From the sequence record MH243438.1: a stretch of 64,000 bases of DNA. One strand, given 5' to 3'. This document shows, one piece after another, positions 1-64,000 of this stretch. This stretch comes from Escherichia phage vB_EcoM_NBG1. A model generated the notes under the pieces. The model saw nothing but the letters and a program-made list of their open reading frames with translations. It was not told where the DNA came from and did no database searches. Position numbers and translations under genes: made by a program. How positions within the stretch are numbered: position 1 is the stretch's first letter; each line of letters begins with the position of its first letter.

Positions 1-57
1 AAGAAGAGTCGAAAGAGGCTCGTTTCCAAGACCCCGACCAAGAACAAGAGGATTTTT
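1..57 (+). CDS. Probable 3' end of portal gene 20 (partial, runs off window start)
   Basis: Open frame from position 3 ending in TAA at 55-57, acidic tail EESKEARFQDPDQEQEDF; sits where gene 20 precedes gene 67 in T4 order. Identity is by position only. Confidence 0.3.
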
Positions 58-58
58 A

Positions 59-295
59 ATGGACGATTTAATTCAAGCTATTAAATCAAACGACCTCGTT
101 GCTACTCGAAAGTTTTTTGAAAGTGCAATGGCAGAAAAAACGGTTCGTTTGATTGAAGCACGCAAAGCAGAAATCGCTTCTCAATTTTTGATTGAAGGCG
201 AAGAACCTGAAGAAGAAAAGAAAGCTAAAGCTTCGGAAGACGACGCTGATGAAGGCGATGACGACGAAGACGATGATGATGAGGACGATGAATAA
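59..295 (+). CDS. 67: Prohead core protein gp67
   Basis: 78 aa with poly-acidic C-terminus ([12 protein letters not shown]); size and position before gp68 match T4 gp67; stop overlaps gp68 ATG. Confidence 0.85.
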
Positions 296-720
296 TGTAT
301 CTTATCCCTGAATCTTATGAATTGGTACTCGAAAATGTCGAAGCACTTATTCCTGAAGCACAGGGCCGAATCGATGCATTGTCTTCTGCTCTCGATATTG
401 ACGATATAAATACTATTATCGAGAACATGCTTGAAACTGAAACGGATTTAGCTGTTGCAATGGCTTCCATTATTAATGAAGAACAGTTAAATGAGTTTAT
501 CGTTAAACATGTTTCTTCTCGTGGTGAAGTCACCCGCACTAAAGACCGTAAAACTCGTGAACGTAACGCGTTCCAAACAACTGGTCTTTCTAAAGCAAAA
601 CGTAGACAAATCGCTCGTAAGGTCGTTAAAGCTAAAAAAGCTAACCCTTCAGGCCAAGTTAAAGGCTTGCGTAAGCGTAAAAAGGCTCTTAAACGTCGTA
701 AAGCATTAGGATTAAGCTAA
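295..720 (+). CDS. 68: Prohead core protein gp68
   Basis: 141 aa, basic C-terminus, same length as T4 gp68, synteny 67-68-21. Confidence 0.85.
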
Positions 721-1361
721 TGAATAAACCCGAGTTACTTATTGAAACTTGGGGTCAACCCGGTGAGATTATTGATGGCGTTCCAATGTTGGAATCTCAT
801 GATGGAAAAGATTCTGGCTTAAAACCAGGGCTTTATATAGAAGGTATTTTTCTTCAGGCAGAGGTTGTTAACCGAAATAAACGTTTATATCCTAAACGCG
901 TTTTGGAAAAAGCAGTAAGTGACTATATTAAAGAACAAGTCGCAACCAAACAAGCCCTTGGAGAATTAAACCATCCACCTCGTGCAAATGTTGACCCTAT
1001 GCAAGCCGCTATCATTATTGAAGATATGTGGTGGAAAGGAAACGATGTATATGGACGTGCTAGAATTATTGAAGGCGACCATGGTCCCGGCGATAAATTA
1101 GCTGCTAATATACGAGCTGGTTGGATTCCAGGTGTTTCCTCTCGTGGTCTTGGTTCTTTAACCGACACCAATAAAGGGTACCGTATCGTGAACGAAGGAT
1201 TTAAATTAACCGTCGGCGTAGATGCCGTATGGGGACCTTCTGCTCCAGATGCTTGGGTTACTCCTAAACAAATATCAGAATCAGAAAATTCGGTGGAAAC
1301 CACCAAAAACAGTGCTGATGAAGCATTTAAAGCTCTCGCAGAGAGTTTAAAAGCATTATAA
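720..1361 (+). CDS. 21: Prohead core scaffold protein and protease gp21
   Basis: 213 aa; N-terminus [31 protein letters not shown] matches remembered T4 gp21. Confidence 0.95.
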   Translation: MNKPELLIETWGQPGEIIDGVPMLESHDGKDSGLKPGLYIEGIFLQAEVVNRNKRLYPKRVLEKAVSDYIKEQVATKQALGELNHPPRANVDPMQAAIIIEDMWWKGNDVYGRARIIEGDHGPGDKLAANIRAGWIPGVSSRGLGSLTDTNKGYRIVNEGFKLTVGVDAVWGPSAPDAWVTPKQISESENSVETTKNSADEAFKALAESLKAL

Positions 1362-1364
1362 ATA
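1357..1364 (+). promoter_or_regulatory. T4-type late promoter (TATAAATA) upstream of gene 22
   Basis: Exact TATAAATA about 30 nt upstream of the gene 22 ATG. Confidence 0.7.
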
Positions 1365-1394
1365 ATAATGTAATCTAAACCACAGGACACTAAA

Positions 1395-2207
1395 ATGATC
1401 AAAGAACAACTTTTGAAAGAAGCTCAGAACATCGAGACTTCAGTTGCTCTTAATAGTGTTTTCGAATCAGTAGAACTGTCTCCGGACGTTAAAGCTAATT
1501 TCAGCACTGTATTCGAAGCCACCGTTAAGCAGGAAGCAGTCAAGCTGGCTGAATCTCATATCAAAGCCATCGCCGAAAAAGCCGAAGAAGAAGTTGAAAA
1601 GGCTAAAGAAGATGCTGAAGAGAAAGCTGATAAAAAATTGGCTGAACAAGCTTCTAAATTCCTAGACCATCTTGCAAAAGAATGGCTCGCAGAAAACCAA
1701 ATCGCAGTTGATAAAGGCATTAAAGCTGATTTGTTCGAATCCATGCTTGGTGGTCTGAAAGAACTGTTTGTTGAACATAACGTTGTTGTTCCAGAAGAAT
1801 CTGTAGATGTTGTAGCAGAAATGGAAGAAGAGCTGGCCGAACATAAAGAAGAAACCGCTCGTTTGTTCGAAGAAGTTACCAAACGTGATGCATATATCAA
1901 TTACGTTCAGCGTGAAACCGCTATTAATGAAAGCGTAAAAGACCTGACTGAATCTCAGAAAGAAAAAGTTATTGGCCTAGTTGAAGGTATGGATTATTCT
2001 GACGCATTTGGTACTAAGTTAACTGCTATTGTAGAAATGGTTAAAGGTTCTACTAAAGAAGAAGCCGCTATTACCGAAAGTATAAATACAGTTGACAATG
2101 ACGCTGCCGGTCTTAATTTTGTTGCCGAAGCAGTTGACACTACCACAACTCAGGTAGAACAGAATTCTAATGTAAGTTTATATGCGAAAGTCGCATCTCG
2201 TTTCTAA
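1395..2207 (+). CDS. 22: Prohead core scaffold protein gp22
   Basis: 270 aa acidic coiled-coil-like protein; size and position match T4 gp22; TATAAATA late promoter upstream. Confidence 0.9.
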   Translation: MIKEQLLKEAQNIETSVALNSVFESVELSPDVKANFSTVFEATVKQEAVKLAESHIKAIAEKAEEEVEKAKEDAEEKADKKLAEQASKFLDHLAKEWLAENQIAVDKGIKADLFESMLGGLKELFVEHNVVVPEESVDVVAEMEEELAEHKEETARLFEEVTKRDAYINYVQRETAINESVKDLTESQKEKVIGLVEGMDYSDAFGTKLTAIVEMVKGSTKEEAAITESINTVDNDAAGLNFVAEAVDTTTTQVEQNSNVSLYAKVASRF

Positions 2208-2224
2208 TTTAAAGGTTAACACAA

Positions 2225-3793
2225 ATGACTACTATCAAAACTAAAGCTCAGCTCGTAGACAAATGGAAAGAACTGCTGGAAGGTGAAGGCCTGCCGGAAA
2301 TCGCTAATAGCAAGCAGGCTATTATCGCTAAAATCTTCGAAAACCAGGAAAAAGATTTCGAAGTATCCCCTGAATATAAAGACGAGAAAATCGCTCAGGC
2401 ATTTGGTTCTTTCTTGACCGAAGCTGAAATTGGTGGTGACCATGGTTATAATGCTCAGAACATCGCAGCGGGTCAAACCTCTGGTGCAGTAACCCAAATT
2501 GGGCCGGCAGTTATGGGTATGGTTCGTCGTGCTATTCCTAATCTGATCGCTTTTGATATTTGTGGTGTTCAGCCTATGAACAGCCCGACCGGTCAGGTAT
2601 TTGCTCTCCGTGCAGTATATGGTAAAGACCCTATCGCTGCTGGCGCTAAAGAAGCTTTCCATCCGATGTATGCTCCAGATGCGATGTTCTCTGGTCAGGG
2701 TGCTGCTAAGAAATTCCCAGCTCTGGCTGCTGACACTACTACTGTTGTAGGTGATATCTATACTCACTTCTTCCAAGAAACTGGTACTGTATATCTGCAA
2801 GCTTCTGCTGTCGTAACACTTGATTCTGGTGCAACTGATGCAGCTAAATTAGATGCAGAAGTTAAGAAACAAATGGAAGCTGGTGCACTGGTAGAAATCG
2901 CTGAAGGTATGGCTACTTCTATCGCTGAACTCCAGGAAGGTTTCAACGGTTCTACCGATAACCCATGGAATGAAATGGGCTTCCGTATCGATAAACAAGT
3001 TATTGAAGCTAAATCTCGCCAGCTGAAAGCTGCTTACTCTATCGAATTAGCACAAGACCTCCGTGCAGTACACGGTATGGATGCTGATGCTGAACTGAGC
3101 GGTATTCTTGCTACTGAAATTATGCTGGAAATCAACCGTGAAGTTGTTGATTGGATTAACTACTCGGCACAGGTTGGTAAATCTGGTATGACCCTGACTC
3201 CGGGTTCTAAAGCTGGTGTATTTGACTTCCAGGACCCGATTGATATCCGTGGTGCTCGTTGGGCCGGTGAAAGCTTTAAATCTCTGTTGTTCCAGATTGA
3301 TAAAGAAGCAGTTGAAATTGCTCGTCAAACCGGTCGTGGTGAAGGTAACTTCATTATCGCTTCCCGTAACGTAGTTAACGTACTGGCTTCAGTTGATACT
3401 GGTATTTCTTACGCTGCACAGGGTCTGGCTTCTGGTTTTAATACCGACACTACTAAGTCTGTATTTGCCGGTGTACTTGGTGGTAAATACCGCGTATACA
3501 TCGACCAGTATGCTAAACAGGATTACTTCACCGTTGGTTACAAAGGCGCTAACGAAATGGATGCAGGTATTTACTATGCTCCTTACGTTGCACTTACCCC
3601 ACTGCGTGGTTCTGATCCTAAGAACTTCCAGCCGGTAATGGGCTTTAAAACTCGTTACGGTATCGGTGTTAACCCGTTTGCTGAAAGTTCCCTGCAGGCT
3701 CCAGGTGCTCGCATCCAGTCCGGTATGCCGTCTATCCTGAACAGCCTTGGTAAGAACGCTTACTTCCGCCGTGTATATGTAAAAGGCATCTAA
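2225..3793 (+). CDS. 23: Major capsid protein gp23
   Basis: 522 aa; matches T4 gp23 in length and sequence character; strong codon bias; terminator hairpin downstream. Confidence 0.97.
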   Translation: MTTIKTKAQLVDKWKELLEGEGLPEIANSKQAIIAKIFENQEKDFEVSPEYKDEKIAQAFGSFLTEAEIGGDHGYNAQNIAAGQTSGAVTQIGPAVMGMVRRAIPNLIAFDICGVQPMNSPTGQVFALRAVYGKDPIAAGAKEAFHPMYAPDAMFSGQGAAKKFPALAADTTTVVGDIYTHFFQETGTVYLQASAVVTLDSGATDAAKLDAEVKKQMEAGALVEIAEGMATSIAELQEGFNGSTDNPWNEMGFRIDKQVIEAKSRQLKAAYSIELAQDLRAVHGMDADAELSGILATEIMLEINREVVDWINYSAQVGKSGMTLTPGSKAGVFDFQDPIDIRGARWAGESFKSLLFQIDKEAVEIARQTGRGEGNFIIASRNVVNVLASVDTGISYAAQGLASGFNTDTTKSVFAGVLGGKYRVYIDQYAKQDYFTVGYKGANEMDAGIYYAPYVALTPLRGSDPKNFQPVMGFKTRYGIGVNPFAESSLQAPGARIQSGMPSILNSLGKNAYFRRVYVKGI

Positions 3794-3817
3794 TCTTAAT
3801 TGATTAAATCTTATTTT

Positions 3818-3846
3818 GGGAGACTTCGGTCTCCCATTTTTGGTTT
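3818..3846 (+). terminator. Rho-independent terminator after gene 23
   Basis: Hairpin GGGAGAC-TTCG-GTCTCCC followed by a T-run. Confidence 0.8.
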
Positions 3847-4115
3847 TATTTCTGTGCAATTTCGATGTAAGTTTTCAAAATATTTTGCCAATTAGGCATA
3901 CCTTCTTGGACATATGCTGGAGAACCGTCTTTGTTTTTGAATGATGCAAGTTTATCAGTGGCCCAATAACCTTTAGCTCGAGCTTCAGAATCAACTTTCA
4001 TCCATACTTTGTTGAAGGCATTACCATTAACTTTTGCACCGTATTTTTCTACTAACTTAACTGCTTCAGCTTCCAGAACTTTTAAAGTATCTCGTAAGAA
4101 ACGTGCTTTAGTCAT
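3846..4115 (-). CDS. Hypothetical early protein in the slot occupied by segD in T4
   Basis: 89 aa ORF on - strand between genes 23 and 24, preceded by a T4-type early promoter at 4144-4176; no GIY-YIG or other motif recognised. Confidence 0.55.
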   Translation of the reverse strand: MTKARFLRDTLKVLEAEAVKLVEKYGAKVNGNAFNKVWMKVDSEARAKGYWATDKLASFKNKDGSPAYVQEGMPNWQNILKTYIEIAQK

Positions 4116-4143
4116 TTTGTTTACTCCTCTGTAGTTGATAAGT

Positions 4144-4176
4144 CTATAGTATCACATACCAAATACGTTGTAAACA
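4144..4176 (-). promoter_or_regulatory. T4-type early promoter
   Basis: On the - strand: GTTTAC -35, 17 nt spacer, extended -10 (tgtGATACTATAG); upstream of the 89 aa ORF. Confidence 0.6.
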
Positions 4177-4181
4177 ATCTT

Positions 4182-4189
4182 TATAAATA
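4182..4189 (+). promoter_or_regulatory. T4-type late promoter (TATAAATA) upstream of gene 24
   Basis: Exact TATAAATA 28 nt upstream of the gene 24 ATG. Confidence 0.7.
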
Positions 4190-4216
4190 ATCTATATCAC
4201 ATAAGGAAAAAATGCA

Positions 4217-5500
4217 ATGAGTAAAATCCAAAAATTATTGCGTGAATCTACAACGTCTACTAGCAACTCAATCGGTCGCCCAAATCTCGTTGCTTTGACT
4301 CGCGCTACGACTAAATTAATATATTCTGACATTGTAGCAACACAAAGAACTAATCAACCTGTTGCTGCTTTTTATGGTATCAAATATCTTAACCCAGACA
4401 ACGAATTAACATTTAAAACTGGTGCTACTTATGCAGGTGAAGCTGGATATGTAGACCGAGAAAAAATTACCGAACTCACAGAAGAATCAAAAGTCACATT
4501 AAATAAAGGCGATTTTTTCAAATATAATAATATCGTCTATAAAGTGTTAGAAGATACGCCATTTGCAGATATTCAAGAAAGTGATCTAGAATTAGCTCTT
4601 CAGATTGCAGTCGTTCATTTAAAGGTACGGTTATTTTCAGATGCAGCGGTAACAAGCAAATTTGAAAGCTCTGGTAGCGAAATTTCTGATGCAAGATTCC
4701 AGATTAATAAATGGCAAACTTCAGTCAAATCTCGTAAACTTAAAACCGGCCTCACGGTTGAATTAGCGCAAGATTTGGAAGCGAATGGATTTGATGCCCC
4801 TAACTTCTTAGAAGATTTGCTTGCTACTGAAATGGCTGATGAAATTAATAAAGATATTCTTCAGTCTTTAATTACTGTATCGAAACGTTATAAAGTTACT
4901 GGAATTACTGATACCGGATTTATTGACTTGAGCTATGCGTCTGCTCCAGAAGCAGGTCGTTCATTATACCGAATGGTATGCGAAATGGTTTCGCATATCC
5001 AAAAAGAGTCAACTTATACTGCAACGTTTTGCGTAGCCTCAGCTCGTGCAGCTGCTATTCTTGCTGCTTCTGGTTGGTTAAAACATAAGCCAGAAGATGA
5101 CAAGTATCTTTCACAAAATGCTTATGGATTCTTGGCAAATGGATTACCTCTTTACTGCGATACCAACAGTCCGTTAGATTATGTTATTGTGGGTGTTGTA
5201 GAAAATATCGGCGAAAAAGAAATTGTAGGGTCCATCTTTTATGCTCCATACACTGAAGGAGTAGATTTAGATGACCCGGAACATGTTGGTGCATTTAAAG
5301 TTGTAGTTGATCCAGAAAGCTTGCAACCGTCTATCGGATTATTGGTTAGATATGCTTTATCAGCAAATCCTTACACAGTAGCAAAAGACGAAAAAGAAGC
5401 GAGAGTAATTGATGGCGGGGACATGGATAAAATGGCAGGACGTTCAGACTTGTCTGTTTTACTCGGTGTTAAATTGCCTAAAATTATTATAGATGAATAA
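4217..5500 (+). CDS. 24: Capsid vertex protein gp24
   Basis: 427 aa, same length as T4 gp24; TATAAATA at 4182-4189 upstream. Confidence 0.95.
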   Translation: MSKIQKLLRESTTSTSNSIGRPNLVALTRATTKLIYSDIVATQRTNQPVAAFYGIKYLNPDNELTFKTGATYAGEAGYVDREKITELTEESKVTLNKGDFFKYNNIVYKVLEDTPFADIQESDLELALQIAVVHLKVRLFSDAAVTSKFESSGSEISDARFQINKWQTSVKSRKLKTGLTVELAQDLEANGFDAPNFLEDLLATEMADEINKDILQSLITVSKRYKVTGITDTGFIDLSYASAPEAGRSLYRMVCEMVSHIQKESTYTATFCVASARAAAILAASGWLKHKPEDDKYLSQNAYGFLANGLPLYCDTNSPLDYVIVGVVENIGEKEIVGSIFYAPYTEGVDLDDPEHVGAFKVVVDPESLQPSIGLLVRYALSANPYTVAKDEKEARVIDGGDMDKMAGRSDLSVLLGVKLPKIIIDE

Positions 5501-5502
5501 AC

Positions 5503-5530
5503 GAAAAAGGGACCGTAAGGTCCCTTTTTC
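5503..5530. terminator. Bidirectional terminator between gene 24 and rnlB
   Basis: Hairpin GGGACC-GTAA-GGTCCC flanked by an A-run and a T-run, between convergent genes. Confidence 0.75.
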
Positions 5531-5531
5531 G

Positions 5532-6530
5532 TTATGATACTAATTCAATCCATGCAGGACGCAGAACATCTTGCACCATTCGGACTAATTCTTTCTTAAC
5601 AAGATTCGGATTATCGGATGATGTTAATACAATACCTTCACGAGAAGTTTCTTCCAGAATATCTTGAACAGTCAATCCCATCACTTTGCCAAAATCTTTT
5701 GGCGTTACAGTCCCAATCTTAGAAATCACATTATTAACACGATTTAATGTAACATAACAAGCTAGAACATCAAGCAAGTTTTTGTCAATTTCGGTTAATG
5801 GAACCTGAGTTTTAATAGGCTTATCAGACTTTTTCTTTTCACTGAATTTAGAGTTCTTGCACTTAATAGCTACACGAGTACCGTTTGGCAGCCATTTAGG
5901 GAAACAAGGCTTCAGAACATAACCTTCTGCTGTATTATCGCCAATAACATTAGCATCAAATACACAATTATTTGCTTCTACAAGGTCTTCTGACGCAGTA
6001 GCATTATAAGCGGCTAAGACGGAATCAAGGTCATTTGGAATCGTGATAAGAGCATCGAATGTTCCACGACCGAGCATTGGTGCCATTTTAAAACCGAATT
6101 CATTACAGAAATCTTGCATTTCGTAATCGGTCAAATACGTATTATCACCACTTTCTGTATTGATAAGGATATCGAACACATAAAAATCTTTTTCACCGTA
6201 GTCAACACCTTTCTGGATTCCACCACCAGCGAATTCACCGAATACTTGATATGATACGGCTCGAGCTGTGTACATGAATTCCTGAACGGCTTTAATAGCT
6301 TTATCATACTTCTTAAGTACGATTTCATAACCATAAAAATCTTCTGCTGGAAGAATAGGGCCTGTGCGCTTGGCGCATGTGACGTTGTCACGTTCAATTA
6401 TTAACGAGAAGTTAGTCCCATGGATTTTCTCACGTGCTACCCAAACACCAGTAGTCAAACCATTAGTGTAGAGTTTTTCAATAACCTTAGAGTTGTAGTG
6501 GTTTTCAAGACTGCTGTATTTCTTAAACAT
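5532..6530 (-). CDS. rnlB: RNA ligase 2
   Basis: 332 aa; [14 protein letters not shown]...KIHGTNFS (nucleotidyltransferase KxHG motif I) and C-terminus [11 protein letters not shown] match remembered T4 Rnl2. Confidence 0.95.
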
Positions 6531-6649
6531 AAATCACCATTATAAATAATAATATCAAAATAATTAGCAGAGACTCTATCTCCGACCCGATGTTTAATTT
6601 GAATGGATAGAACCTAGATTCATTATACCATCAAAAAATGTAAAGCATA

Positions 6650-6901
6650 TTAGAACTTGATTTCTATCCAATGACCATCACGCTGGTCGTGATTAATTTT
6701 GTACTGAAAGCCGTTATCACGAAGCCATTGACCGACTTGTTCAGTTATAGTTAAATCGTTCTTTGACGGGTAGTACGTGAATTGTGTCTGGCCTTTGTCA
6801 GCGGCTTTCTCTGCCATCACAGAGAAGTTAGTAATAAAATCACTCAACAAATTAGCTTTAGTGGCCAGTGCCCTTTCTCTTAATTCCTGTGCAAAACTCA
6901 T
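6650..6901 (-). CDS. Hypothetical protein (T4 24.2 position)
   Basis: 83 aa ORF between rnlB and hoc; overlaps next ORF by 4 nt, suggesting coupling. Confidence 0.5.
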   Translation of the reverse strand: MSFAQELRERALATKANLLSDFITNFSVMAEKAADKGQTQFTYYPSKNDLTITEQVGQWLRDNGFQYKINHDQRDGHWIEIKF

Positions 6902-7098
6902 TTCTTCACCTTTTTGTTAATCAAACGTTTACGGTATACAACTTTTTCTTTTGCTTTAAACTTTGACCGAGCTGTCTCGGCTTTAGTCCATAGTAATCCA
7001 ACTTCTTTAGGTTGTAAACCAATTTTTTGAGCAATTTCTACGAATGAAAATCCCGCCTCATGTAATGTATAAACTTCAACTTCAGCTCTCATAATCAA
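6898..7098 (-). CDS. Hypothetical small basic protein with possible helix-turn-helix (T4 24.3 position)
   Basis: 66 aa; segment GFSFVEIAQKIGLQPKEV resembles an HTH; lysine-rich C-terminus. Confidence 0.45.
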   Translation of the reverse strand: MIMRAEVEVYTLHEAGFSFVEIAQKIGLQPKEVGLLWTKAETARSKFKAKEKVVYRKRLINKKVKK

Positions 7099-7161
7099 TC
7101 CCGTATTATTTGGTTTGTGCCATTATATACATCAATCTCAAGTTGTGTTTTGTATGCTTTA

Positions 7162-7190
7162 AAAACGAAGAAAGGGGCCGAAGCCCCTTA
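7162..7190 (-). terminator. Terminator after hoc
   Basis: Hairpin GGGGC-TTCG-GCCCC with T-rich tail on the - strand, immediately after the hoc stop. Confidence 0.65.
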
Positions 7191-7193
7191 CGA

Positions 7194-8324
7194 TTATGGA
7201 TATGTATAGATGATACCAGTTTCCAAAGCAGTTTTATGGATGATGTATCCATTACGTGATTCTTGAACATCAACTTCCGGATAGTCTTTCATCATCTTCT
7301 GAAGAGTGTAACGATGCAGGTAGTATTTACTATCTGGATCTTCAGTTTTCCAATCTTTACCTTCTTCAGTCATTTTTTGGATTTCATCCATAACCCACCA
7401 TCCGCACCAGATGTAAGCTGAAGTACGATGTGGAAGAGGATGAACATAAGGTAATTCACCTTCTGGTTCCGGAGCAACTTTATCAGTTACCTGAACTTGA
7501 CCTTCTGCTGTAATAGTTTTGCTATCGTAATCAGTTGCAGTAATAGTTGCAGTAACTTCAATAGTTTGACTTCCAATAGACGAGGTATCAACGGTATATA
7601 CATTAGTTGACCCTTCTACAGGAGAAGAATCTTTCTTCCATGAATACGCAATTTGCGCTTCTTCTGGAGCATCAGTGACATTAGCGGTAAATGTAGCCGA
7701 AGCATCTTGCTGAACGTTAATAGAAGGAGGAGTCAATGTAACCTGTGGATTCATTGTCTTCTTATTAACCGTTAATGATACTTCATTCGAAGTAACTTCC
7801 TTTGCATCATAATCTGTCGCGGTTACTTGGGCTACACATTTAATTCTTTTTACTCCACTTGCAGTTGGAGTATAGCTAAATGTAGAGTTAGTTTCTCCAC
7901 CAACCTGTGAATCATCTACATACCACTGATACGTAGCAGATGCGCCTGATGGCTGCGAAGCCAAAGCAGCGGTAAATTCAACAGCTGTTCCAATCACTCC
8001 AGCCGCAGGACTAGCAGGAGTTACGGCTAAGGTAGTCGTCTGTGTCTTATTTTGAACTGTGATAGTCGTAGTAATTTCTGCTGTTTCAGCGTCAGTATCA
8101 GGAATAGTATTTGTTGCAACAACTTTAATTGTTTTTGTTCCAGCAGGTCCTTTTAACACGTAATCAAAAGTTTCTGCCGATCCTACTTGAGGAGCATCGT
8201 CTACACTCCATGCATAGGTAATAGTTCCACCTTCAGTTTGACCACTGGGTGCAGCAGTAAACTGCTTAGTCTCATCTATAACTCCAGTAGGTGTTTTAGG
8301 AGTTATATCAACTGTAAAAGCCAT
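7194..8324 (-). CDS. hoc: Highly immunogenic outer capsid protein Hoc
   Basis: 376 aa (same as T4 Hoc); Thr/Ser-rich repeated beta-rich segments consistent with tandem Ig-like domains; terminator hairpin immediately downstream. Confidence 0.9.
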   Translation of the reverse strand: MAFTVDITPKTPTGVIDETKQFTAAPSGQTEGGTITYAWSVDDAPQVGSAETFDYVLKGPAGTKTIKVVATNTIPDTDAETAEITTTITVQNKTQTTTLAVTPASPAAGVIGTAVEFTAALASQPSGASATYQWYVDDSQVGGETNSTFSYTPTASGVKRIKCVAQVTATDYDAKEVTSNEVSLTVNKKTMNPQVTLTPPSINVQQDASATFTANVTDAPEEAQIAYSWKKDSSPVEGSTNVYTVDTSSIGSQTIEVTATITATDYDSKTITAEGQVQVTDKVAPEPEGELPYVHPLPHRTSAYIWCGWWVMDEIQKMTEEGKDWKTEDPDSKYYLHRYTLQKMMKDYPEVDVQESRNGYIIHKTALETGIIYTYP

Positions 8325-8333
8325 AAGTTATCC

Positions 8334-9002
8334 TTATTTTAATGTTACGAAAGAAGAATTACGAGTTTCACGAATTAGAACTGATCCATCGCGATTAATA
8401 TAATAAATTAAGCTAAATAATGTTTGGTGAGCAGAAGCGTGCACAAAACTGGTTGGGCGAGATTTCCAATCTGGGGTTTCGGCTATCCATTGATAAATCC
8501 ACCAAGGAACAGTAACATATCCTGGGCCTTTGCCTAATTTAATGAGTGTAGGACTAAAATTTTCAGGCAGAACAAATTTTACTTCTTTATTTACCTCTGG
8601 CTCAGGTTCTTTTTCAGATTCAACAACCTGAGTAATTGCTTCTTCGAATTTATCATGGTCGAATTCTTTTTCTTGTTCGACAACTTCTAATACTTCAGCT
8701 TGTTCTGTTGGAGAATCAAACAACAGAATAGCTTCTTCTTTAACTTCTTCGTTGGTGAAATTAACACCGTCCACATCATCTGCGGCAGTAATTAAATCGG
8801 TGATAGATAATCCATCAGTTTCAGGTAATGGTTCATCAGCCAGTGCGTTAAGAGCTTCTTCGATATCAATAACAATATTATCGAATGATTTTGTTTTCTT
8901 AACACTAATGCCAAATTGTTCCGCATATTCAAACAGTTTAGCTTTGGCTTCCTTTTTATCAGAAAGAGCACGTAACTCTTCAATATAGTCTTTATCGATC
9001 AT
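8334..9002 (-). CDS. inh: Inhibitor of prohead protease Inh
   Basis: 222 aa acidic protein next to hoc; size and position match T4 Inh. Confidence 0.8.
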   Translation of the reverse strand: MIDKDYIEELRALSDKKEAKAKLFEYAEQFGISVKKTKSFDNIVIDIEEALNALADEPLPETDGLSITDLITAADDVDGVNFTNEEVKEEAILLFDSPTEQAEVLEVVEQEKEFDHDKFEEAITQVVESEKEPEPEVNKEVKFVLPENFSPTLIKLGKGPGYVTVPWWIYQWIAETPDWKSRPTSFVHASAHQTLFSLIYYINRDGSVLIRETRNSSFVTLK

Positions 9003-9015
9003 GATATTTCCTCAT

Positions 9016-9023
9016 TATAAATA
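9016..9023 (+). promoter_or_regulatory. T4-type late promoter (TATAAATA) upstream of segE/uvsW
   Basis: Exact TATAAATA in the inh-segE intergenic region. Confidence 0.5.
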
Positions 9024-9051
9024 TAACTATATTTATTACATGGAAAAGAGT

Positions 9052-9783
9052 ATGTATCACTTTGTTTATGAGACCGTAAATTTAATCAATGGTAAAAAGT
9101 ACATTGGCAAACATTCTACAGAAAATTTAAATGATTCGTATCTAGGGTCAGGTGTTGCCTTAAATCGCGCTATCAAAAAATACGGAGAAGAATCATTTAA
9201 ACGTTCAATAATTAAACAATTTGAAACTTCCGCTGAAGCTTTAGAATACGAAGCTCAGTTAGTAACAGAGGATTTGGTCAAATCTAACGAGTATTATAAT
9301 ATGCGCCAAGGCGGTGAAGGTGGAAGGTATAAGTACACCGAAGCTGATAAGACTAAAATGTCTAATAGTGCTAAAGAACGAATAAAGAGGCTTGGTCATA
9401 ATCTTTTAGGAAAACACAGATCGGAAGAAACAAAAAGAAAACTATCTGAAACAAATAAACGTCGATACTCTGAAGACCCAACATGCCACGGGCGGTATGG
9501 TACAGGAAAGCCAAAGATTGATAAAATTAAAGGTCCTAAAAATCCTACAACTCTAAATAAAATTTGTGTTAACAACGGTAAAGAAAACAGATTTATATCA
9601 GCTGAGGACCCGATGCCTGAAGGATTTGTAAAAGGAATGGTCCAACTTAATAGAAAATCTAGAAAGGGCTGTGAAGTAAAACCTACGACCACCGGCAGAA
9701 TATGGGTAAATAACGGGGCTATAAATAAATTAGTAAATCCGTTATCCATCCCAGATGGATATGTTAAAGGCCGTTTAAGGTAA
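9052..9783 (+). CDS. segE: GIY-YIG homing endonuclease, SegE-like
   Basis: N-terminal MYHFVYETVNLINGKKYIGKH is a GIY-YIG motif; located between inh and uvsW as segE is in T4. Start set at ATG 9052 (purine-rich SD); the ORF is open from 9001, alternative ATG at 9040. Confidence 0.85.
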   Translation: MYHFVYETVNLINGKKYIGKHSTENLNDSYLGSGVALNRAIKKYGEESFKRSIIKQFETSAEALEYEAQLVTEDLVKSNEYYNMRQGGEGGRYKYTEADKTKMSNSAKERIKRLGHNLLGKHRSEETKRKLSETNKRRYSEDPTCHGRYGTGKPKIDKIKGPKNPTTLNKICVNNGKENRFISAEDPMPEGFVKGMVQLNRKSRKGCEVKPTTTGRIWVNNGAINKLVNPLSIPDGYVKGRLR

Positions 9784-9788
9784 TTATT

Positions 9789-11303
9789 ATGACAGATATT
9801 AAAGTACATTTTCATGATTTTAGCCATGTAAGAATTGAATGCGACGAAAGCGTGTTCTATGAATTACGCGACTTTTTTAGCTTTGAAGCCGATGGGTACA
9901 AATTCAACCCGCGTTACAAATATGGGAACTGGGATGGTAGAATTAGACTTTTAGATTACAACCGTTTGTTACCATATGGACTTGTAGGACAAATAAAAAA
10001 GTTCTGTAGCAATATGAGTTATTCTGTATGGATTGACCCTAAAATCTTTGAGACCGAAGACCTTACCAGGGAAGATTTTGACGCATGGCTTTCTAAACAA
10101 GAAATTTATTCAGGCAACGCCAAAATCGAACCACATTGGTATCAAAAAGATGCAGTATATGAAGGACTAGTTAATCGTCGTCGAATTTTAAACCTTCCGA
10201 CATCAGCAGGTAAATCACTAATCCAAGCACTTTTAGCTCGGTATTATCTAGAGAACTATGAAGGTAAAATTCTCATTATCGTCCCTACAACAGCATTGAC
10301 AACCCAGATGGCTAATGATTTTGTTGATTATCGCTTGTTTAGTCATTCGATGATTAAGAAAATTGGCGGTGGTGCTGATAAAGCAGACAAATCTAAAAAC
10401 GACGCTCCAATTATTGTTGGCACATGGCAAACGGTAGTTAAGCAGCCTAAAGAATGGTTCTCTCAGTTCGGTATGATGATGAACGATGAATGCCACTTAG
10501 CAACAGGCAAAAGTATTTCTTCAATCATCGCAGGATTAAATAATTGTATGTTTAAATTCGGTTTATCTGGCTCATTAAGAGACGGAAAGGCCAATGTAAT
10601 GCAGTACGTAGGTATGTTCGGCGAAATCTTCCGTCCTGTTAGCACGTCTAAATTAATGGAAGATGGACAGGTAACTGAGCTTAAGATTAATAGTATTTTC
10701 CTTCGTTATCCAGACGAATTCGCCACCAAATTAAAAGGTAAAACATACCAAGAAGAAGTTAAAATTATTACCGGACTAAAACGACGTACAAAGTGGATTG
10801 CTCAACTTTCAGTCAAATTGGCTAAGAAAGACGAGAACGCCTTTGTAATGTTTAAACACGTTACACACGGTAAAGAAATATTTGAAGCTATTAAAGAGCT
10901 TGGATACGAAAAAGTTTATTACGTATCAGGCGAAGTTGATACTGAAACACGTAACGCGCTTAAAGTCATGGCAGAAAATGGTAAAGGCATTATTATTGTC
11001 GCATCATATGGAGTATTCTCTACCGGTATTTCAGTCAAGAATCTTCATCATGTTATTTTTGCCCATGGTGTTAAATCAAAAATTATCGTACTTCAAACAG
11101 TAGGTCGTGTGCTTCGTAAGCATGGTTCTAAAGCTGTTGCTACAGTTTGGGATCTCATCGATGACGCAGGTGTAAAACCTAAATCATTAAATACTAAAAA
11201 GAAGTATACTCATCTTAATTACTTGTTAAAACACGGTATTGATCGTATCCAACGTTACGCTGATGAGAAATTTAACTATGTAATGAAAACAATTAATTTA
11301 TAA
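9789..11303 (+). CDS. uvsW: UvsW RNA-DNA and DNA-DNA helicase
   Basis: 504 aa; MTDIKVHFHDFSHVRIECDE... and SF2 helicase motifs (LPTSAGKS Walker A, DECH box) match remembered T4 UvsW. Confidence 0.95.
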   Translation: MTDIKVHFHDFSHVRIECDESVFYELRDFFSFEADGYKFNPRYKYGNWDGRIRLLDYNRLLPYGLVGQIKKFCSNMSYSVWIDPKIFETEDLTREDFDAWLSKQEIYSGNAKIEPHWYQKDAVYEGLVNRRRILNLPTSAGKSLIQALLARYYLENYEGKILIIVPTTALTTQMANDFVDYRLFSHSMIKKIGGGADKADKSKNDAPIIVGTWQTVVKQPKEWFSQFGMMMNDECHLATGKSISSIIAGLNNCMFKFGLSGSLRDGKANVMQYVGMFGEIFRPVSTSKLMEDGQVTELKINSIFLRYPDEFATKLKGKTYQEEVKIITGLKRRTKWIAQLSVKLAKKDENAFVMFKHVTHGKEIFEAIKELGYEKVYYVSGEVDTETRNALKVMAENGKGIIIVASYGVFSTGISVKNLHHVIFAHGVKSKIIVLQTVGRVLRKHGSKAVATVWDLIDDAGVKPKSLNTKKKYTHLNYLLKHGIDRIQRYADEKFNYVMKTINL

Positions 11304-11328
11304 GGGCTTCGGCCCTTAGGAGATAAAA

Positions 11329-11559
11329 ATGGTACTTGAATTTAAACAATTTTTATACGAAGCATCTATTGACGAATTCATGGGTAAAATTGCTAGTTGT
11401 CATACCCTAGAAGGGCTTGAAGAATTGGAAGCTTATTATAAGAAACGTATAAAAGAAACGGAATTAAAAGATACAGATGATATTTCTGTCAGGGATGCCT
11501 TAGCAGGTAAGCGTGCCGAACTTGAAGGCGATGATGAGGATGTGGAAGAAGACTTCTAA
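11329..11559 (+). CDS. uvsW.1: UvsW.1 small acidic protein
   Basis: 76 aa ORF 25 nt downstream of uvsW in another frame; same size as T4 UvsW.1. Confidence 0.8.
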   Translation: MVLEFKQFLYEASIDEFMGKIASCHTLEGLEELEAYYKKRIKETELKDTDDISVRDALAGKRAELEGDDEDVEEDF

Positions 11560-11560
11560 T

Positions 11561-11600
11561 TAAAAAAAAGGCCCGACCTTTTTGGAAGGGCCAAAAACCA
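11561..11600. terminator. Candidate bidirectional terminator between uvsW.1 and uvsY.-2
   Basis: A-run, GGCCC...GGGCC stem, T/A runs, between convergent genes. Confidence 0.45.
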
Positions 11601-11618
11601 TAGGCAAAAAAGGTAACA

Positions 11619-11786
11619 CTATAGTAAAAGTTGGGTTTCGTTCAATTGCTCTTCTGAACTTTCTGAAACCGGCAATTGTTGTACATAATTATAACAAGGA
11701 CCAGGATGTGCTGGGCCTTTGTCTGTTTCAACAACCAATGCAGAATCGATTGGAGTTTTACAGACAACACAAATCTTATCTGACAT
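11619..11786 (-). CDS. uvsY.-2: UvsY.-2-like small protein
   Basis: Hand-translated about 55 aa ORF (MSDKICVVCKTPIDSALVVETDKGPAHPGPCYNYVQQLPVSESSEEQLNETQLLL) with SD AGGAGG upstream; below the ORF-track size cutoff. The track's + ORF 11582-11788 is rejected. Confidence 0.6.
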   Translation of the reverse strand: MSDKICVVCKTPIDSALVVETDKGPAHPGPCYNYVQQLPVSESSEEQLNETQLLL

Positions 11787-11818
11787 GATTGCCTCCTAAG
11801 TTGAAATTACATATCTAT

Positions 11819-12043
11819 TTATACAACTCTCATATGCATATCAATGCCCATATCTTTAGAATAAAAATATTCATCAAGATATCCGGCAAATTTTCCTTTA
11901 ATATAAAGGACATCTTCACCACACGGATGGTCTGCCAGGATACGAATATCCTGACGACGTAGACGATACTTTTCCATTAGGAATTTAATTTCAGTTTCAA
12001 ATTCTTCGTCATTATTAAAGGCATCTTCAATTGAATAACGCAT
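11819..12043 (-). CDS. uvsY.-1: UvsY.-1-like protein
   Basis: 74 aa ORF directly downstream of uvsY, stop/start coupled. Confidence 0.65.
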   Translation of the reverse strand: MRYSIEDAFNNDEEFETEIKFLMEKYRLRRQDIRILADHPCGEDVLYIKGKFAGYLDEYFYSKDMGIDMHMRVV

Positions 12044-12456
12044 TATTGCCCCGCTTCAAATTCTCGCATATCCTGGATATGTTTAAGTGCAAAACTACGA
12101 GACTTAACTGCGTCAAGTGCACCACTACAGAACTCAAGTAAAATTCCCCAGTATTGTAAAGTAGTCTCTATTTTAAGCACATCTTTATCTGCAGCCAGGA
12201 CAGTTTTCATTTCAGATTTCTCGTATCGGTCCATACTGAATTCATCACCGTCACCTCGTCCCGAGTAGTAGTCTAATCTTGCTTTTAGAGCAGTTTTCTT
12301 CTGAGTCTCTATACGCAACATTTCTTTACGAATAAATGAGTGCTTACGTAGCCATTTGCTGTATAACTTAACATTATTCGCTGTCTCATATTGCAACTTT
12401 GTTGTATCAATAGCTAAGTCTGCGTCTAACTCTTCCTGTAAATCTTCCAGCTTCAT
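12043..12456 (-). CDS. uvsY: Recombination mediator UvsY
   Basis: 137 aa from internal ATG at 12456; MKLEDLQEEL...LRIETQKKTALKARLDYYSGRGDGDEFSMDRYEKSEMKTVL matches remembered T4 UvsY. The track ORF is extended upstream to 12519. Confidence 0.92.
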   Translation of the reverse strand: MKLEDLQEELDADLAIDTTKLQYETANNVKLYSKWLRKHSFIRKEMLRIETQKKTALKARLDYYSGRGDGDEFSMDRYEKSEMKTVLAADKDVLKIETTLQYWGILLEFCSGALDAVKSRSFALKHIQDMREFEAGQ

Positions 12457-12535
12457 AATATTCTCTCTTTTACTAATAATCTCCCGGCTGTATCGGAAGG
12501 ACCTAAAACCATTATACATAGGTTGCCTTGAAGCA

Positions 12536-12934
12536 TTACACTCTATTGCTTGACGCTAACTGAAGTTTAATTTGTTCAATATCGTCAGGGTTGTCTACGA
12601 CCGAAAATCTAATCTCTACTATAACCGTATAGTCATCATATACTGGCGTTACACTTACAGAAAGTTTGTCGATGCGTGGCTCATAGTTACGGACAGCTGC
12701 CTGGATATTACGCTCAATCGTATCGGCTGTAAGTGGTGTCATGTTCTCGAAAAGTTCGTCGACCAAATCACATCCAAATTCAGGGTCGAAGGGGCGTGAG
12801 CCTTTTCTAGTTGTCACTATGCCAAGAAGACTATTTTTAATAGAACGAAGTCCTACAGAACGAGCAACGTCCTTGTTCCAATCCATACGCATTTCTGGGT
12901 CGATATCTGAATAAAGTTTATTGATATTAGACAT
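12536..12934 (-). CDS. 25: Baseplate wedge subunit gp25
   Basis: 132 aa; MSNINKLYSDIDPEMRMDWNKDVARS... matches T4 gp25. Confidence 0.95.
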   Translation of the reverse strand: MSNINKLYSDIDPEMRMDWNKDVARSVGLRSIKNSLLGIVTTRKGSRPFDPEFGCDLVDELFENMTPLTADTIERNIQAAVRNYEPRIDKLSVSVTPVYDDYTVIVEIRFSVVDNPDDIEQIKLQLASSNRV

Positions 12935-13560
12935 TATAGTAACTCAAAGAATTCTTTGAGGCCTCGTATTGTGTGAACGTGTGACGCCCCACATTTGGGA
13001 CATTTAATAGGGGTTGCCAGATAAATCGATGGCGATACCAAAAGATTTTTAATATTGATCATGTCATCTTCTGTTATAAGGCCGTAAAGGTCGTTTATTT
13101 CTGCTTCAGTTAAATCTTCAACAGGGATGGACTCTCCATTGACAAAAACGGCCTCAATACATGAAGCAATCATTAATGCGATATTTTTATCGTCAAATAA
13201 TTTAGGTTGACGGAACTTAATTTTAATACCACTAAACGAATACCAGGGATCGGCCTGTTCATCTAATTGAGTGTGCAATAAATTCATATAGACTTGAAAT
13301 GAATGCCCACAGGAACAATTCCAGGTGTGTTCTTGATTCACTTCACCTAATGAATGGGCCCACAGATTTACCAACAATAACTCGGCTTCTTGTTTAGTCA
13401 AGTTTTTAGCATTAGAGCAATTAGTGATAATATTGTTCACTGCTGATTCAATAGTACCGGTAGCCCGCGCACCTATGAGTCCTAAATATTCTTTTAAAGT
13501 AAAGGCTCTACAATTCACTTCTTTATCGCCTAAACGTACTGTAAACGTATATTTGTACAT
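12934..13560 (-). CDS. 26: Baseplate hub subunit gp26
   Basis: 208 aa, same length and position as T4 gp26; - strand TATAAATA upstream. Confidence 0.88.
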   Translation of the reverse strand: MYKYTFTVRLGDKEVNCRAFTLKEYLGLIGARATGTIESAVNNIITNCSNAKNLTKQEAELLLVNLWAHSLGEVNQEHTWNCSCGHSFQVYMNLLHTQLDEQADPWYSFSGIKIKFRQPKLFDDKNIALMIASCIEAVFVNGESIPVEDLTEAEINDLYGLITEDDMINIKNLLVSPSIYLATPIKCPKCGASHVHTIRGLKEFFELL

Positions 13561-13578
13561 GTTAACTCCTTTATTGTG

Positions 13579-13586
13579 TATTTATA
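13579..13586 (-). promoter_or_regulatory. T4-type late promoter upstream of gene 26 (divergent, overlapping)
   Basis: The + strand reads TATTTATA, i.e. TATAAATA on the - strand, about 20 nt upstream of the gene 26 start. Confidence 0.6.
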
Positions 13587-13590
13587 AATA
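13583..13590 (+). promoter_or_regulatory. T4-type late promoter upstream of gene 51
   Basis: TATAAATA 18 nt upstream of the gene 51 ATG. Confidence 0.7.
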
Positions 13591-13607
13591 ATAGAAAAGG
13601 AGTAATT

Positions 13608-14360
13608 ATGGCTAATATAATTCGTTGTAAATTACCGGATGGTGTTCATCGTTTTAAGCCGTTCACCGTAGCGGATTATAGAGACTTTTTACTAGTTAGA
13701 AATGATATCGAACATCGTTCGCCACAAGAACAAAAAGAAATAATTGCCGATCTGATTGATGATTATTTTGGCGAGTACCCTAAAACATGGCAACCATTTA
13801 TATTCCTGCAAGTTTTTGCAGGCTCTATAGGTAAAACAAAAGTTCCCGTTATTTTCACTTGCCCTAAATGCTCTAAAGAAAAAACTGCACCATTTGAGAT
13901 ATATCAAAAAGAACTAGTCGAACCTGAACTTGATGTTGCTGGTATAAAAATACGTTTTTCTTTCCCTGAAAAGTTTTATGACAATAAAGCATTAATGATA
14001 AGTGAAAACATAAAAGAAATATATTATAATGATGAATGGTACCCATGGAATGATTTGACTGAAGAGAACCAAATCCAAGTAATAGAAGCAATAGACATTG
14101 ACTCGCTCGAGAAGGTTATTGCTTCTATGAATCCTATTAATTTGACCCTTAGATTAGGTTGTTGTGAACGACATGTTAAAACATATACTGATATCTTAGA
14201 GGTTTTTAAATTGTTAGTTAACCCTGATGAGATTTTTACATTCTATCAGATAAACCATTCACTGGTAAAGAGTCAATACACATTGGATTCTATTATGCAA
14301 ATGATTCCTGTTGAACGTGGTATTGCTTTAACATTAGTAGAAAAGGACCATAAAAAATGA
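13608..14360 (+). CDS. 51: Baseplate hub assembly catalyst gp51
   Basis: 250 aa; position and size match T4 gp51; late promoter 13583-13590. Confidence 0.88.
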
Positions 14361-15529
14361 AAGTATTCCAACGTCCAGGATATCCTAACTTAAGCGTTAA
14401 ATTATACCAAGATTATTCGGCTTGGCAAGAAAATAGATACGTTGAACTCGCGGCAACAATAACAACTTTAACCATGCGAGATTCGCTATATGGAAGAAAT
14501 GAAGGGATTCTTCAATTTTATGACACTAAAAACATCCACACTAAAATGGACGGTAGACAGATAGTTCAAATCTCTGTTTCAAATTCAAACACACCTCTCC
14601 AAGTTAGAACTCGAATTTATGGATGTAGACATTATTCTGTGTCTGTGGACTCAAAAGGTGACAATATTATTGCAATTGAGCTTGGAACAATACATTCTAT
14701 AGAGAACCTTAAATTTGGGCGACCATTCTTCCCGGACGCAGGCGAATCTATACGTGAAATGTTAGGTGTCATATACAAAGACCGTGCGTTAATTACTCCG
14801 CCAATAAACACTATTAATGCTTATGTTCCTGATATCCCTTGGACAAGCACATTTGATGATTATTTGGCATATGTCAGAGAATTAGGACTTGCTACAGCGA
14901 GTGATAAGTTCGTATTCGTATGGCAAGATATTTTAGGCGTAAACATGATTGACTACGATACTCTTATTGGTCAGGAAGGCATTAAGATGATTGTAGGTGA
15001 GCCAAATACTGTAGGTCAGTATATTCAAGAGCTTGAGTATCCATTAGTATGGGATTTCACCTGGATGACTAAAGCTAACCAATTTACACGAGACCCTATT
15101 AAAAACGCTACGATATTCGCTCATTCATTTTTAGATACATCTATTCCGGTTATTGTTACAGGCGATGGTGATAATGCTATTCTTGTGTCAAGATCCGGTG
15201 GATATTCCGAAATGACCTATCGTAATGGATTTGAAGAAGCAAGTCGTCTTCAGACAATGGCTCAATATGACGGATATGCTAAATGCACTACTACAGGTAA
15301 TTTTAACATAACGCCTGCTACTAAAATTATATTTGTTGACCAAAAGAACCAATTCAAATCCGAATTTTACGTGGATGAAGTTATTCACGAGTTATCAAAT
15401 AACAACTCACAAACTCATCTGTACATGTTTACCAACTCAATGGTGTTAGAACCTGTTAACCCAGTTAAGGTTAAAAATGAACTTAAATCTGATTCTACCT
15501 CTAAAGAAAATAATTCTACCACAGTCTAA
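14357..15529 (+). CDS. 27: Baseplate hub subunit gp27
   Basis: 390 aa (T4 gp27 is 391); synteny. Confidence 0.92.
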
Positions 15530-16010
15530 TAAAAAGGTAATGATTCCTAAATTAGGGCTTAAACATTATAATCTTTTAAAGGACGTTAAAGGTCCTGATG
15601 AAAACATGAAAATCTTAGCTGATTCTATTTGTAAAAATATGAGTCCCGCAGATTTTGATTTTGCATGTCTACATATATTGGAATTTAATAACAAACTTAA
15701 GTCTGAAGTTGAAAAAGACGGATTCACATATAAACTAGATGACGTCTATGTATGCCAACGAACAGAATTCCAATTCCAAGGCAATACTTTTTATTTTAGA
15801 CCTCCAGGCAAATTTGAACAATTCGCTACAATCAGTGAAATGCTATCAAATTGCTTAATAAAAGTTAATGACGAAGAGAAAGAAATTTCTTTCCTTGAGA
15901 TGCCTGCTTTTGTAATCAAATGGGCAGAAGACCTTTCGACAACTATTGCTATTCCAGGCCCTAATGGTCCTATTAAGGGTATAGCAGAAATTATTGGATT
16001 GCTTGAATGA
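15477..16010 (+). CDS. 28: Baseplate hub distal subunit gp28
   Basis: 177 aa, same as T4 gp28; overlaps gp27 3' end in another frame. Confidence 0.85.
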
Positions 16011-17779
16011 AACCTGAAGAAATGAAATCCATGCGTAGAAATAAGGTCATTGCCGATAATAAACCACAAAAAGTAGCTGCAACAGCAGCTACCGATTCAT
16101 TAGAAGCATTGAATGACATTTCATCAAAACTAGACGATGTCCAAGCCGCGTCTGAACTCACATCACAAAGTGTAGAAGATAAAGGCAATGGAATTATTGA
16201 ATCAATTGGAGACTTAAAGAATTCGACAGATAATACTGCTGAAGGCACAGAGCTTATCGCAGAAGTTATTGAAAAACAAACTGAAGTCACTAAAAGTATA
16301 AACGAAGTTTCTAGTGCAATAAGCTCTAAGTTAGACCGATTAGCTACATTATTAGAGCAAAAATTACAAACATCTACCGCTATTCAAAATACAGGAGGCA
16401 CCTCTCTTGAAGTAATTGAGAACGCAATACCTGTTAAAGTGGTTGAGAATGAAACTTCTGATGAGTTGTTTAAAGCATTCCCTACACCTGAAAAGATTGA
16501 TAATAAGCCAGACGAAGATTTCTTTCCAGTCCCGGTTCAAGAAAGTGCTAATTCTACTTCCGATTCTAAAGGCGGAATTAGCTTTAAATTGAGCGATAAA
16601 ATTGCAATGCTCACCAAAACAGTTCAAACCGGGTTTAATAAATCAATATCCATTTCAGACAGAATTGCTGGAATGCTTTTCAAATACACTATAACGGCTG
16701 CTATTGAAGCAGCAAAAATGGCCGCACTTATTCTTGGTATTGTTATCGGTATTGATTTATTGATAGTCCATTTCAAATATTGGACAGACAAGTTCACTTC
16801 TGCCTGGGATTTATTTGATGAAAACTTTACTAAATTCTCCGACGAAGCTAAAGAGTGGGGTAAATTCTTAAGTGATATATTCACTTCTATTGACTCGATA
16901 AAACAATTGTGGGAAGCTGGAGACTGGGGTGGTTTAACCGTTGCTATTGTCAAAGGTGTAGGAACAGCATTAATGAACTTAGGTGAACTAATTCAATTAG
17001 GAATGGCTAAACTCTCCGCGTCTATATTGCGTGCTATAGGTTTTGGTGATACCGCAGACGAAATAGAAGGACGTGCTTTAGAAGGATTCCAAGAAACTAC
17101 TGGGAACAAATTAAAGAAAGAAGACCAAGAGAAAGTCGCTAAATATCAAATGAAACGTGACGATGGGGAATTAGGAACCGTTTCTAAAGGTCTTGATATG
17201 TTACAACGCGGCAAAACATTCGTTACTAACTGGGTTCGTGGTAATGACAATAAAGAAGAGTTTAGTACAAGTGATGAGCGCGCTGCGGAATCAGCAAAAT
17301 TAAAAGAGTTACCTGAAGAGGAACGTAAAGAGGCGTACATAAAAGCGAATGAAACTCGTGCTGCACTGGTTAGATTTGAGGATTATATCGATAAAATCGA
17401 TATGACTAATCCAGAAAATGCTAAAAACGTCGAGAAGTCTTATGCTGATTTAAGTAAACTTATTAAAGACCCTGAACTTAATAAAACTCCTGTTGTTAAA
17501 AAGGAAATAGATGCTAGATTTGAAAAGCTAAATAATAAAATGGCTGAAGCCAAAAAGGCTCAGACTACAGTTAAGCCTGAATCTTCGTCTAAATCTCCGG
17601 AAGCAAAACAAGTTCAGTCAATAGAGAAAGGACGTGCTTCTGAATCTAAACAACAGCAACCGGTAGCGGCGATTAGTAACACAAATAATGTCGTCAAAAA
17701 GAATACCGTAGTCCAGAATATGACCCCTGTAACAAGTACAACGGCTCCTGGAATTTTCCATGCCACCGGTGTTAATTAA
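16007..17779 (+). CDS. 29: Baseplate hub subunit and tail length determinator gp29
   Basis: 590 aa, same as T4 gp29; tape-measure-like composition. Confidence 0.92.
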   Translation: MKPEEMKSMRRNKVIADNKPQKVAATAATDSLEALNDISSKLDDVQAASELTSQSVEDKGNGIIESIGDLKNSTDNTAEGTELIAEVIEKQTEVTKSINEVSSAISSKLDRLATLLEQKLQTSTAIQNTGGTSLEVIENAIPVKVVENETSDELFKAFPTPEKIDNKPDEDFFPVPVQESANSTSDSKGGISFKLSDKIAMLTKTVQTGFNKSISISDRIAGMLFKYTITAAIEAAKMAALILGIVIGIDLLIVHFKYWTDKFTSAWDLFDENFTKFSDEAKEWGKFLSDIFTSIDSIKQLWEAGDWGGLTVAIVKGVGTALMNLGELIQLGMAKLSASILRAIGFGDTADEIEGRALEGFQETTGNKLKKEDQEKVAKYQMKRDDGELGTVSKGLDMLQRGKTFVTNWVRGNDNKEEFSTSDERAAESAKLKELPEEERKEAYIKANETRAALVRFEDYIDKIDMTNPENAKNVEKSYADLSKLIKDPELNKTPVVKKEIDARFEKLNNKMAEAKKAQTTVKPESSSKSPEAKQVQSIEKGRASESKQQQPVAAISNTNNVVKKNTVVQNMTPVTSTTAPGIFHATGVN

Positions 17780-17787
17780 GGATTATT

Positions 17788-18897
17788 ATGATTAGTGTAA
17801 AAGAAATAGTAGTAGATGCAAAGGATTTAAATAAAGCAATCCCAGTCTCAGAAAGTGCTGGGCAAAGCACTAAAACCGAAACAACTACTAAAACTTATGT
17901 TGCTCAATTTCCTACAGGAAGAGCAGCCGGAAATGACTCCACAGGAGACTTCCAGGTAACAGACCTTTATAAGAATGGATTATTATTTACCGCGTACAAT
18001 ATGTCTGCACGCGATTCAGGATCCCTCAGGAATTTACGTCCGGCATATGCCGGTACTTCATCTAATGGTATCATATCAGATTTAACTGATAATGTGAAAG
18101 ATGCAGTGACTAAATTCTCTAATGGATTGCTTCCTGCCGGGGCTAATAAATCTACTATAAATAAAACTCCTGTTGCTAATATACTTTTGCCACGTTCCAA
18201 ATCTGACGTCGATACAACTTCACATCGTTTTAATGATATCGGTGATAGCCTTATTACTAAAGGTGGAGGTACTGCTACGGGTGTTTTAAGTAACATTGCT
18301 TCTACTGCAGTCTTTGGTGCATTAGATTCTATTACTCAAGGGCTTATGGCTGATAATAACGAACAGATTTATACGACTTCTCGTAGTATGTACGGTGGTG
18401 CTGAGAACCGTACCAAAGTCTTTACATGGGATTTAACTCCACGTTCAACTGAAGACCTTATGGCTATTATAAACATTTACCAGTATTTTAACTATTTCTC
18501 TTATGGTGAGACTGGTAAATCACAGTATGCCCAAGAGATTAAAAGTTATTTAGACGAATGGTACCGTTCAACGTTTATTGAGCCTATGACGCCGGATGAT
18601 GCAGTAAAAAATAAGACATTGTTTGAAAAGATTACTGCGTCATTAACAAATGTATTAGTTGTAAGCAACCCTACAATTTGGATGGTTAAAAACTTTGGTT
18701 ATACGTCTAAATTTGATGGATTAACTGACGTATTTGGTCCATGCCAAATACAAAGCGTACGTTTTGATAAAACTCCAAATGGACAATTTAATGGTCTTGC
18801 TGTTGCTCCTAACTTACCATCAACATTTACGTTAGAGATAACAATGCGAGAAATTATTACATTAAACCGTTCTTCACTTTATGCGGGGACTTTCTAA
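17788..18897 (+). CDS. 48: Baseplate tail tube cap gp48
   Basis: 369 aa; synteny 29-48-54. Confidence 0.9.
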   Translation: MISVKEIVVDAKDLNKAIPVSESAGQSTKTETTTKTYVAQFPTGRAAGNDSTGDFQVTDLYKNGLLFTAYNMSARDSGSLRNLRPAYAGTSSNGIISDLTDNVKDAVTKFSNGLLPAGANKSTINKTPVANILLPRSKSDVDTTSHRFNDIGDSLITKGGGTATGVLSNIASTAVFGALDSITQGLMADNNEQIYTTSRSMYGGAENRTKVFTWDLTPRSTEDLMAIINIYQYFNYFSYGETGKSQYAQEIKSYLDEWYRSTFIEPMTPDDAVKNKTLFEKITASLTNVLVVSNPTIWMVKNFGYTSKFDGLTDVFGPCQIQSVRFDKTPNGQFNGLAVAPNLPSTFTLEITMREIITLNRSSLYAGTF

Positions 18898-19859
18898 TGT
18901 ACTCTTTAGAAGAATTTAATAACCAAGCTATAAATGCAGATTTCCAACGAAACAATATGTTTAGTTGTGTATTTGCTACTACACCATCAACCAAATCGTC
19001 TTCACTAATTTCGTCAATTGGTAGTTTTGCTTATAATAACTTAGGGTTGGATTCAGATTGGCTAGGATTGTCTCAAGGTGATATCAATCAGGGCGTAACA
19101 ACCCTGATTACAGCAGGAACACAGAAATTAATTCGAAAATCAGGTATAAGTAAATATCTGATTGGAGCAATGAGTCAACGTACGGTACAAAGCTTGTTAG
19201 GTGAGTTCACAGTAGGAGCTTATCTGATAGACTTCTTCAATATGGCATATAATAATACAGGTTTAATGATTTATTCTGTAAAAATGCCTGAGAACCGATT
19301 ATCTTATGAAACGGATTTCAACTATAACTCCCCGAACATCCGAATTACCGGCCGAGAAATGGACCCATTAGTAATAAGCTTTAGAATGGATTCCGAAGCA
19401 TCTAACTTTAGAGCAATGCAAGACTGGGTAAACTCAGTCCAAGACCCTGTAACAGGTCTTCGTGCTTTACCACAAGACGTCGAAGCAGATATTCAGGTTA
19501 ATTTACACGCACGAAATGGTTTACCACATACCGCTGTCATGTTCACAGGATGTATTCCTGTTAGTGTCTCTTCTCCTGAGTTAACGTATGATGGTGATAA
19601 TCAGATAACAGTTTTTGATGTAACATTTGCTTATCGCGTTATGCAATCAGGTGCTGTAAATAGGCAGGCTGCTTTAGAATGGCTGGAATCAGGACTTATT
19701 AGTAGTGTTTCAGGAATGTTTGGAAATAATCAGAATGATTCTGGGCTAGGAAGTGCAGTATCAAGACTTTCTAGATTAGGTGGGACTGCTGGAGGTGTGT
19801 CTAATATAAACACATTGACAGGTGTGGTGAATTCTGCGTCAAGAGTTTTAGGACTATAA
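18897..19859 (+). CDS. 54: Baseplate tail tube initiator gp54
   Basis: 320 aa, same as T4 gp54; terminator hairpin downstream. Confidence 0.9.
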   Translation: MYSLEEFNNQAINADFQRNNMFSCVFATTPSTKSSSLISSIGSFAYNNLGLDSDWLGLSQGDINQGVTTLITAGTQKLIRKSGISKYLIGAMSQRTVQSLLGEFTVGAYLIDFFNMAYNNTGLMIYSVKMPENRLSYETDFNYNSPNIRITGREMDPLVISFRMDSEASNFRAMQDWVNSVQDPVTGLRALPQDVEADIQVNLHARNGLPHTAVMFTGCIPVSVSSPELTYDGDNQITVFDVTFAYRVMQSGAVNRQAALEWLESGLISSVSGMFGNNQNDSGLGSAVSRLSRLGGTAGGVSNINTLTGVVNSASRVLGL

Positions 19860-19860
19860 G

Positions 19861-19888
19861 AAAAAGGGAGACGTTGTCTCCCTTTAGG
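19861..19888. terminator. Bidirectional terminator between gene 54 and the alt.-1-like gene
   Basis: AAAAA-GGGAGAC-GTT-GTCTCCC-TTT between convergent genes. Confidence 0.75.
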
Positions 19889-19891
19889 GGT

Positions 19892-20185
19892 TTATTTACG
19901 GAATGAAAGGAATGCTGGTGCTCGGAATGGAGTATCATCTTTAGAGTATTTAACTAATACGACCATTGGTACCTCTGTTTCTAAATGACCTGTCACTACA
20001 CCGATAAAAATTTGATCAGTGTGCTCAGGGTCACGAAAGTTTTTAAGAGGTTCCATAGCAATATGGAATGCACCTGGGAATACTCGATTCAATTCGTCAA
20101 TCACAGCTTCGTTAAAAACATCATCCGCTGGGATAGCATCTTCAACTACTAGTTCTTGACCATTAAAGCGAAGCATAGATTTCAT
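19892..20185 (-). CDS. Hypothetical early protein downstream of alt (alt.-1-like)
   Basis: 97 aa from ATG 20185 with SD GAGGAAA; early promoter at 20215-20245. Confidence 0.6.
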   Translation of the reverse strand: MKSMLRFNGQELVVEDAIPADDVFNEAVIDELNRVFPGAFHIAMEPLKNFRDPEHTDQIFIGVVTGHLETEVPMVVLVKYSKDDTPFRAPAFLSFRK

Positions 20186-20214
20186 AACGTTTTCCTCATG
20201 TTGTTGATGGGATG

Positions 20215-20245
20215 ATAGTATCACACATCCATGTGTTTGTAAACT
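20215..20245 (-). promoter_or_regulatory. T4-type early promoter
   Basis: GTTTAC -35 and TATCAT-type -10 on the - strand, followed by the conserved caacaacATGAGGAAA leader; upstream of the alt.-1-like gene. Confidence 0.6.
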
Positions 20246-22331
20246 ATCCTTGGATAAATTTAAACGGAACTGATTCTAAATCCATTAAAGATGCTAACAA
20301 TTTCAAACCTTTAGGTGCACTAGTTTTTTCTACAAATGAGGCAAAAGATACCGGCTCATCTGATTCGATTTCACCCGTCATAGCAACTACCTCGCCTGTT
20401 TCCATGAGAACATCACCATCGTAAATGACAGCTTCGTCCAACTGGTCCGAGGACATGACTTCAGCTTGAATAAATTTAAGGTTGGATTCTAAACCTGCAC
20501 CAGTGTCAGATGACGCATCTGTAATTTTATTTATCTGCAAGAGAATGCCTCTAGGCAAAATAATTTCTTGCTCATTAGGGTGATTACTCAACTGTCCCGG
20601 ATAAATCACGTTAACTTTATGGGCGCCATCAATAGCCCATCCAACGTTAACACGGATTTGTTCTGGTGCATGCATAGCTGTTCTTACTTGACTAGGAGAA
20701 ATAGTAACACCTTCGTCGTTATTGTCAATGTTAAGCTCTTTGCGAACTTCTTCAGGAGCAAGTCCAAGGGCAACGTTCTCTTTAAACCCACCGAAAATAA
20801 TAGGAGCTAGTGAAGTGGAAACATAGTTTCTGAAATAGAATACCTTATTTTTAACCATTGCTTCGTAAATAGGCATTCTGATAGACTGAGCTCTATATAA
20901 CGTTAGTCCTTCAGGTAAACGGTCTCCATTTAAAAACGCCGAATCAAGACCATCAATAGCGCGTTTAACTTCATCTTCATCCGCAACATCGTAAAAATCT
21001 GGTTTATAACGACCTAACAACATATTATTGATATCTGTATATGCAGAAGAGGCATATTCACGAATAGCTCGTTTTTCAGAAACAGAGTATTGTTTAGGGT
21101 CCCGATTCATTGTTATATTAAAGGTGCCTCTAGCCGATTCTCGGGCATAAGTATACATCACATTAGACAAGAACGCTGATTTACGTTGTTTCCAAGTTCT
21201 TTCAGATACTTCAGCTAAAACGTCGTCAGGCAGTTGGAAATTATCACGTCTAAAATCTTCAAACCATTCGTCTTTAATAGAGTCTGCAATTTCATTTGCA
21301 GCTTCAACAAAAGCAGCTAATGCTTTAACAGATGTTGTTTTTTCGGTTTTAATTTTCTTAGCAAACTTTTCTAAAGTCGGCTTAATAACACCACCATAAG
21401 AAACTTCATCAGCAAATTTAAAGGATTCATCAATACGATTATAAATCTTATTTTCGATATCAGCAACTAAAGTGCCTTTTGCTGTGGATGATGCTTGGGC
21501 TAGTACGATTTCATATGCTTCAGGAAGTAATTCGGCTGTAGCCGGGCCACTAACTTCTTTAGCAGAATTTTCGTATTTCTGGAATAACTCACCTTCTTGG
21601 CGGTCAGCTTCTAAAGATTGACTTGCTGCAATAGCACGACGAGAAATTTTAGTACGAGCAATAACAGGCTTATCTTTACGTTTTTCTTCTACAGCAGCAA
21701 TAGAACCAGCGATAGCCGTTTCTTTGGTGACCTTTTCGCCAGTCTTTTTACTCACATAAACTTCGCCAACATCAGAATCTACTTTCGTGTACAACTCTGT
21801 GTTAATGTTAGGGATGCCTTTAATATCTTCAATGTTGGCATTTTTACGAACCATCATCACATAGGTGTGTTTACCTGTGAATTGATACATTGCCGACAAT
21901 ACTTTAAAACGACCACCGGTTTTAGTAGAAACTAAACGAGCAAGAAGAGTTTGAAGCTGTTGTCCACGTCCTTTCAATTTCTTGGTAGGGAATCGGAACA
22001 GAACTGCATCCATACGAAGAGCTTTAACTTGTTCATATACTGTATTGAAAATGGTGTTGATTGCATCAATAGGAGCAGGACCAAGGCCATTTTTCAATTC
22101 AGCGAGATTACCCTTTTCAGACAGACTCATAATAACAACATGAGCGTATTTGTCGCCGAGTTTAACTTGTTTTACAGCATCGCCTTCGGAAAGGTAAGAG
22201 AATAAACGAACTACAATATTTGTATCGATATCACCAATTTTCCAGACTTGTGGAACTTTAGCTTTAGGGTTCAAATTGACGACAGGAAGACTGCCTTCAG
22301 ATTCAAACACTTCATTTAATTGTTCAGACAT
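20244..22331 (-). CDS. alt: ADP-ribosyltransferase Alt (packaged)
   Basis: 695 aa; C-terminus ...LESVPFKFIQG and internal segments (SRRAIAASQSLE, MVKNKVFYFRNYVSTSL, VNVIYPG) match remembered T4 Alt. Confidence 0.9.
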   Translation of the reverse strand: MSEQLNEVFESEGSLPVVNLNPKAKVPQVWKIGDIDTNIVVRLFSYLSEGDAVKQVKLGDKYAHVVIMSLSEKGNLAELKNGLGPAPIDAINTIFNTVYEQVKALRMDAVLFRFPTKKLKGRGQQLQTLLARLVSTKTGGRFKVLSAMYQFTGKHTYVMMVRKNANIEDIKGIPNINTELYTKVDSDVGEVYVSKKTGEKVTKETAIAGSIAAVEEKRKDKPVIARTKISRRAIAASQSLEADRQEGELFQKYENSAKEVSGPATAELLPEAYEIVLAQASSTAKGTLVADIENKIYNRIDESFKFADEVSYGGVIKPTLEKFAKKIKTEKTTSVKALAAFVEAANEIADSIKDEWFEDFRRDNFQLPDDVLAEVSERTWKQRKSAFLSNVMYTYARESARGTFNITMNRDPKQYSVSEKRAIREYASSAYTDINNMLLGRYKPDFYDVADEDEVKRAIDGLDSAFLNGDRLPEGLTLYRAQSIRMPIYEAMVKNKVFYFRNYVSTSLAPIIFGGFKENVALGLAPEEVRKELNIDNNDEGVTISPSQVRTAMHAPEQIRVNVGWAIDGAHKVNVIYPGQLSNHPNEQEIILPRGILLQINKITDASSDTGAGLESNLKFIQAEVMSSDQLDEAVIYDGDVLMETGEVVAMTGEIESDEPVSFASFVEKTSAPKGLKLLASLMDLESVPFKFIQG

Positions 22332-22365
22332 AGTGTTTTCCTTTTAGTAATAATTTATATTTATG

Positions 22366-22390
22366 CCAAAAAGAGCCCGAAGGCTCTTAA
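22366..22390 (-). terminator. Terminator-like hairpin upstream of alt
   Basis: - strand AGAGCC-TTCG-GGCTCT followed by TTTTT. Confidence 0.55.
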
Positions 22391-22575
22391 TCCACAATCG
22401 GAAGCAAAGTACGATAAACTTCAAAATTAGAGCCTTTTTCGTACTTATCGAAATTGTCCATAAAAATATGATAGGAATCGTTATTAGGAAAATCTAATAT
22501 AATCTGAGAGCAAGAGGTGGAAACATCTCCACCATCCTTCTTAGCTACAATAACTGTTTCTAAATAAGCTTTCAT
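22387..22575 (-). CDS. Hypothetical protein
   Basis: 62 aa from ATG overlapping the ligase stop (TAATG); terminator hairpin at its 3' end. Confidence 0.5.
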   Translation of the reverse strand: MKAYLETVIVAKKDGGDVSTSCSQIILDFPNNDSYHIFMDNFDKYEKGSNFEVYRTLLPIVD

Positions 22576-24068
22576 TATAAACCTGTCTGGGACCACGGTC
22601 CAAATACGTCTTCAAACGAATCCGCTTCTGTTTTATCAAAACGGAACCCTTTAATAATTGGAAGGAAAATACCTACAGTACCTTCACGGCCTTTAGAATG
22701 AACCCAACCATTACATTCACAATCAGCGATACGTCCAATTAATTTACCTTCACGAGCTTCGGTCATTAATCGTTCACGGTCTAAATCATGACGCTCGTCT
22801 AAAGGAATAAGAACCTTTACACCGTCAACTGTTTTATGAGTTGTATCTTTAAAACCTGACCCACAATCGGTTGTAATACGACGACAACGTGATACGAGTT
22901 CGACACCACCTAATTTGTTAGGGTCTTTAGAGTGTTCATAGTATCCTACAACTTCTAAAGCGATATCAATAACTTCTTTAAATTTAATTAGGTTCTTAGA
23001 GCGTTTGTTTTCCCAATATGAATCACGGTTTTTAAGAATAATACCTTCAAGACCTTGGTCAACATATTTTTTATAAACCACTTTAGCTTCGTCAAGATTA
23101 CGAACTAACTGATTTTCAATTGGCTCAATTCGCTTAAAGCCTTCAGCCATATTTTCAAGAGCAGCAAAACGAACATCGTATTTCTGACCTTTAATTTTGC
23201 CATCAGAATAGACTTCATCTAAAGGAACATAGTCCCAGGCTTGAAGAACCATACCTTCAGCTTCTTTAGGAGAAATAGTCCCTTGAAGAGATTTATTTGC
23301 TAAACCGTTTGAAGTGCTACGGTCCGCAACTTGTACTTCTTCGGATTCTTCATTATCACCAAATAAGAACGACAGGTCATTTCCTGAGCTCACAGCCTTT
23401 TTAATATCAAATGAATGGTAAACTAATTCACCGTCGATTAAAACCCCATTAGGGTGTCTTTCACGAGCTTCTTTAGTCATTTCCATTAGTTCATCCGCTA
23501 ATAGAGTAAGACCATGATATTCGTTGCCGGCACGAGAAAAGAATTGAACACCATCATCGCGAACTTCAGCGAAACAACGAGCACCATCGGCTTTTAATTG
23601 AGCAAATGCAGGCCATTTAATATTTTTAGTAATCAATTTCTCATCATATGCAGATGCTAACATCTGTGGTTGCAATTGAATAAGTCCAGGCCACACCTTA
23701 TTCGCGATAGACACTGAAGCACCTACTTCAAGGTCGCGCATCATTACACGACGAAGGACTTCTACATCATCAGGTTTACCGTCAGCGATATAACCCATGA
23801 GCTCTTTAATTGCAGCATTACCAGTGAGTTTACGAGTGGCTAATGTGAACTCAATAAAATCCAACATGTCATCTAATTCAAGAAGACCATACGCTTGAGA
23901 CCTTTCACCTGGTCCTGGCCATTTCTTAATATAATACTGGATACCACGTGCATATGTTAAACGATACACACGTTCAAGTAATTTGTTGTCCTTATTTTTC
24001 TTAAGGATTTCCTGTTTTGTTTTAGTAGAACCGATCGCAGCTATTTGGTTTAAAATATCTAAAATCAT
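22575..24068 (-). CDS. 30: ATP-dependent DNA ligase gp30
   Basis: 497 aa; MILDILNQIAAIGSTKTKQEILKKNKDNKLLERVYRLTYARGIQYYIKKW... and adenylation motif KADGAR match remembered T4 DNA ligase. Confidence 0.97.
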   Translation of the reverse strand: MILDILNQIAAIGSTKTKQEILKKNKDNKLLERVYRLTYARGIQYYIKKWPGPGERSQAYGLLELDDMLDFIEFTLATRKLTGNAAIKELMGYIADGKPDDVEVLRRVMMRDLEVGASVSIANKVWPGLIQLQPQMLASAYDEKLITKNIKWPAFAQLKADGARCFAEVRDDGVQFFSRAGNEYHGLTLLADELMEMTKEARERHPNGVLIDGELVYHSFDIKKAVSSGNDLSFLFGDNEESEEVQVADRSTSNGLANKSLQGTISPKEAEGMVLQAWDYVPLDEVYSDGKIKGQKYDVRFAALENMAEGFKRIEPIENQLVRNLDEAKVVYKKYVDQGLEGIILKNRDSYWENKRSKNLIKFKEVIDIALEVVGYYEHSKDPNKLGGVELVSRCRRITTDCGSGFKDTTHKTVDGVKVLIPLDERHDLDRERLMTEAREGKLIGRIADCECNGWVHSKGREGTVGIFLPIIKGFRFDKTEADSFEDVFGPWSQTGL

Positions 24069-24334
24069 TTGATGTCCTCGATTTTGGTTACGGTTCTATT
24101 ATAAGCCACTTCATCTAGAAGCGATTTCAGCGTTTTCTGATAAGTTGTAATCCATTTACCGAGTCCTTCAACATAGTATTCTGAAATGTAGATGAACCCT
24201 TGTTCAACACACTCTTTAAATATTTCTGTGTCTTTTACTGAACGAAACAATGGCCAGTCTCGAAAGAACATGTTAACGTGACCGTAGTCACGTGTGGTAT
24301 TTTTGCCATCTGTAATATCATGAACTACAAACAT
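24065..24334 (-). CDS. Hypothetical protein (30.1 position)
   Basis: 89 aa ORF coupled to the ligase start. Confidence 0.55.
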   Translation of the reverse strand: MFVVHDITDGKNTTRDYGHVNMFFRDWPLFRSVKDTEIFKECVEQGFIYISEYYVEGLGKWITTYQKTLKSLLDEVAYNRTVTKIEDIK

Positions 24335-24343
24335 AATTAACCC

Positions 24344-25168
24344 TTAACAATTTATAGACCAAGTCCATTTAGACGAATCTAAAGGAAAGTTTTGAATCGT
24401 CCACCACGGCTGCATATCAGTTGGTCCTGGGGTTCGCCAGGTATATGGAGTACGTGTTGTCGAGGGGCCACCAATTTGATTAGGCCATGCACCTGGACTT
24501 GTTGCACCAGATTCTTTAAGCAAATCCGCCAATCGTTTTAAAAGGTCTTCACGATCTGAATCTGAATTATTCTTAGGCAGAACCAAACGAGATTCAATAT
24601 CATCCCACGTGTGTACACGTTGTGCAGTACGAGGAATGGCATCACGTTCACCACGAGCCAACCAATAAATCGGTACATTAAGAATTTCTGCCGCATGGTC
24701 ACAATGATGAGCTAAATCGTCAACGTAACAAATTACGTTATATTTTGTTTTAGCTAGTTCGAATAATTGTTCCTTTGAAGAATCATGACCACACATCATT
24801 ACTTCAGAGAAAGCGCCTGGGAACAAAGCATTCAAATTAAATTGTCTATTCAATCGAGCATCAATTGAATCACCTAGCGCCGTCACGGCTACAAAATTAT
24901 AGTCTTCTTTTAGTTTATTGATAACTCGAAGAGCATCAGAATAAGGCGCTAAGTAACGAATAAAATCAGAGCTATTATATTTTTCTATTAATTGTTTACC
25001 AAGGTTATCGTCGGTATTGAACAGTTTACCAGGAGAAATAAATTTTTCGTCCTGAATCATTTTTAAAATATGTTCTAATGGAAGGTTATATTTTTGGGCA
25101 AAATAAGGAAGTCCAGATTGCCAGCTTAAACATACACCATCAATATCAGTCAAAATAGTAGGCTTCAT
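24344..25168 (-). CDS. HAD-superfamily-like hydrolase (30.2 position)
   Basis: 274 aa; N-terminal ILTDIDGV resembles HAD motif I (DxDGT/V); unusual Trp/Pro-rich C-terminal tail. Confidence 0.55.
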   Translation of the reverse strand: MKPTILTDIDGVCLSWQSGLPYFAQKYNLPLEHILKMIQDEKFISPGKLFNTDDNLGKQLIEKYNSSDFIRYLAPYSDALRVINKLKEDYNFVAVTALGDSIDARLNRQFNLNALFPGAFSEVMMCGHDSSKEQLFELAKTKYNVICYVDDLAHHCDHAAEILNVPIYWLARGERDAIPRTAQRVHTWDDIESRLVLPKNNSDSDREDLLKRLADLLKESGATSPGAWPNQIGGPSTTRTPYTWRTPGPTDMQPWWTIQNFPLDSSKWTWSINC

Positions 25169-25632
25169 AAAGAGTCTCTTAGTAGGTTTAACACGTCAAT
25201 AAATTCATCTTCAGTTAGTATTGTATCATCTTTTGTTAGATGGCTGGCCATGCTGTGCTTCAAAATTTTTCCTTTAGAGGCTTGTAAGGCATCACGAAAC
25301 CCCTTGTTTTGGATCGCGGCTTCAAAATATGCATTTGTGTATAATTCTTTCCACGCTTCGGAGTATCTTGAAAATGGAACTCCTAACCAGAAGAGAGTCC
25401 CACGGTCCTGAGCTCTTGCGTAAGACCTTCCAGCTTGCTGTGCAGCCAATCCAGACAACCCAAATATACGTCTTTGCTGTTCAACATTTTTCACCTTACA
25501 TCCTTGGAGAAATCCTTCAAGACCTCCGAATTGAATACCATCCATAACAAAAGGCCATTGAGCAAAGTTACTTAATGCACATGACGGCCACTTGAAATTA
25601 CTTCTTATTTCTAATTCAGACATCTTTAACAC
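25165..25632 (-). CDS. Possible NADAR/YbiA-like domain protein (30.3 position)
   Basis: 155 aa; pattern LSNF...DG..F...E.F.Q..K recalls the NADAR/YbiA family; assignment is from motif memory only. Confidence 0.45.
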   Translation of the reverse strand: MLKMSELEIRSNFKWPSCALSNFAQWPFVMDGIQFGGLEGFLQGCKVKNVEQQRRIFGLSGLAAQQAGRSYARAQDRGTLFWLGVPFSRYSEAWKELYTNAYFEAAIQNKGFRDALQASKGKILKHSMASHLTKDDTILTEDEFIDVLNLLRDSL

Positions 25633-25834
25633 TTATAATTTCAACATCCGCCCAATGTCCGTATCCAGGTATACGGTCTTCGATAGATAAATTTCTGTCA
25701 TTTTTAGGCATTTTAATTGACGTAACGTATGGTTCTAAACGGTTTTCCGCGTAATATGGAAAAACGTCGGTTACACGATAAGTAACTTCAATCATTTCCG
25801 TACCAAACAATTTCTGGATTAATTTATTCAACAT
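25616..25834 (-). CDS. Hypothetical protein
   Basis: 72 aa ORF in - strand early operon. Confidence 0.45.
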   Translation of the reverse strand: MLNKLIQKLFGTEMIEVTYRVTDVFPYYAENRLEPYVTSIKMPKNDRNLSIEDRIPGYGHWADVEIISVKDV

Positions 25835-26021
25835 GTTTCAACCCTTTAATAGGAGATAACTCTTTACCCATACGTATGTCAGAAGTCCAATCAACCCATT
25901 GAACAGCATACGCTTCATTGATAATTCCAGCAGCGGTTTTAAATTCAGGGAGAACTTTAAAAATCACCCCAGGAATTCCAACACCTTTTAATTGGACTGT
26001 TTGTGCTATTAAAAATTTCAT
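25824..26021 (-). CDS. Hypothetical protein
   Basis: 65 aa ORF; early promoter at 26045-26077. Confidence 0.45.
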   Translation of the reverse strand: MKFLIAQTVQLKGVGIPGVIFKVLPEFKTAAGIINEAYAVQWVDWTSDIRMGKELSPIKGLKHVE

Positions 26022-26044
26022 ATTTTTCCACTTACTAAAGAAAT

Positions 26045-26077
26045 CATTATACTCTAATCCGTCCTTGGATGTAAACT
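26045..26077 (-). promoter_or_regulatory. T4-type early promoter
   Basis: GTTTAC -35 with GAGTATAATG -10 on the - strand. Confidence 0.55.
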
Positions 26078-26690
26078 ACTTAATGAAATTAATTTCTACC
26101 GGATGAACAACAGGTTGAGCAGTGATATATTGAGTAATTGCTTTCATGACTAGAGCTTCAGAACCAGGATTTTTCTCAACGAATTCACGTGCTTGGTTAT
26201 GAGCTTCAAGTTCACTTAGTAAACCACTTCGTTGACATCCACGGTCTTGAGTACCCTGTTCAGATAAAAAGGCGACGATGTATTTTTCATCGTCATACGG
26301 TTTAGACGGTTGAGCAAATGTTCCTTTACTTCCAAAAGGAGAGTTATGACGCCACATCACGCCGTGAGGAGTTTCAACCTTCGTGTATTCATGCGGTCCA
26401 TTTTTCTTAGTTTCTTTCCATGGAACTTCATGGACCTTAGGGTTAGGACATTCAATAAAATGCTCATCTAAATCGGTCGAGAATATTAAAGTAAAACAAT
26501 TACTGAATTTACCAACACCTGCCTGATAAATTTTACCTTCAGAAGTTCTAATTTCACAAACTGAGCCAGCATCAGTAACTTCTAAAACTTCAAAAGGCTC
26601 GATAAGGTCATATGAGAACATGTTTTTAAGGCGTGGAGTAATATCCCCATTTTTAAAATTCATTTTATAAAAAGTATTAACTTTAAACAT
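26076..26690 (-). CDS. Hypothetical protein
   Basis: 204 aa ORF, no recognised motif; shares short GSVCEI motif with the next ORF. Confidence 0.55.
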   Translation of the reverse strand: MFKVNTFYKMNFKNGDITPRLKNMFSYDLIEPFEVLEVTDAGSVCEIRTSEGKIYQAGVGKFSNCFTLIFSTDLDEHFIECPNPKVHEVPWKETKKNGPHEYTKVETPHGVMWRHNSPFGSKGTFAQPSKPYDDEKYIVAFLSEQGTQDRGCQRSGLLSELEAHNQAREFVEKNPGSEALVMKAITQYITAQPVVHPVEINFIK

Positions 26691-26725
26691 AATTTCCTCA
26701 ATGGGAGCCGAAGCTCCCAGTTAAA

Positions 26726-27091
26726 TTAGATATCAAATTCGTTAAGAACTACATCAAAGATTGCTTCGAGATGTTCATGTTTAGCTCGGTTACTCAGGAT
26801 ATGACGAATCCAAGTTTTAACCAGAAGTTTACGATTAACACCGTTCCAGCAAGGATGAGTACCTAAATCACGCTGACGGAAATCATCATCTAATGCAATT
26901 TTGAAGTTGGAACCTTCCATTGTGATTGAAACCGTGATGCCATTTTCAAATCGCATATAAACATAATTAGGAGTCATGCACTGCTCAATTTCACATACTG
27001 AACCATTTTTATGCTTCCACAAACAAACCATATCGATAGAACCAGCGATACCGTTAGAAACATATTTGCGTTCGAAGTTGGTGTAGTTCAT
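26726..27091 (-). CDS. Hypothetical protein
   Basis: 121 aa; early promoter at 27131-27162; shares CMTP motif with next ORF. Confidence 0.55.
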   Translation of the reverse strand: MNYTNFERKYVSNGIAGSIDMVCLWKHKNGSVCEIEQCMTPNYVYMRFENGITVSITMEGSNFKIALDDDFRQRDLGTHPCWNGVNRKLLVKTWIRHILSNRAKHEHLEAIFDVVLNEFDI

Positions 27092-27130
27092 TTTATTCTC
27101 CAGATGTTTAAGTTGTTTGTTGGTACAGGT

Positions 27131-27162
27131 CTATAATAACATAACCTGTACCAAAGTAAACT
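27131..27162 (-). promoter_or_regulatory. T4-type early promoter
   Basis: GTTTAC -35 and GTTATTATAG -10 on the - strand; upstream of the 121 aa ORF. Confidence 0.6.
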
Positions 27163-27165
27163 GTT

Positions 27166-27534
27166 TTATGCAACTTTAATCCAATTGTCTAAATTTAAAA
27201 CACCTTTGGCTTTCATTTTTTCGATCAGGTTATCTGCTGTAATGCGTCCATTTTGATACCATGTAACATCTTCAGAGTAACCAGTTTCTTCGTCAACATA
27301 TGTTTCTGAACGAATTTTACCGGTAATAATAGTTTTTAATTCGTATGTGTCACCTGTGAAAAAGTTTGCTAACACAATTTTCCAAGAGAAATCATCTGAA
27401 GGACCTTCAGGGGTCATACAACCTACGAACTCAAATTGCTCTTTGTATAACATCCACTGGAATTCTTTAATTTCGATAGCTTTATAACCGTCGTGGTCTT
27501 TACATTTGATGTATGAGTTCAGATTGATTTTCAT
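27166..27534 (-). CDS. Hypothetical protein
   Basis: 122 aa; early promoter at 27574-27605. Confidence 0.55.
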   Translation of the reverse strand: MKINLNSYIKCKDHDGYKAIEIKEFQWMLYKEQFEFVGCMTPEGPSDDFSWKIVLANFFTGDTYELKTIITGKIRSETYVDEETGYSEDVTWYQNGRITADNLIEKMKAKGVLNLDNWIKVA

Positions 27535-27573
27535 TTTATTCTCCGATTGTTTTATTGATTAGGTGGTACAAGT

Positions 27574-27605
27574 CTATAGTAACACATCCTACAGGAGAGT
27601 AAACA
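27574..27605 (-). promoter_or_regulatory. T4-type early promoter
   Basis: GTTTAC -35 and GTTACTATAG -10 on the - strand; upstream of the 122 aa ORF. Confidence 0.6.
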
Positions 27606-27634
27606 TCTTTTTTTAAACTTTTTCTGCCCTAAAC

Positions 27635-27662
27635 GCACAAAAGGGAGACCGAAGTCTCCCTA
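27635..27662 (-). terminator. Terminator after the 59 aa basic ORF
   Basis: - strand GGGAGAC-TTCG-GTCTCCC followed by TTTT. Confidence 0.7.
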
Positions 27663-27665
27663 AAA

Positions 27666-27845
27666 TTATGCAACAACCTTTCCAAAACGAGAAGCATCAT
27701 CTCGAAGAACTGCACGTGCTCTGCGCATGATCTTCTCAACGGTTTGATTAATACGAGAGTTCGACCCACGCTTGTATCCAGCGCGTTTAGAGGTACCATC
27801 AACTTTCTTTTCAACTGCTTTCTTTGCTTTAGCTTGTTTTGCCAT
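27666..27845 (-). CDS. Hypothetical small lysine/arginine-rich protein (not in ORF track)
   Basis: Hand-translated 59 aa (MAKQAKAKKAVEKKVDGTSKRAGYKRGSNSRINQTVEKIMRRARAVLRDDASRFGKVVA); SD AAGAG upstream; terminator hairpin right after stop; replaces the track's 27629-27814 ORF. Confidence 0.5.
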   Translation of the reverse strand: MAKQAKAKKAVEKKVDGTSKRAGYKRGSNSRINQTVEKIMRRARAVLRDDASRFGKVVA

Positions 27846-28008
27846 TATAAATTCTCTTTAAATGAAAATGCAGGACTTATTGACATTGCCTGCGCAAGCC
27901 CTCAACGGGAACATAGGTTTTGGATATTTAACGACAGGATAACCATAAACCCGTCATCATACCTACCATGACTTACACAGCTAACCTTTTGCTGACGCAT
28001 GATAGCAA

Positions 28009-28257
28009 TTATTTCAAAGTAATAACAAAATGACGAACTGCTTTGCGTGCTGCAGAAGCCAGAGGCTTAGCATATTTCAATTCATCTTTAGCTTCCAGTT
28101 CAGAAGCCAGAGTAGCCTGAGCAGGATTCAGGTGTTTGAAATAACGCAGGATTTCCAGTGCTTCGGCTTCAACATCAATTGACGCACCGTAGTTTTCGTG
28201 ACCGTTATTCCATGCGTTGCGTTGCAGTTCAAGAGCGTGTTGTAATTGTTTAATCAT
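28009..28257 (-). CDS. rIII: Lysis inhibition accessory protein rIII
   Basis: 82 aa; MIKQLQHALELQRNAWNNGHENYGASIDVEAEALEILRYF... matches remembered T4 rIII. Confidence 0.9.
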   Translation of the reverse strand: MIKQLQHALELQRNAWNNGHENYGASIDVEAEALEILRYFKHLNPAQATLASELEAKDELKYAKPLASAARKAVRHFVITLK

Positions 28258-28381
28258 TTTAAATTCTCAATTCGAGATAATATTTAGTAGCCACGTTCGT
28301 CTGAATTTCACCTTCTTTCGACAAGTCTCTCAGTTGTAGGCTACCGCTTAGAAGAGTGTTCTCTTCATATAGTTATTTATA

Positions 28382-28714
28382 TCACTTATAAAGACACGGA
28401 ATAGCTTTATAGTGGCATGTTACGAATTTCTGTTTAATTTCTTTAGGTTGTTTAAGTCCCAAAGCCACAAATGGATGTGGAACATTTCGAATTTGTCCAA
28501 CTGGCAGTGGAGTCAAATCACCGACTTCAACAAAACCTTTAGGAACATCAGGACCTACAGAATGAACTACACATAGTTCAGGAACTTCACCTTGAACACG
28601 TTTACCAATCACAAGTCCTGATTCGGTAACTTCTTCATCACCTGCTTGAGCGGGTTCAGAAACCAGAATGACATATTCACCAACAGCACGAATTGGGAGT
28701 TGTACTTCAGACAT
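28382..28714 (-). CDS. 31: Head assembly co-chaperonin gp31 (GroES analogue)
   Basis: 110 aa; [29 protein letters not shown]...[15 protein letters not shown] matches remembered T4 gp31. Confidence 0.95.
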
Positions 28715-28742
28715 CTTATTTCCTTGTTGTTTGACGATAGAT

Positions 28743-28770
28743 TAATAATACCATACTATTCGTAAAGCAT
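28743..28770 (-). promoter_or_regulatory. Candidate MotA-dependent middle promoter upstream of gene 31
   Basis: The - strand reads aTGCTTTAc (MotA-box-like) about 13 nt upstream of TATTAT; T4 gene 31 is known to have a middle promoter. Confidence 0.3.
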
Positions 28771-28771
28771 A

Positions 28772-29080
28772 TTACATAAGAAGCAAACGTTCTACCGGAG
28801 TACCATCAACCGAAATTACTTTATCAAGGCGGAAAGAACGCCACTGACCTAACTTGGTATCGAATGCTCGAACTGATTCACGAGGTTCAGAACGAACTTC
28901 TGTCGATGGGTTACTATTTTCATATTTTACTTCAAGTTCATCACGGGAGGCAAGCATCGTACGAACATCACCATTAGCCTTTTCAAATACAACACAATGA
29001 ACGCCTACAGACAGAATAGTTTTAATACGTTCACGAAGAACCATAGTTTCTTGTTCAGTTAAAATCATATTATTCACCAC
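28772..29080 (-). CDS. Hypothetical protein (31.1 position)
   Basis: 102 aa ORF between cd and gene 31. Confidence 0.6.
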   Translation of the reverse strand: MVNNMILTEQETMVLRERIKTILSVGVHCVVFEKANGDVRTMLASRDELEVKYENSNPSTEVRSEPRESVRAFDTKLGQWRSFRLDKVISVDGTPVERLLLM

Positions 29081-29651
29081 AAAAGTTTCGAATTTGTTCC
29101 CAATTCAGAGAACGAAGATTATTACGAGAGTACTGAATTACTTCAATACCAGCTTGTTTAAGAATGTCTGCCCAATTTTCAGGAGATCTGTCATATAATT
29201 CCGCGTATACAACCTTTTTAATACCTGACTGCGTAATAGCTTTAGTGCAATCAGGACACGGAGAAAGCGTAGTATATAACGTAGCACCTTCAATAGAATT
29301 ACCTTTACGAGCTGCAAACAAAATTGCATTCAGTTCCGCATGGATTTCGTTATTGGCAGACCAGGCACTATGAGCGGCCCGATGTTCTTTAGCCAAAACA
29401 AAATTATCTGCCCGTCCAAATGCTGTAGTGCCTTCTTTATGTCCAGCAATGATGACCGGTCTTGGATTATTCTTCAACCAGCCATTTTCGGATGCATGTT
29501 CGCAACAGTTAACACCACCTGAAGGAGAGCCATTATAACCTGTAGAAATAATGCGTCCATCTTTTTCAATGACGGCACCAACTTTCCATGAACAACATTT
29601 TGATTCTTGAGAAATCAGATATGCAATCTGAAGGTATGTGCTAGCTTTCAT
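29070..29651 (-). CDS. cd: dCMP deaminase
   Basis: 193 aa; zinc motifs HAELNA and SPCPDC; matches remembered T4 Cd in length and sequence. Confidence 0.95.
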   Translation of the reverse strand: MKASTYLQIAYLISQESKCCSWKVGAVIEKDGRIISTGYNGSPSGGVNCCEHASENGWLKNNPRPVIIAGHKEGTTAFGRADNFVLAKEHRAAHSAWSANNEIHAELNAILFAARKGNSIEGATLYTTLSPCPDCTKAITQSGIKKVVYAELYDRSPENWADILKQAGIEVIQYSRNNLRSLNWEQIRNFCGE

Positions 29652-30643
29652 TATTGAACCTTATTAATATAAGTTAACAGCTCTTTAGTTTGTTCCCAAC
29701 TGATGCACGCATCGGTAACGGAAACGCCATAGGACATATTATCAGAAATTTTTTGATTTCCTTCATGTAGGAACGATTCTATCATAATTCCTTTGACCAA
29801 ATCATTAGCTGCTAAATTTTTACCAATACCAATTTGATTGCTATAATGCCCATCAGCGTTTGCATGGCTACAGTCAACCATTACATAATGATTCAGACCT
29901 ACTGCCCTTGCTTTGTTAGAAGCTTCTTGAATATCAGAAGAATGATAGTTCGGGCCGTTGGTCCCGCCACGCAATACGATATGCGTATTCTGATTACCTT
30001 CAGCTTCAACAATGCCTACAGTACCATCGACGTCCATACCCATATACCGATGAGGCCAGGCGGCACTATACATCGCGTCTGTAGCTACTTTAATAGAACC
30101 ATTGGTTGCGTTCTTGAAGCCTACGCACATCGGTAGACCTGAAGCAATTTCACGATGTGTCTGACTTTCAGTCGTACGGGCGCCAATAGCAACCCATGAG
30201 AAAATACCAGAAAGATACTTAATCGTGAACGGGTCTAATACTTCAGTTGCTAATGGAAGTCCCATACGTAGAAGTTTACGACACAATGTTCGTGCAACTA
30301 TAAGACCGTGGTTCATATCAAAACTTCCGTCAAGATATGGATCATTTACAAGACCTTTCCAACCTACGGTAGTTCGAGGCTTTTCAAAATAAACGCGCAT
30401 CACTAACAGAACATTAGGAAGACGAGTTTGAAGTTCAGCCAAACGTTTGCCGTATTCAACAGCAGCAATAGGGTCATGAATTGAACAAGGACCTACAACA
30501 ATAAGTTTGCGTGGGTCTTCACCGTTCATAATCGAATTAACTTGTTCGCGATGAGAAGCCACTTGTGATGCGTAAGCTTCCGACAAAGGAATAATCTCAG
30601 CCAGTTCTTTTGGAGAAATAAGTTTTCTGATGACAGGTAACAT
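29651..30643 (-). CDS. 3-deoxy-D-arabino-heptulosonate-7-phosphate (DAHP) synthase, class I (AroG/F/H-like)
   Basis: 330 aa; VGPCSIHD, VYFEKPRTTVGWKGL, AIGARTTESQTHRE, DCSHAN and SVTDACI line up with catalytic and metal-binding motifs of E. coli AroG/AroH as remembered; stop overlaps cd start. Confidence 0.85.
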   Translation of the reverse strand: MLPVIRKLISPKELAEIIPLSEAYASQVASHREQVNSIMNGEDPRKLIVVGPCSIHDPIAAVEYGKRLAELQTRLPNVLLVMRVYFEKPRTTVGWKGLVNDPYLDGSFDMNHGLIVARTLCRKLLRMGLPLATEVLDPFTIKYLSGIFSWVAIGARTTESQTHREIASGLPMCVGFKNATNGSIKVATDAMYSAAWPHRYMGMDVDGTVGIVEAEGNQNTHIVLRGGTNGPNYHSSDIQEASNKARAVGLNHYVMVDCSHANADGHYSNQIGIGKNLAANDLVKGIMIESFLHEGNQKISDNMSYGVSVTDACISWEQTKELLTYINKVQ

Positions 30644-30763
30644 AACAATCCTTAGGAGATATAAACAGATTCTGATTCAACAATACCTTTAACCGGATTA
30701 GACAGGCTAAGTTGGTAGTGCTCAGATTTATGACCATTCTCGATAGTAATGAGATAGCTCTCA

Positions 30764-31000
30764 TTATAGTGTTCCATATACTCGAGTTGCTTCAACAAGA
30801 CCATCACTGCCTAATTTAAGATTAGTAATTTGGTCACCATCTTTAGGATTAACGATTATGAGAAAAGAACGTGGAGATTCTTGAATAACTCGTAATGTTG
30901 CATCTTGGAAACGTTCAGACACTTTATTGATGAGTGCTTGAGCAAATTCTTTTACTTTAATCTGAAATTCGTGTACTGTAATTGGGTTTTCACTTAGCAT
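30764..31000 (-). CDS. Hypothetical protein
   Basis: 78 aa; early promoter cassette at 31027-31059. Confidence 0.5.
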   Translation of the reverse strand: MLSENPITVHEFQIKVKEFAQALINKVSERFQDATLRVIQESPRSFLIIVNPKDGDQITNLKLGSDGLVEATRVYGTL

Positions 31001-31026
31001 TTCTATTTCCTCATTTGTTGGTAGAG

Positions 31027-31059
31027 TTATAGTATCACAACTCCACCATGTTGTAAACC
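31027..31059 (-). promoter_or_regulatory. T4-type early promoter
   Basis: GTTTAC -35, GTGATACTATAA -10, then conserved ccaacaaATGAGGAAA leader. Confidence 0.6.
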
Positions 31060-31060
31060 A

Positions 31061-31336
31061 TTAAATTGCTTTGCATTCAATTTTTTGTGTACCGAAATTG
31101 ATATCACACTGGATAACTAAATCACCATCAAGATCAAATACCACTATGACGTGCGCAGACCCAGGGAGAAGAGTAATAGCAATAGAATCTACTTGGTCTG
31201 GGAGCAAAGTATTGAGTACATGAGTTAGTTGAGCATGAACTCTGAGTTCGGCTGCATTATCAAGCACTTCAAACATATTATTAGCAATAATCTGACTGAA
31301 GACTACCTTTACAATTTCAGAATAAGTTGGGAACAT
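31061..31336 (-). CDS. Hypothetical protein
   Basis: 91 aa ORF in - strand early block. Confidence 0.45.
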   Translation of the reverse strand: MFPTYSEIVKVVFSQIIANNMFEVLDNAAELRVHAQLTHVLNTLLPDQVDSIAITLLPGSAHVIVVFDLDGDLVIQCDINFGTQKIECKAI

Positions 31337-31343
31337 AATTACC

Positions 31344-31568
31344 TCAGTGTACAGTATTTACTTTAACTCGAACAACAAATCGCTCGGTCGGTTCACCTAC
31401 AGGAACAAACTCTACATGATATTCGCCTTTGTAACGAGTATTCAGATCATTACGAATTCCTGCGAGTTTGTTTATTAATGTAGGACTCATATTAAGTCCC
31501 ACTAGTTCACGAAGCATTTTGTATGCTTCATCTTCGATTTCATGATGTTTATCGTACATAGTTTTCAT
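31344..31568 (-). CDS. Hypothetical protein
   Basis: 74 aa ORF. Confidence 0.45.
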   Translation of the reverse strand: MKTMYDKHHEIEDEAYKMLRELVGLNMSPTLINKLAGIRNDLNTRYKGEYHVEFVPVGEPTERFVVRVKVNTVH

Positions 31569-31739
31569 TTAACCATTCAATTGCCTGGTCGACGTTATCA
31601 AATATACCGCCGTCCAAACGTTCTTCATGCTCATAGTCCAGCACATCAATACCGAACTGCCCATTTACTAAAGGCCAGGCTACAAACAAATATTCTTTAT
31701 GCTGTTCGATGGCCTCAATCACTTCATATAATCGTTTCA

Positions 31740-31740
<1 letters not shown>
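31549..31740 (-). CDS. Hypothetical protein
   Basis: 63 aa ORF coupled to pseT stop. Confidence 0.45.
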
Positions 31741-32826
<1,086 letters not shown>

Positions 32827-32827
<1 letters not shown>

Positions 32828-33126
32828 TATTTTATTCCTAAGAAAATTTCAAGAATACGAATGTTATGCTCGCGCCGGTCTTTATTAATTTCAGCAACGT
32901 TTTTATTAATTGACTTACTTCTAACGTTTGAAGAAATAAATTTAATCATATGACTTTTGAGTTGTTGCAAATCCATTCCTTTTTCTTTAGCAGCTTTACG
33001 AAGAGCTTTACCTGCTTCATCTAGGGCCTTTGCTGCATCTTTGTCATAATTGTCAAGTGACATTCCACGGCAGATATCAATATACTCATCAGACCGTTTG
33101 ATGTAATTCTCTAGTAATGTTTTCAT
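32827..33126 (-). CDS. Hypothetical protein
   Basis: 99 aa; early promoter at 33154-33185. Confidence 0.5.
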
Positions 33127-33153
33127 TTAGATTTCCTCAATTATCCATAGGAG

Positions 33154-33185
33154 CATTATACTCTGCTCCTGAGAGTTTGTAAACT
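33154..33185 (-). promoter_or_regulatory. T4-type early promoter
   Basis: GTTTAC -35 and GAGTATAATG -10 on the - strand. Confidence 0.55.
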
Positions 33186-33408
33186 ATTTTACTAAAGATT
33201 CAATATACTCGTGAAGAGCTTTAGTCGCTACTGCCCACTTATTCTGATATTCATTTTTAAGATTAGCACGAGACTGAACTAACAATCGGTCATTAGTCGG
33301 AGGCAAAGATTCTAATCGTTGAATCTGGCGCCCATAAATCATAGCCGCCATTTCAGATTCATAGATAAGCCCTTTAATGTATTCATACTGTTCTTTAGTC
33401 ATTGGCAT
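33184..33408 (-). CDS. Hypothetical protein
   Basis: 74 aa ORF. Confidence 0.45.
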   Translation of the reverse strand: MPMTKEQYEYIKGLIYESEMAAMIYGRQIQRLESLPPTNDRLLVQSRANLKNEYQNKWAVATKALHEYIESLVK

Positions 33409-33689
33409 TTTTCCTCTTTTAAACTACTACGATAATAACATAACATAGTCTTCTGGTCATGTACATATCTTTTTACGTCGTTTAACCAGATACGAAATTC
33501 TTGAGAGTCTTCAAATGGCATTCCAACCCACGGATTACCATCAATAACCTTTACTTGCCATTTCTGGTTATATTCAACAATAGATTCAGGCCATGGCGGA
33601 TGTAAAGTTTCTTTAGGGCTTAAGAGCACATCCTGGGCACATCCAGCCAAAATGCCAATAGATAATACAACTGCGGTTAATTTAATCAT
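33399..33689 (-). CDS. pseT.2: Outer-membrane spanin lipoprotein (Rz1 analogue, T4 pseT.2-like)
   Basis: 96 aa; signal peptide with lipobox LAGC; overlaps upstream i-spanin by 4 nt. Confidence 0.75.
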   Translation of the reverse strand: MIKLTAVVLSIGILAGCAQDVLLSPKETLHPPWPESIVEYNQKWQVKVIDGNPWVGMPFEDSQEFRIWLNDVKRYVHDQKTMLCYYRSSLKEEKCQ

Positions 33690-34042
33690 TCTGAGAGCTT
33701 CCTGAGGTCTTCTGCAAAGGAATCGAAGGACCTGTTGATTTGTTTTTCGACCAATCCTGGCTTACTTGCCACCACGTTCTTCTTCTTCGAATCCTTACGG
33801 AGCTTTTCATTTTCGGCCTTAAGTTGGTCAACTAAAACACGGTTCTTATAAGTCATTTCTTCGATTGACTGATATTGAACCTTGAAGTCGTCTAATACTT
33901 TAGCATTGTTTTTAGCAGCCTCTTTGACAGAAGCTAATTCAGTATTCAACGAATCAACTTTGTTGTTTAAGACAACTATTGTTACCGTAGAAACTAGAGC
34001 AAAAGCTGCTACTATAGCATAAATCGGATTTACTTTAAGCAT
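33686..34042 (-). CDS. pseT.3: Inner-membrane spanin (Rz analogue, T4 pseT.3-like)
   Basis: 118 aa; N-terminal transmembrane segment then coiled-coil-like region; paired with the lipoprotein. Confidence 0.75.
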   Translation of the reverse strand: MLKVNPIYAIVAAFALVSTVTIVVLNNKVDSLNTELASVKEAAKNNAKVLDDFKVQYQSIEEMTYKNRVLVDQLKAENEKLRKDSKKKNVVASKPGLVEKQINRSFDSFAEDLRKLSE

Positions 34043-34530
34043 GTTTTAATAATCTCAATGATTTCATCTCGGGATAATCCATTGATAAGAACTGTTTTAG
34101 GCCCGTCAGTTTGGATTTTGTATGATTCAAACAATACACACAACTCTTCTGCTGTATGATATGGGCTTGAGATTCCGAGACGGTTGAATTTGTCGGTAAG
34201 AGGGTCGCAAATAATATAGAATTTGATACCTGCGATATGTACGTTTGGTTGACTAATATTAATGAACACATTAGCGTCATATTTAGTCAAATTGTTTTGA
34301 AGAAATTCTACCATAGCATTAACTGCTTCTGGCATCGCTTCGCGTTTCTCTTCAGCGTATCGGGTTGAATACTCTTTTTGTTTTACTTTCTTTTTAAGAT
34401 TTTTGGCCAGTGTAACACGTAGGTCAGTAAGATAACCAACTGGACGTCCTTTCTTAAAGACTCGGATTCCGTCAGTTGTGTCTCCAAAAGCGGTTACGAC
34501 CATATCGTTAGTAATCAATTGCATATTCAT
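34030..34530 (-). CDS. alc: Alc, inhibitor of host transcription
   Basis: 167 aa from ATG 34530 (SD GGAGAA), same length as T4 Alc; N-terminus MNMQLITNDMVVTAFGDTTDGIRVFKK resembles it. Confidence 0.8.
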   Translation of the reverse strand: MNMQLITNDMVVTAFGDTTDGIRVFKKGRPVGYLTDLRVTLAKNLKKKVKQKEYSTRYAEEKREAMPEAVNAMVEFLQNNLTKYDANVFINISQPNVHIAGIKFYIICDPLTDKFNRLGISSPYHTAEELCVLFESYKIQTDGPKTVLINGLSRDEIIEIIKTCLK

Positions 34531-34558
34531 AATTTTCTCCTCGTGTTGTTGATAAAAG

Positions 34559-34591
34559 CCATAGTAACACCTTCCTTGGTGTTTGTAAACC
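34559..34591 (-). promoter_or_regulatory. T4-type early promoter upstream of alc
   Basis: GTTTAC -35, GTGTTACTATGG -10, conserved caacaacacGAGGAGAAA leader; overlaps the rnlA 3' end. Confidence 0.6.
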
Positions 34592-34592
34592 A

Positions 34593-35726
<1,134 letters not shown>

Positions 35727-35741
35727 TCAGTTAGTTTTTTT

Positions 35742-35775
35742 AAATTGTACCACAATCCTTGTGGTATGTAAACTA
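35742..35775 (-). promoter_or_regulatory. T4-type early promoter upstream of rnlA
   Basis: GTTTAC -35 on the - strand; -10 less canonical. Confidence 0.45.
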
Positions 35776-36183
35776 CTTTTTCTTATGTTGGATATTCCAA
35801 GGCGGGTTGAACTTTTTGATAAAAAGTGGTTCTTCAAGGTCCATTGTTGCGATGGTCATTGAACCAAGTTCGTTGGTGACTGAAAGGTCAAAACATTGGC
35901 GGGCCCAGAATTCAACCTTTTTACCTTGCATTAAGGCATCCAAAATCATAAGTGATTTTCTTGAATCTGAAGTCTGGTCTTTTCGATTTATGGCTGTTCG
36001 ATAATAGTTAATGCGTTTCTTTAAATTCTTGGTTTTACCAATATACACAAGTTCGTCATCTATAGCAATAGCATATATGACATTTTTCTTATTAGGGACA
36101 TCAACTGTTTTAATTGTTGCATCTTCTAATAGCTCCAATTCTGTATATTTAATAAAGGAATATTCGGCGGCGATATCTTTCAT
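35773..36183 (-). CDS. denA: Endonuclease II
   Basis: 136 aa; VIYAIAIDDELVYIGKTKNLKKRINYYRTAINRKD (GIY-YIG-like) and C-terminus FNPPWNIQHKKK match remembered T4 DenA. Confidence 0.95.
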   Translation of the reverse strand: MKDIAAEYSFIKYTELELLEDATIKTVDVPNKKNVIYAIAIDDELVYIGKTKNLKKRINYYRTAINRKDQTSDSRKSLMILDALMQGKKVEFWARQCFDLSVTNELGSMTIATMDLEEPLFIKKFNPPWNIQHKKK

Positions 36184-36209
36184 AATAAAGTGGGACCGAA
36201 GTCCCGTCC

Positions 36210-37388
36210 TTAGAAATATTTTTTGTATGAATTGATTACATTTTGGTCTACATCATTATCAATTTGTGCGACAAGATAAGAACTGATTTCAACTTCTTGT
36301 GGGGCTGCTTGAACCAAATCAGAGTTCAAATACTCACGAATCCATGGAATAGGATGACGAGTTGATACGTCTTTAAGAGGACATGGCAGACCACAACTAC
36401 GCATACGAGACACGGTAAGATAATCCACAAATTCACTTAGGATTTTAACATTTAGACCTGGAAGAGCACCATCTTTAAACAAGTGTTCAGCCCATTCTTT
36501 TTCTTGAGCGTTAACTTCCATGAAAATATCAACTGCTTCTTGTTCACACTCTTGAGCAATTTTGACCCATTCATCACCGTCTTCGCCATCTTGTAAAGCA
36601 TGAATAATATATTGAGTGCCCTTGAGGTGGAGCTGTTCATCACGAGCAATGAACTTCATAATCTTGGCATTACCTTCCATGATTTCCATATTCTTGTGGA
36701 AGTTAAAGGTGCATGCGAAAGATACATAAAAACGAATAGCTTCTAAGGCATTAATAACGTGCAAACAGAGGTAAAGAGATTTCATTAGCTCACGCTTCCA
36801 ATATGTCTCATGCTCAATAGCATCTTCAATAACGTCTTCGTCTGCATTAATTTCTTTTTGGTATTCGATATCAGCTTTAGCGTTTTCCCAATAACGAGTT
36901 TTAATCAGAACATCATCATAATAACGTCCAATGGATTCAGCACGTTTCATAATAGCTTCATCTAATACAATCTCATCAAACACCTTCGATGGATCTGTAT
37001 AAAGATTTCGCATAATATGAGTATATGAACGAGAGTGAATAGTTTCACTGAAAGTCCATGTAGCAACCCATGTATCTAATGAAGGGTCTGAAAGCAATGA
37101 CATAAGTACCGCAGATGGTGCTCTACCTTGGATAGAATCTAATAATGATTGATACTTAAGGTTGTTGGTAAAGATGTCCTGTTGGAACTGTGGAAGCTTA
37201 TTAAACTGGGCCGAATCCAACATCAAGTTTACTTCCTCGGGACGCCAAAAGAACGAGAGCTGCTTTTCGATAAGCTCTTCAAAAACTTTATGACGCTGAA
37301 TATCATACCGTGCGAGGCCAAGACCAGAACCAAAGAACATCGGTTCATTCAAAACATCGACTTGTTGTGTGTTAAAAACTGTACTCAT
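36210..37388 (-). CDS. nrdB: Ribonucleotide reductase small subunit, uninterrupted
   Basis: 392 aa from ATG 37388 (the track ORF starts at a GTG at 37400); MSTVFNTQQVDVLNEPMFFGSGLGLARYDIQRHKVFEEL... matches remembered T4 NrdB; no intron. Confidence 0.95.
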   Translation of the reverse strand: MSTVFNTQQVDVLNEPMFFGSGLGLARYDIQRHKVFEELIEKQLSFFWRPEEVNLMLDSAQFNKLPQFQQDIFTNNLKYQSLLDSIQGRAPSAVLMSLLSDPSLDTWVATWTFSETIHSRSYTHIMRNLYTDPSKVFDEIVLDEAIMKRAESIGRYYDDVLIKTRYWENAKADIEYQKEINADEDVIEDAIEHETYWKRELMKSLYLCLHVINALEAIRFYVSFACTFNFHKNMEIMEGNAKIMKFIARDEQLHLKGTQYIIHALQDGEDGDEWVKIAQECEQEAVDIFMEVNAQEKEWAEHLFKDGALPGLNVKILSEFVDYLTVSRMRSCGLPCPLKDVSTRHPIPWIREYLNSDLVQAAPQEVEISSYLVAQIDNDVDQNVINSYKKYF

Positions 37389-37442
37389 TATATTTCTCAC
37401 TTAGTTATTAACTCATCCATGAGTAAATTATAATAAAAAGTC

Positions 37443-39698
37443 TTAAAGCTTACAAGCAGAACAATCTTCTGCTTTAGGTGTTTCTAATTCATAGTCGTCT
37501 GTACCAGACCCATCACGAGTGTTATGATAGTAGAGGTTTTTTCCGCCAAAGTACCAGAAGTAAAGCAGATCATCAAGCATCACTGACATTGGCACTTTAC
37601 CTTTCTCAAATACTGCAGGGTCATAGTAAGTATTGGCAGAAGCAGATTGGCACACCCATTTCAACATGATAGCAACTTGGGTCAAATAAGGTTTATTACC
37701 TTTCTTAGCAAGTTTCCACGCATAGTCGTAAAGACTCATGTTATGTTCGATATTAGGAACAACCTGTCGGAAGTTGCCTTCTTTAGATTCTTTAATACTT
37801 ACTGGACCGCGCGGAGGCTCAATCCCGTTTGTAGAGTTCGATACTTGACTGCTTGACTCACAAGGCATGAGTGCAGACAACGTTGAGTTACGAATTCCAT
37901 GTTCTTTGAGTTCAGCTCGAAGTTCTTCCCAGTCACAGACGTAGTTCGGGGCTGCGATTTGGTCAATCTTTTTATTGTACCAGTCGATAGGTAATTCGCC
38001 TCTAGACCATTTAGTGTCTGAATAATACTCACAAGGTCCTTTTTCTTTGGCGAGTTTGATTGAAGCTTTGATAAGGCCATATTGCAATCTCTCAAACAAT
38101 TCATGAGTCAAATCGTTAGCGTCTTCATATGAAGCAAAGTTAGAAGCTAACCATGCAGCATAGTTCGTAACACCAACACCAAGATTACGACGCTTTTTAG
38201 CTTTTAAAGCTTCTGGGACCGGATAATCCTGATAGTCTAACAGGTTATCAAGTGCACGTACTTGTACTTCAGCAAGTTCATTAATTTTATCTTGGTCTTG
38301 CCAATCAAATTTATCTAATACAAAAGCAGATAATGTGCATAAACCAATTTCAGCATCAGGACCGTTCACATCATTAGTTGGAATAGCTATTTCACAACAT
38401 AAGTTACTCTGACGAATTGGAGCTTTTTCACGAATAAATGGAGTGTAGTTATTCGTGTTATCAACAAACTGTGGATAAATTCGAGCAGTGCCAGAACGTT
38501 CAGTCATGAACAATTCAAAGAGTTCTAGTGCTTTGATTCTTTTCTTTCTGATTGTTGGGTCTTTTTCAGCTTTCTCATAAAGCTCACGGAATTTATCTTG
38601 ATCTTCAAAGAACGAGTAATACAGTTCGCCTGACATTTCGTGAGGGCTAAATAAAGTAATATAATCATTTTTACCAAGGCGTTCCATCATAAGGTCATTA
38701 ATCTGAATTCCGTAGTCCATATGTCGAATACGGTTTTCATCCACGCCTTTGTTATTTTTCAGAACTAATAGGTTCTCTACTTCTAAGTGCCACATCGGAT
38801 AATACGCTGTAGCAGCACCACCACGAATACCACCTTGAGAACAAGATTTTACTGCAGTTTGGAAATGTTTCCAGAATGGAATAACGCCCGTATGTCGAAC
38901 TTCACCCATACCGATCTTAGAACCTTCTGCACGAAGCATACCAACGTTGATACCAATACCAGCTCGTTTAGAAATATATTCAATAATTGATGCTGAAGTT
39001 TTGTTAATAGATTTTAACGAATCACCGGCTTCAATAACTACACAACTAGAGAACTGGCGAGTTGGAGTACGAGCACCTGCCATAATTGGAGTAGGCAATG
39101 AAACTTGATGAGTAGAAACGGCATCGTAAAAACGAATAATATGTTTCAAACGGTCATGAGTTTCGTCTTGGTGTAAGGCCATGCCAATAGCCATGATAGC
39201 AAACTGTGGAGTTTCATAAATCTTCCCAGTTGTTTTATCTTTAACTAGATATTTTTCTTTAAGCTGCATAGCACCAGCATAAGTCAGGTCAAAGTCTCGT
39301 TCATGTTTAATCTGTGAATCGAGATAAATGATTTCTTCTGCTGAATATTGAGACAACAGCTCAGGGTCATATTTGCCTTCATTAACACAGTAAGAAATAT
39401 GGTCGATAAAAGCAGGCGGTTCAAACTGCCCATATACATCTTTACGAAGTGCAAACATTAGCCCTTTGGCGGCGACATATTGATAATCAGGTTCTTCGAC
39501 AGAAATCGAGTTAGCTGCAACTTTAATACAAATCTTCTGGATATCTTTGGTGCTCATCCCGTCGACAAGATGGGTCTTAATTTCTTCGTACAATTCATAT
39601 GGGTCAATTTGTGTTCCTTCACATTGCCAAGTTAAGACTTGAATAATTTTCTGTGCATCAAAATTTTGGGATACACCACTGCTCTTAGTTACTTGCAT
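37443..39698 (-). CDS. nrdA: Ribonucleotide reductase large subunit
   Basis: 751 aa; class Ia RNR alpha features (ATP-cone N-terminus, active-site Cys region NLCCEI, C-terminal CSACKL). Confidence 0.96.
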   Translation of the reverse strand: MQVTKSSGVSQNFDAQKIIQVLTWQCEGTQIDPYELYEEIKTHLVDGMSTKDIQKICIKVAANSISVEEPDYQYVAAKGLMFALRKDVYGQFEPPAFIDHISYCVNEGKYDPELLSQYSAEEIIYLDSQIKHERDFDLTYAGAMQLKEKYLVKDKTTGKIYETPQFAIMAIGMALHQDETHDRLKHIIRFYDAVSTHQVSLPTPIMAGARTPTRQFSSCVVIEAGDSLKSINKTSASIIEYISKRAGIGINVGMLRAEGSKIGMGEVRHTGVIPFWKHFQTAVKSCSQGGIRGGAATAYYPMWHLEVENLLVLKNNKGVDENRIRHMDYGIQINDLMMERLGKNDYITLFSPHEMSGELYYSFFEDQDKFRELYEKAEKDPTIRKKRIKALELFELFMTERSGTARIYPQFVDNTNNYTPFIREKAPIRQSNLCCEIAIPTNDVNGPDAEIGLCTLSAFVLDKFDWQDQDKINELAEVQVRALDNLLDYQDYPVPEALKAKKRRNLGVGVTNYAAWLASNFASYEDANDLTHELFERLQYGLIKASIKLAKEKGPCEYYSDTKWSRGELPIDWYNKKIDQIAAPNYVCDWEELRAELKEHGIRNSTLSALMPCESSSQVSNSTNGIEPPRGPVSIKESKEGNFRQVVPNIEHNMSLYDYAWKLAKKGNKPYLTQVAIMLKWVCQSASANTYYDPAVFEKGKVPMSVMLDDLLYFWYFGGKNLYYHNTRDGSGTDDYELETPKAEDCSACKL

Positions 39699-39785
39699 AT
39701 ATTCCTCAGTATAGGTTGATAGACATTACTCCAAACGGGATAGTATTTATCCCGTTAATTTATTATACACTTTTAAACTGAAGCG

Positions 39786-40040
39786 TTAATTATCCTCAGC
39801 AATAATTTCTTCATATTCTTTAGGTGTCAAGACTGTGATATTGAAATAAACCAACGGTTCTTTTTCTATACCGAATCCACCACAGAATTCACGATATTCA
39901 TAAATTCGTTCGTGTGAATAGCAAATGAATCGTTCACCTTTAACTGTGATTTCACTATTCGGTGAAGGGATATCCAGTTCGGTAGGATTTTTCATTTCAA
40001 AAATTGTGGTGCCATATGAATTAATAAAACGTAAAATCAT
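39786..40040 (-). CDS. Hypothetical protein
   Basis: 84 aa ORF between td and nrdA. Confidence 0.5.
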   Translation of the reverse strand: MILRFINSYGTTIFEMKNPTELDIPSPNSEITVKGERFICYSHERIYEYREFCGGFGIEKEPLVYFNITVLTPKEYEEIIAEDN

Positions 40041-40041
40041 T

Positions 40042-40902
40042 TTATACCGCCATTTTAGCTTTGATAGCTGGATGTGATTCGTAATTTTTAAGAACGAAAT
40101 CAGAATGTGTCATTGTTCCAGTAACCCAGTCCATTTGGATTTTTGTAGGCCAATTCTCAAAATTACTAGGCCAATTAATTTCAAGAGAACATAACTCTTT
40201 AGGTTCACGTCGAAGAACTTCTTTGCATTGTTCTACATGATTGCTGTAGATATGCGTATTGCCGCCTGAGAACACTAAATCACCTGGGATAAGGTTACAC
40301 ATCTTAGCCACAATATATGTCAAGGCAGCGTACGAGGCAATGTTGAACGGCAGGCCCAAGAAAACATCTACACTGCGTTGATACCATTGTAAATCAAGAT
40401 GACCATTACGCACATTGAACTGATAGAACATATGACAAGGAGGAAGAGCCATTTGGTCAATTTCAGCTGGATTCCAGGCAGAAACAATTTGACGACGATC
40501 GGTTGGTATTTTTTTAATACGGTCGATTGTTTCAACTAATTGGTCTACACCACCAAAATCACGCCATTGCTTACCATAAATAGGACCAAGTTCACCACTA
40601 TGATATCCAAGGTCTTTTGCCTGATTTTCATAGTTGTCGTCCCAAATAGTTTTACCTTGAATAAGACTACCATGAGTACGAATACGCAAATCATTAACAT
40701 TGGTAGAACCAGACATGAACCACAGTAGTTCGGCAATACAAGCTTTCCATGCTAATTTCTTAGTTGTTACTGCAGGGAATCCTTTAGACAGATCCCAACG
40801 TAATTTAGTTCCGAACACGGCAATTGTTCCTGTGCCTGTACGGTCGTCTGTTTCATAACCATTTTCTAGGATATCATTAATCAGGTATTGGTATTGTTTC
40901 AT
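40042..40902 (-). CDS. td: Thymidylate synthase, uninterrupted
   Basis: 286 aa continuous ORF; active-site region ALPPCHMFYQFNV; same length as spliced T4 Td; no intron. Confidence 0.97.
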   Translation of the reverse strand: MKQYQYLINDILENGYETDDRTGTGTIAVFGTKLRWDLSKGFPAVTTKKLAWKACIAELLWFMSGSTNVNDLRIRTHGSLIQGKTIWDDNYENQAKDLGYHSGELGPIYGKQWRDFGGVDQLVETIDRIKKIPTDRRQIVSAWNPAEIDQMALPPCHMFYQFNVRNGHLDLQWYQRSVDVFLGLPFNIASYAALTYIVAKMCNLIPGDLVFSGGNTHIYSNHVEQCKEVLRREPKELCSLEINWPSNFENWPTKIQMDWVTGTMTHSDFVLKNYESHPAIKAKMAV

Positions 40903-41486
40903 TTATATACGCTCTCAGTAATTTCGGTGAGTTCATCGATTCTGTAGTAATGAGATTCTACCATAGAACGTTGAAGCATAATATCCTGGACGAAATCTTT
41001 ATCAAGTTGAACATCTGAATTAACACGACATTTCTTAATGATTTTAGTCATCACGATTTCATCGGCATAAGGCAGTGCTTGTTTTAATAAAGCGGGGCCA
41101 CCAATAACAGATACATCAACATGTTCAGTAGAAAGTTTAAACGGTACATCAGTTGCAGGGCTAAACAGGTTAATTTCACCGCCCATTAGCAAGGTAATAA
41201 ATTCAGATTGGGTGATATAGAACCGTGCAAGTTCATCAGTTTTAGTCCTAGGCAGTTTTCTGGCCATATCAGTGACAACCACATGAGTACGATCTGGGAG
41301 TAGACGAGGTAATGATGCAAAAGTCTTAGCACCCATAACCATTACAGTGTTTTTAGTGCGAGCAACAAAGTTACTCATATCTTGTTTGATATGCTTCCAT
41401 GGAAGTCCATCACCTAATCCAAAAGCATATTCCAGTTTATCATCAACTGTTTTAGACGGTGCGCATGCGAATACTAATTTAAGCAT
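40899..41486 (-). CDS. frd: Dihydrofolate reductase
   Basis: 195 aa from ATG 41486; MLKLVFACAPSKTVDD...AFGLGDGLPW matches remembered T4 Frd; the track ORF is extended upstream. Confidence 0.92.
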   Translation of the reverse strand: MLKLVFACAPSKTVDDKLEYAFGLGDGLPWKHIKQDMSNFVARTKNTVMVMGAKTFASLPRLLPDRTHVVVTDMARKLPRTKTDELARFYITQSEFITLLMGGEINLFSPATDVPFKLSTEHVDVSVIGGPALLKQALPYADEIVMTKIIKKCRVNSDVQLDKDFVQDIMLQRSMVESHYYRIDELTEITESVYK

Positions 41487-41727
41487 TTTTAAGTCCTTTA
41501 ATAACTTTTTGGATTTGTGATTTAGAAGAAACCAAATCAGTCTGGATTTGACAACCATCGGTAGAGTCAAATACTATAACACAAACGCGAGGTTTTGTTG
41601 TGTATCGCCCAGACAAATCAAATGCGTCACCAATGAATTCGGCCAAATCCGGATGGTCTAAATTAACTGAAGTATAAACTTCATATCCGACATCAGCGCC
41701 TTGAGAGTATTCAACAACAACATTCAT
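41479..41727 (-). CDS. Hypothetical protein (frd.1 position)
   Basis: 82 aa ORF coupled to frd. Confidence 0.5.
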   Translation of the reverse strand: MNVVVEYSQGADVGYEVYTSVNLDHPDLAEFIGDAFDLSGRYTTKPRVCVIVFDSTDGCQIQTDLVSSKSQIQKVIKGLKNA

Positions 41728-41729
41728 AA

Positions 41730-41978
41730 TTATTTCCTCAGATTTTTCTTAACAACTTTCCAATCGGCTTTGAACGATTCAACATCAGAGTGGTGAATCC
41801 AGAATCCTGCACTTTCACCATCTTCGTAGAGTGGACATCCATCACATTCTTCGTTCCAACCCATTTCACGTAAAGCTTCTTCAGCTTGTTCAAGGAGTTC
41901 AGCGTCTTTACCAACGATGTTGAAGTACCATTTACCTCTAACTTCAGAATCTTTGATGCTCTGGCGTTGTAATCTCAT
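41730..41978 (-). CDS. Hypothetical protein
   Basis: 82 aa ORF. Confidence 0.5.
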   Translation of the reverse strand: MRLQRQSIKDSEVRGKWYFNIVGKDAELLEQAEEALREMGWNEECDGCPLYEDGESAGFWIHHSDVESFKADWKVVKKNLRK

Positions 41979-42042
41979 TTTATTCTCCGCTTCACCTTTA
42001 ATTTGATAGGGCTACTATAACATAACCCTATCTGATTGTACA

Positions 42043-42435
42043 CTACTTTTTAAAAGTGTTTTGCAAAAGTTTGATGATTTCGTCGACGTTGGTTTCATCT
42101 ACGATACAATGGATTTTTGTTACACCTAAAGTTACACCTTCGTTAGTAGGTTGAGGCTTTACTAAATCTACCTCGGTAAAGTATTTGAACTCGTCAGGAT
42201 AAATCTCAAAATAAGTTTCAATTTCACCACCGGCAGAACATACAGTACCATCTTCCATAGTTACACTTACTACGTTTGACATATCGCTATCATAATCAGG
42301 TTCCATTCCGTTTACAACAAAACTAGGCCCGTGGAGTTCAATCAATTTTAACATCTTAGCGTTATTGTGTGGTGCTTCTTGAACAAAGTCATCTTTAAAT
42401 AAAGGGTTAATGATATAAGATTTTCCGATTTCCAT
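42043..42435 (-). CDS. Hypothetical protein
   Basis: 130 aa; early promoter cassette at 42461-42494. Confidence 0.55.
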   Translation of the reverse strand: MEIGKSYIINPLFKDDFVQEAPHNNAKMLKLIELHGPSFVVNGMEPDYDSDMSNVVSVTMEDGTVCSAGGEIETYFEIYPDEFKYFTEVDLVKPQPTNEGVTLGVTKIHCIVDETNVDEIIKLLQNTFKK

Positions 42436-42460
42436 TTTGATTTCCTCATGTTGTTGATAG

Positions 42461-42494
42461 GTCTATACTAACACATCCAGGGAAGAAGTAAACA
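42461..42494 (-). promoter_or_regulatory. T4-type early promoter
   Basis: GTTTAC -35, GTTAGTATAGAC -10, conserved caacaacATGAGGAAA leader; upstream of the 130 aa ORF. Confidence 0.6.
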
Positions 42495-42518
42495 ACTTTT
42501 TCGGCAATTTACAGATAC

Positions 42519-42543
42519 TCAAAAGGGAGACCGAAGTCTCCCA
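42519..42543 (-). terminator. Terminator after gene 32
   Basis: - strand GGGAGAC-TTCG-GTCTCCC plus T-run, 6 nt after the gp32 stop. Confidence 0.75.
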
Positions 42544-42548
42544 ATTTA

Positions 42549-43448
42549 TTATAGACCAGCTAACAGGTCATCGAGGTCGCTATCGTCAGAAGACGAGGAA
42601 CTCATGAAGTCATCTTCAGTTTTTGCAGAACTAAAGGCTTCCATGTCTTTATCAAAATCGTCAAGGTCAGAAGCAACTTTATCTGCAACAGAAGCTGCGG
42701 CAGCTGCTGCACCACCAAGAGCGGCAGTACCAAGAACTTGATTAAATTTAGTATTCAATTCTTCAAACGATTTGAACTTATCTTTAGAAGTCATTTCAGA
42801 AAGGTCAACCATTTGTTCGAACAATTCTTTCTGGAAAGATTCATCATCAATGTTTGGAATCGCAGATTGATTCAGGAATTTAGATTCGTCGTAGTTACTG
42901 AAACCAGAAACCTGTTTAACTTTCAGCACAAAGTTAGCACCTTCCCACGGGCAAGTTACATCAACCGGAGTTTCACCCATTTCGGTATCAACTGCAATCA
43001 TTGCATTGATTTTGTCCCAAATCTTTTTACCAAAACGGTATTTGAATACTTTACCTTCATTATCTGGAGCTTGTGGGTCTTTAACAACCAGGATATTAGC
43101 CCAATAAGAAGTTTTACGTTTCAGTTGAGAATATTCTGTTTTGTTTGTATTGTACAGGTCATTTTTACTAATGTACTGGCATACCGGACAAGAGTCATAA
43201 TCGCCGTGTGTAGATGAACAGGTTTCAATATACCATTTGCCATTTTTCTTGAAACCGTGGTTAACAAGAATTGTAAACGGAAGTGCGTCATCTGTTTTTG
43301 CCGGCAGGAAACGAATTACCGCTTGACCATTACCGGATGCATCGAGTTTCAGCTTCCATTCACCTTTATCTTCTGAAGAGAAACCTTTGTTACCATTCAG
43401 TTTAGCCATCTGAGCTGCGAGGTCTGCGGTACTTTTACGTTTAAACAT
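42549..43448 (-). CDS. 32: Single-stranded DNA-binding protein gp32
   Basis: 299 aa; [36 protein letters not shown]... and acidic C-terminal tail match T4 gp32; terminator hairpin downstream. Confidence 0.97.
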
Positions 43449-43565
43449 TTTATTTGCCTTTATTTAGATTATTAATTAAATTTTACAGTTGGTTGCTACG
43501 ACACTTATACCTCGTAGCTGGTATGATTTATTTATAAAGTAATTTTAACACACAAGAAATAAAGC

Positions 43566-44219
43566 TTAATACTTACATGATTTGATTGTTTCTATGAACA
43601 ATTTCTTAGCAGCATTTCCATCGATTTGAAGTATTTTTCGATATGCCTTTAATTTGGTAGAATAATTTTGCCAGACTAAGTTATCGGTGAGTTCGTCGTG
43701 CTTATCTATAATATTCAAAAATGAGTCCAACAATAAGAAAGTCTCAAATGAAATTATATTGCTTTGTAGCAATTTGAATATGTAGCTCGACTGAACGTTG
43801 TTATTATAATCAAATATCTCTTGAAGCGCACTAACTTCAACTTTCTTACTGAAATAGTAGATGTTACGTACGTCTTCAGCAAACGTCTCCTTGGCTTGTT
43901 TGAGACGTCCAATATATTCCCTATAGAAAACTAATGCATCAGCGTCTGATATCTCACCAATCCATGCGTCTTGGTTAGCAACTAAGTTGCTTATGAATAT
44001 CAAGGTGAGTTCCTTCAATTTATATTTCTCTGCTAGTTTTTCAAAGAAATATTTATCTCGGCGTTTTTGATACGCATTATCCGAAACACGCATGCACCAG
44101 TTATATTTGATTACGTCATACCGACCATTAAAATGTTGTTTGCACATCAAGTATAGTTTGTATACCGATTTTCCGTTAATATAACGTTCTCCATCAGGAG
44201 GCATGCGTATTTTAATCAT
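43566..44219 (-). CDS. 59: Helicase loader gp59
   Basis: 217 aa, same length and position as T4 gp59. Confidence 0.9.
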   Translation of the reverse strand: MIKIRMPPDGERYINGKSVYKLYLMCKQHFNGRYDVIKYNWCMRVSDNAYQKRRDKYFFEKLAEKYKLKELTLIFISNLVANQDAWIGEISDADALVFYREYIGRLKQAKETFAEDVRNIYYFSKKVEVSALQEIFDYNNNVQSSYIFKLLQSNIISFETFLLLDSFLNIIDKHDELTDNLVWQNYSTKLKAYRKILQIDGNAAKKLFIETIKSCKY

Positions 44220-44554
44220 AATAAGAAATCTAGCGTATTAGTTTTTTCACCACGAGCAACTGATGGGCGAAGCATGTTTTCGTCAATTGCTTCGCTTGTA
44301 ATTTTTTCAACAATTCCTGTAGGAATAAATTTAGCAAATTGTGTTTCTGGAATAGAATTTTCTTCCAAGAAAGCAGTTGTTGCTTCTAAATAAGACATAC
44401 CAAATTGTTCAACCATGGATTCGATAATGAATCCGTTTTCTTGTCGGTCAAGCAATTTAGCGATATCATCTTTATCGTGTTTTACTGCTAATTCTTGTTC
44501 AGATAAACCGGCCTCATCAACCGGTTTAATATCACTTAGTGAAAACTGTGTCAT
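44216..44554 (-). CDS. 33: Late promoter transcription accessory protein gp33
   Basis: 112 aa; MTQFSLSDIKPVDEAGLSEQELAVKHDKDDIAKLLDRQENGFIIESMVEQFGMSYLEATTAFLEENSIPE matches T4 gp33. Confidence 0.95.
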   Translation of the reverse strand: MTQFSLSDIKPVDEAGLSEQELAVKHDKDDIAKLLDRQENGFIIESMVEQFGMSYLEATTAFLEENSIPETQFAKFIPTGIVEKITSEAIDENMLRPSVARGEKTNTLDFLL

Positions 44555-44801
44555 AAAGCTCGACTACCTCTTCGTTTTCAGCTTCAAATTGGTCACGAGC
44601 GTCTTTATGATAAAGAGCTAACAAACGATTAAACATTTTTCCATCGACGCCAAGCTCTTCTTTAGCACGAGTACGAATGTCTTTAATCAGTTCATTATAA
44701 CCAGAAATTTTAAGTTTGTTATCGGAAGCTTCCTTAACTAGTTTAGCCAGTTCTTCACCATGCACATCTTGATTAAATTCAACTGCTTCTTTCTTAGCCA
44801 T
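44532..44801 (-). CDS. dsbA: Double-stranded DNA binding protein DsbA
   Basis: 89 aa from ATG 44801 (SD GAGGT); size and position match T4 DsbA. Confidence 0.85.
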   Translation of the reverse strand: MAKKEAVEFNQDVHGEELAKLVKEASDNKLKISGYNELIKDIRTRAKEELGVDGKMFNRLLALYHKDARDQFEAENEEVVELYDTVFTK

Positions 44802-44808
44802 GTTTACC

Positions 44809-45726
44809 TCAGAATTCATTAATTACACTTGTTAATTTAGAAAGACCAGATTTTACAAAGTATGAATAAATCTTGCCTTTAGGTTGTTGTTTATATGAGT
44901 TATAATACTCTATAATGGTTGAAGCAATATTATCAGGGATATAATCAAAATCAATGAGAACCAAATTTTCTTGATACCGTTTATATTCTTCTGCACTTAA
45001 TAATACTTCAGCTTGAGAACGGTCGTTAGCAATTGCTTCAATAATTGATGTTTTCATGCTTGGAGTTCGTTCACCATCAACTCTGGTAAACCAGAAGTCG
45101 CCACGAACTCGAACAGATGCAACGCCGTCTTTACGGTCACCTTTAAGAATTTTAGTCATACAATCAATTTCAGCAGAACCGTTCTTAATTTTAACCCATT
45201 TTTTCTGTGGTGGCGACCACTGTTTAACGTTAGGATATTTGTGTAATTGTGTAAAGTCACCATCAGATGCAACAATACATACTTTATGTCCGGCTAATGA
45301 CAAATATTTAGTTAATACACCGATATGGTCATCCGCTTCATACTTGTCAATATCCATTACAACGTATGGCATGTATTTCTTAATCTCATCAACAACTTGA
45401 TGGAGTGCAGTAAAATATCCTTCCCAATCCCATTTTGAAGCTTCACGATCGGTTTTACGATTTTTCTTGTAATAGTAAGCAAAGTCACGACGCCAATAAC
45501 CTGAAGTAGCATTATCCATACACAACACAAATTTTGTATAGCCTTGCTTACGGAACATCACTACGTTTTTACGAATTGAATTCAAGATTACATGGCGAAC
45601 CATTGGAATCGTAATTTTATCGCCATCTTCAAAGTTGTTTAATGCTGCTGCCAATGCAATGTTACTAAAGTCGGCAAGTGCAATACCTTCTTTGTAATCT
45701 TCATCTAACATCATTTCTAAATCCAT
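44809..45726 (-). CDS. rnh: RNase H (5'-3' exonuclease)
   Basis: 305 aa; FEN-family features and C-terminus SYFVKSGLSKLTSVINEF match remembered T4 Rnh. Confidence 0.95.
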   Translation of the reverse strand: MDLEMMLDEDYKEGIALADFSNIALAAALNNFEDGDKITIPMVRHVILNSIRKNVVMFRKQGYTKFVLCMDNATSGYWRRDFAYYYKKNRKTDREASKWDWEGYFTALHQVVDEIKKYMPYVVMDIDKYEADDHIGVLTKYLSLAGHKVCIVASDGDFTQLHKYPNVKQWSPPQKKWVKIKNGSAEIDCMTKILKGDRKDGVASVRVRGDFWFTRVDGERTPSMKTSIIEAIANDRSQAEVLLSAEEYKRYQENLVLIDFDYIPDNIASTIIEYYNSYKQQPKGKIYSYFVKSGLSKLTSVINEF

Positions 45727-45754
45727 ATGAACCTCTTGTTCAGTTAGTCAACTT

Positions 45755-45789
45755 GTCTATAGTAACACACTCATTTGAAAGCGTAAACT
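45755..45789 (-). promoter_or_regulatory. T4-type early promoter upstream of rnh
   Basis: GTTTAC -35 and GTTACTATAGAC -10 on the - strand; back-to-back with the gene 34 late promoter. Confidence 0.6.
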
Positions 45790-45791
45790 GG

Positions 45792-45799
45792 TATAAATA
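45792..45799 (+). promoter_or_regulatory. T4-type late promoter upstream of gene 34
   Basis: TATAAATA about 30 nt upstream of the gene 34 ATG. Confidence 0.7.
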
Positions 45800-45829
45800 A
45801 GTATTATTGAAACAATAAAGGAAAAACGA

Positions 45830-48800
45830 ATGGCCGACATCAAACGTAAGTTCAGAGCCGAAGACGGTCTGGACGCCGGTGGCGACAAGATTGTTAACGT
45901 AGCATTAGCCGACCGTACAGTAGGTACTGATGGCGTAAACGTTGACTTCCTGGTACAAGAAAACACCGTTCAAGTATATGATTCTACGCGTGGATATAAC
46001 AAAGGATTTGTTGTTCTTTATGACAATCGTTTATATCAAGCAATAAATGATATCGTGTCTCCTTCCGGGGCATTTAACCTTTTACAATGGCGTGCAGTTC
46101 GTACTGATGCACAATGGATAACTGTAGCTTCTGGGACTTATCAACTTTCTTCAGGTGAATCGATTTCTGTTAACACTGGTGCCGGCAATGATATGGTTTT
46201 CACGTTGCCGAATACGCCGGTTGATGGCGATACTGTTGTTTTGGCTGATATTGGTGGAAGAACCGGGACAGTTAAAGTACAGATTAACGCGTCTGTGCAG
46301 AGTATTTTAAACTTTAGAGGTGAACAAGTTCGTACAGTTTTAATGACGCGCCCACGTTCACAACTATTGTTTGTGTTTAGTAATCGTTTGTGGCAGATGT
46401 ATATTACCGATTATGGTAAAGAATCAATCACTGTTACACCTGCGACACCATATCAAGCACAAGCAAATGATTTTATCGTTCGTCGTTTTACTAGTGCAGC
46501 ACCAATCAACATTACACTTCCACGTAATGCTAACAATGGTGATATAATCAGCCTAGTCGATTTAGATAAATTAAACCCACTGTATCATACAATTGTTAAA
46601 ACATTTGATGATACAACGTCTATTGGTGAAGTCGGGACTCATATTGCCGAAGGCAGAAATGACTCTGACGCGTTTTTTGTTTTTGATGCTGCAAGTAGTT
46701 TATGGCGTATATGGGAAGGCGACCAGAAATCGCGTCTTCGTATTATCCGTGCGGATTCAAATATTCGACCAAATGAAGAAGTTCTTATTTTTGGCACAAA
46801 TAACGCTACAACCGGAACTATTAATCTTACGCTGCCTACAGGAATTTTGAGTGGTGACACTGTTAAAATTTCAATGAACTACATGCGTAAAGGCCAAACA
46901 GTAAAAATTAAAGCTGCCGAAGGTGATACAATTGCTTCTTCTGTCGCATTACTTCAGTTCCCTAAACGTTCTGAATATCCACCTGATGCTCAATGGGTCT
47001 CTGTTACTGAACTAGAATTCAATGGCACTACTTCATATGTTCCTGTATTAGAATTAGCGTATATCGAAGACACCGATTCTGACACTCATTATTGGGTTGT
47101 GCAACAGAATGTCCCTACGGTAGAACGTGTCGATGCTGGAACTGATGCTACACGAGCTCGTTTAGGTGTTATTGCTCTTGCTACTCAAGCGCAAGCAAAT
47201 GTTGATTTAGAGAATACTCCAGCTAAAGAAGTGGCTATTACTCCTGAAACATTGGCAAATCGTACAGCAACTGAAGCTCGACGTGGTATCGCTAAAATTG
47301 CTACAACAGCACAAGTTAACCAGAATTCCACAGCATCATTTGTGGACGATACTATTGTTACGCCTAAAAAACTAAATGAGCGTACAGCAACTGAAACTCG
47401 TCGCGGTCTTGCTGAAATTGCTACTCAGGCTGAAACAGATGCTGGTCTTGATGACACAACGATTATTACACCTAAGAAATTGCAGGCACGTCAGGGCTCT
47501 GAAACACTGTCCGGTATAGTTAAATATGTATCAACTACTTCTGCTACTCCGGCTGCATCTCGTGGAACTGCAGGTACTAATGTTTATAATAAAGACACAA
47601 CCACGTTAACTATTTCTCCTAAAGCCCTTGACCAATATAAAGCAACTTATGCTCAACAAGGTGCAGTAATTTTAGCTGTTGATAGTGAAGTAATTGCTGG
47701 TCAATCTCAAGCAGGTTATTCTCACGCTGTAGTAACTCCTGAAACACTACATAAGAAAACTTCTACTGATGGACGTATTGGTTTAATTGAAATTGCTACG
47801 CAAGCAGAAACTAATGCTGGGACTGATTATACACGTGCAGTAACGCCTAAGACGTTAAATGATAGGAGAGCGACGGAAGGATTATCCGGCATAGCCGAAC
47901 TTGCTACGCAAGTCGAATTTGATACTGGAACTGATGATACTCGTATCTCGACTCCACTGAAAATTAAAACTCATTTTGATTCTTCTGACCGTACCAGTGT
48001 TAATTCTGATTCCGGACTTATTGAAGAAGGAACCTTGTGGAACCATTATACTCTTGATATTTCTAAAGCAAATGAAACACAACGTGGTACACTTCGCGTA
48101 GCGACCCAGGCAGAATCTAATGCAGGAACTTTAGATGATGTTCTTATTACTCCTAAAAAGCTTTTAGGGACTAAGTCCACTGAAACGTCTGAAGGTGTAA
48201 TCAAGGTTGCTACTCGGGCTGAAACTGTAACAGGAACTTCTGCTAATACAGCTGTATCGCCTAAGAATTTAAAATGGATTGTCCAGTCTGAACCAACATG
48301 GGCTGCTACTACGGCGATAAGAGGTTTTGTTAAAACTTCATCCGGTTCAATTACGTTCGTTGGTAATGATACAGTCGGTTCAACACAACCTTTAGAATCA
48401 TATGAAAAAAATAGCTATGCTATATCTCCATATGAATTAAACCGTGTACTTGCTAACTATTTGCCATTGAAAGCTAAAGCCGTAGATAGTAATTTATTAG
48501 ATGGCCTAGATTCATCTCAGTTCATTCGTAGGGACATTGCACAGACGGTTAATGGTTCACTAACCTTAACCCAACAAACGAATCTGAGTGCCCCTCTTGT
48601 ATCATCTAGTACTGCTACGTTTGGTGGGTCAGTTTCGGCAAATAGTACATTAACTATTTCTAACTCCGGAACAGCTACTCGTCTGATTTTTGAAAAAGGA
48701 CCTCAAACTGGAACTAATCCAGCACAGACGATGACTATCAGAGTTTGGGGAAATCAGTTTGGTGGCGGATCAGATACAACACGTTCTACTGTATTTGAAG

Positions 48801-49705
48801 TTGGTGATGAAACGTCTAATCATTTTTATTCTCAACGTAATAAAGATGGGAATATAGCGTTTAGCATTAGTGGTACTGTGATGCCAATAAACATTAATGC
48901 TTCCGGTTTGATGAATGTTAATGGCGTTGCAACATTCGGTCGTTCAGTTACTGCTAATGGCGAATTCATTAGTAAGTCTGCAAATGCTTTCAGAGCAATT
49001 AGTGGTGATTACGGATTCTTTATTCGTAATGACGCTGCTAATACCTATTTTATGCTCACTGCATCAGGCGATCAGACCGGCGGATTTAACGGATTACGTC
49101 CTTTAGCTATTAATAATGCATCCGGCCAAGTAACGATTGGTGAAGGCTTAATCATTGCCAAAGGTGCTACTATAAATTCAGGTGGTTTGACTGTTAACTC
49201 TAGAATTCGTTCTCAGGGTAATAAAACATCTGATTTATATACCCGTGCGCCAACATCTGATAATGTAGGATTCTGGTCAATTGATATTAACGATTCAGCC
49301 ACTTATAACCAGTTCCCAGGTTATTTTAAAATGGTTGAAAAAACTAATGAAGTGACTGGGCTTCCATACTTAGAACGTGGCGAAGAAGTTAAATCTCCTG
49401 GTACATTGACTCAGTTTGGTAACACACTTGATTCACTTTACCAAGATTGGATTACTTATCCAACAACCCCAGAAGCACGTACAACCCGTTGGACACGTAC
49501 ATGGCAGAAAACTAAAAATTCTTGGTCAAGTTTTGTTCAGGTGTTTGATGGCGGAAACCCTCCTCAACCTTCTGATATTGGCGCTTTACCTTCTGATAAT
49601 GCAACAATCGGAAACTTGACAATAAGGGATTTCTTAAGGATTGGTAATGTCCGCATTATTCCAGACCCTGTGAATAAATCTGTTAAATTCGAGTGGATTG
49701 AATAA
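45830..49705 (+). CDS. 34: Long tail fibre proximal subunit gp34
   Basis: 1291 aa; MADIKRKFRAEDGLDAGGDKIVNVALADRTVGTDGVNVDFL... and C-terminus match T4 gp34; late promoter 45792-45799. Confidence 0.97.
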   Translation: MADIKRKFRAEDGLDAGGDKIVNVALADRTVGTDGVNVDFLVQENTVQVYDSTRGYNKGFVVLYDNRLYQAINDIVSPSGAFNLLQWRAVRTDAQWITVASGTYQLSSGESISVNTGAGNDMVFTLPNTPVDGDTVVLADIGGRTGTVKVQINASVQSILNFRGEQVRTVLMTRPRSQLLFVFSNRLWQMYITDYGKESITVTPATPYQAQANDFIVRRFTSAAPINITLPRNANNGDIISLVDLDKLNPLYHTIVKTFDDTTSIGEVGTHIAEGRNDSDAFFVFDAASSLWRIWEGDQKSRLRIIRADSNIRPNEEVLIFGTNNATTGTINLTLPTGILSGDTVKISMNYMRKGQTVKIKAAEGDTIASSVALLQFPKRSEYPPDAQWVSVTELEFNGTTSYVPVLELAYIEDTDSDTHYWVVQQNVPTVERVDAGTDATRARLGVIALATQAQANVDLENTPAKEVAITPETLANRTATEARRGIAKIATTAQVNQNSTASFVDDTIVTPKKLNERTATETRRGLAEIATQAETDAGLDDTTIITPKKLQARQGSETLSGIVKYVSTTSATPAASRGTAGTNVYNKDTTTLTISPKALDQYKATYAQQGAVILAVDSEVIAGQSQAGYSHAVVTPETLHKKTSTDGRIGLIEIATQAETNAGTDYTRAVTPKTLNDRRATEGLSGIAELATQVEFDTGTDDTRISTPLKIKTHFDSSDRTSVNSDSGLIEEGTLWNHYTLDISKANETQRGTLRVATQAESNAGTLDDVLITPKKLLGTKSTETSEGVIKVATRAETVTGTSANTAVSPKNLKWIVQSEPTWAATTAIRGFVKTSSGSITFVGNDTVGSTQPLESYEKNSYAISPYELNRVLANYLPLKAKAVDSNLLDGLDSSQFIRRDIAQTVNGSLTLTQQTNLSAPLVSSSTATFGGSVSANSTLTISNSGTATRLIFEKGPQTGTNPAQTMTIRVWGNQFGGGSDTTRSTVFEVGDETSNHFYSQRNKDGNIAFSISGTVMPININASGLMNVNGVATFGRSVTANGEFISKSANAFRAISGDYGFFIRNDAANTYFMLTASGDQTGGFNGLRPLAINNASGQVTIGEGLIIAKGATINSGGLTVNSRIRSQGNKTSDLYTRAPTSDNVGFWSIDINDSATYNQFPGYFKMVEKTNEVTGLPYLERGEEVKSPGTLTQFGNTLDSLYQDWITYPTTPEARTTRWTRTWQKTKNSWSSFVQVFDGGNPPQPSDIGALPSDNATIGNLTIRDFLRIGNVRIIPDPVNKSVKFEWIE

Positions 49706-49713
49706 GAGGTATT

Positions 49714-50841
49714 ATGGAAAAATTTATGGCTAAGTTTGGACAAGGATACGTCCAAACGCCATTTTTATCGGAAAGCAATTCAGTACGATTTAAATTAAGC
49801 ATAGCGGGCTCTTGTCCGCTATCAACATCTCCTGCTTATATTAAGTTTCAAGATAATCCACTTGGGTCTCAGGTTTTTTCCGTTGGATTAAACGTTCGTG
49901 TAATAAATCCTACAACAGGTGCAGTAGTTGAATCTAAGACATATAATTTCTCTACTGAAAACGACGCCACGTCAAGTGCATTTGTTACTTTCATGGACAC
50001 ATATGCTTCAAATTTTATATTTGCTCTTGTTACTAACGCTAAAACAAACTTTCCACCTGAAGTTCTTGCATGGTTTACTAAAGCTGGGAGTTCTGCTATT
50101 CCATTAGCTCAACAAGTTTTAAATATAGTGGACATTTCTTATTCTGCATTTTATATTTCTGGTAAGAATGCTATAGCACTAGAACATATTAAGTATAGTA
50201 ATAAGAAAACTTCAACCGACTATAGTACACCACTTGATGTTGTGTATGACACTATCGATGATATTGGTGCTACCGGCTTCCCTAGACGTACGTATGAATC
50301 GTCAGACACATTTTTATCTGCCATTGGAGGTACTAATAATGAAATTAAAAGGATGCCTACAACATCCATTATTACACCTCTCGCTGGGTATAAATTGAAG
50401 CCTGGAGATTTCCTTTATATGAAATTCCAACTAATGGCCGATGCTGATTTGTTAGCACAAGGGACGACACGACTTTCTATTCGTTTCTTTAAATCTCCTT
50501 CTACTTCACCTATTTCATTTAAGGATATAAACTTTGACGGGGGTGCAGGTGAATGGAAGATATATGAAGACTACATAGAAATTCCTTCTGGTGCTGACGG
50601 GTTCACGATTTATTGTTATCGTACAGCTCCAGTCGGGCAAGGTGGATTAAGAAACGTTATATTCACTGAAGTATCATGTAATGGAAGCGTTTCAAAACCT
50701 GCTGAGTTTGGTATAAATGGTATTCGTGTAAATTATGTTTCAGAATCTTTAAGTGCTCCAGACATAATGACATTACCTACTCAATCTTCAACTGATACTG
50801 GTAAGGTATTTGGACAAGAATTTAAAGAAGCATCAGAATAA
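49714..50841 (+). CDS. 35: Long tail fibre hinge connector gp35
   Basis: 375 aa; synteny and size match T4 gp35. Confidence 0.9.
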   Translation: MEKFMAKFGQGYVQTPFLSESNSVRFKLSIAGSCPLSTSPAYIKFQDNPLGSQVFSVGLNVRVINPTTGAVVESKTYNFSTENDATSSAFVTFMDTYASNFIFALVTNAKTNFPPEVLAWFTKAGSSAIPLAQQVLNIVDISYSAFYISGKNAIALEHIKYSNKKTSTDYSTPLDVVYDTIDDIGATGFPRRTYESSDTFLSAIGGTNNEIKRMPTTSIITPLAGYKLKPGDFLYMKFQLMADADLLAQGTTRLSIRFFKSPSTSPISFKDINFDGGAGEWKIYEDYIEIPSGADGFTIYCYRTAPVGQGGLRNVIFTEVSCNGSVSKPAEFGINGIRVNYVSESLSAPDIMTLPTQSSTDTGKVFGQEFKEASE

Positions 50842-50843
50842 AT

Positions 50844-50870
50844 TTAGGGAGACTTCGGTCTCCCATTTTT
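50844..50870 (+). terminator. Terminator after gene 35
   Basis: GGGAGAC-TTCG-GTCTCCC followed by ATTTTT. Confidence 0.8.
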
Positions 50871-50871
50871 G

Positions 50872-50879
50872 TATAAATA
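50872..50879 (+). promoter_or_regulatory. T4-type late promoter upstream of gene 36
   Basis: TATAAATA 25 nt upstream of the gene 36 ATG, just after the gp35 terminator. Confidence 0.7.
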
Positions 50880-50903
50880 TGGTATACATATAAGGAGACA
50901 ACT

Positions 50904-51569
50904 ATGGCCGATTTAAAAGCTGGTAGTACAACTGGCGGTGCTGTCATATGGCATCAAGGTAATTTCCCTTTAATGCCAGCAGGTGATGACGTCCTGTATA
51001 AAACGTTTAAACTCTATTCAGAATATAATAAACCACAAGCTGCTGATAACGATTTCGTTTCTAAAGCTAATGGTGGTACTTACGCTTCAAAGGTAACATT
51101 TAACAGTGGCGTGCAAATACCATATGCTATAAACAATACAAACCAAAGCGGTATTTTTCCTGGTAACGGTGATGCAGCTACTTTTGTTACAGCAAATATT
51201 GATATTGTTTCATGGTACGGTATTGGTTTTAAATCATCACAAGGAACAGCTGGTAGAACTGTAGTAATCAATACACGTAATGGTGATATTAATACAAAAG
51301 GCGTTGTGTCGGCAGCTGGTCAAGTAAGAAGCGATATGACTGCTCCGGTTGCAGCAAATGATCTCACAAGAAAAGATTATGTTGATGGAAGAATAAATAT
51401 TGTTACGGATAACGCAAATTCCCGTGTATTGCGTTCTGGCGATACCATGACTGGTACTTTAACAGCACCAAACTTTTTCTCACAGAATCCGGCGTCTGAG
51501 GCTAATCATGTTCCTCGTTTCGACCAGATTGTAATTAAAGATTCTGTTCAAGATTTCGGCTATTATTAA
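50904..51569 (+). CDS. 36: Long tail fibre hinge connector gp36
   Basis: 221 aa, same as T4 gp36; late promoter 50872-50879. Confidence 0.9.
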
Positions 51570-51577
51570 GAGGACTT

Positions 51578-54500
51578 ATGGCTACATTAAAACAGATACA
51601 ATTTAAAAGAAGCAAAGTAGCAGGAGTTAATCCTACTGCAGCACAATTAGCCGAAGGCGAATTAGCGATAAACTTAAAAGATCGAACTCTTTTTACCAAA
51701 GATGACCTCGGTAATATTATTAGCCTAGGCTTTGCTAAGGGCGGGGATATTAACGGTAATGTAACTCATGTAGGTAACTATACTCAGACAGGTACATTTA
51801 ATTTAATAGGCTCACAAAATGTTGCATCTGGTGGATATATCGAATTTGCTTATAAGGCCACCGGAGTTGGTTCTTGGGCTGGTCAACACACGGCAAAAGC
51901 CCCTATTTTCATGGATATTTCCGCATCAACCGCTACTTCAGAATATAACCCGTTAATTAAGCAACGTTATAAAGATGGTACTTTCTCATTAGGGACCTTA
52001 GTTAATGAAGGCTCAATGAAGATGCATTATATTGATGAAACAGGCACTTCGAAATATTGGACCTTTAACCGTAATGGTAATTTTCAAGTTGATTCCGGAA
52101 ATTTATTAGTAGCTAATGGATATTTAGTTACTCAAAGTAATATTGAAACTAAAGCTGGTTCTTTAATTGGTCCTAAAGTTATTACCAAAAATATCAATGT
52201 GAGCACTAAATCTTGGGACACTAATATTGATACTGCATATGATTTAGTTTCATTACCGACTTGGCAGTATACTCCAACCGAAACGGATTTGGATACTAAT
52301 GGTATAAACTACCTTCGTAAATTCCGCGGACATGTTTCTTCTGCTATTTTCCATGAAATTGCTGATGCTCGTTCAGGTAAACCACAGAATATTTCATATT
52401 GGACTGGACGCAATGCTGAAGTTTATCAATGGTCTTATACCACCGACGGGCGTATGTCTGTTGCTAATTCGATAGGTGTAGGTCTTGCCGATGTCGGCTC
52501 CCAAGGGCGTTATCCTTTGGCAACATTTGGTAAAGGTATTGCAATTGGTGATAATGACACTGGTGTTAAATGGGTTCGTGACGGTGTTATTGATTTGGTT
52601 GCTAATGGCATTTCGGCGGGTACAATAAACAGCAATGGTATTAACAGTACTAAAAAATTGATGGTTGGTTATAGCCGTGATTCCGGAACTACATGGGATT
52701 ACCCAAATAACAACCAAGCAATGTTTACTGCGCGTACCGATGTTGATGGTAATAATAATGGTGATGGTCAAACTCATATCGGTTATAGCAGTAATTCTAA
52801 AATGTATCACTATTTCCGTGGCACGGGTCGTATGTCCATTAGTATGGGTGATGGGCTTCTTGTTGAGCCTGGCATTTTAGATATTAAAACCGGTTCAAAT
52901 TCGTTAAATTTGCGTGCTGATGGTACCATCGCTTCTGTTCAAACATTAAAACTTAATAATGGATTATATTTTAATGGTGATGGAACTAATGCTTCTCTAG
53001 TTTTTAAAGCAGCTTCAGGTATTGATGGCACTAAGCAAATTTTGTGGGAAGGCGGTACTCGTGCTGGTCAGAATAAAAGCTATGTAACTGTTAAAGCATG
53101 GGGTAATTCATTTAACGCATCTGGCGATCGTAATCGTGAAACGGTTTTTGAAGTATCAGATGGGCAAGGATATTATTTTTATTCACAGCGTGTGGCTCCA
53201 AGTGGCTCTGAAACTACTGGGCCTGTTGTAACGCAGTTCAATGGACAAGTTAATGCTAGAGGAAGTATTATTACTGACGGAAGTTTTAAAGTTAATGGAT
53301 TAAGCACTTTAAATGGTGCAGTTACCATGAGCAATGGACTTAATTTAACAGGCGGTTCTTCTATCACAGGTCAAGTTAAAATTGGTGGAACAGCCGATGC
53401 ATTAAGAATTTGGGATGCTGAATATGGTGCTATTTTCCGTCGTTCTGAAGATAAATTTTATATAATTCCGACCCCAAAGGACGCTGGCGGAACTGGTGGT
53501 ATTTCCAACCTTCGTCCATTTACCATGACTCTTAGTACTGGTAAAATGGAATTTAAACATGATGTTGGACTTGGTGATAACGGCTCCGGCGGAAGCATAT
53601 TATTTGTAGATAACACTAACAAAGCCACTACTAATAATGGTCGTTTATACGTTAATATGTCAAGTGATGCTATAGTGCTTAATGCTCCTACACAAGAAAC
53701 ATCTAACTTTATCCAAGGACGCAAAGCTAACGTCACTAAATGGTATGTTGGTATTGGCGACAGCGGTGATTCTGTTCGTATGCATAGTTATGCATATTCC
53801 CACGGCTTGGTATTAAGTGCTAACTCCGTTGATATTACTAAACCTCTTAAAGTCGGAAATGCTCAATTCGGTACTGATGGTAATATCACCGGTGGTTCTG
53901 GTAATTTTGCTAACTTGAATACCACAATAAATAACCTTAAGACAGATATTGTCTCAAGTTATCCTATTGGTGCTCCGATTCCTTGGCCTACTGATACACC
54001 TCCTGAAGGTTATGCCATAATGGAAGGTCAAACTTTTGATGTTGGCTTGTATCCTAAGTTAGCGGCGGTGTATCCTTCCGGCGCTCTGCCTGATATGCGT
54101 GGTCAAACTATCAAGGGTAAACCGAGTGGTCGTGCAGTGTTGAGTGCAGAAGCTGATGGTGTTAAGTCACATAGCCATAGTGCAAGTGCATCAAGCACAG
54201 ATTTGGGTACTAAGACCACTTCTAGTTTTGATTACGGTACTAAAACATCTTCAAGCTTTGATTATGGTACTAAGACCAGTAATACCACTGGCAACCATAA
54301 CCATACAGTGAGTGGTAATACTGGTTCCGCTGGTGCGCACCAACACGCACGTTCAGGCCCTCAGATACAAGGCGGCGTACCCACTAGCATATTCTATGAT
54401 GGATACAATAGTGCGGGACCAAACTTCAACGCTAAAATCACTGGATCCGTGAGCGGTGCTACTGCATCGTCGAATATGGCCAAAACTTCTTCAGATGGTG

Positions 54501-54715
54501 CCCACACTCATAGTTGGTCAGGAACTACAAGTACCACAGGTAACCATGCCCACACCGTTGGTATTGGTGCCCATACACATACTGTAGGTATTGGTGCCCA
54601 CTCTCATTCGGTAGCGATTGGTTCTCATGGCCATACTATCACTGTAAATAGTACAGGTAATACAGAAAACACGGTTAAAAACATTGCTTTTAACTATATC
54701 GTTCGTTTAGCATAA
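51578..54715 (+). CDS. 37: Long tail fibre distal subunit gp37 (receptor-binding)
   Basis: 1045 aa; conserved N-terminus; C-terminal region has His-x-His repeats (HSHS, HNHT, HTHS, HAHT, HTHT, HSHS, HGHT) as in the T4 gp37 tip. Confidence 0.95.
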
Positions 54716-54717
54716 GG

Positions 54718-54742
54718 AGAAGGGACTTCGGTCCCTTTTTAT
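54718..54742 (+). terminator. Terminator after gene 37
   Basis: GAAGGGAC-TTCG-GTCCCTT followed by a T-run. Confidence 0.75.
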
Positions 54743-54745
54743 AAT

Positions 54746-55297
54746 ATGAAACTCTATCATTATTATTTTGACACTAAAGAATTTTACAAAGAAGAAAATT
54801 ATAAACCATTAAAAGGCGTAGGATTTCCGGCTCATTCGACACCAAAAAAACCTTTAGACCCTAAAGAAGGCTATGCTGTTGTATTTGATGAACGCGAACA
54901 AGAATGGGTATATGTTGAAGACCATCGTGGAAAAACAGTATGGACTTATGATAAGCAAAAAATTGTTATTGACACTCCAGGTGCTCTTCAAAATGTTACT
55001 ACAGAAGAACCTGGTGAATTTGACATTTGGACCGACGACGGGTGGAAGGAAGATGAAGCATATAAACGTGTAGTTCAACGTGATAAGAAAATTCATGAAC
55101 TCTATAAATTATTCAGTGTTTTAAGTTCTCTTATTGACGCAGATGTTGCTAATAGAGAAGAAAAACGAAAATTTAAAGAGCTCAAAAAATTCTTTGCCCT
55201 TTTAGAAAAACATGAACATCTTGGCGGCGAATTCCCTAAATTCCCTGACCTTGAAAACAAATCTATTATCAAAGCGATTATAAATATCTTTAAGTAA
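54746..55297 (+). CDS. 38: Tail fibre assembly chaperone gp38 (T4 type)
   Basis: 183 aa; MKLYHYYFDTKEFYKEENYKPLKG... and FALLEKHEHLGGEFP match T4 gp38. Confidence 0.92.
   Translation: MKLYHYYFDTKEFYKEENYKPLKGVGFPAHSTPKKPLDPKEGYAVVFDEREQEWVYVEDHRGKTVWTYDKQKIVIDTPGALQNVTTEEPGEFDIWTDDGWKEDEAYKRVVQRDKKIHELYKLFSVLSSLIDADVANREEKRKFKELKKFFALLEKHEHLGGEFPKFPDLENKSIIKAIINIFK
55279..55286 (+). promoter_or_regulatory. T4-type late promoter upstream of holin t
   Basis: TATAAATA 21 nt upstream of the t ATG, inside the 3' end of gene 38. Confidence 0.65.
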
Positions 55298-55306
55298 GGA
55301 GGTATT

Positions 55307-55966
55307 ATGGCAACACCAAAAGTATCATTTTCGCCTAGTGATATTCTATTTGGGTTGCTAGATCGTATTTTCAAAGATAACGCTACTGGAAAGGTTTTAA
55401 TGTCCCGAGTAGCGGTAATTATTCTTTTGTTCCTAATGGCACTAATATGGTACAAAGGAAGTATTTTGCTGGATTATTATGTAAGAGCTAAGTATGATAC
55501 TTATACTGAAATAATCCAAAAAGAACGAGCTTTACGTTTTGAATCTGCGGCTCTAGAACAACTGCAAATAGTTCATATCTCATCTGGTGCAGATTTTAGT
55601 GCTGTGTATTCTTTCAGACCTAAAAACTTAAATTATTTCGTCGACCTTATAGCTTATGAAGGCAAACTACCTAGCACAATTTCTGAAAAGTCCCTTGGCG
55701 GATTCCCAGTGGATAAAACGGCTAATGAATATATAATTCATTTAAGTGGCCGTCATTTCTCGTCTAAATCAGAATTTGCATTTTTGCCTACAAAATCTAA
55801 GACTGCCGAACTTTCTTATATGTATAGTTGTCCATACTTTAATTTGGATAACATCTATGCTGGAACTGTGACGATGTATTGGTATAAGGGGAATAATATA
55901 CTTGAGGAAGATCGCTTAGCGGCTATATGCAACCAAGCGGTCCGAATACTAGGAAGGGCTAAATAA
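55307..55966 (+). CDS. t: Holin T
   Basis: 219 aa; SFSPSDILFGLLDRIFKDNATGKVL... and C-terminus ILGRAK match T4 T holin; late promoter 55279-55286. Confidence 0.96.
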   Translation: MATPKVSFSPSDILFGLLDRIFKDNATGKVLMSRVAVIILLFLMALIWYKGSILLDYYVRAKYDTYTEIIQKERALRFESAALEQLQIVHISSGADFSAVYSFRPKNLNYFVDLIAYEGKLPSTISEKSLGGFPVDKTANEYIIHLSGRHFSSKSEFAFLPTKSKTAELSYMYSCPYFNLDNIYAGTVTMYWYKGNNILEEDRLAAICNQAVRILGRAK

Positions 55967-56239
55967 TTAGTTGTTAGAATACATCGCTAAATGACGATAA
56001 ATATTTTCAAAACCTTCATTGAATTCACTAATCAGTGTTTTCTTTTCTTCGGCAGTTAAATTTGTAATTAGTTTTCTAAAAGAATTCTGATTTAGCTGCC
56101 GACCATCTTTTTTAATTCCAATCTCATTCAAGAATCCGATGAAACTTGCTCGGTCTTCAACAATATCTTCCCTAGAGAATTTAATCAAAATAGAAGCAAT
56201 AGTAATAATTTCACGTACGATTTCAATGTCTTTATTCAT
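55967..56239 (-). CDS. asiA: Anti-sigma-70 protein AsiA
   Basis: 90 aa; VREIITIASILIKFSREDIVEDRASFIGFLNEIG...NQNSFRK matches remembered T4 AsiA; early promoter at 56271-56304. Confidence 0.95.
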   Translation of the reverse strand: MNKDIEIVREIITIASILIKFSREDIVEDRASFIGFLNEIGIKKDGRQLNQNSFRKLITNLTAEEKKTLISEFNEGFENIYRHLAMYSNN

Positions 56240-56270
56240 AACGTTTTATTCATTCCACTTAATTGATAGG

Positions 56271-56304
56271 AGTATAGTACCATTATCAGTGTTGATTGTA
56301 AACG
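56271..56304 (-). promoter_or_regulatory. T4-type early promoter upstream of asiA
   Basis: GTTTAC -35 and GGTACTATACTC -10 on the - strand. Confidence 0.6.
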
Positions 56305-56447
56305 GCTTTTTCTACGCTTTTAACGTAATTAGTGTAGTCTTCCTGTTCATACGAGTGTAAGACCAAGAATTGAACTAATAGTTCATTATAGACTAAAGCC
56401 TCACGCTCACGTTCGGCCTCTACTACGTTCTGAAGATTATGACTCAT
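56286..56447 (-). CDS. Hypothetical small protein
   Basis: 53 aa from ATG 56447, downstream of the arn-like gene. Confidence 0.4.
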   Translation of the reverse strand: MSHNLQNVVEAEREREALVYNELLVQFLVLHSYEQEDYTNYVKSVEKAVYNQH

Positions 56448-56736
56448 ATCGTTCCTTATAACTATCAATATAGTCCTGTATGTCGAAAAACGACATTTCA
56501 TATTCTATGACGTTAAGAGCCCGTTCTTCAGTATAGTCAGAACCAAAGACGATAGTGATTTCGCCAGGCTTCATGTGATTGAAATCGACACTAAAAGGAA
56601 TACGAGAACATACTTCGTCTGCCATATCTACGATAACACTACGACACACTTCTCGGTTAACCTGATAAAGCTCTGCAAGTTCTTCACATCGAATAACAAG
56701 TTCAGTGGCAGGATTTTCTTTGATTTTAGTAAGCAT
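56437..56736 (-). CDS. Acidic protein, possibly Arn-like anti-restriction (McrBC inhibitor)
   Basis: 99 aa from ATG 56736; acidic composition and position between asiA and motA as for T4 arn. Identity not verified. Confidence 0.45.
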   Translation of the reverse strand: MLTKIKENPATELVIRCEELAELYQVNREVCRSVIVDMADEVCSRIPFSVDFNHMKPGEITIVFGSDYTEERALNVIEYEMSFFDIQDYIDSYKERYES

Positions 56737-56819
56737 AGTCTTTACCCTTATGTTTTTGTTTGCGTTTAGATTGAAGTTCTGATTTCTTTTTGTCTTTATG
56801 GACGGAAGCCTTATTGAAA

Positions 56820-57038
56820 TCATGTTTTGCTACAAGATTGTTCATAATGATTTATAACCTCGTTTAAACATTTGTCTGTGAAAGAAAACTTTTTAGCCAC
56901 AGAACATTCGATAATGTGCTCTTTCAAATCTTTAGAGTCAGTATAACCCATCTCAGTAATAAAGTGGCGAATTAAAGCTTTATTCTTATCATTAACAGAA
57001 TTAAAATAATCTGCTTTAGAATCAATTATTCTCATCAT
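56820..57038 (-). CDS. Hypothetical protein
   Basis: 72 aa ORF. Confidence 0.45.
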   Translation of the reverse strand: MMRIIDSKADYFNSVNDKNKALIRHFITEMGYTDSKDLKEHIIECSVAKKFSFTDKCLNEVINHYEQSCSKT

Positions 57039-57303
57039 CTAATTTCCTTAATTGATATTGCAACGAGCCAATAATTTCTTCGTTCATTTTAATATACATG
57101 TCACGCAAGAAAGGTTTTAACCCATCACGAATAATTGCTAACGTATCACCTTTACATAAATTAACCAAATAAGGATGGTCTAAAGCATCCCAACCAGGCT
57201 GATTAGCATACATACCATAATTTTCTTCCATCATAGCATTCAGGCGTTTGATATGATTAATGTGGGCTTCAATAGCATCAATCTGGAGTTGTTTAAGATT
57301 CAT
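57022..57303 (-). CDS. Hypothetical protein
   Basis: 93 aa ORF. Confidence 0.45.
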   Translation of the reverse strand: MNLKQLQIDAIEAHINHIKRLNAMMEENYGMYANQPGWDALDHPYLVNLCKGDTLAIIRDGLKPFLRDMYIKMNEEIIGSLQYQLRKLDDENN

Positions 57304-57764
57304 TAGTAAAGGTCCTCAGAGTAAAGTTCTTTTTCATTACCACCACGTTCAATACGTACTTGTCCAGCGTAAGTTGCAATAATCATTGCTTCTTCACGTG
57401 TCCAATAATTACTATATTGGTCAATAAACCCTTGGTCATCATCACAAACTTGTTGAGTAACTAATTGAGGTTTAACTACATCTAAAACTTCTGCCATATC
57501 TTTAGAATAATGACGAGCACCTGGAATAATAAGAGTTCGTCCATCTTTTAATTTAAAACGGTTGGCTGCGCAGACAATTCGTCGTTGATACTTTTGGTTT
57601 TCATCCCAATACAGAGTCTGCCAACAGATTTCAGGAACTTCATCTAAAACATTTTGTTCTGTATATTCACCACCGTAAGAAGCTAATTTAGCAGCCAGAC
57701 TTTCCGGAGTCTCACGCGACAAAGCTTTATCTAACAGAGCTAAACGTTCTTTAAAAGTTTTCAT
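57303..57764 (-). CDS. Hypothetical protein
   Basis: 153 aa ORF, coupled to neighbours. Confidence 0.5.
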
Positions 57765-58105
57765 TTAAACCATCCTTTAATACGTTGCCAAATAGATTTT
57801 TGTGCTTGTTTATTAACACCAATTGAACGAATAACCGGTTGTGACTGCTGATATTCTTTATAATCTTCTTTATAGATTTCGTAAGCTGCATCAACAAATG
57901 AACTGATCGCTGCCATAAAGTTTTTACGTATACCACCAGGAGCTACTCCATTAGGGAATTCGGAATTTTCTCGAATAATTAAATATAACCCAGCTCTAAC
58001 TTTAACGATAGTTCCAAGATAAGCCCCGTGGTACCAAATATCCCATCCTTCCTGAGTAGGTTCTGCACATTTACGAAGTTCGTTAATAATATTCAGCTTA
58101 TTCAT
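57761..58105 (-). CDS. Hypothetical protein
   Basis: 114 aa ORF immediately downstream of motA. Confidence 0.5.
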
Positions 58106-58115
58106 TATGTATTCC

Positions 58116-58748
58116 TCACAGTACGTTAGTTACAAGGGTAATGATTTCTTTGGACACATTAGGGAAGTCAATGTAGGTATATTTACCACCGATCTTAATC
58201 TTAACATCATTTTCAAGAGAAGTAAACAGCTTTGATTCAGTTTCTGACATATTGTATGCAAAGATTCTAAGAGCGCCATCTCGACGAATTTCGATCTGAC
58301 GAATACCTAGAACTCGTTTTGCAAATCGAACTTCTAAGTTACTACGGTTTTCACCAATTTCTTTAACTTCAACTTTATCTTTAATATTTTCAAAAACAAA
58401 GTTTGCTAATTCATGCATTTCAGGAGTAACTCCACGTGCTTTTCTGGTGTTACGTTTCTGAAGAAGTTCTGGAGCATTTTCTTGGGCAAAGAGGTCTGCA
58501 GCTTTTTGGATAATATCCATTGCTTCGCCTGTTGCTATAAGTCCATCACCGGATTTTTCGACTAAACCTTTCTTAATCAATACACCAATGTTAGAGTTAA
58601 CAACTGATGCGTTGTATTCTGCTTCCAGAGCTTCACGGACATTGGCAGCAGTGGTGAAGTTGTTCTTAATGATATAAACCATTATTGCAGCAGTTTTTTC
58701 ATTCAGAACGTTTTCAGAAGCTTTGATGATGTAAGTAACTTTAGACAT
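58116..58748 (-). CDS. motA: Middle-promoter transcription activator MotA
   Basis: 210 aa; MSKVTYIIKAS..NVLNEKTA...VVNSNIGVLIKKGLVEKSGDGLI matches remembered T4 MotA; early promoter 58782-58815. Confidence 0.95.
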   Translation of the reverse strand: MSKVTYIIKASENVLNEKTAAIMVYIIKNNFTTAANVREALEAEYNASVVNSNIGVLIKKGLVEKSGDGLIATGEAMDIIQKAADLFAQENAPELLQKRNTRKARGVTPEMHELANFVFENIKDKVEVKEIGENRSNLEVRFAKRVLGIRQIEIRRDGALRIFAYNMSETESKLFTSLENDVKIKIGGKYTYIDFPNVSKEIITLVTNVL

Positions 58749-58781
58749 TTTATTTCTCCAAATTAGTACTTGTTTTGATAG

Positions 58782-58815
58782 GTCTATAATATCATGTTTG
58801 AAGCAAAAGTAAACT
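58782..58815 (-). promoter_or_regulatory. T4-type early promoter upstream of motA
   Basis: GTTTAC -35, 17 nt spacer, GATATTATAGAC -10. Confidence 0.65.
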
Positions 58816-58852
58816 TTATTTTGGGCTCTTTTTCCAAAAGCCCTGGTAAAAT

Positions 58853-59068
58853 TTACAAACTCATTTCTTTAATAAGGCCAATAAGTTTTGCCTTTTTAGA
58901 ACGAAGCTTTTCTAAACGATGACCATTTGAACCGCGAACCACCAAAGAATTGATTTCAACTTCTAAGAAATTTAATTCTTCAACAAGTGCTTTACGGGGA
59001 GCATTCATACCAGGTTTAACTTTACCGAAACGAGTAGTTGTGTTTTGGGTTAATTTCATTTTAGACAT
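58853..59068 (-). CDS. Hypothetical small basic protein
   Basis: 71 aa; has its own early promoter; 5' leader and first codons nearly identical to motA (see findings). Confidence 0.55.
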   Translation of the reverse strand: MSKMKLTQNTTTRFGKVKPGMNAPRKALVEELNFLEVEINSLVVRGSNGHRLEKLRSKKAKLIGLIKEMSL

Positions 59069-59103
59069 TTTATTTCTCCAATTTGGTTGTTTTGTTTTGA
59101 TAG

Positions 59104-59137
59104 GTCTATAATATCATGTTTGAAGCACGTGTAAACT
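59104..59137 (-). promoter_or_regulatory. T4-type early promoter (duplicate of the motA promoter module)
   Basis: Near-identical copy of the 58782-58815 module, upstream of the 71 aa ORF. Confidence 0.65.
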
Positions 59138-59255
59138 GTTTTGTGAGGAAAAAATGCACAAAAGGGAGCTTCGGCTCCCTAATCATGTTTGTCCAACCAA
59201 TACAGCCAAATCACTAGTGCAGCTATTGCACCGAGAAATCCTAAGGCTAGGGCAC

Positions 59256-60581
59256 TCAAAGTGCCTCCAAGTCTTTAGTGTACTCTGTCACAACATCAGT
59301 AGACTTCCAATACTCATTTTCTTCTTTCTTAGCTTTAGCTTCTTCTGCTAGTTTACGTGCTTCATCGGAAGTGATATGGAAGATGTTAAGACCTACCAGT
59401 TTATCGACATGTTCTTTATACATTTCGATTTGTGCTAGCTCTTCAGTCAAAGCTTTACGAGTCTTGCCCTGAATCACAATTTCACCGTTGATAACTTTTT
59501 TGATGAAGTGCGCCTTAGCAAAAGCAAGTTTAAATGCTTTTTCAGATTCAAGGATTTTGTTGTCAATACGTTTCTGAACGTAAGTCTTACGGACTTCAAC
59601 AAAATCTTTGATTAAGTCCACTACGTTATCGTAGACAGCTAATTTACCCTTTTCATTAATCACTGTGATGTTTTGTGAACGACGTTCGATGAGACTAAAA
59701 TCTTTCATGATTTTTTCATGACGTAGCTCTTCATCACCAGGAAGCGAGTACTCTTTACGGAACTTCACCTTAAACCCAAAGCCGTGTTCACCACAATCAT
59801 CTTCCCATGAGATTAGACCTTTGTCTTCCAATGGGTCAAGAACCTTACTCACGTACGTTTCACGGTCGAATTTATATGGGATTTCAGTTATCTGCATTTG
59901 AGTGCGAGATGTGAACTTATATGTTCCGTGAATCTCATAACGCCCATCAACTTCATGTACTTCACCACGGAATTCCGGGAATTCAACTTTTGGCTTAGTG
60001 ACATTTTTACCTTGAAGAGCTTGTAATACAGCCTTTTTTACCGATTTAAAACTATGAGGCAGAATATTTGTTGCGTAACCGGTTGCAATACCAGAGACAC
60101 CATTCAAAAGAACTGTCGGAATAATAGGAAGATAGAATTTTGGTGGAACGTGTTCTTTATCTTCATGAGCTGGAGCATATTCAGTATCTTTATATACGTT
60201 ATAGAAATTTTTACTTACACGAGCAAAAATATAACGAGATGCTGCAGCTTTTTGGACTGTTCTAGAACCAAAGTTGCCTTGGCCATCTAACAGTGGATAG
60301 TTGTTGTTCCATGTGTTAGCCATTAATGCACCTGCATCTTGTGCAGAAGATTCACCATGGTGATAACCTAAATCTGCAACACCGCCTGCAATTGACGCAA
60401 GTTTATGAAATTTTTCTTTATTACCACGAGCCAAATCTAACGCACGATGAACCACAAAACGTTGAACCGGCTTAAATCCATCAATCATGTTTGGGATTGC
60501 ACGGTTTTCAACGGTGTACATCGCATATGCTAAGGCTTCGTTATCAATAATACTTTTTAGATTACGAGAATTCAATTGCAT
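59256..60581 (-). CDS. 52: DNA topoisomerase II medium subunit gp52
   Basis: 441 aa; MQLNSRNLKSIIDNEALAYAMYTVENRAIPNMIDGFKPVQRF... matches remembered T4 gp52. Confidence 0.96.
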   Translation of the reverse strand: MQLNSRNLKSIIDNEALAYAMYTVENRAIPNMIDGFKPVQRFVVHRALDLARGNKEKFHKLASIAGGVADLGYHHGESSAQDAGALMANTWNNNYPLLDGQGNFGSRTVQKAAASRYIFARVSKNFYNVYKDTEYAPAHEDKEHVPPKFYLPIIPTVLLNGVSGIATGYATNILPHSFKSVKKAVLQALQGKNVTKPKVEFPEFRGEVHEVDGRYEIHGTYKFTSRTQMQITEIPYKFDRETYVSKVLDPLEDKGLISWEDDCGEHGFGFKVKFRKEYSLPGDEELRHEKIMKDFSLIERRSQNITVINEKGKLAVYDNVVDLIKDFVEVRKTYVQKRIDNKILESEKAFKLAFAKAHFIKKVINGEIVIQGKTRKALTEELAQIEMYKEHVDKLVGLNIFHITSDEARKLAEEAKAKKEENEYWKSTDVVTEYTKDLEAL

Positions 60582-60585
60582 ATTT

Positions 60586-60726
60586 TCACCATATTAATGA
60601 ACGAATAACCATTATAACATCTGAAATGAAAAGCACTACTTGGATTAGTCCAAACATCACACCATAGTACAGAACCGTAAGCAACAACAAGAGCCCGAAG
60701 GCTCCTGCTAAGATTTTCTTAATCAT
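60586..60726 (-). CDS. Small hydrophobic membrane protein (not in ORF track)
   Basis: Hand-translated 46 aa (MIKKILAGAFGLLLLLTVLYYGVMFGLIQVVLFISDVIMVIRSLIW); start overlaps the stop of the upstream small ORF (TAATG). Confidence 0.4.
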   Translation of the reverse strand: MIKKILAGAFGLLLLLTVLYYGVMFGLIQVVLFISDVIMVIRSLIW

Positions 60727-60872
60727 TACTCGCCTTTTAACACGTTAAGAAGAGCTAAGACCGCTAAGGTACCTTGTGATACGGCCTGTTGAAATACTGT
60801 TGTTTCGCCTGTAACTAAAGTGTTAACGAATAAAAACGACCAACACAGCAATGCAATAATCCATGCTACCAT
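60726..60872 (-). CDS. Small hydrophobic membrane protein (not in ORF track)
   Basis: Hand-translated 48 aa (MVAWIIALLCWSFLFVNTLVTGETTVFQQAVSQGTLAVLALLNVLKGE); lies between ndd and gene 52. Confidence 0.4.
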   Translation of the reverse strand: MVAWIIALLCWSFLFVNTLVTGETTVFQQAVSQGTLAVLALLNVLKGE

Positions 60873-60924
60873 TTTAATTACCTCAAAAATAAATTAAAGG
60901 CCTAACTTAATAGGCCTGTATAAA

Positions 60925-61371
60925 TTAGTAACTCTGCAGAATGAATTTGAAATTATCAGCCAGAAGACGGTTCATTTCAGTGAGTGTTTGATATTCTGAT
61001 GTATGGTTGCGAGTGAATGCCAGAGCCAATTGACCTTTACCATAACCAGTGGTCAATGGTTTCATGTTCTTAGCTGCAACAAAGATTACATCATATTCAA
61101 TATTGTTAGTGCCCATGGTACGAGCCAGTTGCGAACGGCCTTGACGAATGTGAGAAAGAATTGCATCCAACCCTTGTTTAGAACGTTGACGTCCTACAAA
61201 GAATCGTGCTGCTACTTGTCGCCAATCGGATGAACCTTTAACAAAGAAGTAAAAACCTTCACGAGAACGAAACTCTTTAGAAACTTCAGAACCGTATTCG
61301 CCATTACGAACTACTGCAACAACTTCACCGCCAACTGCCAGAAGGTCTTTACGAGTTAAATATTTGGACAT
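60925..61371 (-). CDS. ndd: Nucleoid disruption protein Ndd
   Basis: 148 aa; [29 protein letters not shown] and C-terminus [45 protein letters not shown] match remembered T4 Ndd. Confidence 0.93.
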
Positions 61372-61413
61372 GCTAATTTCCTCAATTGATTAATGTTTTT
61401 GTAATCCATGAGA

Positions 61414-61446
61414 GCATTATACTCTGCTCTCAAGAGTTTGTACAAT
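61414..61446 (-). promoter_or_regulatory. Early-promoter-like element upstream of ndd (diverged -35)
   Basis: -10 region GAGTATAATG as in the 33154 and 26045 elements, but -35 reads TTGTAC instead of GTTTAC. Confidence 0.4.
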
Positions 61447-61447
61447 T

Positions 61448-61648
61448 TTATTCGGCCATATCAGAACGTTCAAAAAGCTCTTCAACAGTTAAACATTCAG
61501 TGCCATCTTCAATAAAGAATCGAGTCCAACACGTTGGGGCGATACAGTTATGAGTTTGTCCGGCGATAGAAGCTACACGAATAAGCTGCTGACCATTATT
61601 CAGGACAAATTTTTCACCAATTTCAACATCTTTAAAAAGCTTAGCCAT
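61448..61648 (-). CDS. Hypothetical protein
   Basis: 66 aa; early promoter 61674-61706. Confidence 0.5.
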   Translation of the reverse strand: MAKLFKDVEIGEKFVLNNGQQLIRVASIAGQTHNCIAPTCWTRFFIEDGTECLTVEELFERSDMAE

Positions 61649-61673
61649 TTTGTGTTCCTCATGTTTCAGTAGG

Positions 61674-61706
61674 ACTACTATACCATAATCCTACCTTGTT
61701 GTAAAC
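61674..61706 (-). promoter_or_regulatory. T4-type early promoter
   Basis: GTTTAC -35 and ATGGTATAGTAG -10 on the - strand. Confidence 0.55.
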
Positions 61707-61898
61707 AATTAAATTACATTAAAATATGTTAAAGCCAACCATGTTCCAATGAACGAACATGCGATGTAAAACCACGCATCACAAATTGTTCTTAGTACAA
61801 TAAGAAGTGCATTTTTCATAAGTACCTCAACACAATTGAAAATATTATACAAATCATTGGGATACTAAGCAACCATATTCCTATCCACATTTTAGAGC

Positions 61899-62162
61899 TC
61901 ATATCTCAACTTCCGCGAGTTCCATATATCCTTTGTTGATAACCTCTTTAAGGTCTTTAGAAAGAATAACACTAAAATGGTCGTTCATATGTCCGTTAAC
62001 TAAACGAGTTATTTCGGCTTCAGATGACATATAAGGCACGTCTGAGTCCCAATGAGATAGTCCCAAATGGGTATAAATCATCCCTTCGTCATCTGCGGTG
62101 TTGTACATTGAAACAAATTCGCCTGTTACTTTATGTTTTGCGTAGAAAAATTTAAATTTCAT
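61899..62162 (-). CDS. Hypothetical protein
   Basis: 87 aa; early promoter 62187-62219. Confidence 0.5.
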   Translation of the reverse strand: MKFKFFYAKHKVTGEFVSMYNTADDEGMIYTHLGLSHWDSDVPYMSSEAEITRLVNGHMNDHFSVILSKDLKEVINKGYMELAEVEI

Positions 62163-62186
62163 GATGTTATCCTCTTTTAGATAGGA

Positions 62187-62219
62187 CTACTATATCATAG
62201 TCCTACTTAGTTGTAAACA
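62187..62219 (-). promoter_or_regulatory. T4-type early promoter
   Basis: GTTTAC -35 and ATGATATAGTAG -10 on the - strand; similar to the 61674 element. Confidence 0.55.
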
Positions 62220-62230
62220 CTTTTATGAAA

Positions 62231-62788
62231 TTAAAGATGAAGATACCACCCGTTGTAGTTGCTCTTGCGGACGATTTTCTTTAGGTCTTCATGGTCTCCC
62301 ACGAACTTTATAGAATAAGAGAAGACGTCAGGTGAGGTTTCTTTGACATTCAATATAATAATACAGTCAGCGACTCGATGATTAAGGAAGGGCCCTATGT
62401 TGATTCCGTTGCCACCCGGATAATCACCACTGTATCCTGTGGTAACAGAAATCCATTTAGAATCTATCTGGTGCGTCTTGACTTCGACACGCAACCCGCA
62501 GTATTTAGGATGAGCTAACACATCCCATGCATACGTGTACGGGTCTTCTACGTCTTCATTACCTTTATTAACATATCCGTCTAGCCAATTTGCTACTACA
62601 TACTCTGCAAAGACTGCAACCTTACAACGTCGAACAACGTCTTCTTTGTTTTGGTCAGGATTTTGGCTCAACGAATATCGAGCAGTGTCAGCGATCTTAA
62701 CTTTCATTTCGCTAGTCAAAAACTCATTCGACAGGATAAATGTCGGAAGACTCTTCAGCCTCAACAGCCCCAAGTTCGTCTTTACCAT
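62231..62788 (-). CDS. Hypothetical protein, possibly DenB-like endonuclease IV
   Basis: 185 aa from ATG 62788 (SD GAGGT), matching remembered length and map position of T4 DenB; sequence identity not verified. Alternative starts at 62851 and 62710. Confidence 0.45.
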   Translation of the reverse strand: MVKTNLGLLRLKSLPTFILSNEFLTSEMKVKIADTARYSLSQNPDQNKEDVVRRCKVAVFAEYVVANWLDGYVNKGNEDVEDPYTYAWDVLAHPKYCGLRVEVKTHQIDSKWISVTTGYSGDYPGGNGINIGPFLNHRVADCIIILNVKETSPDVFSYSIKFVGDHEDLKKIVRKSNYNGWYLHL

Positions 62789-63011
62789 AGATACCTCTGA
62801 TGTGTAGTTCGCCAAAATAAATGCGGTCACCTTCTTCAAGATATTCGGCATCTACAGATGGAATTTCATTAACAACTTCGTCGCATTCTAACCAGCCATA
62901 GTGTGCATCGCCAGGATGTTTTACCAATTTAGCACAATAAACTGATTTACACTTATGATGACCACGAAGATTAGCAATTTTGGATTCTGATACGTCAAAT
63001 GGATGAATCAT
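62724..63011 (-). CDS. Hypothetical protein
   Basis: 95 aa ORF between rIIB and the DenB-like gene; its 3' end overlaps the proposed DenB-like start in another frame. Confidence 0.45.
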   Translation of the reverse strand: MIHPFDVSESKIANLRGHHKCKSVYCAKLVKHPGDAHYGWLECDEVVNEIPSVDAEYLEEGDRIYFGELHIRGIYGKDELGAVEAEESSDIYPVE

Positions 63012-63024
63012 AATTACCCCTAAA

Positions 63025-63048
63025 GAAAAAAGGGGACCGAAGTCCCCA
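63025..63048 (-). terminator. Terminator after rIIB
   Basis: - strand GGGGAC-TTCG-GTCCCC followed by a T-run, directly after the rIIB stop. Confidence 0.75.
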
Positions 63049-63052
63049 ATTA

Positions 63053-64000
63053 TTATTCTGCAAATAATTCAGTAACGTCTGAAATTACTTCATAACGACA
63101 TGTACGCATCTTAGCATCACCATAGTCAACCGGGATGGATACAACATCGCGTGGATGAACTTTAACTTTCACAACTTTATCTGAGCTTGAACCAAAGTGG
63201 CGAATATAAGATTTAGCACAAACATGTAGACCACGGGAACAAGTTTGTGTATCATCATCGTTAACACGAGTGCGAGGCATTGAAACAACTTTACCAGGCG
63301 AGTTATCAAATGTGCCGCTATAGCAATCTAAATAGTCTTTACGAACTACTTTCCACGCATAGAAATGACCGTCTTCAGTGATTTCAATATCATTTGCAAC
63401 CAAGAAGTCGAATAAACGTTGTACAGCTTTTTCGCTTGGGTTTTCTAACAGGTTTTCAAGGAATGGCAGATAAAATTTAAAGTCTTCACCTTTTTCCATA
63501 GAATCAATAATACGATTAACCAGGCCAGAACGAATCTCTATACCTTGATAAAATAAACTACCACCTTCAATAACAACATTACCGTCAACAAACTTACTAA
63601 TAGCTTTCTTGATGTTAATAAGTTCGACAGCTTTACTAAGGTTTCCTGCGACCAGATTAGCTTTAATTTCTTCAAAATTTGCATGACTTGATGGAGTCGC
63701 ATTGTATGCTACGCGTCCTTCAATAATTGAAATAAATTTAGATGACGCATTCCATACGATTTCAGGACGATGGCCGCCGATAATAGGTTCATCATTTTCT
63801 GGAACTTCTTCGATTACATAAGAGGCATCGTTTGCTTCAGGGACAACGCCTTCTGCTTTAAAATTCTTAACAATCTTACGAAGAGTATCTGTTGAAATGT
63901 CGAAGTAATCAGCAATTTCCCGACGGGTCCATTGACCTGATTCAACCAGTCTGTAAGCTTCTAACTGTTCTTCTTTGGACAAGCATTTGATATTGTACAT
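63053..64000 (-). CDS. rIIB: rIIB protein (start codon at last base of window)
   Basis: 315 aa; MYNIKCLSKEEQ... and C-terminal half (FLENLLENPS.KAV.RLFDFLVANDIEITEDG.FYAWKVVR, MPRT.VNDDDTQTCSRGLHVC.KSYIRHFGSSSDKVVKVKVHPRDVVSIP) match remembered T4 rIIB; terminator hairpin downstream. Confidence 0.95.
   Translation of the reverse strand: MYNIKCLSKEEQLEAYRLVESGQWTRREIADYFDISTDTLRKIVKNFKAEGVVPEANDASYVIEEVPENDEPIIGGHRPEIVWNASSKFISIIEGRVAYNATPSSHANFEEIKANLVAGNLSKAVELINIKKAISKFVDGNVVIEGGSLFYQGIEIRSGLVNRIIDSMEKGEDFKFYLPFLENLLENPSEKAVQRLFDFLVANDIEITEDGHFYAWKVVRKDYLDCYSGTFDNSPGKVVSMPRTRVNDDDTQTCSRGLHVCAKSYIRHFGSSSDKVVKVKVHPRDVVSIPVDYGDAKMRTCRYEVISDVTELFAE

What the first reader, a model, noticed from the sequence alone, without database searches (positions are those of the whole stretch)
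24344..25632. HAD-like hydrolase and possible NADAR-like protein directly upstream of DNA ligase and the Alt ADP-ribosyltransferase
Two coupled early genes: a 274 aa protein with an N-terminal HAD motif I (ILTDIDGV), and a 155 aa protein whose spaced SNF...DG..F...E.F.Q..K pattern recalls NADAR/YbiA-type N-glycosidases. NADAR domains process ADP-ribose adducts and, by my recollection of recent work, can reverse ADP-ribosylation of DNA bases by DarT-type toxins. Their position next to alt suggests an ADP-ribose handling or anti-defence module. The HAD-like protein also has an odd Trp/Pro-rich C-terminal tail (PGAWPNQIGGPSTTRTPYTWRTPGPTDMQPWWTIQNF).
Basis: inference. Interest (0 to 1): 0.55.

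Follow-up and report, generated by a model that had tools for sequence, protein, structure and literature searches.

The report
T4 adfN (NADAR) plus HAD phosphatase
These are the T4 genes 30.3 and 30.2 in a T4-like coliphage: 30.3 is the already published anti-DarT enzyme AdfN, and 30.2 is a conserved, dispensable HAD phosphatase resembling 5'-nucleotidases, so the finding is correct but ordinary.

Summary
The window is a Tequatrovirus (T4-like coliphage). Both ORFs exist as described.

**The 155 aa ORF.** It more likely starts at the ATG at 25623, giving 152 aa. It is the orthologue of T4 gp30.3, 96% identical and full length. T4 gp30.3 was published in 2024-25 as AdfN, a NADAR ADP-ribosylglycohydrolase that strips DarT1 ADP-ribose from phage DNA. 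I confirmed Pfam Phage_30_3 membership, the NADAR fold and the catalytic E36, K43 and H123.

**The 274 aa ORF.** It is T4 gp30.2, a true HAD phosphatase.
- All four catalytic motifs are conserved across the family.
- It has a C1 cap, and the nearest solved folds are 5'(3')-deoxyribonucleotidases.
- A helix and a disordered, fast-evolving Trp/Pro-rich tail follow the enzyme domain.

**The proposed three-gene module with alt is not supported.**
- In 10 of 29 T4-like genomes, 30.2 and 30.3 lie 53-69 kb apart.
- In a published T4 transposon screen on DarTG1, 30.3 mutants are lost. 30.2 and alt mutants are unaffected.

The NADAR part is already known. The function of gp30.2 remains open, and it is most likely a nucleotide phosphatase.

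The parts
25165..25623 (-). Gene 30.3 / adfN: 152 aa NADAR-family DNA ADP-ribosylglycohydrolase (anti-DarT1 factor). The ATG start at 25623 is preferred over the GTG at 25632.
   Evidence: Pfam PF08010 E=2e-69. 96% identity over 152/152 aa to T4 gp30.3. AF2 pLDDT 94.6. Foldseek PDB hits are only YbiA 2b3w, PnNADAR 8bau and G. lovleyi NADAR 8bat. Function of the T4 orthologue from PMC11825919.
25516..25518 (-). Codon for E36 of AdfN, a catalytic Glu.
   Evidence: Read from the sequence. E36A impairs T4 AdfN. Nearly invariant in 66 homologues. Aligns to the Glu of YbiA 'SEHYFQ'.
25495..25497 (-). Codon for K43 of AdfN, a catalytic Lys.
   Evidence: Read from the sequence. K43A impairs T4 AdfN. 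Nearly invariant.
25255..25257 (-). Codon for H123 of AdfN, the His in the last beta-strand that marks the phage gp30.3 NADAR clade.
   Evidence: Invariant in A3. Lies in strand E120-123 of the model. Clade definition from PMC11125620.
25168..25212 (-). C-terminal helix of AdfN (residues 138-152). It is intact here and lost in the frameshifted RB69 allele.
   Evidence: Helix H138-151 in the model. Full-length alignment to T4. Truncation reduces activity.
24344..25168 (-). Gene 30.2: 274 aa HAD-superfamily phosphatase with a C-terminal extension.
   Evidence: phrog_420 E=1e-77. 69% identity to T4 gp30.2 overall and 85.6% over residues 1-195.
24584..25168 (-). gp30.2 residues 1-195: HAD Rossmannoid core plus C1 helical cap. 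Catalytic residues are D8 (25145-25147), D10 (25139-25141), T96, K132 and D150/D151.
   Evidence: Conserved columns in 68- and 75-sequence alignments. pLDDT above 90. Foldseek top hits are cdN 2jao, 3bwv and mdN. 22 of 75 family members hit Pfam NT5C.
24509..24562 (-). gp30.2 residues 203-220: amphipathic linker helix (EDLLKRLADLLKE).
   Evidence: DSSP helix 203-220 with pLDDT about 70-83.
24347..24508 (-). gp30.2 residues 221-274: disordered Trp/Pro/Thr-rich tail with the short motif TWRTPG...PWW. It is an allelic cassette that evolves fast.
   Evidence: pLDDT below 50. The DNA is not alignable to the T4 tail. dN/dS is 0.13-0.48 against 0.03-0.04 for the core. Tails are compared across homologues.
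25165..25168 (-). ATGA overlap of the 30.3 stop and the 30.2 start (translational coupling).
   Evidence: Read from the sequence. The same arrangement occurs in T4.
24065..24334 (-). Flanking gene 30.1 (DUF3045, 89 aa).
   Evidence: PF11243 E=1e-26.
22575..24068 (-). Flanking gene 30: ATP-dependent DNA ligase.
   Evidence: PF01068 and phrog_114.
20244..22331 (-). Flanking gene alt: ADP-ribosyltransferase.
   Evidence: PF03496 and phrog_802 E=2e-261.
25616..25834 (-). Flanking gene 30.4 (72 aa). Its stop overlaps the 30.3 start by 8 nt.
   Evidence: phrog_2042. Overlap read from the sequence.

Best explanation
This stretch holds the orthologues of bacteriophage T4 genes 30.3 and 30.2, in the conserved minus-strand run 30.5-30.4-30.3-30.2-30.1-30(ligase)-alt.1-alt of a Tequatrovirus.

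**Gene 30.3 (25165-25623) is adfN.** It encodes a small NADAR-fold N-glycosidase. It hydrolyses the bond between ADP-ribose and the guanine that the host DarT1 toxin modifies on phage DNA. This restores the base and lets replication proceed in DarTG1-carrying hosts. The catalytic residues are E36, K43 and the clade-specific H123, and the C-terminal helix is needed for full activity. The activity is shown for the 96%-identical T4 protein and is inferred here.

**Gene 30.2 (24344-25168) is a separate enzyme.** It is a Mg2+-dependent HAD phosphatase.
- D8 is the nucleophile and D10 the general acid/base.
- T96 and K132 bind phosphate, and D150/D151 bind the metal.
- A C1 cap closes over a small-molecule pocket.
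- Its nearest relatives by structure and profile are the 5'(3')-deoxyribonucleotidases (NT5C family), so it most likely dephosphorylates a nucleoside monophosphate or a similar nucleotide. This substrate assignment is inferred.
- A linker helix and a disordered Trp/Pro-rich tail are a lineage-specific add-on, probably a docking peptide.

The two genes are neighbours through synteny and are translationally coupled here. They do not behave as a functional unit, and alt is not part of AdfN's function.
For: **Identity of the phage and locus**
- 99% DNA identity to Tequatrovirus records.
- The gene order matches T4.

**30.3**
- PF08010 at 232 bits against a cutoff of 36.
- 146/152 residues identical to T4 gp30.3, full length.
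- A profile of 66 homologues hits YbiA 2b3w at E=0.003 through the SNF..DG..E..FQ..K motif.
- 22 of 66 homologues also hit Pfam NADAR, best E=3e-6.
- The AF2 model has pLDDT 94.6. Its top three PDB matches, and the only ones with probability above 0.9, are the three NADAR structures.
- For T4 adfN the literature shows a genetic mapping, E36A and K43A mutants, in-vitro de-ADP-ribosylation and DarTG1 sensitivity of the deletion mutant (PMC11825919). In-vitro activity on ADP-ribosyl-guanine is in PMC11125620.
- Tn-seq gives log2FC -7.25 on DarTG1.

**30.2**
- D8, D10, K132, D150 and D151 are invariant and T96 nearly so in 68 homologues.
- D8, D10, R108 and K132 stay invariant down to about 21% identity.
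- The AF2 core has pLDDT above 90.
- The Foldseek top hits are cdN 2jao (1.5e-7), 3bwv and mdN.
- The next-best matches among predicted viral structures, after the protein's own uncharacterised homologues, include several annotated as 5' nucleotidase or HAD hydrolase.
- NT5C is the Pfam family most often hit by family members, 22 of 75 with best E=4e-10.
- In the HMMER alignment to cdN, the invariant W16, F43 and Y64 fall on cdN aromatic residues.

**Independence of the two genes**.
Against: **30.3**
- The activity of this particular allele is not tested. There are six substitutions relative to T4, none at a known catalytic position.

**30.2**
- The window protein does not reach any Pfam or NCBIfam HAD or NT5C threshold on its own. 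HAD_2 gives 16 bits against a cutoff of 23.8, and there is no NT5C hit.
- Sequence-profile hits to the PDB are only marginal (E=0.1-0.4).
- Foldseek ranks generic HAD enzymes, such as dehalogenases and epoxide hydrolases, almost as high as the nucleotidases.
- The role of the cdN/mdN aromatic pocket residues is recalled from memory. I could not verify it in the paper library.
- T4 30.2 mutants show no phenotype in LB, in M9 or on DarTG1, so nothing experimental points to a substrate.
Confidence: 0.85

Rival explanations
1. gp30.2 and AdfN, and perhaps Alt, form one ADP-ribose-handling module. The HAD phosphatase would process the ADP-ribose released by AdfN or made by Alt, for example ADP-ribose, ribose-5-phosphate or ADP-ribose-1''-phosphate. 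Alternatively, it would be the 'additional T-even protein' that AdfN was suggested to need.
For: - The genes overlap by ATGA in the window and in T4.
- 13 of 29 genomes keep them abutting.
- Both genes are present in a very similar set of about 1450-1500 phage records.
- The AdfN paper notes that AdfN works fully only during T-even infection and may need another phage protein.
Against: - In 10 of 29 genomes the genes are 53-69 kb apart.
- Where they are unlinked, 30.2 stays with ligase and alt, and the NADAR gene sits among unrelated hypothetical genes.
- In Vibrio phage K575 they are 100 kb apart.
- In the T4 Tn-seq screen on DarTG1, only 30.3 and 30.4 are significant. 30.2 gives log2FC -0.12 (q=1) over 71 sites, alt gives -0.01, and nudE gives no effect in the RnlAB screen, the only table in which its row was read.
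- NADAR cleavage restores guanine by itself and needs no phosphatase.
- Presence of the tail does not correlate with adjacency.
Confidence: 0.07
2. gp30.2 is a nucleic-acid end-healing 3'-phosphatase, like the HAD domain of T4 polynucleotide kinase. It would prepare nicks for the adjacent DNA ligase.
For: - 30.2 keeps its position beside 30.1 and ligase even where 30.3 has moved.
- HAD phosphatases include the PNK and PNKP 3'-phosphatase domains.
- Some viral PNK phosphatase models appear low in the Foldseek list.
Against: - The model has a roughly 70-residue C1 cap inserted right after motif I. Such caps typify small-molecule HAD enzymes, and polynucleotide phosphatases lack them (established HAD classification, from my own knowledge).
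- hhalign of the family profile against T4 PseT gives only 14.6% probability, confined to motif IV.
- The best structural matches are nucleotidases, not PNK.
Confidence: 0.06
3. gp30.2 is a HAD phosphatase for a non-nucleotide metabolite, such as a sugar phosphate, phosphoglycolate or a cofactor. Alternatively, it is mainly a scaffold whose tail matters more than its catalysis.
For: - Generic HAD subfamily-IA enzymes score nearly as well as nucleotidases.
- One viral match is named phosphoglycolate phosphatase, and a JGI record is named FMN phosphatase YigB.
- HAD substrate specificity is notoriously hard to read from sequence.
Against: - The top PDB hit by both sequence and fold is cdN.
- NT5C is the most frequent Pfam match in the family.
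- Invariant aromatic residues align with cdN cap aromatics.
- The catalytic residues are invariant with core dN/dS of about 0.04, which argues against a purely structural role.
- Most family members lack the tail altogether.
Confidence: 0.25

Closest known systems
T4 AdfN (gp30.3), anti-DarT factor NADAR; Pfam PF08010 Phage_30_3 within the NADAR/YbiA superfamily
   Same: - 96% identical over the same 152 aa.
- The genomic slot and the overlaps with 30.4 and 30.2 are the same.
- E36, K43, H123 and the C-terminal helix are all present.
- The fold matches YbiA, PnNADAR and DarG1-type NADAR.
   Different: There are six conservative or surface substitutions: K11R, E89P, I120V, M124I, H128G and D139A, written as window residue, position, T4 residue. 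T4's annotated internal ORF 30.3' is broken by a stop codon here.
DarG1-type NADAR antitoxin (e.g. Geobacter lovleyi NADAR, PDB 8bat) and E. coli YbiA (2b3w)
   Same: They share the fold and the catalytic Glu/Lys motif. They also share the chemistry: N-glycosidic cleavage of ADP-ribosyl-guanine.
   Different: - The phage clade has His where YbiA has Glu and DarT-linked NADARs have Asp in the last strand.
- The phage protein is an orphan with no cognate toxin.
- T4 AdfN cannot replace DarG1 in uninfected cells.
T4 gp30.2 (phrog_420), an uncharacterised conserved protein of Straboviridae
   Same: The N-terminal 195 residues are 85.6% identical. The position between 30.3 and 30.1 is the same. The architecture is the same: HAD domain, then helix, then an aromatic/Pro-rich tail with a shared TWRTPG motif.
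   Different: The tails are not homologous at the DNA level. T4 ends with a GIEYL..RPT motif shared with many Klebsiella-type relatives, which the window allele lacks.
5'(3')-deoxyribonucleotidases cdN/mdN (Pfam NT5C, PF06941; PDB 2jao, 1mh9, 2i7d)
   Same: - HAD core with a four-helix C1 cap.
- A DxDGV motif followed eight residues later by an aromatic residue.
- The best PDB match by both sequence and fold.
- 22 of 75 family members reach NT5C at E<=0.01.
   Different: - Identity is only 16-18%.
- The window protein itself does not hit the NT5C model.
- The family has signature residues of its own (R108, N111, S67), and this lineage has an extra helix and tail.
- No enzymology exists.

Membership tests
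NADAR superfamily, phage gp30.3/AdfN clade | Match to Pfam PF08010 above the gathering score | tested here: met
   232 bits against a cutoff of 36, E=2e-69, covering positions 1-138 of the 138-position profile.
NADAR superfamily, phage gp30.3/AdfN clade | [quoted passage not shown] | tested here: met
   AF2 pLDDT 94.6 and pTM 0.89. Foldseek against the PDB: 2b3w at 5.7e-5 (TM 0.68), 8bau at prob 1.00, 8bat at prob 0.97, and nothing else above prob 0.03.
NADAR superfamily, phage gp30.3/AdfN clade | Catalytic Glu and Lys of the E-x-F-Q-x-x-K motif (E36 and K43 in T4) | tested here: met
   Both are present at the same positions. Both are nearly invariant in 66 homologues. They align to YbiA SEHYFQAQKF.
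NADAR superfamily, phage gp30.3/AdfN clade | His in the last beta-strand, the clade marker (YbiA has Glu, DarT-linked NADARs have Asp) | tested here: met
   H123 is invariant in A3 and lies in strand 120-123. The criterion is from PMC11125620.
NADAR superfamily, phage gp30.3/AdfN clade | Intact C-terminal helix (absent from the inactive RB69 allele) | tested here: met
   Full-length alignment to T4 with no frameshift. Helix 138-151 is modelled.
NADAR superfamily, phage gp30.3/AdfN clade | ADP-ribosyl-guanine glycohydrolase activity and protection from DarTG1 | not testable with these tools
   Shown only for the T4 protein. Inferred here from 96% identity.
HAD (haloacid dehalogenase-like) phosphatase superfamily | Motif I, DxD (nucleophile and acid/base) | tested here: met
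   D8 and D10 are invariant in 68 close homologues and in 75 distant ones.
HAD (haloacid dehalogenase-like) phosphatase superfamily | Motif II (Ser/Thr), motif III (Lys) and motif IV (DD) | tested here: met
   T96 is at least 90% conserved. K132 is invariant. D150 and D151 are invariant in A2, and D151 is at least 90% conserved in A5.
HAD (haloacid dehalogenase-like) phosphatase superfamily | Rossmannoid core with a cap domain | tested here: met
   Residues 1-195 have pLDDT above 90, with strands at 4-7, 91-96, 120-125, 145-150 and 167-170 and helices 16-86 forming a C1 cap. 114 PDB matches have E<=0.001, and the 50 best listed are all HAD-fold entries.
HAD (haloacid dehalogenase-like) phosphatase superfamily | Curated profile match (Pfam HAD_2 or Hydrolase; NCBIfam) | tested here: inconclusive
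   HAD_2 gives 16 bits against a cutoff of 23.8, E=0.014. NCBIfam gives only E=0.09. 14 of 68 relatives hit PF00702 weakly.
NT5C family (5'(3')-deoxyribonucleotidase, PF06941) | Match to the PF06941 profile | tested here: inconclusive
   The window protein has no hit. 9 of 68 close relatives and 22 of 75 distant relatives hit at E<=0.1 and E<=0.01 respectively, best 4e-10.
NT5C family (5'(3')-deoxyribonucleotidase, PF06941) | Closest solved structures are dNT-type nucleotidases | tested here: met
   2jao ranks first at 1.5e-7. 3bwv, 2i7d, 4yih, 1q92 and 1mh9 all have probability 1.00, with TMt 0.56-0.69.
NT5C family (5'(3')-deoxyribonucleotidase, PF06941) | Aromatic cap residues that stack on the base (mdN F49/F75/W96; cdN F18/F44/Y65; roles recalled from memory) | tested here: inconclusive
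   W16, F43 and Y64 are invariant in A2, and they align to F, F and Y of cdN in the HMMER alignment. I could not confirm the roles of the cdN residues in the paper library.
NT5C family (5'(3')-deoxyribonucleotidase, PF06941) | dNMP phosphohydrolase activity | not testable with these tools
   The searches made here found no enzymology for gp30.2.
Functional 30.2-30.3-alt 'ADP-ribose module' | Gene linkage conserved across lineages | tested here: not met
   Of 29 genomes, 13 have the genes abutting, 6 have a 0.7-1.3 kb insert and 10 have them 53-69 kb apart. About half of 78 loci holding 30.2 have no 30.3 within 6 kb.
Functional 30.2-30.3-alt 'ADP-ribose module' | Shared loss-of-function phenotype | tested here: not met
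   Published T4 Tn-seq on DarTG1: 30.3 gives -7.25 (q=0), 30.2 gives -0.12 (q=1) and alt gives -0.01 (q=1). Two genes are significant in all.

The most novel reading that the evidence does not exclude
gp30.2 is a nucleotide-directed phosphatase that T4-like phages use for a host-takeover or counter-defence step not yet recognised. Examples would be destroying a nucleotide-derived immune signal or a toxic nucleotide analogue, or editing a dNMP pool. Its fast-evolving Trp/Pro tail (W-R/K-x-P-G...P-W-Y/W) would dock it onto a variable phage or host partner. The lack of phenotype in K-12 would then reflect the absence of the relevant host system, as was the case for adfN before DarTG1 was tested.
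Probability: 0.15. Interest if true: 0.55.

Novelty: already known. Interest (0 to 1): 0.2.

Why it matters
**What is already settled.** The NADAR gene is a textbook-in-the-making example of a phage carrying an orphan antitoxin to undo DNA ADP-ribosylation. The case was made in 2024-25, so finding another 96%-identical copy adds nothing new.

**What remains open.** The neighbouring HAD phosphatase is found in about 1400 phage genomes, is under strong purifying selection and has no known function or phenotype. Placing it next to the 5'(3')-deoxyribonucleotidases, and showing that it is genetically and syntenically independent of AdfN, narrows the experiments worth doing. It also prevents a wrong 'module' annotation from spreading.

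Tried and rejected
1. **Direct hits of the window proteins to NADAR or HAD profiles.**
   - gp30.3 hits only PF08010, not PF08719. Single-sequence PDB searches gave nothing useful.
   - The NADAR link needed a family profile and a structure model.
2. **gp30.2 as the partner AdfN was suggested to need.** Rejected on Tn-seq data and on broken synteny.
3. **The tail as a frameshift artefact of the T4 tail.**
   - The two tail DNAs are simply non-homologous.
   - The window-type tail is present in 149 phage records with in-frame indels and dN/dS below 1. It is therefore translated, but weakly constrained.
4. **Fusion partners of distant gp30.2 relatives as a clue to function.** The extra regions of P0230, P0272, P0284 and P0318 have no Pfam match.
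5. **Similarity to the T4 PseT phosphatase domain.** hhalign gives only 14.6% probability.
6. **Other profile libraries and RNA.** PADLOC and NCBIfam gave no informative hits. Rfam found no RNA family in 20000-30000.
7. **Promoter scan.** The count is not above shuffled expectation (27 against 20.5 +/- 4.3). The one good site, at 26046-26075 upstream of 30.5, is only suggestive.
8. **Literature.**
   - Searches for gp30.2 returned nothing.
   - I could not find open-access text to verify the mdN/cdN pocket residues.
9. **The afdb50 fold library** was unavailable.
Full report
**1. What is there.** The window is a Tequatrovirus. The 2.1 kb around the finding is 99% identical to Escherichia phages vB_Eco_F31, APCEc01 and relatives. 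The gene order equals that of T4: alt, alt.1, 30 (ligase), 30.1, 30.2, 30.3, 30.4, 30.5 and onwards, all on the minus strand. The two ORFs of the finding exist as described: 24344-25168 (274 aa) and 25165-25632 (155 aa from a GTG). The smaller gene almost certainly starts at the ATG at 25623 (152 aa, MSELEI...), as in T4 and in its homologues. Its stop overlaps the start of 30.2 (ATGA), and its start overlaps the end of 30.4 by 8 nt. No Rfam family lies in 20000-30000. The plus-strand ORFs inside the region are short and I did not analyse them further.

**2. The smaller protein is AdfN.**
- It matches Pfam Phage_30_3 (PF08010) at E=2e-69.
- It is 146/152 identical to T4 gp30.3, with no truncation.
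- T4 30.3 was mapped genetically as the determinant of DarTG1 resistance and renamed adfN, for anti-DarT factor NADAR. E36A and K43A mutants and a C-terminal truncation (the RB69 allele) are impaired. The purified protein removes ADP-ribose from DarT1-modified DNA (PMC11825919).
- An independent study showed in-vitro activity on ADP-ribosyl-guanine. It defines the phage clade by a His in the last strand (PMC11125620).
- A T4 transposon screen found 30.3 insertions depleted about 150-fold on DarTG1 (bioRxiv 10.1101/2025.11.20.689424).

I re-tested the NADAR assignment independently.
- 22 of 66 homologues also hit Pfam NADAR.
- The AlphaFold model (pLDDT 94.6) matches only the three solved NADAR structures.
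- E36 and K43 are nearly invariant, and H123 is invariant in the last strand. The C-terminal helix is intact.

**3. The larger protein is a real HAD phosphatase of the nucleotidase type.**
- It belongs to phrog_420 (unknown function) and only grazes Pfam HAD_2 (16 bits).
- In 68 homologues D8, D10, K132, D150 and D151 are invariant and T96 is nearly so. These are the four HAD motifs.
- An exhaustive profile search finds 1045 cluster representatives, mostly about 200 aa.
- In 75 of these, down to 21% identity, D8, D10, R108 and K132 remain invariant. W16, S67, T96, N111 and D151 are at least 90% conserved.
- The AlphaFold model has residues 1-195 at pLDDT above 90, with a Rossmannoid core and a helical C1 cap.
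- Its best PDB matches are mouse and human 5'(3')-deoxyribonucleotidases and a staphylococcal homologue. Other capped HAD enzymes follow closely.
- Among predicted viral structures the next-best matches, after its own uncharacterised homologues, include several annotated as 5' nucleotidase or HAD hydrolase.
- NT5C is the Pfam family most often matched within the wider family, 22 of 75 with best E=4e-10.
- In the HMMER alignment to cdN, the invariant W16, F43 and Y64 fall on cdN aromatic residues. From memory, these residues line the nucleoside pocket in cdN and mdN. I could not verify this in the paper library.
- A polynucleotide 3'-phosphatase role is unlikely, and because of the poor hhalign score to T4 PseT.

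**4. The tail.**
- After residue 195 come a linker, a helix (203-220) and a disordered segment rich in Thr, Pro and Trp.
- Such tails occur in the enterobacterial T4-like lineages. They are absent from the Acinetobacter, Aeromonas, Serratia and other versions.
- The window and T4 tails are not alignable as DNA, yet both contain TWRTPG. Looser versions (W-R/K/V-x-P, PW-Y/W) recur in relatives.
- The window-type tail occurs in 149 phage records. Close relatives carry an in-frame 9-nt indel and different extreme C-termini.
- dN/dS is 0.03-0.04 in the core and 0.13-0.48 in the tail. The tail is therefore translated, weakly constrained and exchanged as a cassette, which is the behaviour expected of a docking peptide. 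Its partner is unknown.

**5. Are the genes a module?**
- Both genes are near-universal in Straboviridae, with 1441 and 1510 phage records and similar host distributions. So are many T4 genes.
- Among 29 genomes recovered by both searches, 13 have 30.3 abutting 30.2, 6 have a 0.7-1.3 kb insertion and 10 have the genes 53-69 kb apart.
- In one unlinked genome, 30.2 still sits beside 30.1, ligase and alt. The NADAR gene lies among unrelated hypothetical genes.
- Functionally, the T4 Tn-seq sheet 'Control_vs_DarTG1' lists only two significant genes. These are 30.3 (log2FC -7.25) and the overlapping upstream gene 30.4 (-1.79, q=0.014, probably polar).
- In the same sheet 30.2 (71 sites) gives -0.12, 30.1 gives -0.01 and alt gives -0.01, all with q=1.
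- 30.2 is also non-essential (72/72 TA sites hit) and neutral in M9 against LB.
- So gp30.2 is not the extra T-even factor that the AdfN authors suspected. Alt is not involved either.

**6. Verdict.** The two identifications are right. The anti-DarT idea is right but already published. The module idea is not supported. Public records already annotate 30.2 variously as a 'haloacid dehalogenase-like hydrolase domain-containing protein', a 'putative phosphatase' or a '5' nucleotidase'. The only open question is the substrate and role of gp30.2 and its tail. Interest is low.

Noticed in passing
window 29651-30643 (-): A 330 aa class I DAHP synthase (PF00793, E=5e-75) lies immediately beyond dCMP deaminase (cd, 29070-29651), in the slot where T4 has cd.1. 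This is an aromatic-amino-acid pathway enzyme in a T4-like phage.
   Followed up: no
window 26076-26690 (-): A 204 aa ORF (phrog_17531, no Pfam match) occupies the position of T4 gene 30.6, which is only 95 aa. This is a variable slot in the locus.
   Followed up: no
window 25260-25487 (-), frame +1 inside 30.3: The internal overlapping ORF 30.3' annotated in T4 is interrupted by a stop codon in this phage. It is therefore not conserved and is probably not a real gene.
   Followed up: yes
window 25616-25834 (-) (gene 30.4): In the published T4 Tn-seq screen, 30.4 is the only gene besides adfN significantly depleted on DarTG1 (log2FC -1.79, q=0.014). It overlaps the adfN start, so a polar effect is likely, but a real contribution is not excluded.
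   Followed up: partly
window 26046-26075 (-): The best sigma-70-like promoter match in the region (TTTACA-18-TATAAT, 11/12) sits just upstream of 30.5. It could drive 30.5-30.4-30.3-30.2-30.1-30 as one early transcript. The overall promoter count is not above chance.
   Followed up: no
proteins P0284 (591 aa), P0318 (660 aa), P0230 (430 aa), P0272 (365 aa): Distant members of the gp30.2 family are fused to large extra regions that have no Pfam match. These could hold a clue to function.
   Followed up: partly
L126 (IMGVR_UViG_2974718797_000001, about 70.7-71.2 kb) versus L021 (about 129.6-130.4 kb): In this T4-like genome the NADAR gene has moved 58 kb away from the ligase locus, into a block of hypothetical genes. 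One of these is a DUF7338 protein.
   Followed up: partly
many gp30.2 homologues (e.g. P0045, P0047, P0061, T4 itself): A second conserved C-terminal motif, G(T)GIEYL-x-(R/Q)QPT, ends the tails of T4 and of a number of the other tailed relatives (12 of the 41 tails of at least 40 residues). It is missing from the window allele.
   Followed up: partly

Follow-up and report, generated by a model that had tools for sequence, protein, structure and literature searches.

The gene considered here is already known. In bacteriophage T4 it is called 30.9 and has been carried as a conserved hypothetical since the T4 genome was annotated, and its expression in vivo, together with that of rIII, was reportedly studied by Driukas and Nivinskas in 2003 (cited in PMC9409239). 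A second T4 system that bears on what follows is gene 32, whose product, gp32, exerts autogenous translational control at a pseudoknot in the leader of the gene 32 mRNA. The promoter-early stem-loops, or PeSLs, of other T4-type phages (Arbiol et al. 2010, PMC2839356; Comeau et al. 2014, PMC4122927) are also relevant. In T4, rIII has early, middle and late promoters, and its product RIII binds ribosomal protein S1 and damps the cleavage of early mRNAs by RegB (PMC9409239). The T4 30.9 transcript has been detected and classed as early, and the gp30.9 protein was not detected in a time-course proteome (PMC9697503, Table S2). This non-detection is weak evidence against translation, since a 58-aa protein consisting to 30% of lysine and arginine gives few usable tryptic peptides. 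Furthermore, in a genome-wide dCas13d knock-down (CRISPRi-ART), T4 30.9 was classed as 'Not Fit' (score 0.04, p 0.26), a label for genes whose knock-down does not measurably change plaque-forming fitness (PMC11879866, supplement); the gene is dispensable in laboratory conditions. As a whole, the literature on gp30.9 comprises just gene lists, one expression reference and a 'no fitness effect' entry.

How does the present locus compare with its T4 counterpart? In the window, by which we mean the whole 64,000-nucleotide stretch that was analysed, the open reading frame list, a profile match and the codon score point to a 59-codon gene on the minus strand at positions 27666-27845, stop codon included (ATG at 27845-27843, TAA at 27668-27666), with the product MAKQAKAKKAVEKKVDGTSKRAGYKRGSNSRINQTVEKIMRRARAVLRDDASRFGKVVA. 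Residues 1-57, that is, nearly the full length, match the profile of PHROG 1427 ('unknown function') with E=2.4e-31; 65 homologues were found with E-values down to 1.6e-26, and a homology search with the 59 residues, a check proposed in the initial annotation, showed them to be conserved, with tblastn matches in 1006 phage records. The surrounding 901 bp are 98-99% identical to RB69-like (Mosigvirus) coliphages, and by this resemblance the source phage is a Mosigvirus, that is, an RB69-like T4-type phage. Phages SA79RD and Mizar encode an identical 59-aa protein, which is annotated there as a gp30.9 homologue, while the syntenic gene in the T4 RefSeq record is 30.9 itself (T4p212, NP_049823, 58 aa, 'conserved hypothetical protein'). 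What is more, Tequatro-, Mosig-, Jiaoda-, Dhaka-, Karam-, Moon-, Gelderland-, Mosuguk- and Roskildevirus all have the gene order 31-rIII-30.9-30.8, and in hundreds of T4-type genomes 30.9 has been called in this same position. Profile match, synteny and strand, as well as length and motif, all place the protein in the T4 gp30.9 family, and we have very little doubt that the ORF is a real gene and the orthologue of T4 30.9. In other words, the initial annotation was correct in calling the gene unannotated as far as the supplied ORF track goes, and incorrect beyond it, the gene being annotated in the T4 RefSeq record and in many others. The T4 protein also has an older entry, P17310 ('Uncharacterized 11.1 kDa protein in Gp30-rIII intergenic region'), which is a 97-codon call with a start further upstream. 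In the window such an extension is impossible, because a stop sits four codons 5' of the ATG.

That this frame is the coding one is borne out by its codon usage and by its pattern of substitution. The initial annotation had suggested scoring the coding potential of both overlapping frames, and the outcome favours the 59-aa frame: on a codon log-odds score trained on 38 long ORFs of the window it reaches +32.5 bits, a value typical of the true 59-codon windows of the genome (27 +/- 10) and not reached by any off-frame window, against -23.8 bits for the 61-aa frame at 27629-27814, which lies below every in-frame window. Among 39 distinct orthologous coding sequences of 30.9 the median dN/dS is approximately 0.3, and codon position 3 is variable in 51 of 53 columns, compared with 34 and 30 for positions 1 and 2.

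The next gene upstream, in the same transcription unit and on the same strand, is rIII (28009-28257, minus strand), which encodes the lysis-inhibition accessory protein (PHROG 1457, E=2.6e-43; annotated as rIII in close relatives), and downstream follow 30.8 (Pfam Phage_30_8) and 30.7 (Pfam Phage_T4_Gp30_7). The gene does stand directly after rIII, and the signals that the initial annotation had read from its flanks, namely an SD-like AAGAG, a clean ATG and a GGGAGAC-TTCG-GTCTCCC terminator behind the stop, are all in place. The AAGAG lies at 27858-27854, on the minus strand, 8 nt before the ATG; its context, AAAGAGAAUUUAUA-AUG, is common to T4 and the RB69-type relatives, and other genera have GGAAGA at the same distance. 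Five nucleotides past the TAA, at 27661-27636 on the minus strand, A-GGGAGAC-UUCG-GUCUCCC-U forms an 8-bp stem with a UUCG loop (-14.1 kcal/mol), followed by UUUGUG as its U-tract. A G+C-rich hairpin with a T-run also follows 30.9 in T4 and in Jiaoda-, Dhaka-, Karam-, Moon-, Gelderland- and Mosugukvirus; the position is conserved in 8 genera and in all Tevenvirinae loci examined, with stems that differ among relatives (GGGAGAC, GGACTCC, GGGACTC, GGGACTCC and others), and in phage SA79RD the hairpin is annotated as a rho-independent terminator. An unchanged position with varied stems is the pattern expected of a conserved terminator, and judged by this pattern the hairpin is one. That said, a generic terminator scan did not list the hairpin at 27661-27636. 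This looks like an artefact of the scan's stem-extension and T-count rule and not like absence of the hairpin, since the A-U extension of the stem, we think, takes one U from the counted tail.

Approximately 35 nt past the terminator and in front of 30.8, the sequence GTTTAC-N17-TACTATAG (27574-27604, minus strand) can be read as a putative T4-type early promoter of 30.8; GTTTAC is also seen after the terminator in T4, LilPanda, Moon and a Proteus phage. The two elements would make up a putative terminator-promoter junction between 30.9 and 30.8. The gene content past this junction varies, phage LZ9 passing from 30.9 straight to 30.6. Our picture of the unit is one in which 30.9 is the last cistron of rIII-30.9 and is translated after a structured leader of 163 nt, the strong intrinsic terminator closes the unit, and 30.8 appears to restart from an early promoter of its own.

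The structured leader upstream of 30.9 was an unplanned finding, and it is more unusual than the gene itself. The spacer between rIII and 30.9 measures 163 nt in the window and 108-416 nt across 46 distinct loci, which is long for such dense genomes. It has the make-up of a mosaic, its conserved blocks coming in different orders and combinations from genus to genus. Namely, the window has M4, M5 and M6 (each occurring only once within its 64 kb), T4 has M1-M2-M5-M6, Jiaodavirus M7-M5-M1-M3-M6, and Karam- and Moonvirus M3-M5-M6. M4 (27962-28007, minus strand) folds at -13.0 kcal/mol into a two-tier hairpin with an outer stem CUAUCAUG/CAUGGUAG and an inner stem CAGC/GCUG, for which compensatory versions were read by eye in relatives (CACG/CGTG, CAGA/TCTG and a different outer stem, GCTCTA/TAGAGC). 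M6 (27860-27912, minus strand) comprises a hairpin CCC-GUUGA-GGG at 27909-27899, a stem-loop GCAGG/CCUGC at 27893-27870 and a U-rich tract AUUUUCAUUU at 27869-27860, which ends just before the SD. Its closing stem exists in at least six complementary versions (GCAGG/CCTGC, GGGAGC/GCTCCC, GAACTGG/CCAGTTC, GGGAAC/GTTCCC, GGTGGA/TCCACT and GGCGA/TCGCC), and its make-up suggests a weak terminator, an attenuator or a stabilising hairpin. In relatives, M2 is an element of 88 nt and M3, which the window lacks, is one of 136 nt (locus L005, 912-1047); M3 is found in 407 phage records, with a single copy in each genome and 90-100% identity between genera, and its multi-stem fold shows compensatory changes in 18 of 40 predicted pairs.

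As for M5 (27909-27962, minus strand), an alignment of 30 sequences gives an H-type pseudoknot in which P1 pairs 27956-27950 with 27938-27932 and P2 pairs 27944-27941 with 27919-27916, with a conserved connecting loop, GUUAAAUAUCCAAAA. In the same 30 sequences from which the structure was derived, 81.5% of cells are paired, against 38-50% when the 3' partners are slid, and 62 cells show two-sided changes, a number that falls to 9-16 with slid partners; the covariation is 0.358, against at most 0.12 in controls, and none of 500 shuffles reaches the observed value. The share of paired cells is 86.7% for helix 1 and 77.4% for helix 2, and 7 of the 16 pairs are changed on both sides, the signal being carried by pairs 13-35 (UA 18, AU 11, GC 1), 14-34 (CG 17, GC 10, UA 3) and 24-53 (GC 22, AU 8). 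Since U-G pairs are frequent, the structure can be assigned to the strand of the genes. P2 has just 4 bp in the window and in T4 (GGUU/AACC) and 7-9 bp in other genera. On this comparative evidence M5 is an H-type pseudoknot, with both of its helices supported by covariation.

Searches of Rfam 15 at relaxed thresholds with M4-M6, and with M2 and M3 of relatives, returned matches at chance level (all E>1 for the leader), and tRNA scans of the leaders called none. We also considered whether the modules could be kin of the T4 stable RNAs C and D, to which they bear no similarity, and whether the conserved AUGAUG of M5 could open a short upstream reading frame; the latter idea was rejected, as neither the frame nor its stop is conserved and some phages lack the AUG altogether. 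The older, 97-codon version of T4 30.9 crossed both M5 and M6, and since indels break that frame in relatives, the conservation of the two modules is not of the protein-coding kind. If confirmed, the leader modules, absent from Rfam as they are, would be new phage RNA motifs in one of the best-studied genomes.

Turning to the protein, its 59 residues include 10 lysines and 8 arginines against 3 aspartates and 2 glutamates, giving a net charge of +13, a pI of 11.35 and a mass of 6.56 kDa; it is as strongly basic as initially stated. The gp30.9 family is recognised by a length of 53-65 aa and by S/T-K-R-A-G-Y-K-R-x-S-N-x-R-I/V followed by an Arg-rich helix, and the present protein has these marks; in front of the motif lies a Lys/Ala-rich N-terminal tail whose length and sequence vary among homologues. 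In Tevenvirinae the last 40 residues hardly vary (SKRAGYKRGSNxRINQTVEKIMRRARAVLRDDASRFGKPKA), and a second form of the C-terminus (...PLADQLASRARKVIAHDAAFGNPRKKA) is seen in the group of Karam-, Moon- and Gelderlandvirus. RxGYKRxxNxR is kept even in homologues that are about 40% identical, and R21, G23, Y24, K25, R26 and R31 are invariant in the most divergent set. An AlphaFold model built on a 31-sequence alignment (mean pLDDT 67) shows one long helix at residues 30-54 (pLDDT 82-89) and low confidence over the N-terminal 30 residues, and the Lys/Ala tail is predicted to be disordered. The hydrophobic residues of the helix, I32, V36, I39/M40, A43 and V46/L47, are conserved and lie 3-4 positions apart, making it amphipathic.

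How widespread is the family? An exhaustive HMM search of 1.84 billion representatives returned only 17 proteins, and 16 of them are 55-92 aa long, begin with M-A-K and carry R-x-G-Y-K-R-x-[ST]-N-x-R-[IV]-[DN] followed by an Arg/Lys-rich helix. The remaining one, P0067, is a repetitive 617-aa protein with 8 short matching stretches, which we treated as a compositional artefact. Most of the homologues found in this way follow gp31 (Cpn10) and rIII (Pfam Linr3), or adjoin DNA ligase, in T4-type phages; in Pseudomonas phage PspYZU05 a version of 92 aa comes immediately after gene 31 and has a plain early promoter in front of it, and a few metagenomic contigs have a homologue in other contexts. 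A homologue is also present in Salmonella podovirus 7-11 (Grimontviridae), which is unrelated to T4. In 185,579 bacterial and archaeal genomes, one per species, there was no relative of gp30.9, and the family seems restricted to phages and subject to horizontal transfer. With a 40-residue core that is near invariant across eight genera and transferred to an unrelated podovirus, 30.9 is among the most strongly conserved T4 'hypotheticals'. Such extreme conservation, combined with dispensability in the laboratory, is the usual signature of a function in host interaction or counter-defence.

Similarity searches offered little guidance as to what that function is. Neither the 59-aa protein nor 15 divergent members of the family match Pfam or NCBIfam above sub-threshold noise, and the same 15 members gave no match at E<=5 to the Pfam family of lambda N-type antiterminators. 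A PDB search with the family profile found no relative, and a resemblance over 25 residues to a helix of SlmA in that search (E=0.15) was treated as chance. Foldseek runs with the AlphaFold model against PDB and BFVD gave no match, and no such comparison could be informative for a model consisting largely of a single helix.

The reading we favour, with only modest confidence in it as a whole, is that the 30.9 orthologue encodes an accessory nucleic-acid-binding factor for which RNA is the likelier target. Taken part by part, binding to nucleic acid of some kind is probable, because a basic arm, an invariant motif and an amphipathic helix that may dimerise are typical of peptides that fold on nucleic acid. 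The suggestion of nucleic-acid or ribosome binding that the initial annotation drew from composition is thereby a plausible one. In particular, the disordered Lys/Ala tail, the RxGYKRx[ST]NxR motif and the Arg-rich amphipathic helix would together do the binding, and the protein would fold on its target. This target would more probably be RNA, be it phage or host mRNA, the translation apparatus or possibly the structured leader of the gene itself; an RNA or translation target is a tentative assignment, and a DNA target would be less expected still. Three circumstances make us lean towards RNA: 30.9 is preceded by a conserved structured leader, the co-transcribed neighbour encodes RIII, which acts on S1 and RegB cleavage, and in phage 7-11 the homologue adjoins a region with a tmRNA-like tag. 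It should be noted that the RNA or translation reading is circumstantial, built as it is on composition and neighbouring genes, and that an amphipathic helix preceded by a basic region would suit DNA binding just as well.

If RNA is the target, gp30.9 could be a ribosome-associated factor sitting on a site of the rRNA or the mRNA channel, as do ArfA, the SmpB tail, bS21 and hibernation factors, where it would tilt translation towards phage mRNAs or deal with ribosomes that have stalled on cleaved messages. We regard this as unlikely in this specific form. Its size and charge are typical of small ribosome-associated factors, and the neighbour RIII targets ribosomal protein S1 and RegB-dependent mRNA cleavage (PMC9409239). 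In addition, the homologue of phage 7-11 sits among a tmRNA-like element and tRNA genes: just upstream of it there is an unannotated stretch of approximately 700 nt with two tRNA-like T-arm/acceptor ends and a tmRNA-like tag, GCA AAU GAU AAU GCG UUC CGA GUA GCA GCU UAA or ANDNAFRVAA* (locus L012, 2675-2707), and downstream there is a tRNA-Cys. However, this context comes from one genome and from a sub-threshold Rfam score (tmRNA_permuted, 29.6 bits, E=8e-4, gathering score 47). Apparent resemblances to ArfA ('KGKGSYMRKGK'), the SmpB tail, bS20 and bS21 did not survive profile comparison, hhalign giving probabilities of 0.06-0.3% against ArfA, bS20 and bS21, and membership in the ArfA, bS20 or bS21 families is ruled out by these values. 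Moreover, gp30.9 has no ribosomal-protein Pfam match, and no PDB chain, ribosome complexes included, matches the family.

Would a DNA target serve as well? Here gp30.9 would be a very small protein of the 'basic region plus dimerising helix' type, one that coats or bends DNA and that might, for instance, affect the host nucleoid or transcription or counter a DNA-sensing defence. The basic segment stands directly before an amphipathic helix whose conserved hydrophobic residues are spaced 3-4 apart, and the early expression of 30.9 is shared with the T4 modifiers of nucleoid and transcription. There are also weak coiled-coil or zipper-type echoes in Pfam (LZ_Tnp_IS481 and HR1, E 0.03-0.07), yet these lie far below threshold, gp30.9 has no significant similarity to any DNA-binding family, and the genomic associations of 30.9 favour RNA over DNA. 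On balance, we find this improbable.

More doubtful is the idea that gp30.9 acts on its own leader, either by translational autoregulation through M5 and M6 or by arginine-rich antitermination of the lambda N type at the M6 hairpin and U-tract. The setting is suggestive: a pseudoknot supported by covariation and a covarying hairpin followed by a U-rich tract lie directly upstream of 30.9, leader and gene travel together in most Tevenvirinae, and gp30.9 combines small size, basic charge and extensive disorder with an Arg-rich helix. However, module order and content differ among genera, M5 lies more than 300 nt from the start codon in LilPanda, and the interrupted U-tract after M6 would make a weak terminator at best. 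The protein, for its part, has no detected similarity to lambda N or to any RNA-binding family. What is more, some phages that bear a homologue have no structured leader, as in two loci with a 9-nt spacer (L079 and L080) and in PspYZU05 with its plain early promoter, and for this reason gp30.9 cannot depend universally on the leader. An even more ambitious version, in which the spacer would be a set of undescribed, independently folding and shuffled RNA modules with gp30.9 as their dedicated partner, the two forming an RNP or an RNA switch that acts on translation or host defence, is speculative, and we give it little credence.

Finally, the notion that the real gene is the overlapping 61-aa ORF (27629-27814), or that the region is non-coding and conserved just for its RNA or terminator structure, is barely credible and effectively refuted: the ORF exceeds the length cut-off of the ORF track, and in the window its frame stays open over 71 codons, but the codon score lies under all true in-frame windows, the substitution periodicity matches the 59-aa frame, there is no PHROG or Pfam match, and the ORF starts with TTG, has no SD and reads through the terminator, while among 41 distinct orthologous loci its frame is closed by stops in 26 (most loci have 1-5 of them) and offers at least 55 open codons in the other 15. 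The initial preference for the 59-aa frame was sound. As a caution for the use of ORF tracks in general, a length cut-off here concealed a small gene familiar from T4, while a spurious ORF that overlaps it was listed in its stead.

With these points in mind, the locus can be set against the known systems. With ArfA, the C-terminal tail of SmpB and bS20/bS21, gp30.9 has in common its size, its charge, a predicted disorder plus helix and, in some genomes, translation-related neighbours; it differs in that there is no detectable sequence or profile similarity to ArfA or bS20/bS21 and in that its family is found in phages only. It may nonetheless work like a small ribosome-binding protein. The leader invites comparison with that of T4 gene 32, M5 likewise being of the H-type and lying 5' of a gene for a nucleic-acid-binding protein (presumed to be one in our case). 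However, M5 has no sequence relationship to the gene 32 pseudoknot and no Rfam match, and it is one of several shuffled modules, whose distance to the start codon ranges, in the case of M5, from approximately 60 nt to over 300 nt. The 30.9/30.8 junction resembles the PeSL cassettes (PMC4122927) in that a T4-type early promoter, a putative one here, lies within approximately 40 nt behind a terminator stem-loop. PeSLs, for their part, owe their definition to near-identical copies that recur within RB49-type and Schizo-T4 phages, and the likeness drawn here is to the 30.9/30.8 junction. The closest match by far is T4 gp30.9 itself (NP_049823, UniProt P17310). The two proteins are approximately 93% identical, at 58 and 59 aa, the few residues that differ being located in the tail and at the C-terminus (...GKVVA vs ...GKQKA), while their genes lie on the same strand in the same position between rIII and 30.8 and have in common both the SD context and a terminator directly after the stop.

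Within the window, the spacer between rIII and 30.9 harbours a mosaic of folded RNA modules (27860-28007, minus strand), which are conserved and show compensatory base changes across genera. Namely, this leader of 30.9 comprises a hairpin (M4), an H-type pseudoknot (M5), and a block of hairpins together with a U-rich tract (M6), for none of which was a match found in Rfam. The genera of T4-type phages differ both in which of the spacer modules they carry and in the order in which these are arranged, i.e. the modules are shuffled from one genus to another.

Further elements of the spacer are seen in the relatives. In particular, M3, an element of 136 nt, lies between rIII and 30.9 in Klebsiella phage LilPanda (locus L005, 912-1047) and is also carried by the related loci L007, L008, L023, L024 and L033, among others. 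It is present in 407 phage records, always as a single copy per genome and with 90-100% identity across genera, and is absent both from Rfam and from the window. Its fold, as calculated with RNAalifold, is multi-stemmed and includes GAAA-capped hairpins, with 18 of the 40 pairs being compensatory. The unannotated M2 (88 nt) occurs in phage IME08 (L006, 922-1009) and in T4 (NC_000866, about 130.62-130.72 kb), is common to T4 and Dhakavirus, in both of which it occupies the rIII-30.9 spacer, and its predicted fold, at -24.3 kcal/mol, is a long, irregular hairpin.

In Salmonella phage 7-11, an unannotated gap of approximately 700 nt is located upstream of the 30.9 homologue (locus L012, 2290-3000, which corresponds to HM997019.1 82134-82844). 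Within this gap there are a reading frame that resembles a tmRNA tag, ANDNAFRVAA* (L012 2675-2707), a match to the Rfam tmRNA_permuted model at 29.6 bits, which is under the threshold, and two tRNA-like T-arm/acceptor ends (L012 2853-2880 and 2940-2966), neither of which was called by ARAGORN.

Turning to the protein itself, when the PDB was searched with a profile, residues 30-54 of gp30.9 (window 27684-27758), the predicted helix RINQTVEKIMRRARAVLRDDASRFG, weakly matched residues 138-162 of SlmA, a nucleoid occlusion factor (E 0.15), a resemblance that is probably due to chance. Remote homologues of gp30.9 were also observed in non-T4 surroundings, namely in a Logan SRR31860670 contig (L084, 1031-1222) and at L082 204-401; one of the two has a protein of the AIPR abortive-infection type, HMG-CoA reductase and UbiA as its neighbours, and the other has pilin-like N_methyl proteins. 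A protein of 92 aa, P0035, combines an E1-E2 ATPase-like N-terminus (PF00122) with the final 48 residues of gp30.9, and this fusion, coming from a very short ENA contig of 570 bp, is most likely an assembly chimera.

Many deposits (OR352946.1, OL964745.1, LR597660.1 and others) label the 30.9 ORF '1,4-alpha-glucan (glycogen) branching enzyme, GH-13-type', which for a 58-aa protein is obviously an automatic mis-annotation, while others retain the legacy name 'putative 11.1 kDa protein', derived from an over-long T4 call. In LilPanda, an annotated 57-aa ORF on the opposite strand (gp47, L005 1274-1447) overlaps in antisense both the terminator of 30.9 and the 3' end of the gene, and is, like the 61-aa ORF of the window, probably a spurious call.

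Finally, the 30.9 terminator is followed, ahead of 30.8, by a T4-early-promoter-like site, GTTTAC…TACTATAG (window 27574-27661 for the two together, minus strand), located approximately 35 nt past the terminator. The genes downstream of this junction vary, since phage LZ9 (L086) passes directly from 30.9 to 30.6. Judging from its sequence, the junction, with its terminator and putative promoter, is like the promoter-early stem-loop (PeSL) cassette known from other T4-type phages.

Follow-up and report, generated by a model that had tools for sequence, protein, structure and literature searches.

Escherichia phage vB_EcoM_NBG1 encodes, directly upstream of its dCMP deaminase gene cd, what its sequence identifies as a genuine type I-alpha 3-deoxy-7-phosphoheptulonate (DAHP) synthase, with intact catalytic residues and a remodelled inhibitor pocket. 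We consider it fairly probable that this phage enzyme is made early, is catalytically competent and probably feedback-insensitive, and keeps the shikimate pathway open in infection. The DNA analysed, referred to as the window, is a 64-kb stretch (64,000 nucleotides) of sequence record MH243438.1. An original prediction, made from the letters of the window, had described a minus-strand ORF of 330 aa at 29651..30643. This ORF exists as described, and all of the signature motifs attributed to it (GPCSIHD, YFEKPRTTVGWKGL, IGARTTESQ, DCSHAN and TDAC) were found in the protein. The gene and its immediate surroundings are as follows.

29651..30643, minus strand: DAHP synthase gene (3-deoxy-7-phosphoheptulonate synthase), 330 aa, type I-alpha, phage clade; identified from the ORF, profile matches and catalytic residues.
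29070..29651, minus strand: cd, dCMP deaminase, 193 aa, directly downstream of the DAHP synthase gene; PF00383 match at E=3e-26, and named cd in relatives.
29649..29653, minus strand: TAATG overlap, with one base common to the DAHP synthase stop and the cd start; read from the sequence.
30649..30653, minus strand: Shine-Dalgarno-like AAGGA, 5 nt 5' of the DAHP synthase ATG (minus strand TCCTAAGGATTGTT-ATG).

The TAA of the DAHP synthase gene occupies 29653-29651 and the ATG of cd 29651-29649 (minus strand ...CAATAATGAAAGCT...), and the same stop/start arrangement is also annotated in SA79RD and 308Ecol101PP. As had been proposed, the overlapping stop and start are consistent with translational coupling of the two genes.

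The assignment to class I (I-alpha) was confirmed by a profile search with the 330-aa protein, which matched PF00793 at E=5.2e-75 (252 bits against a cutoff of 25.5), TIGR00034 aroFGH at 428.5 bits (cutoff 173.2) and PRK12755 at 455.9 bits (cutoff 343). Residues 8-327 matched the structure of E. coli AroF, 6agm, at E=4e-105. The protein is 51, 48 and 44% identical to AroF, AroG and AroH, respectively, the AroF match being full-length, and it missed both the NCBIfam AroG equivalog cutoff (364 vs 568) and the AroH subfamily cutoff (387 vs 463). Given 51% identity to solved structures, its fold can be regarded as certain. All 14 of the 14 AroG residues that bind metal, PEP or erythrose-4-phosphate (E4P) are kept in the window protein, as they are throughout the phage homologues (C61, R92, K97, P98, R99, T100, G163, A164, R165, K186, R234, H268, E302 and D326 in AroG numbering), so that no catalytic residue is missing. 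The metal ligands Cys61, His268, Glu302 and Asp326 correspond to C53, H260, E289 and D311 of the window protein and are invariant in 130/130 aligned sequences; the ligands of PEP and of the E4P phosphate (R92, K97-P98-R99-T100, G163-A164-R165, K186 and R234) are identical in the window protein. Two regulatory elements of I-alpha enzymes build the inhibitor site between them: the internal beta6a/beta6b insertion aligns without gaps at AroG 209-224, and the N-terminal extension is 8-9 residues shorter. With this active site the enzyme would be expected to convert PEP and E4P to DAHP and Pi, the opening step of aromatic amino-acid synthesis. PF00793 also includes the KDO8P synthases, and E. coli DAHP synthase weakly accepts other aldose phosphates; both points leave some room for an altered substrate, for example arabinose-5-phosphate used in the manner of KDO8P synthase, or for a catalytically dead moonlighting protein. 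We regard either as very improbable. The PEP, metal and E4P-phosphate ligands, including KPRT, are identical to those of AroG in every phage copy, the NCBIfam matches of the window protein are DAHP synthase models exclusively, which together with the KPRT motif sets it apart from KDO8P synthases, and none of the fixed differences that set the clade apart falls in the active site.

Those fixed differences fall elsewhere. Comparison of 18 non-redundant phage enzymes with 81 non-redundant bacterial enzymes revealed that 7 of 321 aligned positions are fixed and different between the two groups: P150I, Q151K, D155G, L156I, S180P, F209Y and T223A in AroG numbering. All seven lie in or adjoin the inhibitor pocket, none is in the active site, and five belong to the 11 positions that published work assigns to the inhibitor site (hypergeometric P=3.4e-7). 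The equivalents of AroG P150, Q151, D155, S180, F209 and T223 in the window protein are I141, K142, G146, P171, Y200 and A214. Every phage copy carries these pocket changes, and they are missing from ~95 bacterial homologues. The N-terminus differs as well. Ahead of the AroG P19 column the phage proteins have 8-12 residues, compared with 16-53 in bacteria, and the N-terminus of the window protein is 8-9 residues shorter than those of AroG, AroF and AroH and than those of all bacterial homologues examined. The equivalents of AroG D6/D7 and AroF N8 are missing; the window protein thus lacks the intact set of inhibitor-binding residues (AroG P150, Q151, S180, F209 and D155 with N-terminal D6/D7 or AroF N8). 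A mis-called start hiding a longer N-terminus was ruled out, because an in-frame stop lies 11 codons 5' of the ATG with no start codon between, and the frame used here is therefore the longest possible.

Several of these positions are known sites of feedback resistance. AroG Q151 and S180 contact the main chain of the inhibitor, P150L in AroG confers complete feedback resistance, S180F and F209A/S are also resistant, and Q159A of Corynebacterium glutamicum, the equivalent of AroG Q151, is feedback-resistant (PMC9529685). Among the positions altered in engineered AroG alleles (P150L, S180F, F209A/S and D146N), the phage enzyme is naturally substituted at P150, S180 and F209 and retains D146. 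Yeast ARO4 Q166K is likewise feedback-resistant (PMC5879953), and since the structure search implies a constant offset of +15, ARO4 Q166 corresponds to AroG Q151, where the phage enzyme has the very same Gln-to-Lys change. The engineered alleles are single changes in a full-length protein, whereas the phage enzyme has seven fixed changes and a truncated N-terminus at once, and its resistance is predicted from them. The remodelled pocket and the loss of the first 8-9 N-terminal residues, which close the pocket across the dimer, together suggest that Phe, Tyr and Trp probably fail to inhibit the enzyme. The insensitivity to feedback hinted at in the original prediction therefore gains support, now from a clade-wide set of changes (P150 to I, Q151 to K, D155 to G, S180 to P, F209 to Y and loss of the D6/D7 segment). 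Of the effector-site substitutions that it had named by comparing DPFTIKY with DMITPQY of AroG, those at P150 and Q151 hold; that at M147 is uninformative, as the Pro found there is the bacterial consensus and the AroF residue. A caution comes from C. glutamicum AroF, in which the single mutants corresponding to D155A, Q151A and S180F either could not be expressed or proved unstable or low in activity (PMC9529685). The combined phage changes would thus need compensation, and activity should not be assumed from the pocket changes.

Several GenBank records label the phage enzyme as 'Tyr-sensitive', 'aroF' or 'AroG', and it might accordingly be an ordinary feedback-sensitive isozyme of the AroF type that adds enzyme dosage in infection. 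Tyr-sensitive E. coli AroF (PDB 6agm/6agl) is indeed its best match both in the PDB and among the paralogues, with 51% full-length identity, shared metal, PEP and E4P residues and membership of the same (beta/alpha)8 barrel family (PF00793/TIGR00034); some pocket residues are also AroF-like, namely P at AroG 147 and G at 211, and D146 is retained. We nevertheless judge this explanation unlikely. The phage protein is 26 residues shorter than AroF (330 vs 356 aa) and lacks its first ~9 residues, including the N8 equivalent, as well as the equivalents of AroG D6/D7. In place of AroF P151, Q152, D156, S181 and F210 it has I, K, G, P and Y, so that both binders of the inhibitor main chain have become K and P, and the residue whose change to Leu gives full resistance in AroG has become I. 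The scores below the AroG and AroH cutoffs and the fixation of the changes throughout the phage copies, with none in the bacterial homologues, point the same way. The gene further differs from aroF in its GC3 (30 vs 50%) and in being phage-encoded, probably under phage promoters.

Conservation of the pocket raises a different alternative. Within the phage clade the pocket positions score 0.89 against a protein mean of 0.74, and the new residues I, K, G, I, P, Y and A are invariant or nearly so despite up to ~45% divergence across the clade. Strong conservation in the new form, without drift, is as compatible with a retuned site, one with a new ligand, for example, or with a role that is only structural, as with inhibition simply having been lost. 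The gained Lys and Tyr hydroxyl are new polar groups, and the remodelled pocket could bind a different small molecule, phage-specific or nucleotide-related, or a protein partner. Such re-regulation seems to us quite unlikely. The same segment is also highly conserved in bacteria (0.82), which may reflect a structural role at the dimer interface, and a protein that has lost the N-terminal lid is poorly suited to a closed ligand pocket.

The presence of the gene is itself ordinary and already known, as it is annotated in well over a hundred T4-like genomes. A DAHP synthase gene is carried by 212 phage records, and the same protein is annotated in ~139 Mosigvirus records. Orthologues in Mosigvirus (JS09, HX01, APCEc01, FP43 and others) are 98-100% identical to the window protein, and those in Kanagawavirus, Marfavirus, Winklervirus, Bragavirus and Kagamiyamavirus, which occupy the pseT–cd slot, are 58-77% identical. 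The locus between pseT/cd.2 and cd is kept in six genera and in one uncultured T4-like contig. The phage orthologues share with the window gene this locus, the short N-terminus and the pocket signature, and the window gene is one of them; a 105-nt spacer with a cd.2 relic upstream is confined to Mosigvirus. The original prediction had named routine membership of the cd region as an outcome that would refute it, and these counts show just that, with ~139 Mosigvirus records and at least five other T4-like genera carrying the gene at cd. Its reported absence from T4, on the other hand, was borne out: genome comparison showed no DAHP synthase gene in T4 or RB69, and T4 has cd.1 at that position. 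RB69 and T4 thrive nonetheless, so that any benefit of the gene must be conditional.

Nor is the gene 'host-like' as had been stated. This wording is overstated in view of 44-51% identity to the host isozymes, a phage-like composition and a separate, old clade. The phage copies were monophyletic in 188/200 bootstraps, and their clade is deep, with a maximum distance of 0.71 and sequence divergence of up to ~45%. No bacterial relative above ~55% identity was found. The phage gene has a GC content of 41% and a GC3 of 30%, compared with a GC3 of 50-57% for host aroF, aroG and aroH, and the GC content of each orthologue follows that of its own phage. Recent capture from the host is thereby ruled out by the 44-51% identity, the lack of a bacterial match above ~55%, the monophyly and the phage-like GC3. 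Phylogeny and composition indicate that this DAHP synthase lineage is old, restricted to T4-like phages and long resident there. As an intact, conserved and compositionally ameliorated cellular gene in bona fide phages, it qualifies as an auxiliary metabolic gene, and K01626 is listed among such genes in one virome paper.

Expression of the gene is predicted from its surroundings. A scan for promoters and terminators returned 23 sites against 20.5 expected from shuffled sequences, which is not above chance, and only the site homologous to an annotated T4-type early promoter was kept.

31029..31057, minus strand: site resembling a T4 early promoter, between the homologues of cd.3 and cd.2; TTTACA-17-TACTAT with TG extension, by consensus match.

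The homologous site is annotated as T4-early-type in SA79RD, and Pe133295 occupies this position in T4. Joint transcription of cd.2, the DAHP synthase gene and cd probably starts here. Location in the prereplicative pseT–cd block, an early-type promoter upstream and a stop overlapping the cd start together make early synthesis most likely, so that the enzyme would be made early in infection alongside the enzymes of nucleotide metabolism. Transcription from the phage would also free it from TyrR/TrpR repression and from host shut-off.

If the enzyme behaves as proposed, carbon would keep entering the shikimate pathway regardless of the aromatic amino-acid status of the host, and products made from chorismate would stay available: chiefly the aromatic amino acids needed for phage protein, perhaps also pABA/folate and quinones. 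The host would have to provide the other six enzymes of the pathway. The window holds no other shikimate-pathway gene, and flux past DAHP would rely on host enzymes that are no longer renewed. The original prediction had linked the gene to folate and thymidylate synthesis, and td (40042-40902) and frd (40899-41570) do lie ~10 kb from it; this rationale is speculation, as nothing in the sequence favours folate over aromatic amino-acid supply. In the full-text literature outside subscription journals, we found no paper on the activity, regulation, phenotype or function of a DAHP synthase of T4-like phages.

Removal of substrate, rather than supply of product, could also be the purpose of the enzyme. 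Irreversible consumption of E4P, together with PEP, would draw the transketolase reaction in the direction of pentose phosphates (F6P + G3P -> Xu5P + E4P), feeding nucleotide synthesis and an arabinose-5-phosphate branch for DNA modification. The gene lies within a block for nucleotide metabolism (cd, pseT, nrdAB, td and frd), an unregulated enzyme would make an effective sink, and many of the phages with the gene have an arabinose-5-phosphate isomerase as well, which consumes ribulose-5-phosphate (PMC13326640). We find such a sink rather improbable, since the co-occurrence is loose and the route spends one PEP per E4P and removes E4P that the same pathway would otherwise turn into pentoses. 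RB69 has the isomerase and the DNA modification without the DAHP synthase; ~25 Klebsiella phage records have a DAHP synthase, but Klebsiella is outside the ten commonest organism names among the isomerase matches; and the isomerase occurs in 57 Acinetobacter and 6 Yersinia phage records, whereas the DAHP synthase occurs in 4 Acinetobacter records and Yersinia is outside its ten commonest names. Strict coupling to the arabinosyl DNA modification of Mosigvirus is ruled out by RB69 and by these contrasting patterns in Klebsiella and in Acinetobacter and Yersinia phages.

The sequence comparisons also suggest, with a likelihood that we put slightly better than even, that the phage enzymes form a distinct, ancient and naturally deregulated I-alpha sub-lineage in T4-like phages of Enterobacterales. 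With seven clade-fixed changes confined to the pocket and the N-terminal lid lost, this sub-lineage would force the shikimate pathway open where the host enzymes are repressed and inhibited, for instance in an amino-acid-rich gut, and its gene would also move as a cassette from one T4-like genus to another, through recombination where cd.2 meets cd. A stronger version of the same proposal would have the conserved new pocket bind a phage-specific effector. The point of interest is this regulatory signature, a switch-off site rebuilt across a whole clade, rather than the presence of the gene. We know of no earlier natural feedback-insensitive I-alpha DAHP synthase, and the phage enzyme, if insensitive, would be the first. 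Lytic coliphages would then target the single control valve of aromatic biosynthesis, and an amino-acid-pathway example would join the auxiliary metabolic genes of enterobacterial phages. Metabolic engineers would gain an evolution-tested, multi-site feedback-resistant scaffold. A parallel exists with cyanophage talC, zwf, gnd and CP12, auxiliary metabolic genes that rewire host central metabolism. In both cases a lytic phage has kept a cellular enzyme gene, apparently through purifying selection; the gene acts where a host pathway is controlled and appears to be expressed with genes of nucleotide metabolism; here the step is shikimate entry, the carriers are enterobacterial T4-like phages rather than marine cyanophages, and the benefit of the DAHP synthase is a predicted one. 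RB69 and T4 are natural nulls with easy genetics, which makes the hypothesis directly testable.

Features at the edges of the segment that is absent from RB69, and the cd.2 genes there, are as follows.

29636..29654, minus strand: right-hand copy of an imperfect direct repeat of 19 nt, minus-strand sequence ATAATGAAAGCTAGCACAT, at the boundary of the cassette; located by the break in the RB69 alignment.
30749..30767, minus strand: left-hand copy of this repeat, minus-strand sequence ATAATGAGAGCTATCTCAT; located by the RB69 alignment.
30652..30774, minus strand: C-terminal remnant of a second gene of the cd.2 type (DUF7320); PF24005 positions 44-76 of 78, E=1.3e-6.
30764..31000, minus strand: resident full-length cd.2 homologue, DUF7320, 78 aa; PF24005 at E=1.5e-35, profile positions 1-77 of 78, aligning with cd.2 of RB69 and T4.

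The alignment with RB69 breaks at the repeat, whose two copies are identical at 16/19 bases, and in RB69 the two pieces of the alignment share 19 nt. The segment missing from RB69 is exactly 29655-30748 of the window. The cd.2 relic fills the spacer 5' of the DAHP synthase gene and belongs to the cassette absent from RB69. Its similarity to the C-termini of Kanagawavirus cd.2 (19-20 identities, score 61-71) exceeds that to the cd.2 of the window itself (10/33, score 30).

The DAHP synthase ORF encodes 330 aa on the minus strand, and no longer N-terminus is possible, as an in-frame stop lies 11 codons 5′ of the ATG with no start codon in between. A ribosome-binding site, AAGGA, precedes the ATG by 5 nt. 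The protein matched PF00793 (E = 5.2e-75, profile search), TIGR00034 (aroFGH; 428.5 bits against a cutoff of 173.2) and PRK12755 (455.9 bits against 343), and its residues 8-327 matched the E. coli AroF structure 6agm (E = 4e-105). These matches bear out the original observation, and all DAHP synthase motifs named in the original prediction were found; the ORF almost certainly encodes a DAHP synthase. The stop/start shared with cd was also confirmed. The locus is arranged as follows, in the minus-strand order pseT, small cd.4/cd.3-type genes, cd.2 homologue, DAHP synthase, cd, 31.1-type WYL_2 protein and gp31:

31740-32639, minus strand, pseT
31057-31029, minus strand, early-promoter-like site (TTTACA-17-TACTAT with TG extension) between the cd.3 and cd.2 homologues
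30764-31000, minus strand, cd.2 homologue (DUF7320)
29651..30643, minus strand, DAHP synthase ORF
29653-29649, minus strand, TAATG overlap, in which the DAHP synthase TAA and the ATG of the downstream cd (dCMP deaminase) have one base in common

AroG, AroF and AroH from E. coli K-12 were aligned with the window protein (AroG numbering). The metal ligands C61, H268, E302 and D326 and the PEP/E4P residues R92, K97, P98, R99, T100, G163, A164, R165, K186 and R234 were kept, and were invariant in all phage homologues. Changed substrate specificity or a dead enzyme is contradicted by this invariant active site and is very improbable. The inhibitor site was altered: P150, Q151, D155, S180 and F209 correspond to phage I141, K142, G146, P171 and Y200. 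Comparison of 18 non-redundant phage with 81 non-redundant bacterial sequences gave fixed differences at 7 of 321 positions (P150I, Q151K, D155G, L156I, S180P, F209Y and T223A), five of which fell among the 11 literature-named inhibitor-site positions (hypergeometric P = 3.4e-7). The predicted alteration of Phe-site residues held for P150 and Q151, both changes being fixed in the phage clade, but not for M147, where the substitution is uninformative: Pro is the bacterial consensus and the AroF residue there.

AroG P150L and D146N confer complete Phe resistance, and S180F, L175D, L179A, F209A/S and V221A are resistant; the inhibitor main chain is contacted by Q151 (AroF Q152) and S180 (AroF S181), and a salt bridge made by D155 is stabilising (PMC9529685). 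In yeast, the Q166K change renders ARO4 feedback-resistant (PMC5879953). From the constant +15 offset implied by PDB alignments, we infer that Q166 is equivalent to AroG Q151. The N-terminus of the window protein starts at the AroG I10/AroF I11 equivalent, so the segment with AroG D6/D7 and AroF N8 is absent; 8-12 residues precede the AroG-P19 column in all phage-clade members, versus 16-53 in about 95 bacterial homologues. In AroG, bound Phe is contacted by D6/D7; in AroF, Tyr resistance results from N8K or from loss of I11. Within the phage clade, conservation was 0.89 at the pocket positions versus 0.74 for the protein average, which indicates that the inhibitor site is remodelled and maintained, not decaying. 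In C. glutamicum AroF, the counterparts of D155A, Q151A and S180F, each made singly, could not be expressed, were unstable or had little activity (PMC9529685), so the phage pocket changes must compensate one another.

An ordinary Tyr-sensitive isozyme is unlikely, as it conflicts with the pocket changes and with scores below the isozyme-specific profile cutoffs. That the new residues are so strongly conserved would also suit a pocket adapted to a different effector, a reading to which we give little weight. We somewhat favour a whole chain in which the phage DAHP synthase, made early in infection, catalytically normal and probably feedback-insensitive, would keep carbon entering the shikimate pathway whatever the host aromatic amino-acid levels, TyrR/TrpR repression or host shut-off; this steady entry would sustain chorismate-derived products during infection. 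That the enzyme instead serves as an E4P/PEP sink pulling pentose-phosphate supply is speculative and rather improbable. Early co-expression with cd is plausible, because the promoter-like site is homologous to one annotated in SA79RD as a T4-early-type promoter, and Pe133295 of T4 occupies the corresponding position. The promoter scan overall was not above chance. The td (40042-40902) and frd (40899-41570, minus strand) genes lie about 10 kb from the DAHP synthase gene.

The term 'host-like' in the original prediction is too strong. The window protein is 51%, 48% and 44% identical to E. coli AroF, AroG and AroH, respectively. Among 5.8 billion proteins searched, all matches of at least 56% identity were phage-type (319-343 aa), and where these lay on long contigs the contigs were phage-genome-sized, up to 178 kb; below 56% came a 50-55% plateau of highly varied bacteria (Planctomycetota, Pontiella, Pseudomonadales, enterobacterial AroF). 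The phage sequences formed one clade in 188/200 neighbour-joining bootstraps (130 sequences, 324 columns); the largest distance within it was 0.71 and the smallest phage-bacterium distance 0.65. The window gene has 41% GC and 30% GC3 (aroF/G/H, 52-53% and 50-57%), and the GC of each orthologue follows that of its own phage (e.g. PM2, 32.5%). Recent capture from the host is ruled out by the low identity, the bacterial plateau, the separate clade and the phage-like GC3; the gene belongs to a phage lineage of the enzyme that is old.

Protein P0022, on an ENA metagenomic contig (k119_692268, 2517-3515) with a T4-type gene nearby (Phage_T4_Y05Q), is apparently intermediate, with K at Q151, P at S180 and P still at P150. 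It has a 12-residue N-terminus, and its gene does not adjoin cd. Without P0022, clade support drops from 188 to 85 of 200; it may have branched off early within that clade. Separately, Aeromonas phage HJ05 (OQ594355.1, 2899-4062) encodes a 387-aa homologue (38% identity, labelled hypothetical) with intact catalytic residues, a long N-terminus and an altered inhibitor site (His at Q151, Pro at S180). This 79-kb phage is apparently not T4-like, judged from size and taxonomy line only, and its gene is probably an independent acquisition.

Megablast found 139 phage records covering at least 80% of window 29000-31100, the majority 95-99% identical and nearly all Mosigvirus (JS09, HX01, APCEc01, F2, FP43 and others). 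By tblastn the protein was present in 212 phage records, 139 of them at least 95% identical; the remainder (58-77%) were phages of Klebsiella, Serratia, Erwinia, Enterobacter, Edwardsiella and Proteus. In all cases inspected the gene was flanked by the pseT/cd.2 side and cd, namely in Marfa (Marfavirus), CHI14 (Winklervirus), PM2 (Bragavirus), PEi26 and Entb_45 (Kanagawavirus), EcS1 (Kagamiyamavirus) and an uncultured T4-like contig. In T4, by contrast, cd.1 occupies this slot, and in RB69, the Mosigvirus type phage, cd.2 is directly followed by cd. The 139 records with a DAHP synthase at least 95% identical, against 151 for arabinose-5-phosphate isomerase, a marker present in RB69 and the other Mosigvirus records listed, suggest that about nine-tenths of Mosigvirus records carry the gene. 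Given the 139 records, nearly all Mosigvirus, and the same slot in other genera, the gene is a routine cd-region member in T4-like genomes, an outcome that the original prediction had itself listed as counting against it. Overall, the observation stands and its interpretation is supported in part. Other records had already annotated the gene as an accessory one, so the claim of novelty does not stand and its interest is modest. Full-text literature searches turned up no study of the function of a T4-like phage DAHP synthase; the sole related mention was K01626 in a list of virome AMGs. What remains of value is a testable prediction, a clade-wide deregulation signature restricted to the allosteric site of a natural I-alpha DAHP synthase, for which RB69 and T4 are natural null comparators. 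Among 100 matching GenBank records the same protein is variously called 'Tyr-sensitive', 'aroF', 'AroG', 'aldolase', 'DHAP synthase' or 'hypothetical protein', and the gene is left uncalled in HX01 JX536493; the inhibitor-site residues lend the effector-specific names no support.

Strict coupling to arabinosyl DNA modification was rejected, since RB69 has the modification module (isomerase at 5964-6599 of its extracted segment L015) without DAHP synthase. Also against it are Klebsiella phages, which carry DAHP synthase although Klebsiella is absent from the ten organism names that the isomerase search gave most often. Acinetobacter and Yersinia phages show the reverse: the isomerase is present, and matches to DAHP synthase are few or absent. 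The isomerase, part of the arabinosyl-cytosine modification module, occurred in 275 phage records (phage-wide tblastn), and the two distributions overlap only partly.

RB69 aligned with window 28915-29654 and 30749-31400, and exactly 29655-30748 (1.1 kb) was missing from it; on the RB69 side, the two aligned stretches share 19 nt (L004, 8237-8255). Three features mark the segment:

29636-29654, 19-nt imperfect direct repeat, copy 1
30749-30767, 19-nt imperfect direct repeat, copy 2
30652-30774, minus strand, probable relic ORF of 40 codons in the 105-nt spacer that precedes the DAHP synthase gene, matching the C-terminal half of DUF7320 (cd.2 family; E = 1.3e-6)

The repeat copies match at 16/19 bases and read ATAATGA(A/G)AGCTA..., that is, the TAATG junction and then the cd start. 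Such repeats bracketing the segment fit insertion or deletion by recombination between them. The relic ORF shared 19-20 identities with Kanagawavirus cd.2 C-termini (score 61-71) and 10/33 with the window's own full-length cd.2 (score 30), and the most similar DAHP synthase outside Mosigvirus is from Kanagawavirus (77%). This ORF looks like a remnant that arrived with the cassette out of a different T4-like genus. On the simplest reading, imprecise recombination at the cd.2/cd junction brought a cassette of a cd.2 3′ end plus DAHP synthase into the Mosigvirus lineage from a T4-type phage resembling Kanagawavirus, and RB69 either shows the empty site or lost the cassette later by deletion between the repeats.

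Some gene boundaries nearby deserve comment. The mechanical GTG start of the 31.1-type WYL_2 gene (28772-29080, minus strand) overlaps the cd 3′ end and is probably too far upstream, as is probably the TTG start of frd, where the DHFR domain starts at residue 48; annotated relatives have later ATG starts for both. RB69 cd (NC_004928; L004, 7743-8252) is annotated as 169 aa versus 193 aa in the window, with DNA 95% identical across the whole gene, and the 3′ end of that annotation may need checking.

Follow-up and report, generated by a model that had tools for sequence, protein, structure and literature searches.

Bacteriophage T4 carries group I introns in td and nrdB, and the uninterrupted reading frames of these genes in Escherichia phage vB_EcoM_NBG1 raise the question of whether its introns and homing endonucleases differ from those of T4 by loss, by lack of invasion or only in appearance. 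We examined a stretch of 64,000 nucleotides from this phage (MH243438.1), hereafter the window, which is collinear with T4 102.7-168.5 kb at 70-85% nucleotide identity. The corresponding region holds six homing endonuclease genes in T4 (segD, segE, I-TevIII, mobE, I-TevI and segG) and one in the window. Coordinates are collected in Table 1.

Table 1. Features of the window at sites that carry mobile elements in T4, and neighbouring genes
Feature	Position	Strand	Remarks
Interval 23/24, no segD	3794-4216	.	423 bp; gene 23 to 3793, gene 24 from 4217
Conserved ORF antisense to 23 and 24	3846-4115	-	89 aa; phrog_6003, E = 2e-45, unknown function
Insertion cassette between inh and uvsW	9044-9779	+	Ribosome-binding site and segE ORF; 736 bp relative to segE-less Mosigvirus
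segE-like free-standing GIY-YIG homing endonuclease gene	9052-9783	+	243 aa
Diverged 5' tract of uvsW, cassette-linked	9789-9945	+	nt 1 to about 157
denA (endonuclease II)	35773-36183	-	79% identical to T4 DenA; Pfam GIY-YIG 28.1 bits
nrdB (ribonucleotide reductase small subunit)	36210-37388	-	392 aa from ATG, uninterrupted; Pfam Ribonuc_red_sm
nrdA-nrdB gap without mobE and nrdB.1	37389-37442	-	54 bp vs 703 bp in T4
nrdA	37443-39698	-	751 aa, uninterrupted; Pfam ATP-cone, Ribonuc_red_lgN, Ribonuc_red_lgC
td (thymidylate synthase)	40042-40902	-	One 286-aa ORF; Pfam Thymidylat_synt E = 2.8e-97, residues 2-286
Empty td intron insertion site	40342-40380 (between 40354 and 40353)	-	In I-TevI-type homing-site sequence
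Interval 59/32, no segG	43449-43565	-	117 bp; contains gene 32 leader

Empty intron sites in td and nrdB

A preliminary description had held that td and nrdB are continuous and lack the T4 introns, and alignment to T4 bore this out for both genes. The td gene is a single ORF that aligns exon to exon with T4 (74.6% nucleotide identity to the spliced gene). In blastn, window positions 40353/40355 join T4 143546/144565, with 1017 bp missing and the break exactly at the T4 intron. Around the insertion site the window reads CAACGCAGTGTAGATGTTTTCTTGGGC/CTGCCGTTCAAC and the T4 exons read CAACGCTCAGTAGATGTTTTCTTGGGT/CTACCGTTTAAT (the slash marks the insertion point); 32/39 positions agree, and the CAACG motif lies at an equal distance from the site in both. 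This sequence is identical to that of the intron-free phage APCEc01. In G2469, a phage of the same species, an intron sits at precisely the point that is empty in the window, and the bases at -1 and +3 are T and A in G2469 vs C and G in the window. We infer that I-TevI might still be able to cleave the empty td site.

The nrdB gene is also a single ORF, with the T4 exons aligned end to end. The ATG at 37388 gives the 392-aa protein, and a start at GTG would extend the frame to 396 aa (36210-37400, minus strand). Window positions 36710/36703 join T4 138455/139041 in blastn, with about 598 bp missing at the T4 intron. The empty insertion site, TTCGCAT/GCACC, lies between 36713 and 36712, and the exon sequence around it is again identical to that of APCEc01.

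Between nrdB and nrdA, alignment to T4 showed that T4 139720-140423 (nrdB.1 and mobE) has no counterpart in the window, and tblastn of MobE against the window returned chance matches only (E > 2). The absence of mobE and nrdB.1 is an addition to the preliminary description, which omitted mobE. Full-length NrdA is 87% identical in amino acids to its T4 counterpart, and this alignment together with Pfam revealed neither an intein nor a splitting endonuclease in nrdA.

Free-standing endonucleases and the search for remnants

The earlier claims that segD and segG are missing were both upheld. The segD interval of T4 (106561-107275) has no counterpart in the window, and tblastn of SegD against the window matched the segE locus only. 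The 23/24 interval is nevertheless not empty, which corrects the earlier reading: an antisense ORF occupies the position that segD has in T4. It occurs in 187 phage records, always annotated as hypothetical, and had no significant Pfam match and no similarity to any T4 protein. We considered this ORF as a segD remnant and rejected the idea, as it has no protein or DNA likeness to segD and belongs to its own conserved family.

Between genes 59 (43566-44219) and 32 (42549-43448), coordinates and alignment to T4 agree on the short interval, and 39 bp stand in place of the T4 segG segment (147926-148544, 619 bp). We rejected a segG remnant here, since the sequence aligns instead with the leader of gene 32 in T4. 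The interval has a late-promoter-like motif, TATAAATA, and the leader stem carries a two-sided change (GCTACGA/TCGTAGC in the window vs GCTATGA/TCATAGC in T4).

A check for intron or endonuclease remnants at td, nrdB, 23-24 and 32-59 against T4 was negative at the DNA, protein and RNA levels. T4 intron and endonuclease DNA gave no blastn match at the corresponding window loci, the matches of intron DNA being at chance level only, and the best tblastn matches of I-TevI, I-TevII and I-TevIII in the window (E 0.12-2.8) fell at unrelated places. The group I catalytic core (Rfam RF00028, Intron_gpI) was not detected at E <= 1, either across 36000-44300 or across the full window; the same E-value scan recovered both T4 introns as positive controls (td, E = 9e-8; nrdB, E = 2e-6). 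A scan at the Rfam gathering threshold was discarded as evidence: it returned zero in the window, yet zero on T4's own td and nrdB introns too. By alignment, each absence is a separate and exact deletion relative to T4 at a site known to house a mobile element, and not a chance effect.

When all 15 T4 homing endonucleases were used as tblastn queries against the window, only 9052-9783 was matched, and these searches together with Pfam confirmed the proposal that the segE-like GIY-YIG gene is the sole homing endonuclease of the window. Fifteen ORFs of the window lacked a detected T4 counterpart; in none of them did Pfam find an endonuclease domain, and its one match was to DAHP synthase; this ORF (29651-30643, 330 aa) was thereby dismissed as a hidden endonuclease. 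For two other insertions relative to T4, at 26076-26690 (204 aa) and 32636-33126, a hidden endonuclease found no support, as they fall into PHROGs of unknown function with no nuclease signal; the searches covered T4 queries and Pfam, and a wholly undescribed family, for example in the 204-aa ORF, would escape them. The RefSeq record of APCEc01 has no homing endonuclease annotated in the corresponding region. A second GIY-YIG-domain gene, denA, is present in the window, but it is neither mobile nor a homing endonuclease, and T4 and APCEc01 have it in the same position.

Relatives of the phage and the distribution of introns

The window shares 97-98% nucleotide identity over 5-25 kb with APCEc01 and G2469, two phages assigned to Mosigvirus mar005p1 (97.6% across 25 kb for G2469). 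APCEc01 is collinear with it across 64 kb except for three indels, and block-to-block identity between the two ranges from 94% to 98%, Mosigvirus genomes being mosaic. Both high nucleotide identity and a common gene order with recognised members of the genus were found. The window comes from an RB69-like coliphage of the genus Mosigvirus, close to the species mar005p1. The preliminary description had called the phage a T4 relative with a different mobile-element load; this holds, and the load is smaller, but the kinship is not close (70-85% nucleotide identity to T4), the phage being a Mosigvirus.

RB69 and the Mosigvirus phages APCEc01, MM02 and JK36 resemble the window in gene order, in intron-free td and nrdB, in the absence of segD, segG and mobE, and in having the DAHP synthase gene and the 89-aa ORF between 23 and 24. 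APCEc01 and most RB69-like genomes differ in that neither the segE-like cassette nor its associated uvsW tract is present. T2 offers a second comparison: at nrdB and gene 32 it has intron-minus, segG-minus and mobE-minus recipient alleles that are empty like those of the window, and T4 elements home into such alleles during mixed infection (PMC2790892, PMC2988022). However, the divergence of the window from T4 far exceeds that of T2, so homology-dependent homing from T4 itself may be inefficient. Realistic donors of elements are phages of the same genus, such as G2469.

In phage-collection records, the td junction is continuous in 799 and split into two separate matches in about 193; for nrdB the figures are 1285 and about 103. 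G2469 has both introns: the td intron (1016 bp) carries an intact 245-aa I-TevI-like ORF and the nrdB intron (1078 bp) a 269-aa ORF. These introns are 90% (td) and 98-99% (nrdB) identical to those of T4, whereas identity to T4 in the td exons is only about 75%; except around the insertion sites, the exon sequences of G2469 are as in the window. Previous work found no group I introns in RB69 (PMC1524935) and no homing endonuclease genes in RB69 vs 15 in T4 (PMC2993671 Table 5), and concluded that 'T4 remains the outlier' (PMC2988022). A lack of introns and a scarcity of endonuclease genes are, as already known, usual in Mosigvirus and in T4 relatives generally, and T4 as a yardstick therefore makes an ordinary genome seem unusual.

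What we observed directly are the structures of the genes, the missing elements, the polymorphic insertion and the diverged tract linked to it, and nothing found speaks against the structural findings. We consider that these observations are very probably best explained by an RB69-like phage, either uninvaded or reverted, that gained one SegE-type element by homing. The td and nrdB genes are ordinary intron-minus alleles with empty and intact insertion sites, and the 23/24, nrdB/nrdA and 59/32 junctions are without T4's free-standing segD, mobE and segG. Selfish elements of this kind spread when, during co-infection, the endonuclease cuts an element-less allele and repair then copies in the element together with part of its flanks, and such spread leads to patchy presence even among close relatives. 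An element-free genome is one that was not invaded, or one that recombined back to the empty allele. The SegE-type cassette between inh and uvsW would have arrived with about 150 nt of foreign uvsW, the expected homing footprint.

It is also conceivable that introns were once present in td and nrdB of this lineage, perhaps along with segD, segG or mobE, and were lost precisely through recombination with a spliced copy or an intron-free relative; the empty sites would in that case be reverted ones. Within the species, G2469, JK45, F27, AV110 and JM10 have one or both of the td and nrdB introns, and the mosaic structure of Mosigvirus, seen in the uneven identity to APCEc01, makes recombination with empty alleles plausible. 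Both insertion-site exons are, however, identical to those of intron-free APCEc01, the td bases at -1 and +3 are unlike those of G2469, and the insertion sites bear no trace of an earlier intron-linked conversion, so we regard past possession and loss as quite unlikely, while an allele that was never invaded and one that was replaced by an empty allele are inseparable from sequence alone. That the introns and endonuclease genes are missing through collapsed or skipped insertions in assembly or sequencing is extremely improbable, given the clean reading frames across every junction and the identical intron-free junctions in the independent genomes of APCEc01, MM02, JK36 and RB69. The result is mainly one of correct annotation and places the phage in the RB69-like group; at the 23/24 junction, gene 32, nrdB and td its target sites are empty, as is usual. 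This is a further instance in which intron and homing-endonuclease content differs among near-identical T4-type phages.

The segE-like cassette and the linked uvsW tract

The gene at 9052-9783 had previously been named segE. It is indeed a GIY-YIG homing endonuclease gene in the inh/uvsW position, but its product is a divergent SegE, only 48% identical to that of T4 (205 aa) and 38 aa longer. The protein has the N-terminal GIY-YIG catalytic domain (Pfam PF19835 SegE_GIY-YIG, 28.7 bits, cut-off 25; PF01541 GIY-YIG, 25.8 bits, cut-off 22.6), belongs to phrog_314 homing endonuclease (E = 6e-43) and is matched by T4 SegE in tblastn at E = 2e-67. An alignment with SegA, SegB, SegD, SegE and I-TevI shows residues Y6, Y17 and N83 as invariant. 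Genomic position (inh, hoc.1/uvsW), orientation, the GIY-YIG domain and a closely aligned C-terminal stretch of ~80 aa are common to the window protein and T4 SegE; the difference lies in an extra central segment of ~55 aa with the NUMOD3-like motif GKHRSEETKRKLS, which aligns with SegA and SegD. The NUMOD3 match is weak (17.3 bits, below the Pfam cut-off of 20.4).

The cassette was found in only 10 phage records, and many Mosigvirus records match its flanks with the cassette missing; APCEc01 has 9 bp at this position. All 10 copies share at least 99% identity in a tight cluster of their own, the next relative in the sampled rows being at 53%. Across the first 160 nt of uvsW, the window differs at 31-32/160 nt from three segE-less genomes and at 17/160 from two others, vs 0-3/160 from four other segE-bearing genomes; past nt 160 all compared genomes are about 99% alike. 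The diverged tract is thus linked with the cassette in 5/5 segE-bearing and 0/5 segE-less genomes, a correlation over ten genomes, and nt 1-82 differ in every segE-less genome examined. T4 SegE homes into RB30 with co-conversion of the flanks (PMC2330249), and the presence/absence polymorphism and flank co-conversion shown experimentally in that cross have a like pattern in the window. The diverged uvsW tract is probably a homing footprint, of co-conversion or of self-immunity. It could instead be an older polymorphism that hitch-hikes with the cassette and is not a direct product of co-conversion, since the segE-less phages AV109 and Mizar already carry the right-hand half of the tract.

Site-specific cleavage and biased inheritance have been demonstrated only for T4 SegE (PMC2330249); we infer that the window protein is active as well and cuts near the inh/uvsW junction. 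A decaying, inactive relic that persists by linkage, as with T4 I-TevIII and mobA, seems unlikely. The gene is rare, and the defunct endonucleases that persist in T4 (PMC2790892) warn that an intact ORF is no proof of function. Nonetheless, the ORF is full length, the GIY-YIG domain scores above the Pfam cut-offs with its catalytic-domain residues invariant, and the near-identity of the copies in otherwise mosaic genomes suggests recent spread; the NUMOD3-like linker is present too, though it is lacking even in T4 SegE, a proven active enzyme.

We give about even chances to the view that the SegE-like protein represents a distinct, currently spreading Seg sub-lineage in Mosigvirus that keeps the NUMOD3 linker lost by T4 SegE, and that the sharply bounded uvsW tract, especially nt 1-82, marks its recognition or cleavage site and self-protecting changes. 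If so, a new site-specific GIY-YIG enzyme would come with a natural target that is defined by sequence. The cassette and its linked tract form a clean case of a homing footprint in nature, of modest usefulness, and one that could guide target-site mapping for this uncharacterised SegE variant.

Relationship of the phage to T4 and absence of introns

By blastn, the window aligns collinearly with positions 102,723-168,488 of T4 (NC_000866), gene 67 through rIIB; the nucleotide identity of single blocks ranges over 67-94% and is mostly 70-85%. Its best matches in the phage collection were Mosigvirus (RB69-like) genomes, with APCEc01, JK36, MM02 and G2469 reaching 97-98% identity across 5-25 kb; two of these, APCEc01 and G2469, are assigned to Mosigvirus mar005p1. 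Except for three indels, the window and APCEc01 are collinear throughout the 64 kb. This RB69-like Mosigvirus carries one segE-type cassette in addition to the usual low mobile-element load, and the preliminary description of a T4 relative with a different mobile-element load is supported, the phage being intron-free and carrying this single cassette. Besides the cassette, the indels relative to APCEc01 are ~135 bp missing from the window at 28005-28009, just upstream of rIII, and the variable part of gene 37, with no other of appreciable size. A 330-aa DAHP synthase (phospho-2-dehydro-3-deoxyheptonate aldolase) gene between cd and cd.2 (29651-30643, minus strand) is present in APCEc01 and absent from T4.

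The td and nrdB genes had been described as continuous, and each is indeed one ORF (nrdB is listed as 396 aa when begun at a GTG four codons upstream of the ATG). In the alignment with T4, positions 143546/144565 are joined by window 40353/40355, so that the 1017-bp td intron is missing, and positions 138455/139041 are joined by 36710/36703, so that the ~598-bp nrdB intron is missing. Rfam in E-value mode gave no Intron_gpI match at E ≤ 1 in the local region or in all 64 kb of the window, while the same mode found the T4 td (40.3 bits, E = 9e-8) and nrdB (35.7 bits, E = 2e-6) introns as controls. Zero matches were obtained in the window at the Rfam gathering threshold, but this negative carries no weight because T4's own introns were missed too. 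With sensitive blastn, T4 intron and endonuclease DNA had no match at the corresponding loci. Remnants of these elements, which were proposed beforehand as evidence against the preliminary description, were not detected at these loci by tblastn, sensitive blastn or Rfam in E-value mode.

Coordinates of the features discussed (window coordinates unless stated otherwise)
Feature	Position	Strand	Description
Conserved antisense ORF	3846-4115	-	89 aa; phrog_6003; between major capsid gene 23 and vertex gene 24
segE cassette	9044-9779		clean 736-bp insertion relative to APCEc01
segE-like gene	9052-9783		243 aa; GIY-YIG domain scoring over Pfam cut-offs
Diverged 5' uvsW tract	9789-9945		~157 nt directly downstream of the segE cassette
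denA (endonuclease II)	35773-36183	-	GIY-YIG domain; adjoins nrdB
nrdB	36210-37388	-	392 aa counted from ATG
Empty nrdB intron insertion site	36713/36712	-	TTCGCAT/GCACC
td	40042-40902	-	single 286-aa ORF; full-length Thymidylat_synt match
Empty td intron insertion site	40354/40353	-	TTGGGC/CTGCCG
59/32 interval with gene 32 leader	43449-43565	-	TATAAATA; late-promoter-like motif and alignment with T4 gene 32 leader
G2469 nrdB intron	1012-2089 (G2469 piece L007)		
G2469 td intron	5746-6762 (G2469 piece L007)		

Homing endonuclease genes present and absent

When all 15 T4 homing endonucleases were used as tblastn queries, significant matches fell only on the segE-like gene (SegE, E = 2e-67; SegA, SegB, SegC and SegD, 1e-22 to 1e-27; SegF, 1e-3), and all remaining matches in the window had E > 0.1. 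Every window ORF of at least 45 aa was compared with T4, and those without a counterpart were searched against Pfam and the full T4 genome, ten of them also in a PHROGs scan. No endonuclease domain was found among these scanned ORFs by Pfam, or by PHROGs for the ten; apart from DAHP synthase, they belonged to phage families of unknown function or had no match. The RefSeq annotation of APCEc01 contains zero homing endonucleases in the corresponding region. A GIY-YIG domain also occurs in denA, a conserved endonuclease II gene that is not mobile. The segE-like gene is therefore not the sole GIY-YIG gene of the window but the sole mobile one; its earlier designation as the sole homing endonuclease holds. 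One 204-aa ORF at the position of T4 30.6 (26076-26690, minus strand; phrog_17531, unknown function) is as large as an endonuclease gene, yet it has no Pfam match, T4 homologue or nuclease signal.

The reported absence of segG and segD was also confirmed. gp32 (42549-43448) and gp59 (43566-44219) are separated by 117 bp, as previously stated, and in the T4 alignment the segG segment has no counterpart in this interval; nothing like segD was found between gene 23 (to 3793) and gene 24 (from 4217). In addition, mobE and nrdB.1, which were not mentioned in the preliminary description, are missing, and the nrdA-nrdB gap is 54 bp. The 89-aa antisense ORF matches T4 segD in place and orientation; it was ruled out as a SegD relative, being unrelated to SegD. 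It occurs in 187 phage records, as a hypothetical protein in all of them, and VR7/JS98-type phages also have a homologue (33-38% identity).

Gene 32 control elements fill the whole 59/32 interval, and the alignment with the T4 gene 32 leader lies in the region of its autoregulatory pseudoknot. The stem GCTACGA/TCGTAGC corresponds to GCTATGA/TCATAGC in T4, one stem changed on both sides. In T4, the gene 32 promoters are located within segG (PMC2988022).

The segE cassette and the adjacent uvsW tract

The segE-like gene shares the inh/uvsW position of T4 segE, but its product is only 48% identical to T4 SegE. A central segment of ~55 aa (~aa 93-150) contains a NUMOD3-like motif that T4 SegE lacks and that SegA and SegD share. 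We found the cassette in its inh/uvsW context in only 10 phage records, and many Mosigvirus records have the flanks without it. The 10 SegE-like proteins are at least 99% identical; the next relative among the sampled rows was from Serratia phage WSPA (53% identity), with one record, not itemised, in the 60-80% band. Cassettes of this type are already present in GenBank genomes, where they are annotated as homing endonucleases.

The uvsW tract beside the cassette is 80.6% identical to that of segE-less APCEc01, and the following 200 nt are 99% identical. It differs at 31-32 of 160 positions from segE-less APCEc01, JK45 and mar009P5 and at 0-3 of 160 from four other genomes with segE, and is common to all five segE-bearing genomes examined; past nt 160, all ten sequences are ~99% alike. 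The segE-less genomes AV109 and Mizar are recombinant haplotypes, since their 17 differences in 160 nt all fall inside nt 1-82. About half of the variant positions carry the T4 base and the remainder match neither, so that a third lineage was the donor. T4 SegE homes into RB30 with nearly 100% efficiency and co-conversion of the flanks, and its cleavage site was placed in the hoc.1-uvsW region (PMC2330249) or given as uvsW (PMC2988022 Table 1). The cassette and its linked tract appear as the footprint expected of homing with co-conversion, and the SegE-like variant of the window is probably active in homing. This well-defined footprint is only a mildly useful extra. In the window, as in the APCEc01 annotation, uvsW is read as two ORFs (9789-11303, 504 aa, and 11329-11559, 76 aa, both on the plus strand); T4 RefSeq has one 587-aa gene, and the record flags sequence discrepancies in that section.

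Empty intron sites and intron-bearing relatives

The td site of the window matches the I-TevI homing site of T4 at 32 of 39 positions; the matches take in the CAACG motif, which is as far from the insertion point as in T4. I-TevI accepts targets with many substitutions. At exactly the td and nrdB points that are empty in the window, same-species relatives have introns. In G2469, the td intron (1016 bp) has an intact 245-aa endonuclease ORF and the nrdB intron (1078 bp) a 269-aa ORF, whereas I-TevIII of T4 is a 97-aa relic. Beside its td intron, the G2469 sequence departs from that of the window at -4, -1 and +3, with T4 bases at -1 and +3. Identity to T4 is 90% for the td intron of G2469 and 98-99% for its nrdB intron but only ~75% for the td exons, and this closer likeness in the introns fits horizontal intron spread into the genus. 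In another Mosigvirus, AV111, an inserted homing endonuclease gene splits nrdA into two ORFs (2836-5995 of sequence piece L008); such a gene in pieces is not present in the window.

The intron-site junctions of the window have the same sequence as in intron-free APCEc01. The lineage of the window may have escaped invasion altogether or may have regained an empty allele by recombination, two histories that sequence alone does not separate. Short queries spanning the junctions were used to count phage records: the td junction was continuous in 799 and gave two separate matches, as expected of a split gene, in ~193, and the nrdB junction was continuous in 1285 and gave two matches in ~103. The nrd region is a hotspot of endonuclease insertion (PMC2790892). 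The intron and endonuclease finding is nothing new in kind. Five T4-like genomes, RB69 among them, yielded no group I introns (PMC1524935), homing endonuclease genes are listed as none for RB69 and 15 for T4 (PMC2993671 Table 5), and td was continuous in RB69 with our junction query too.
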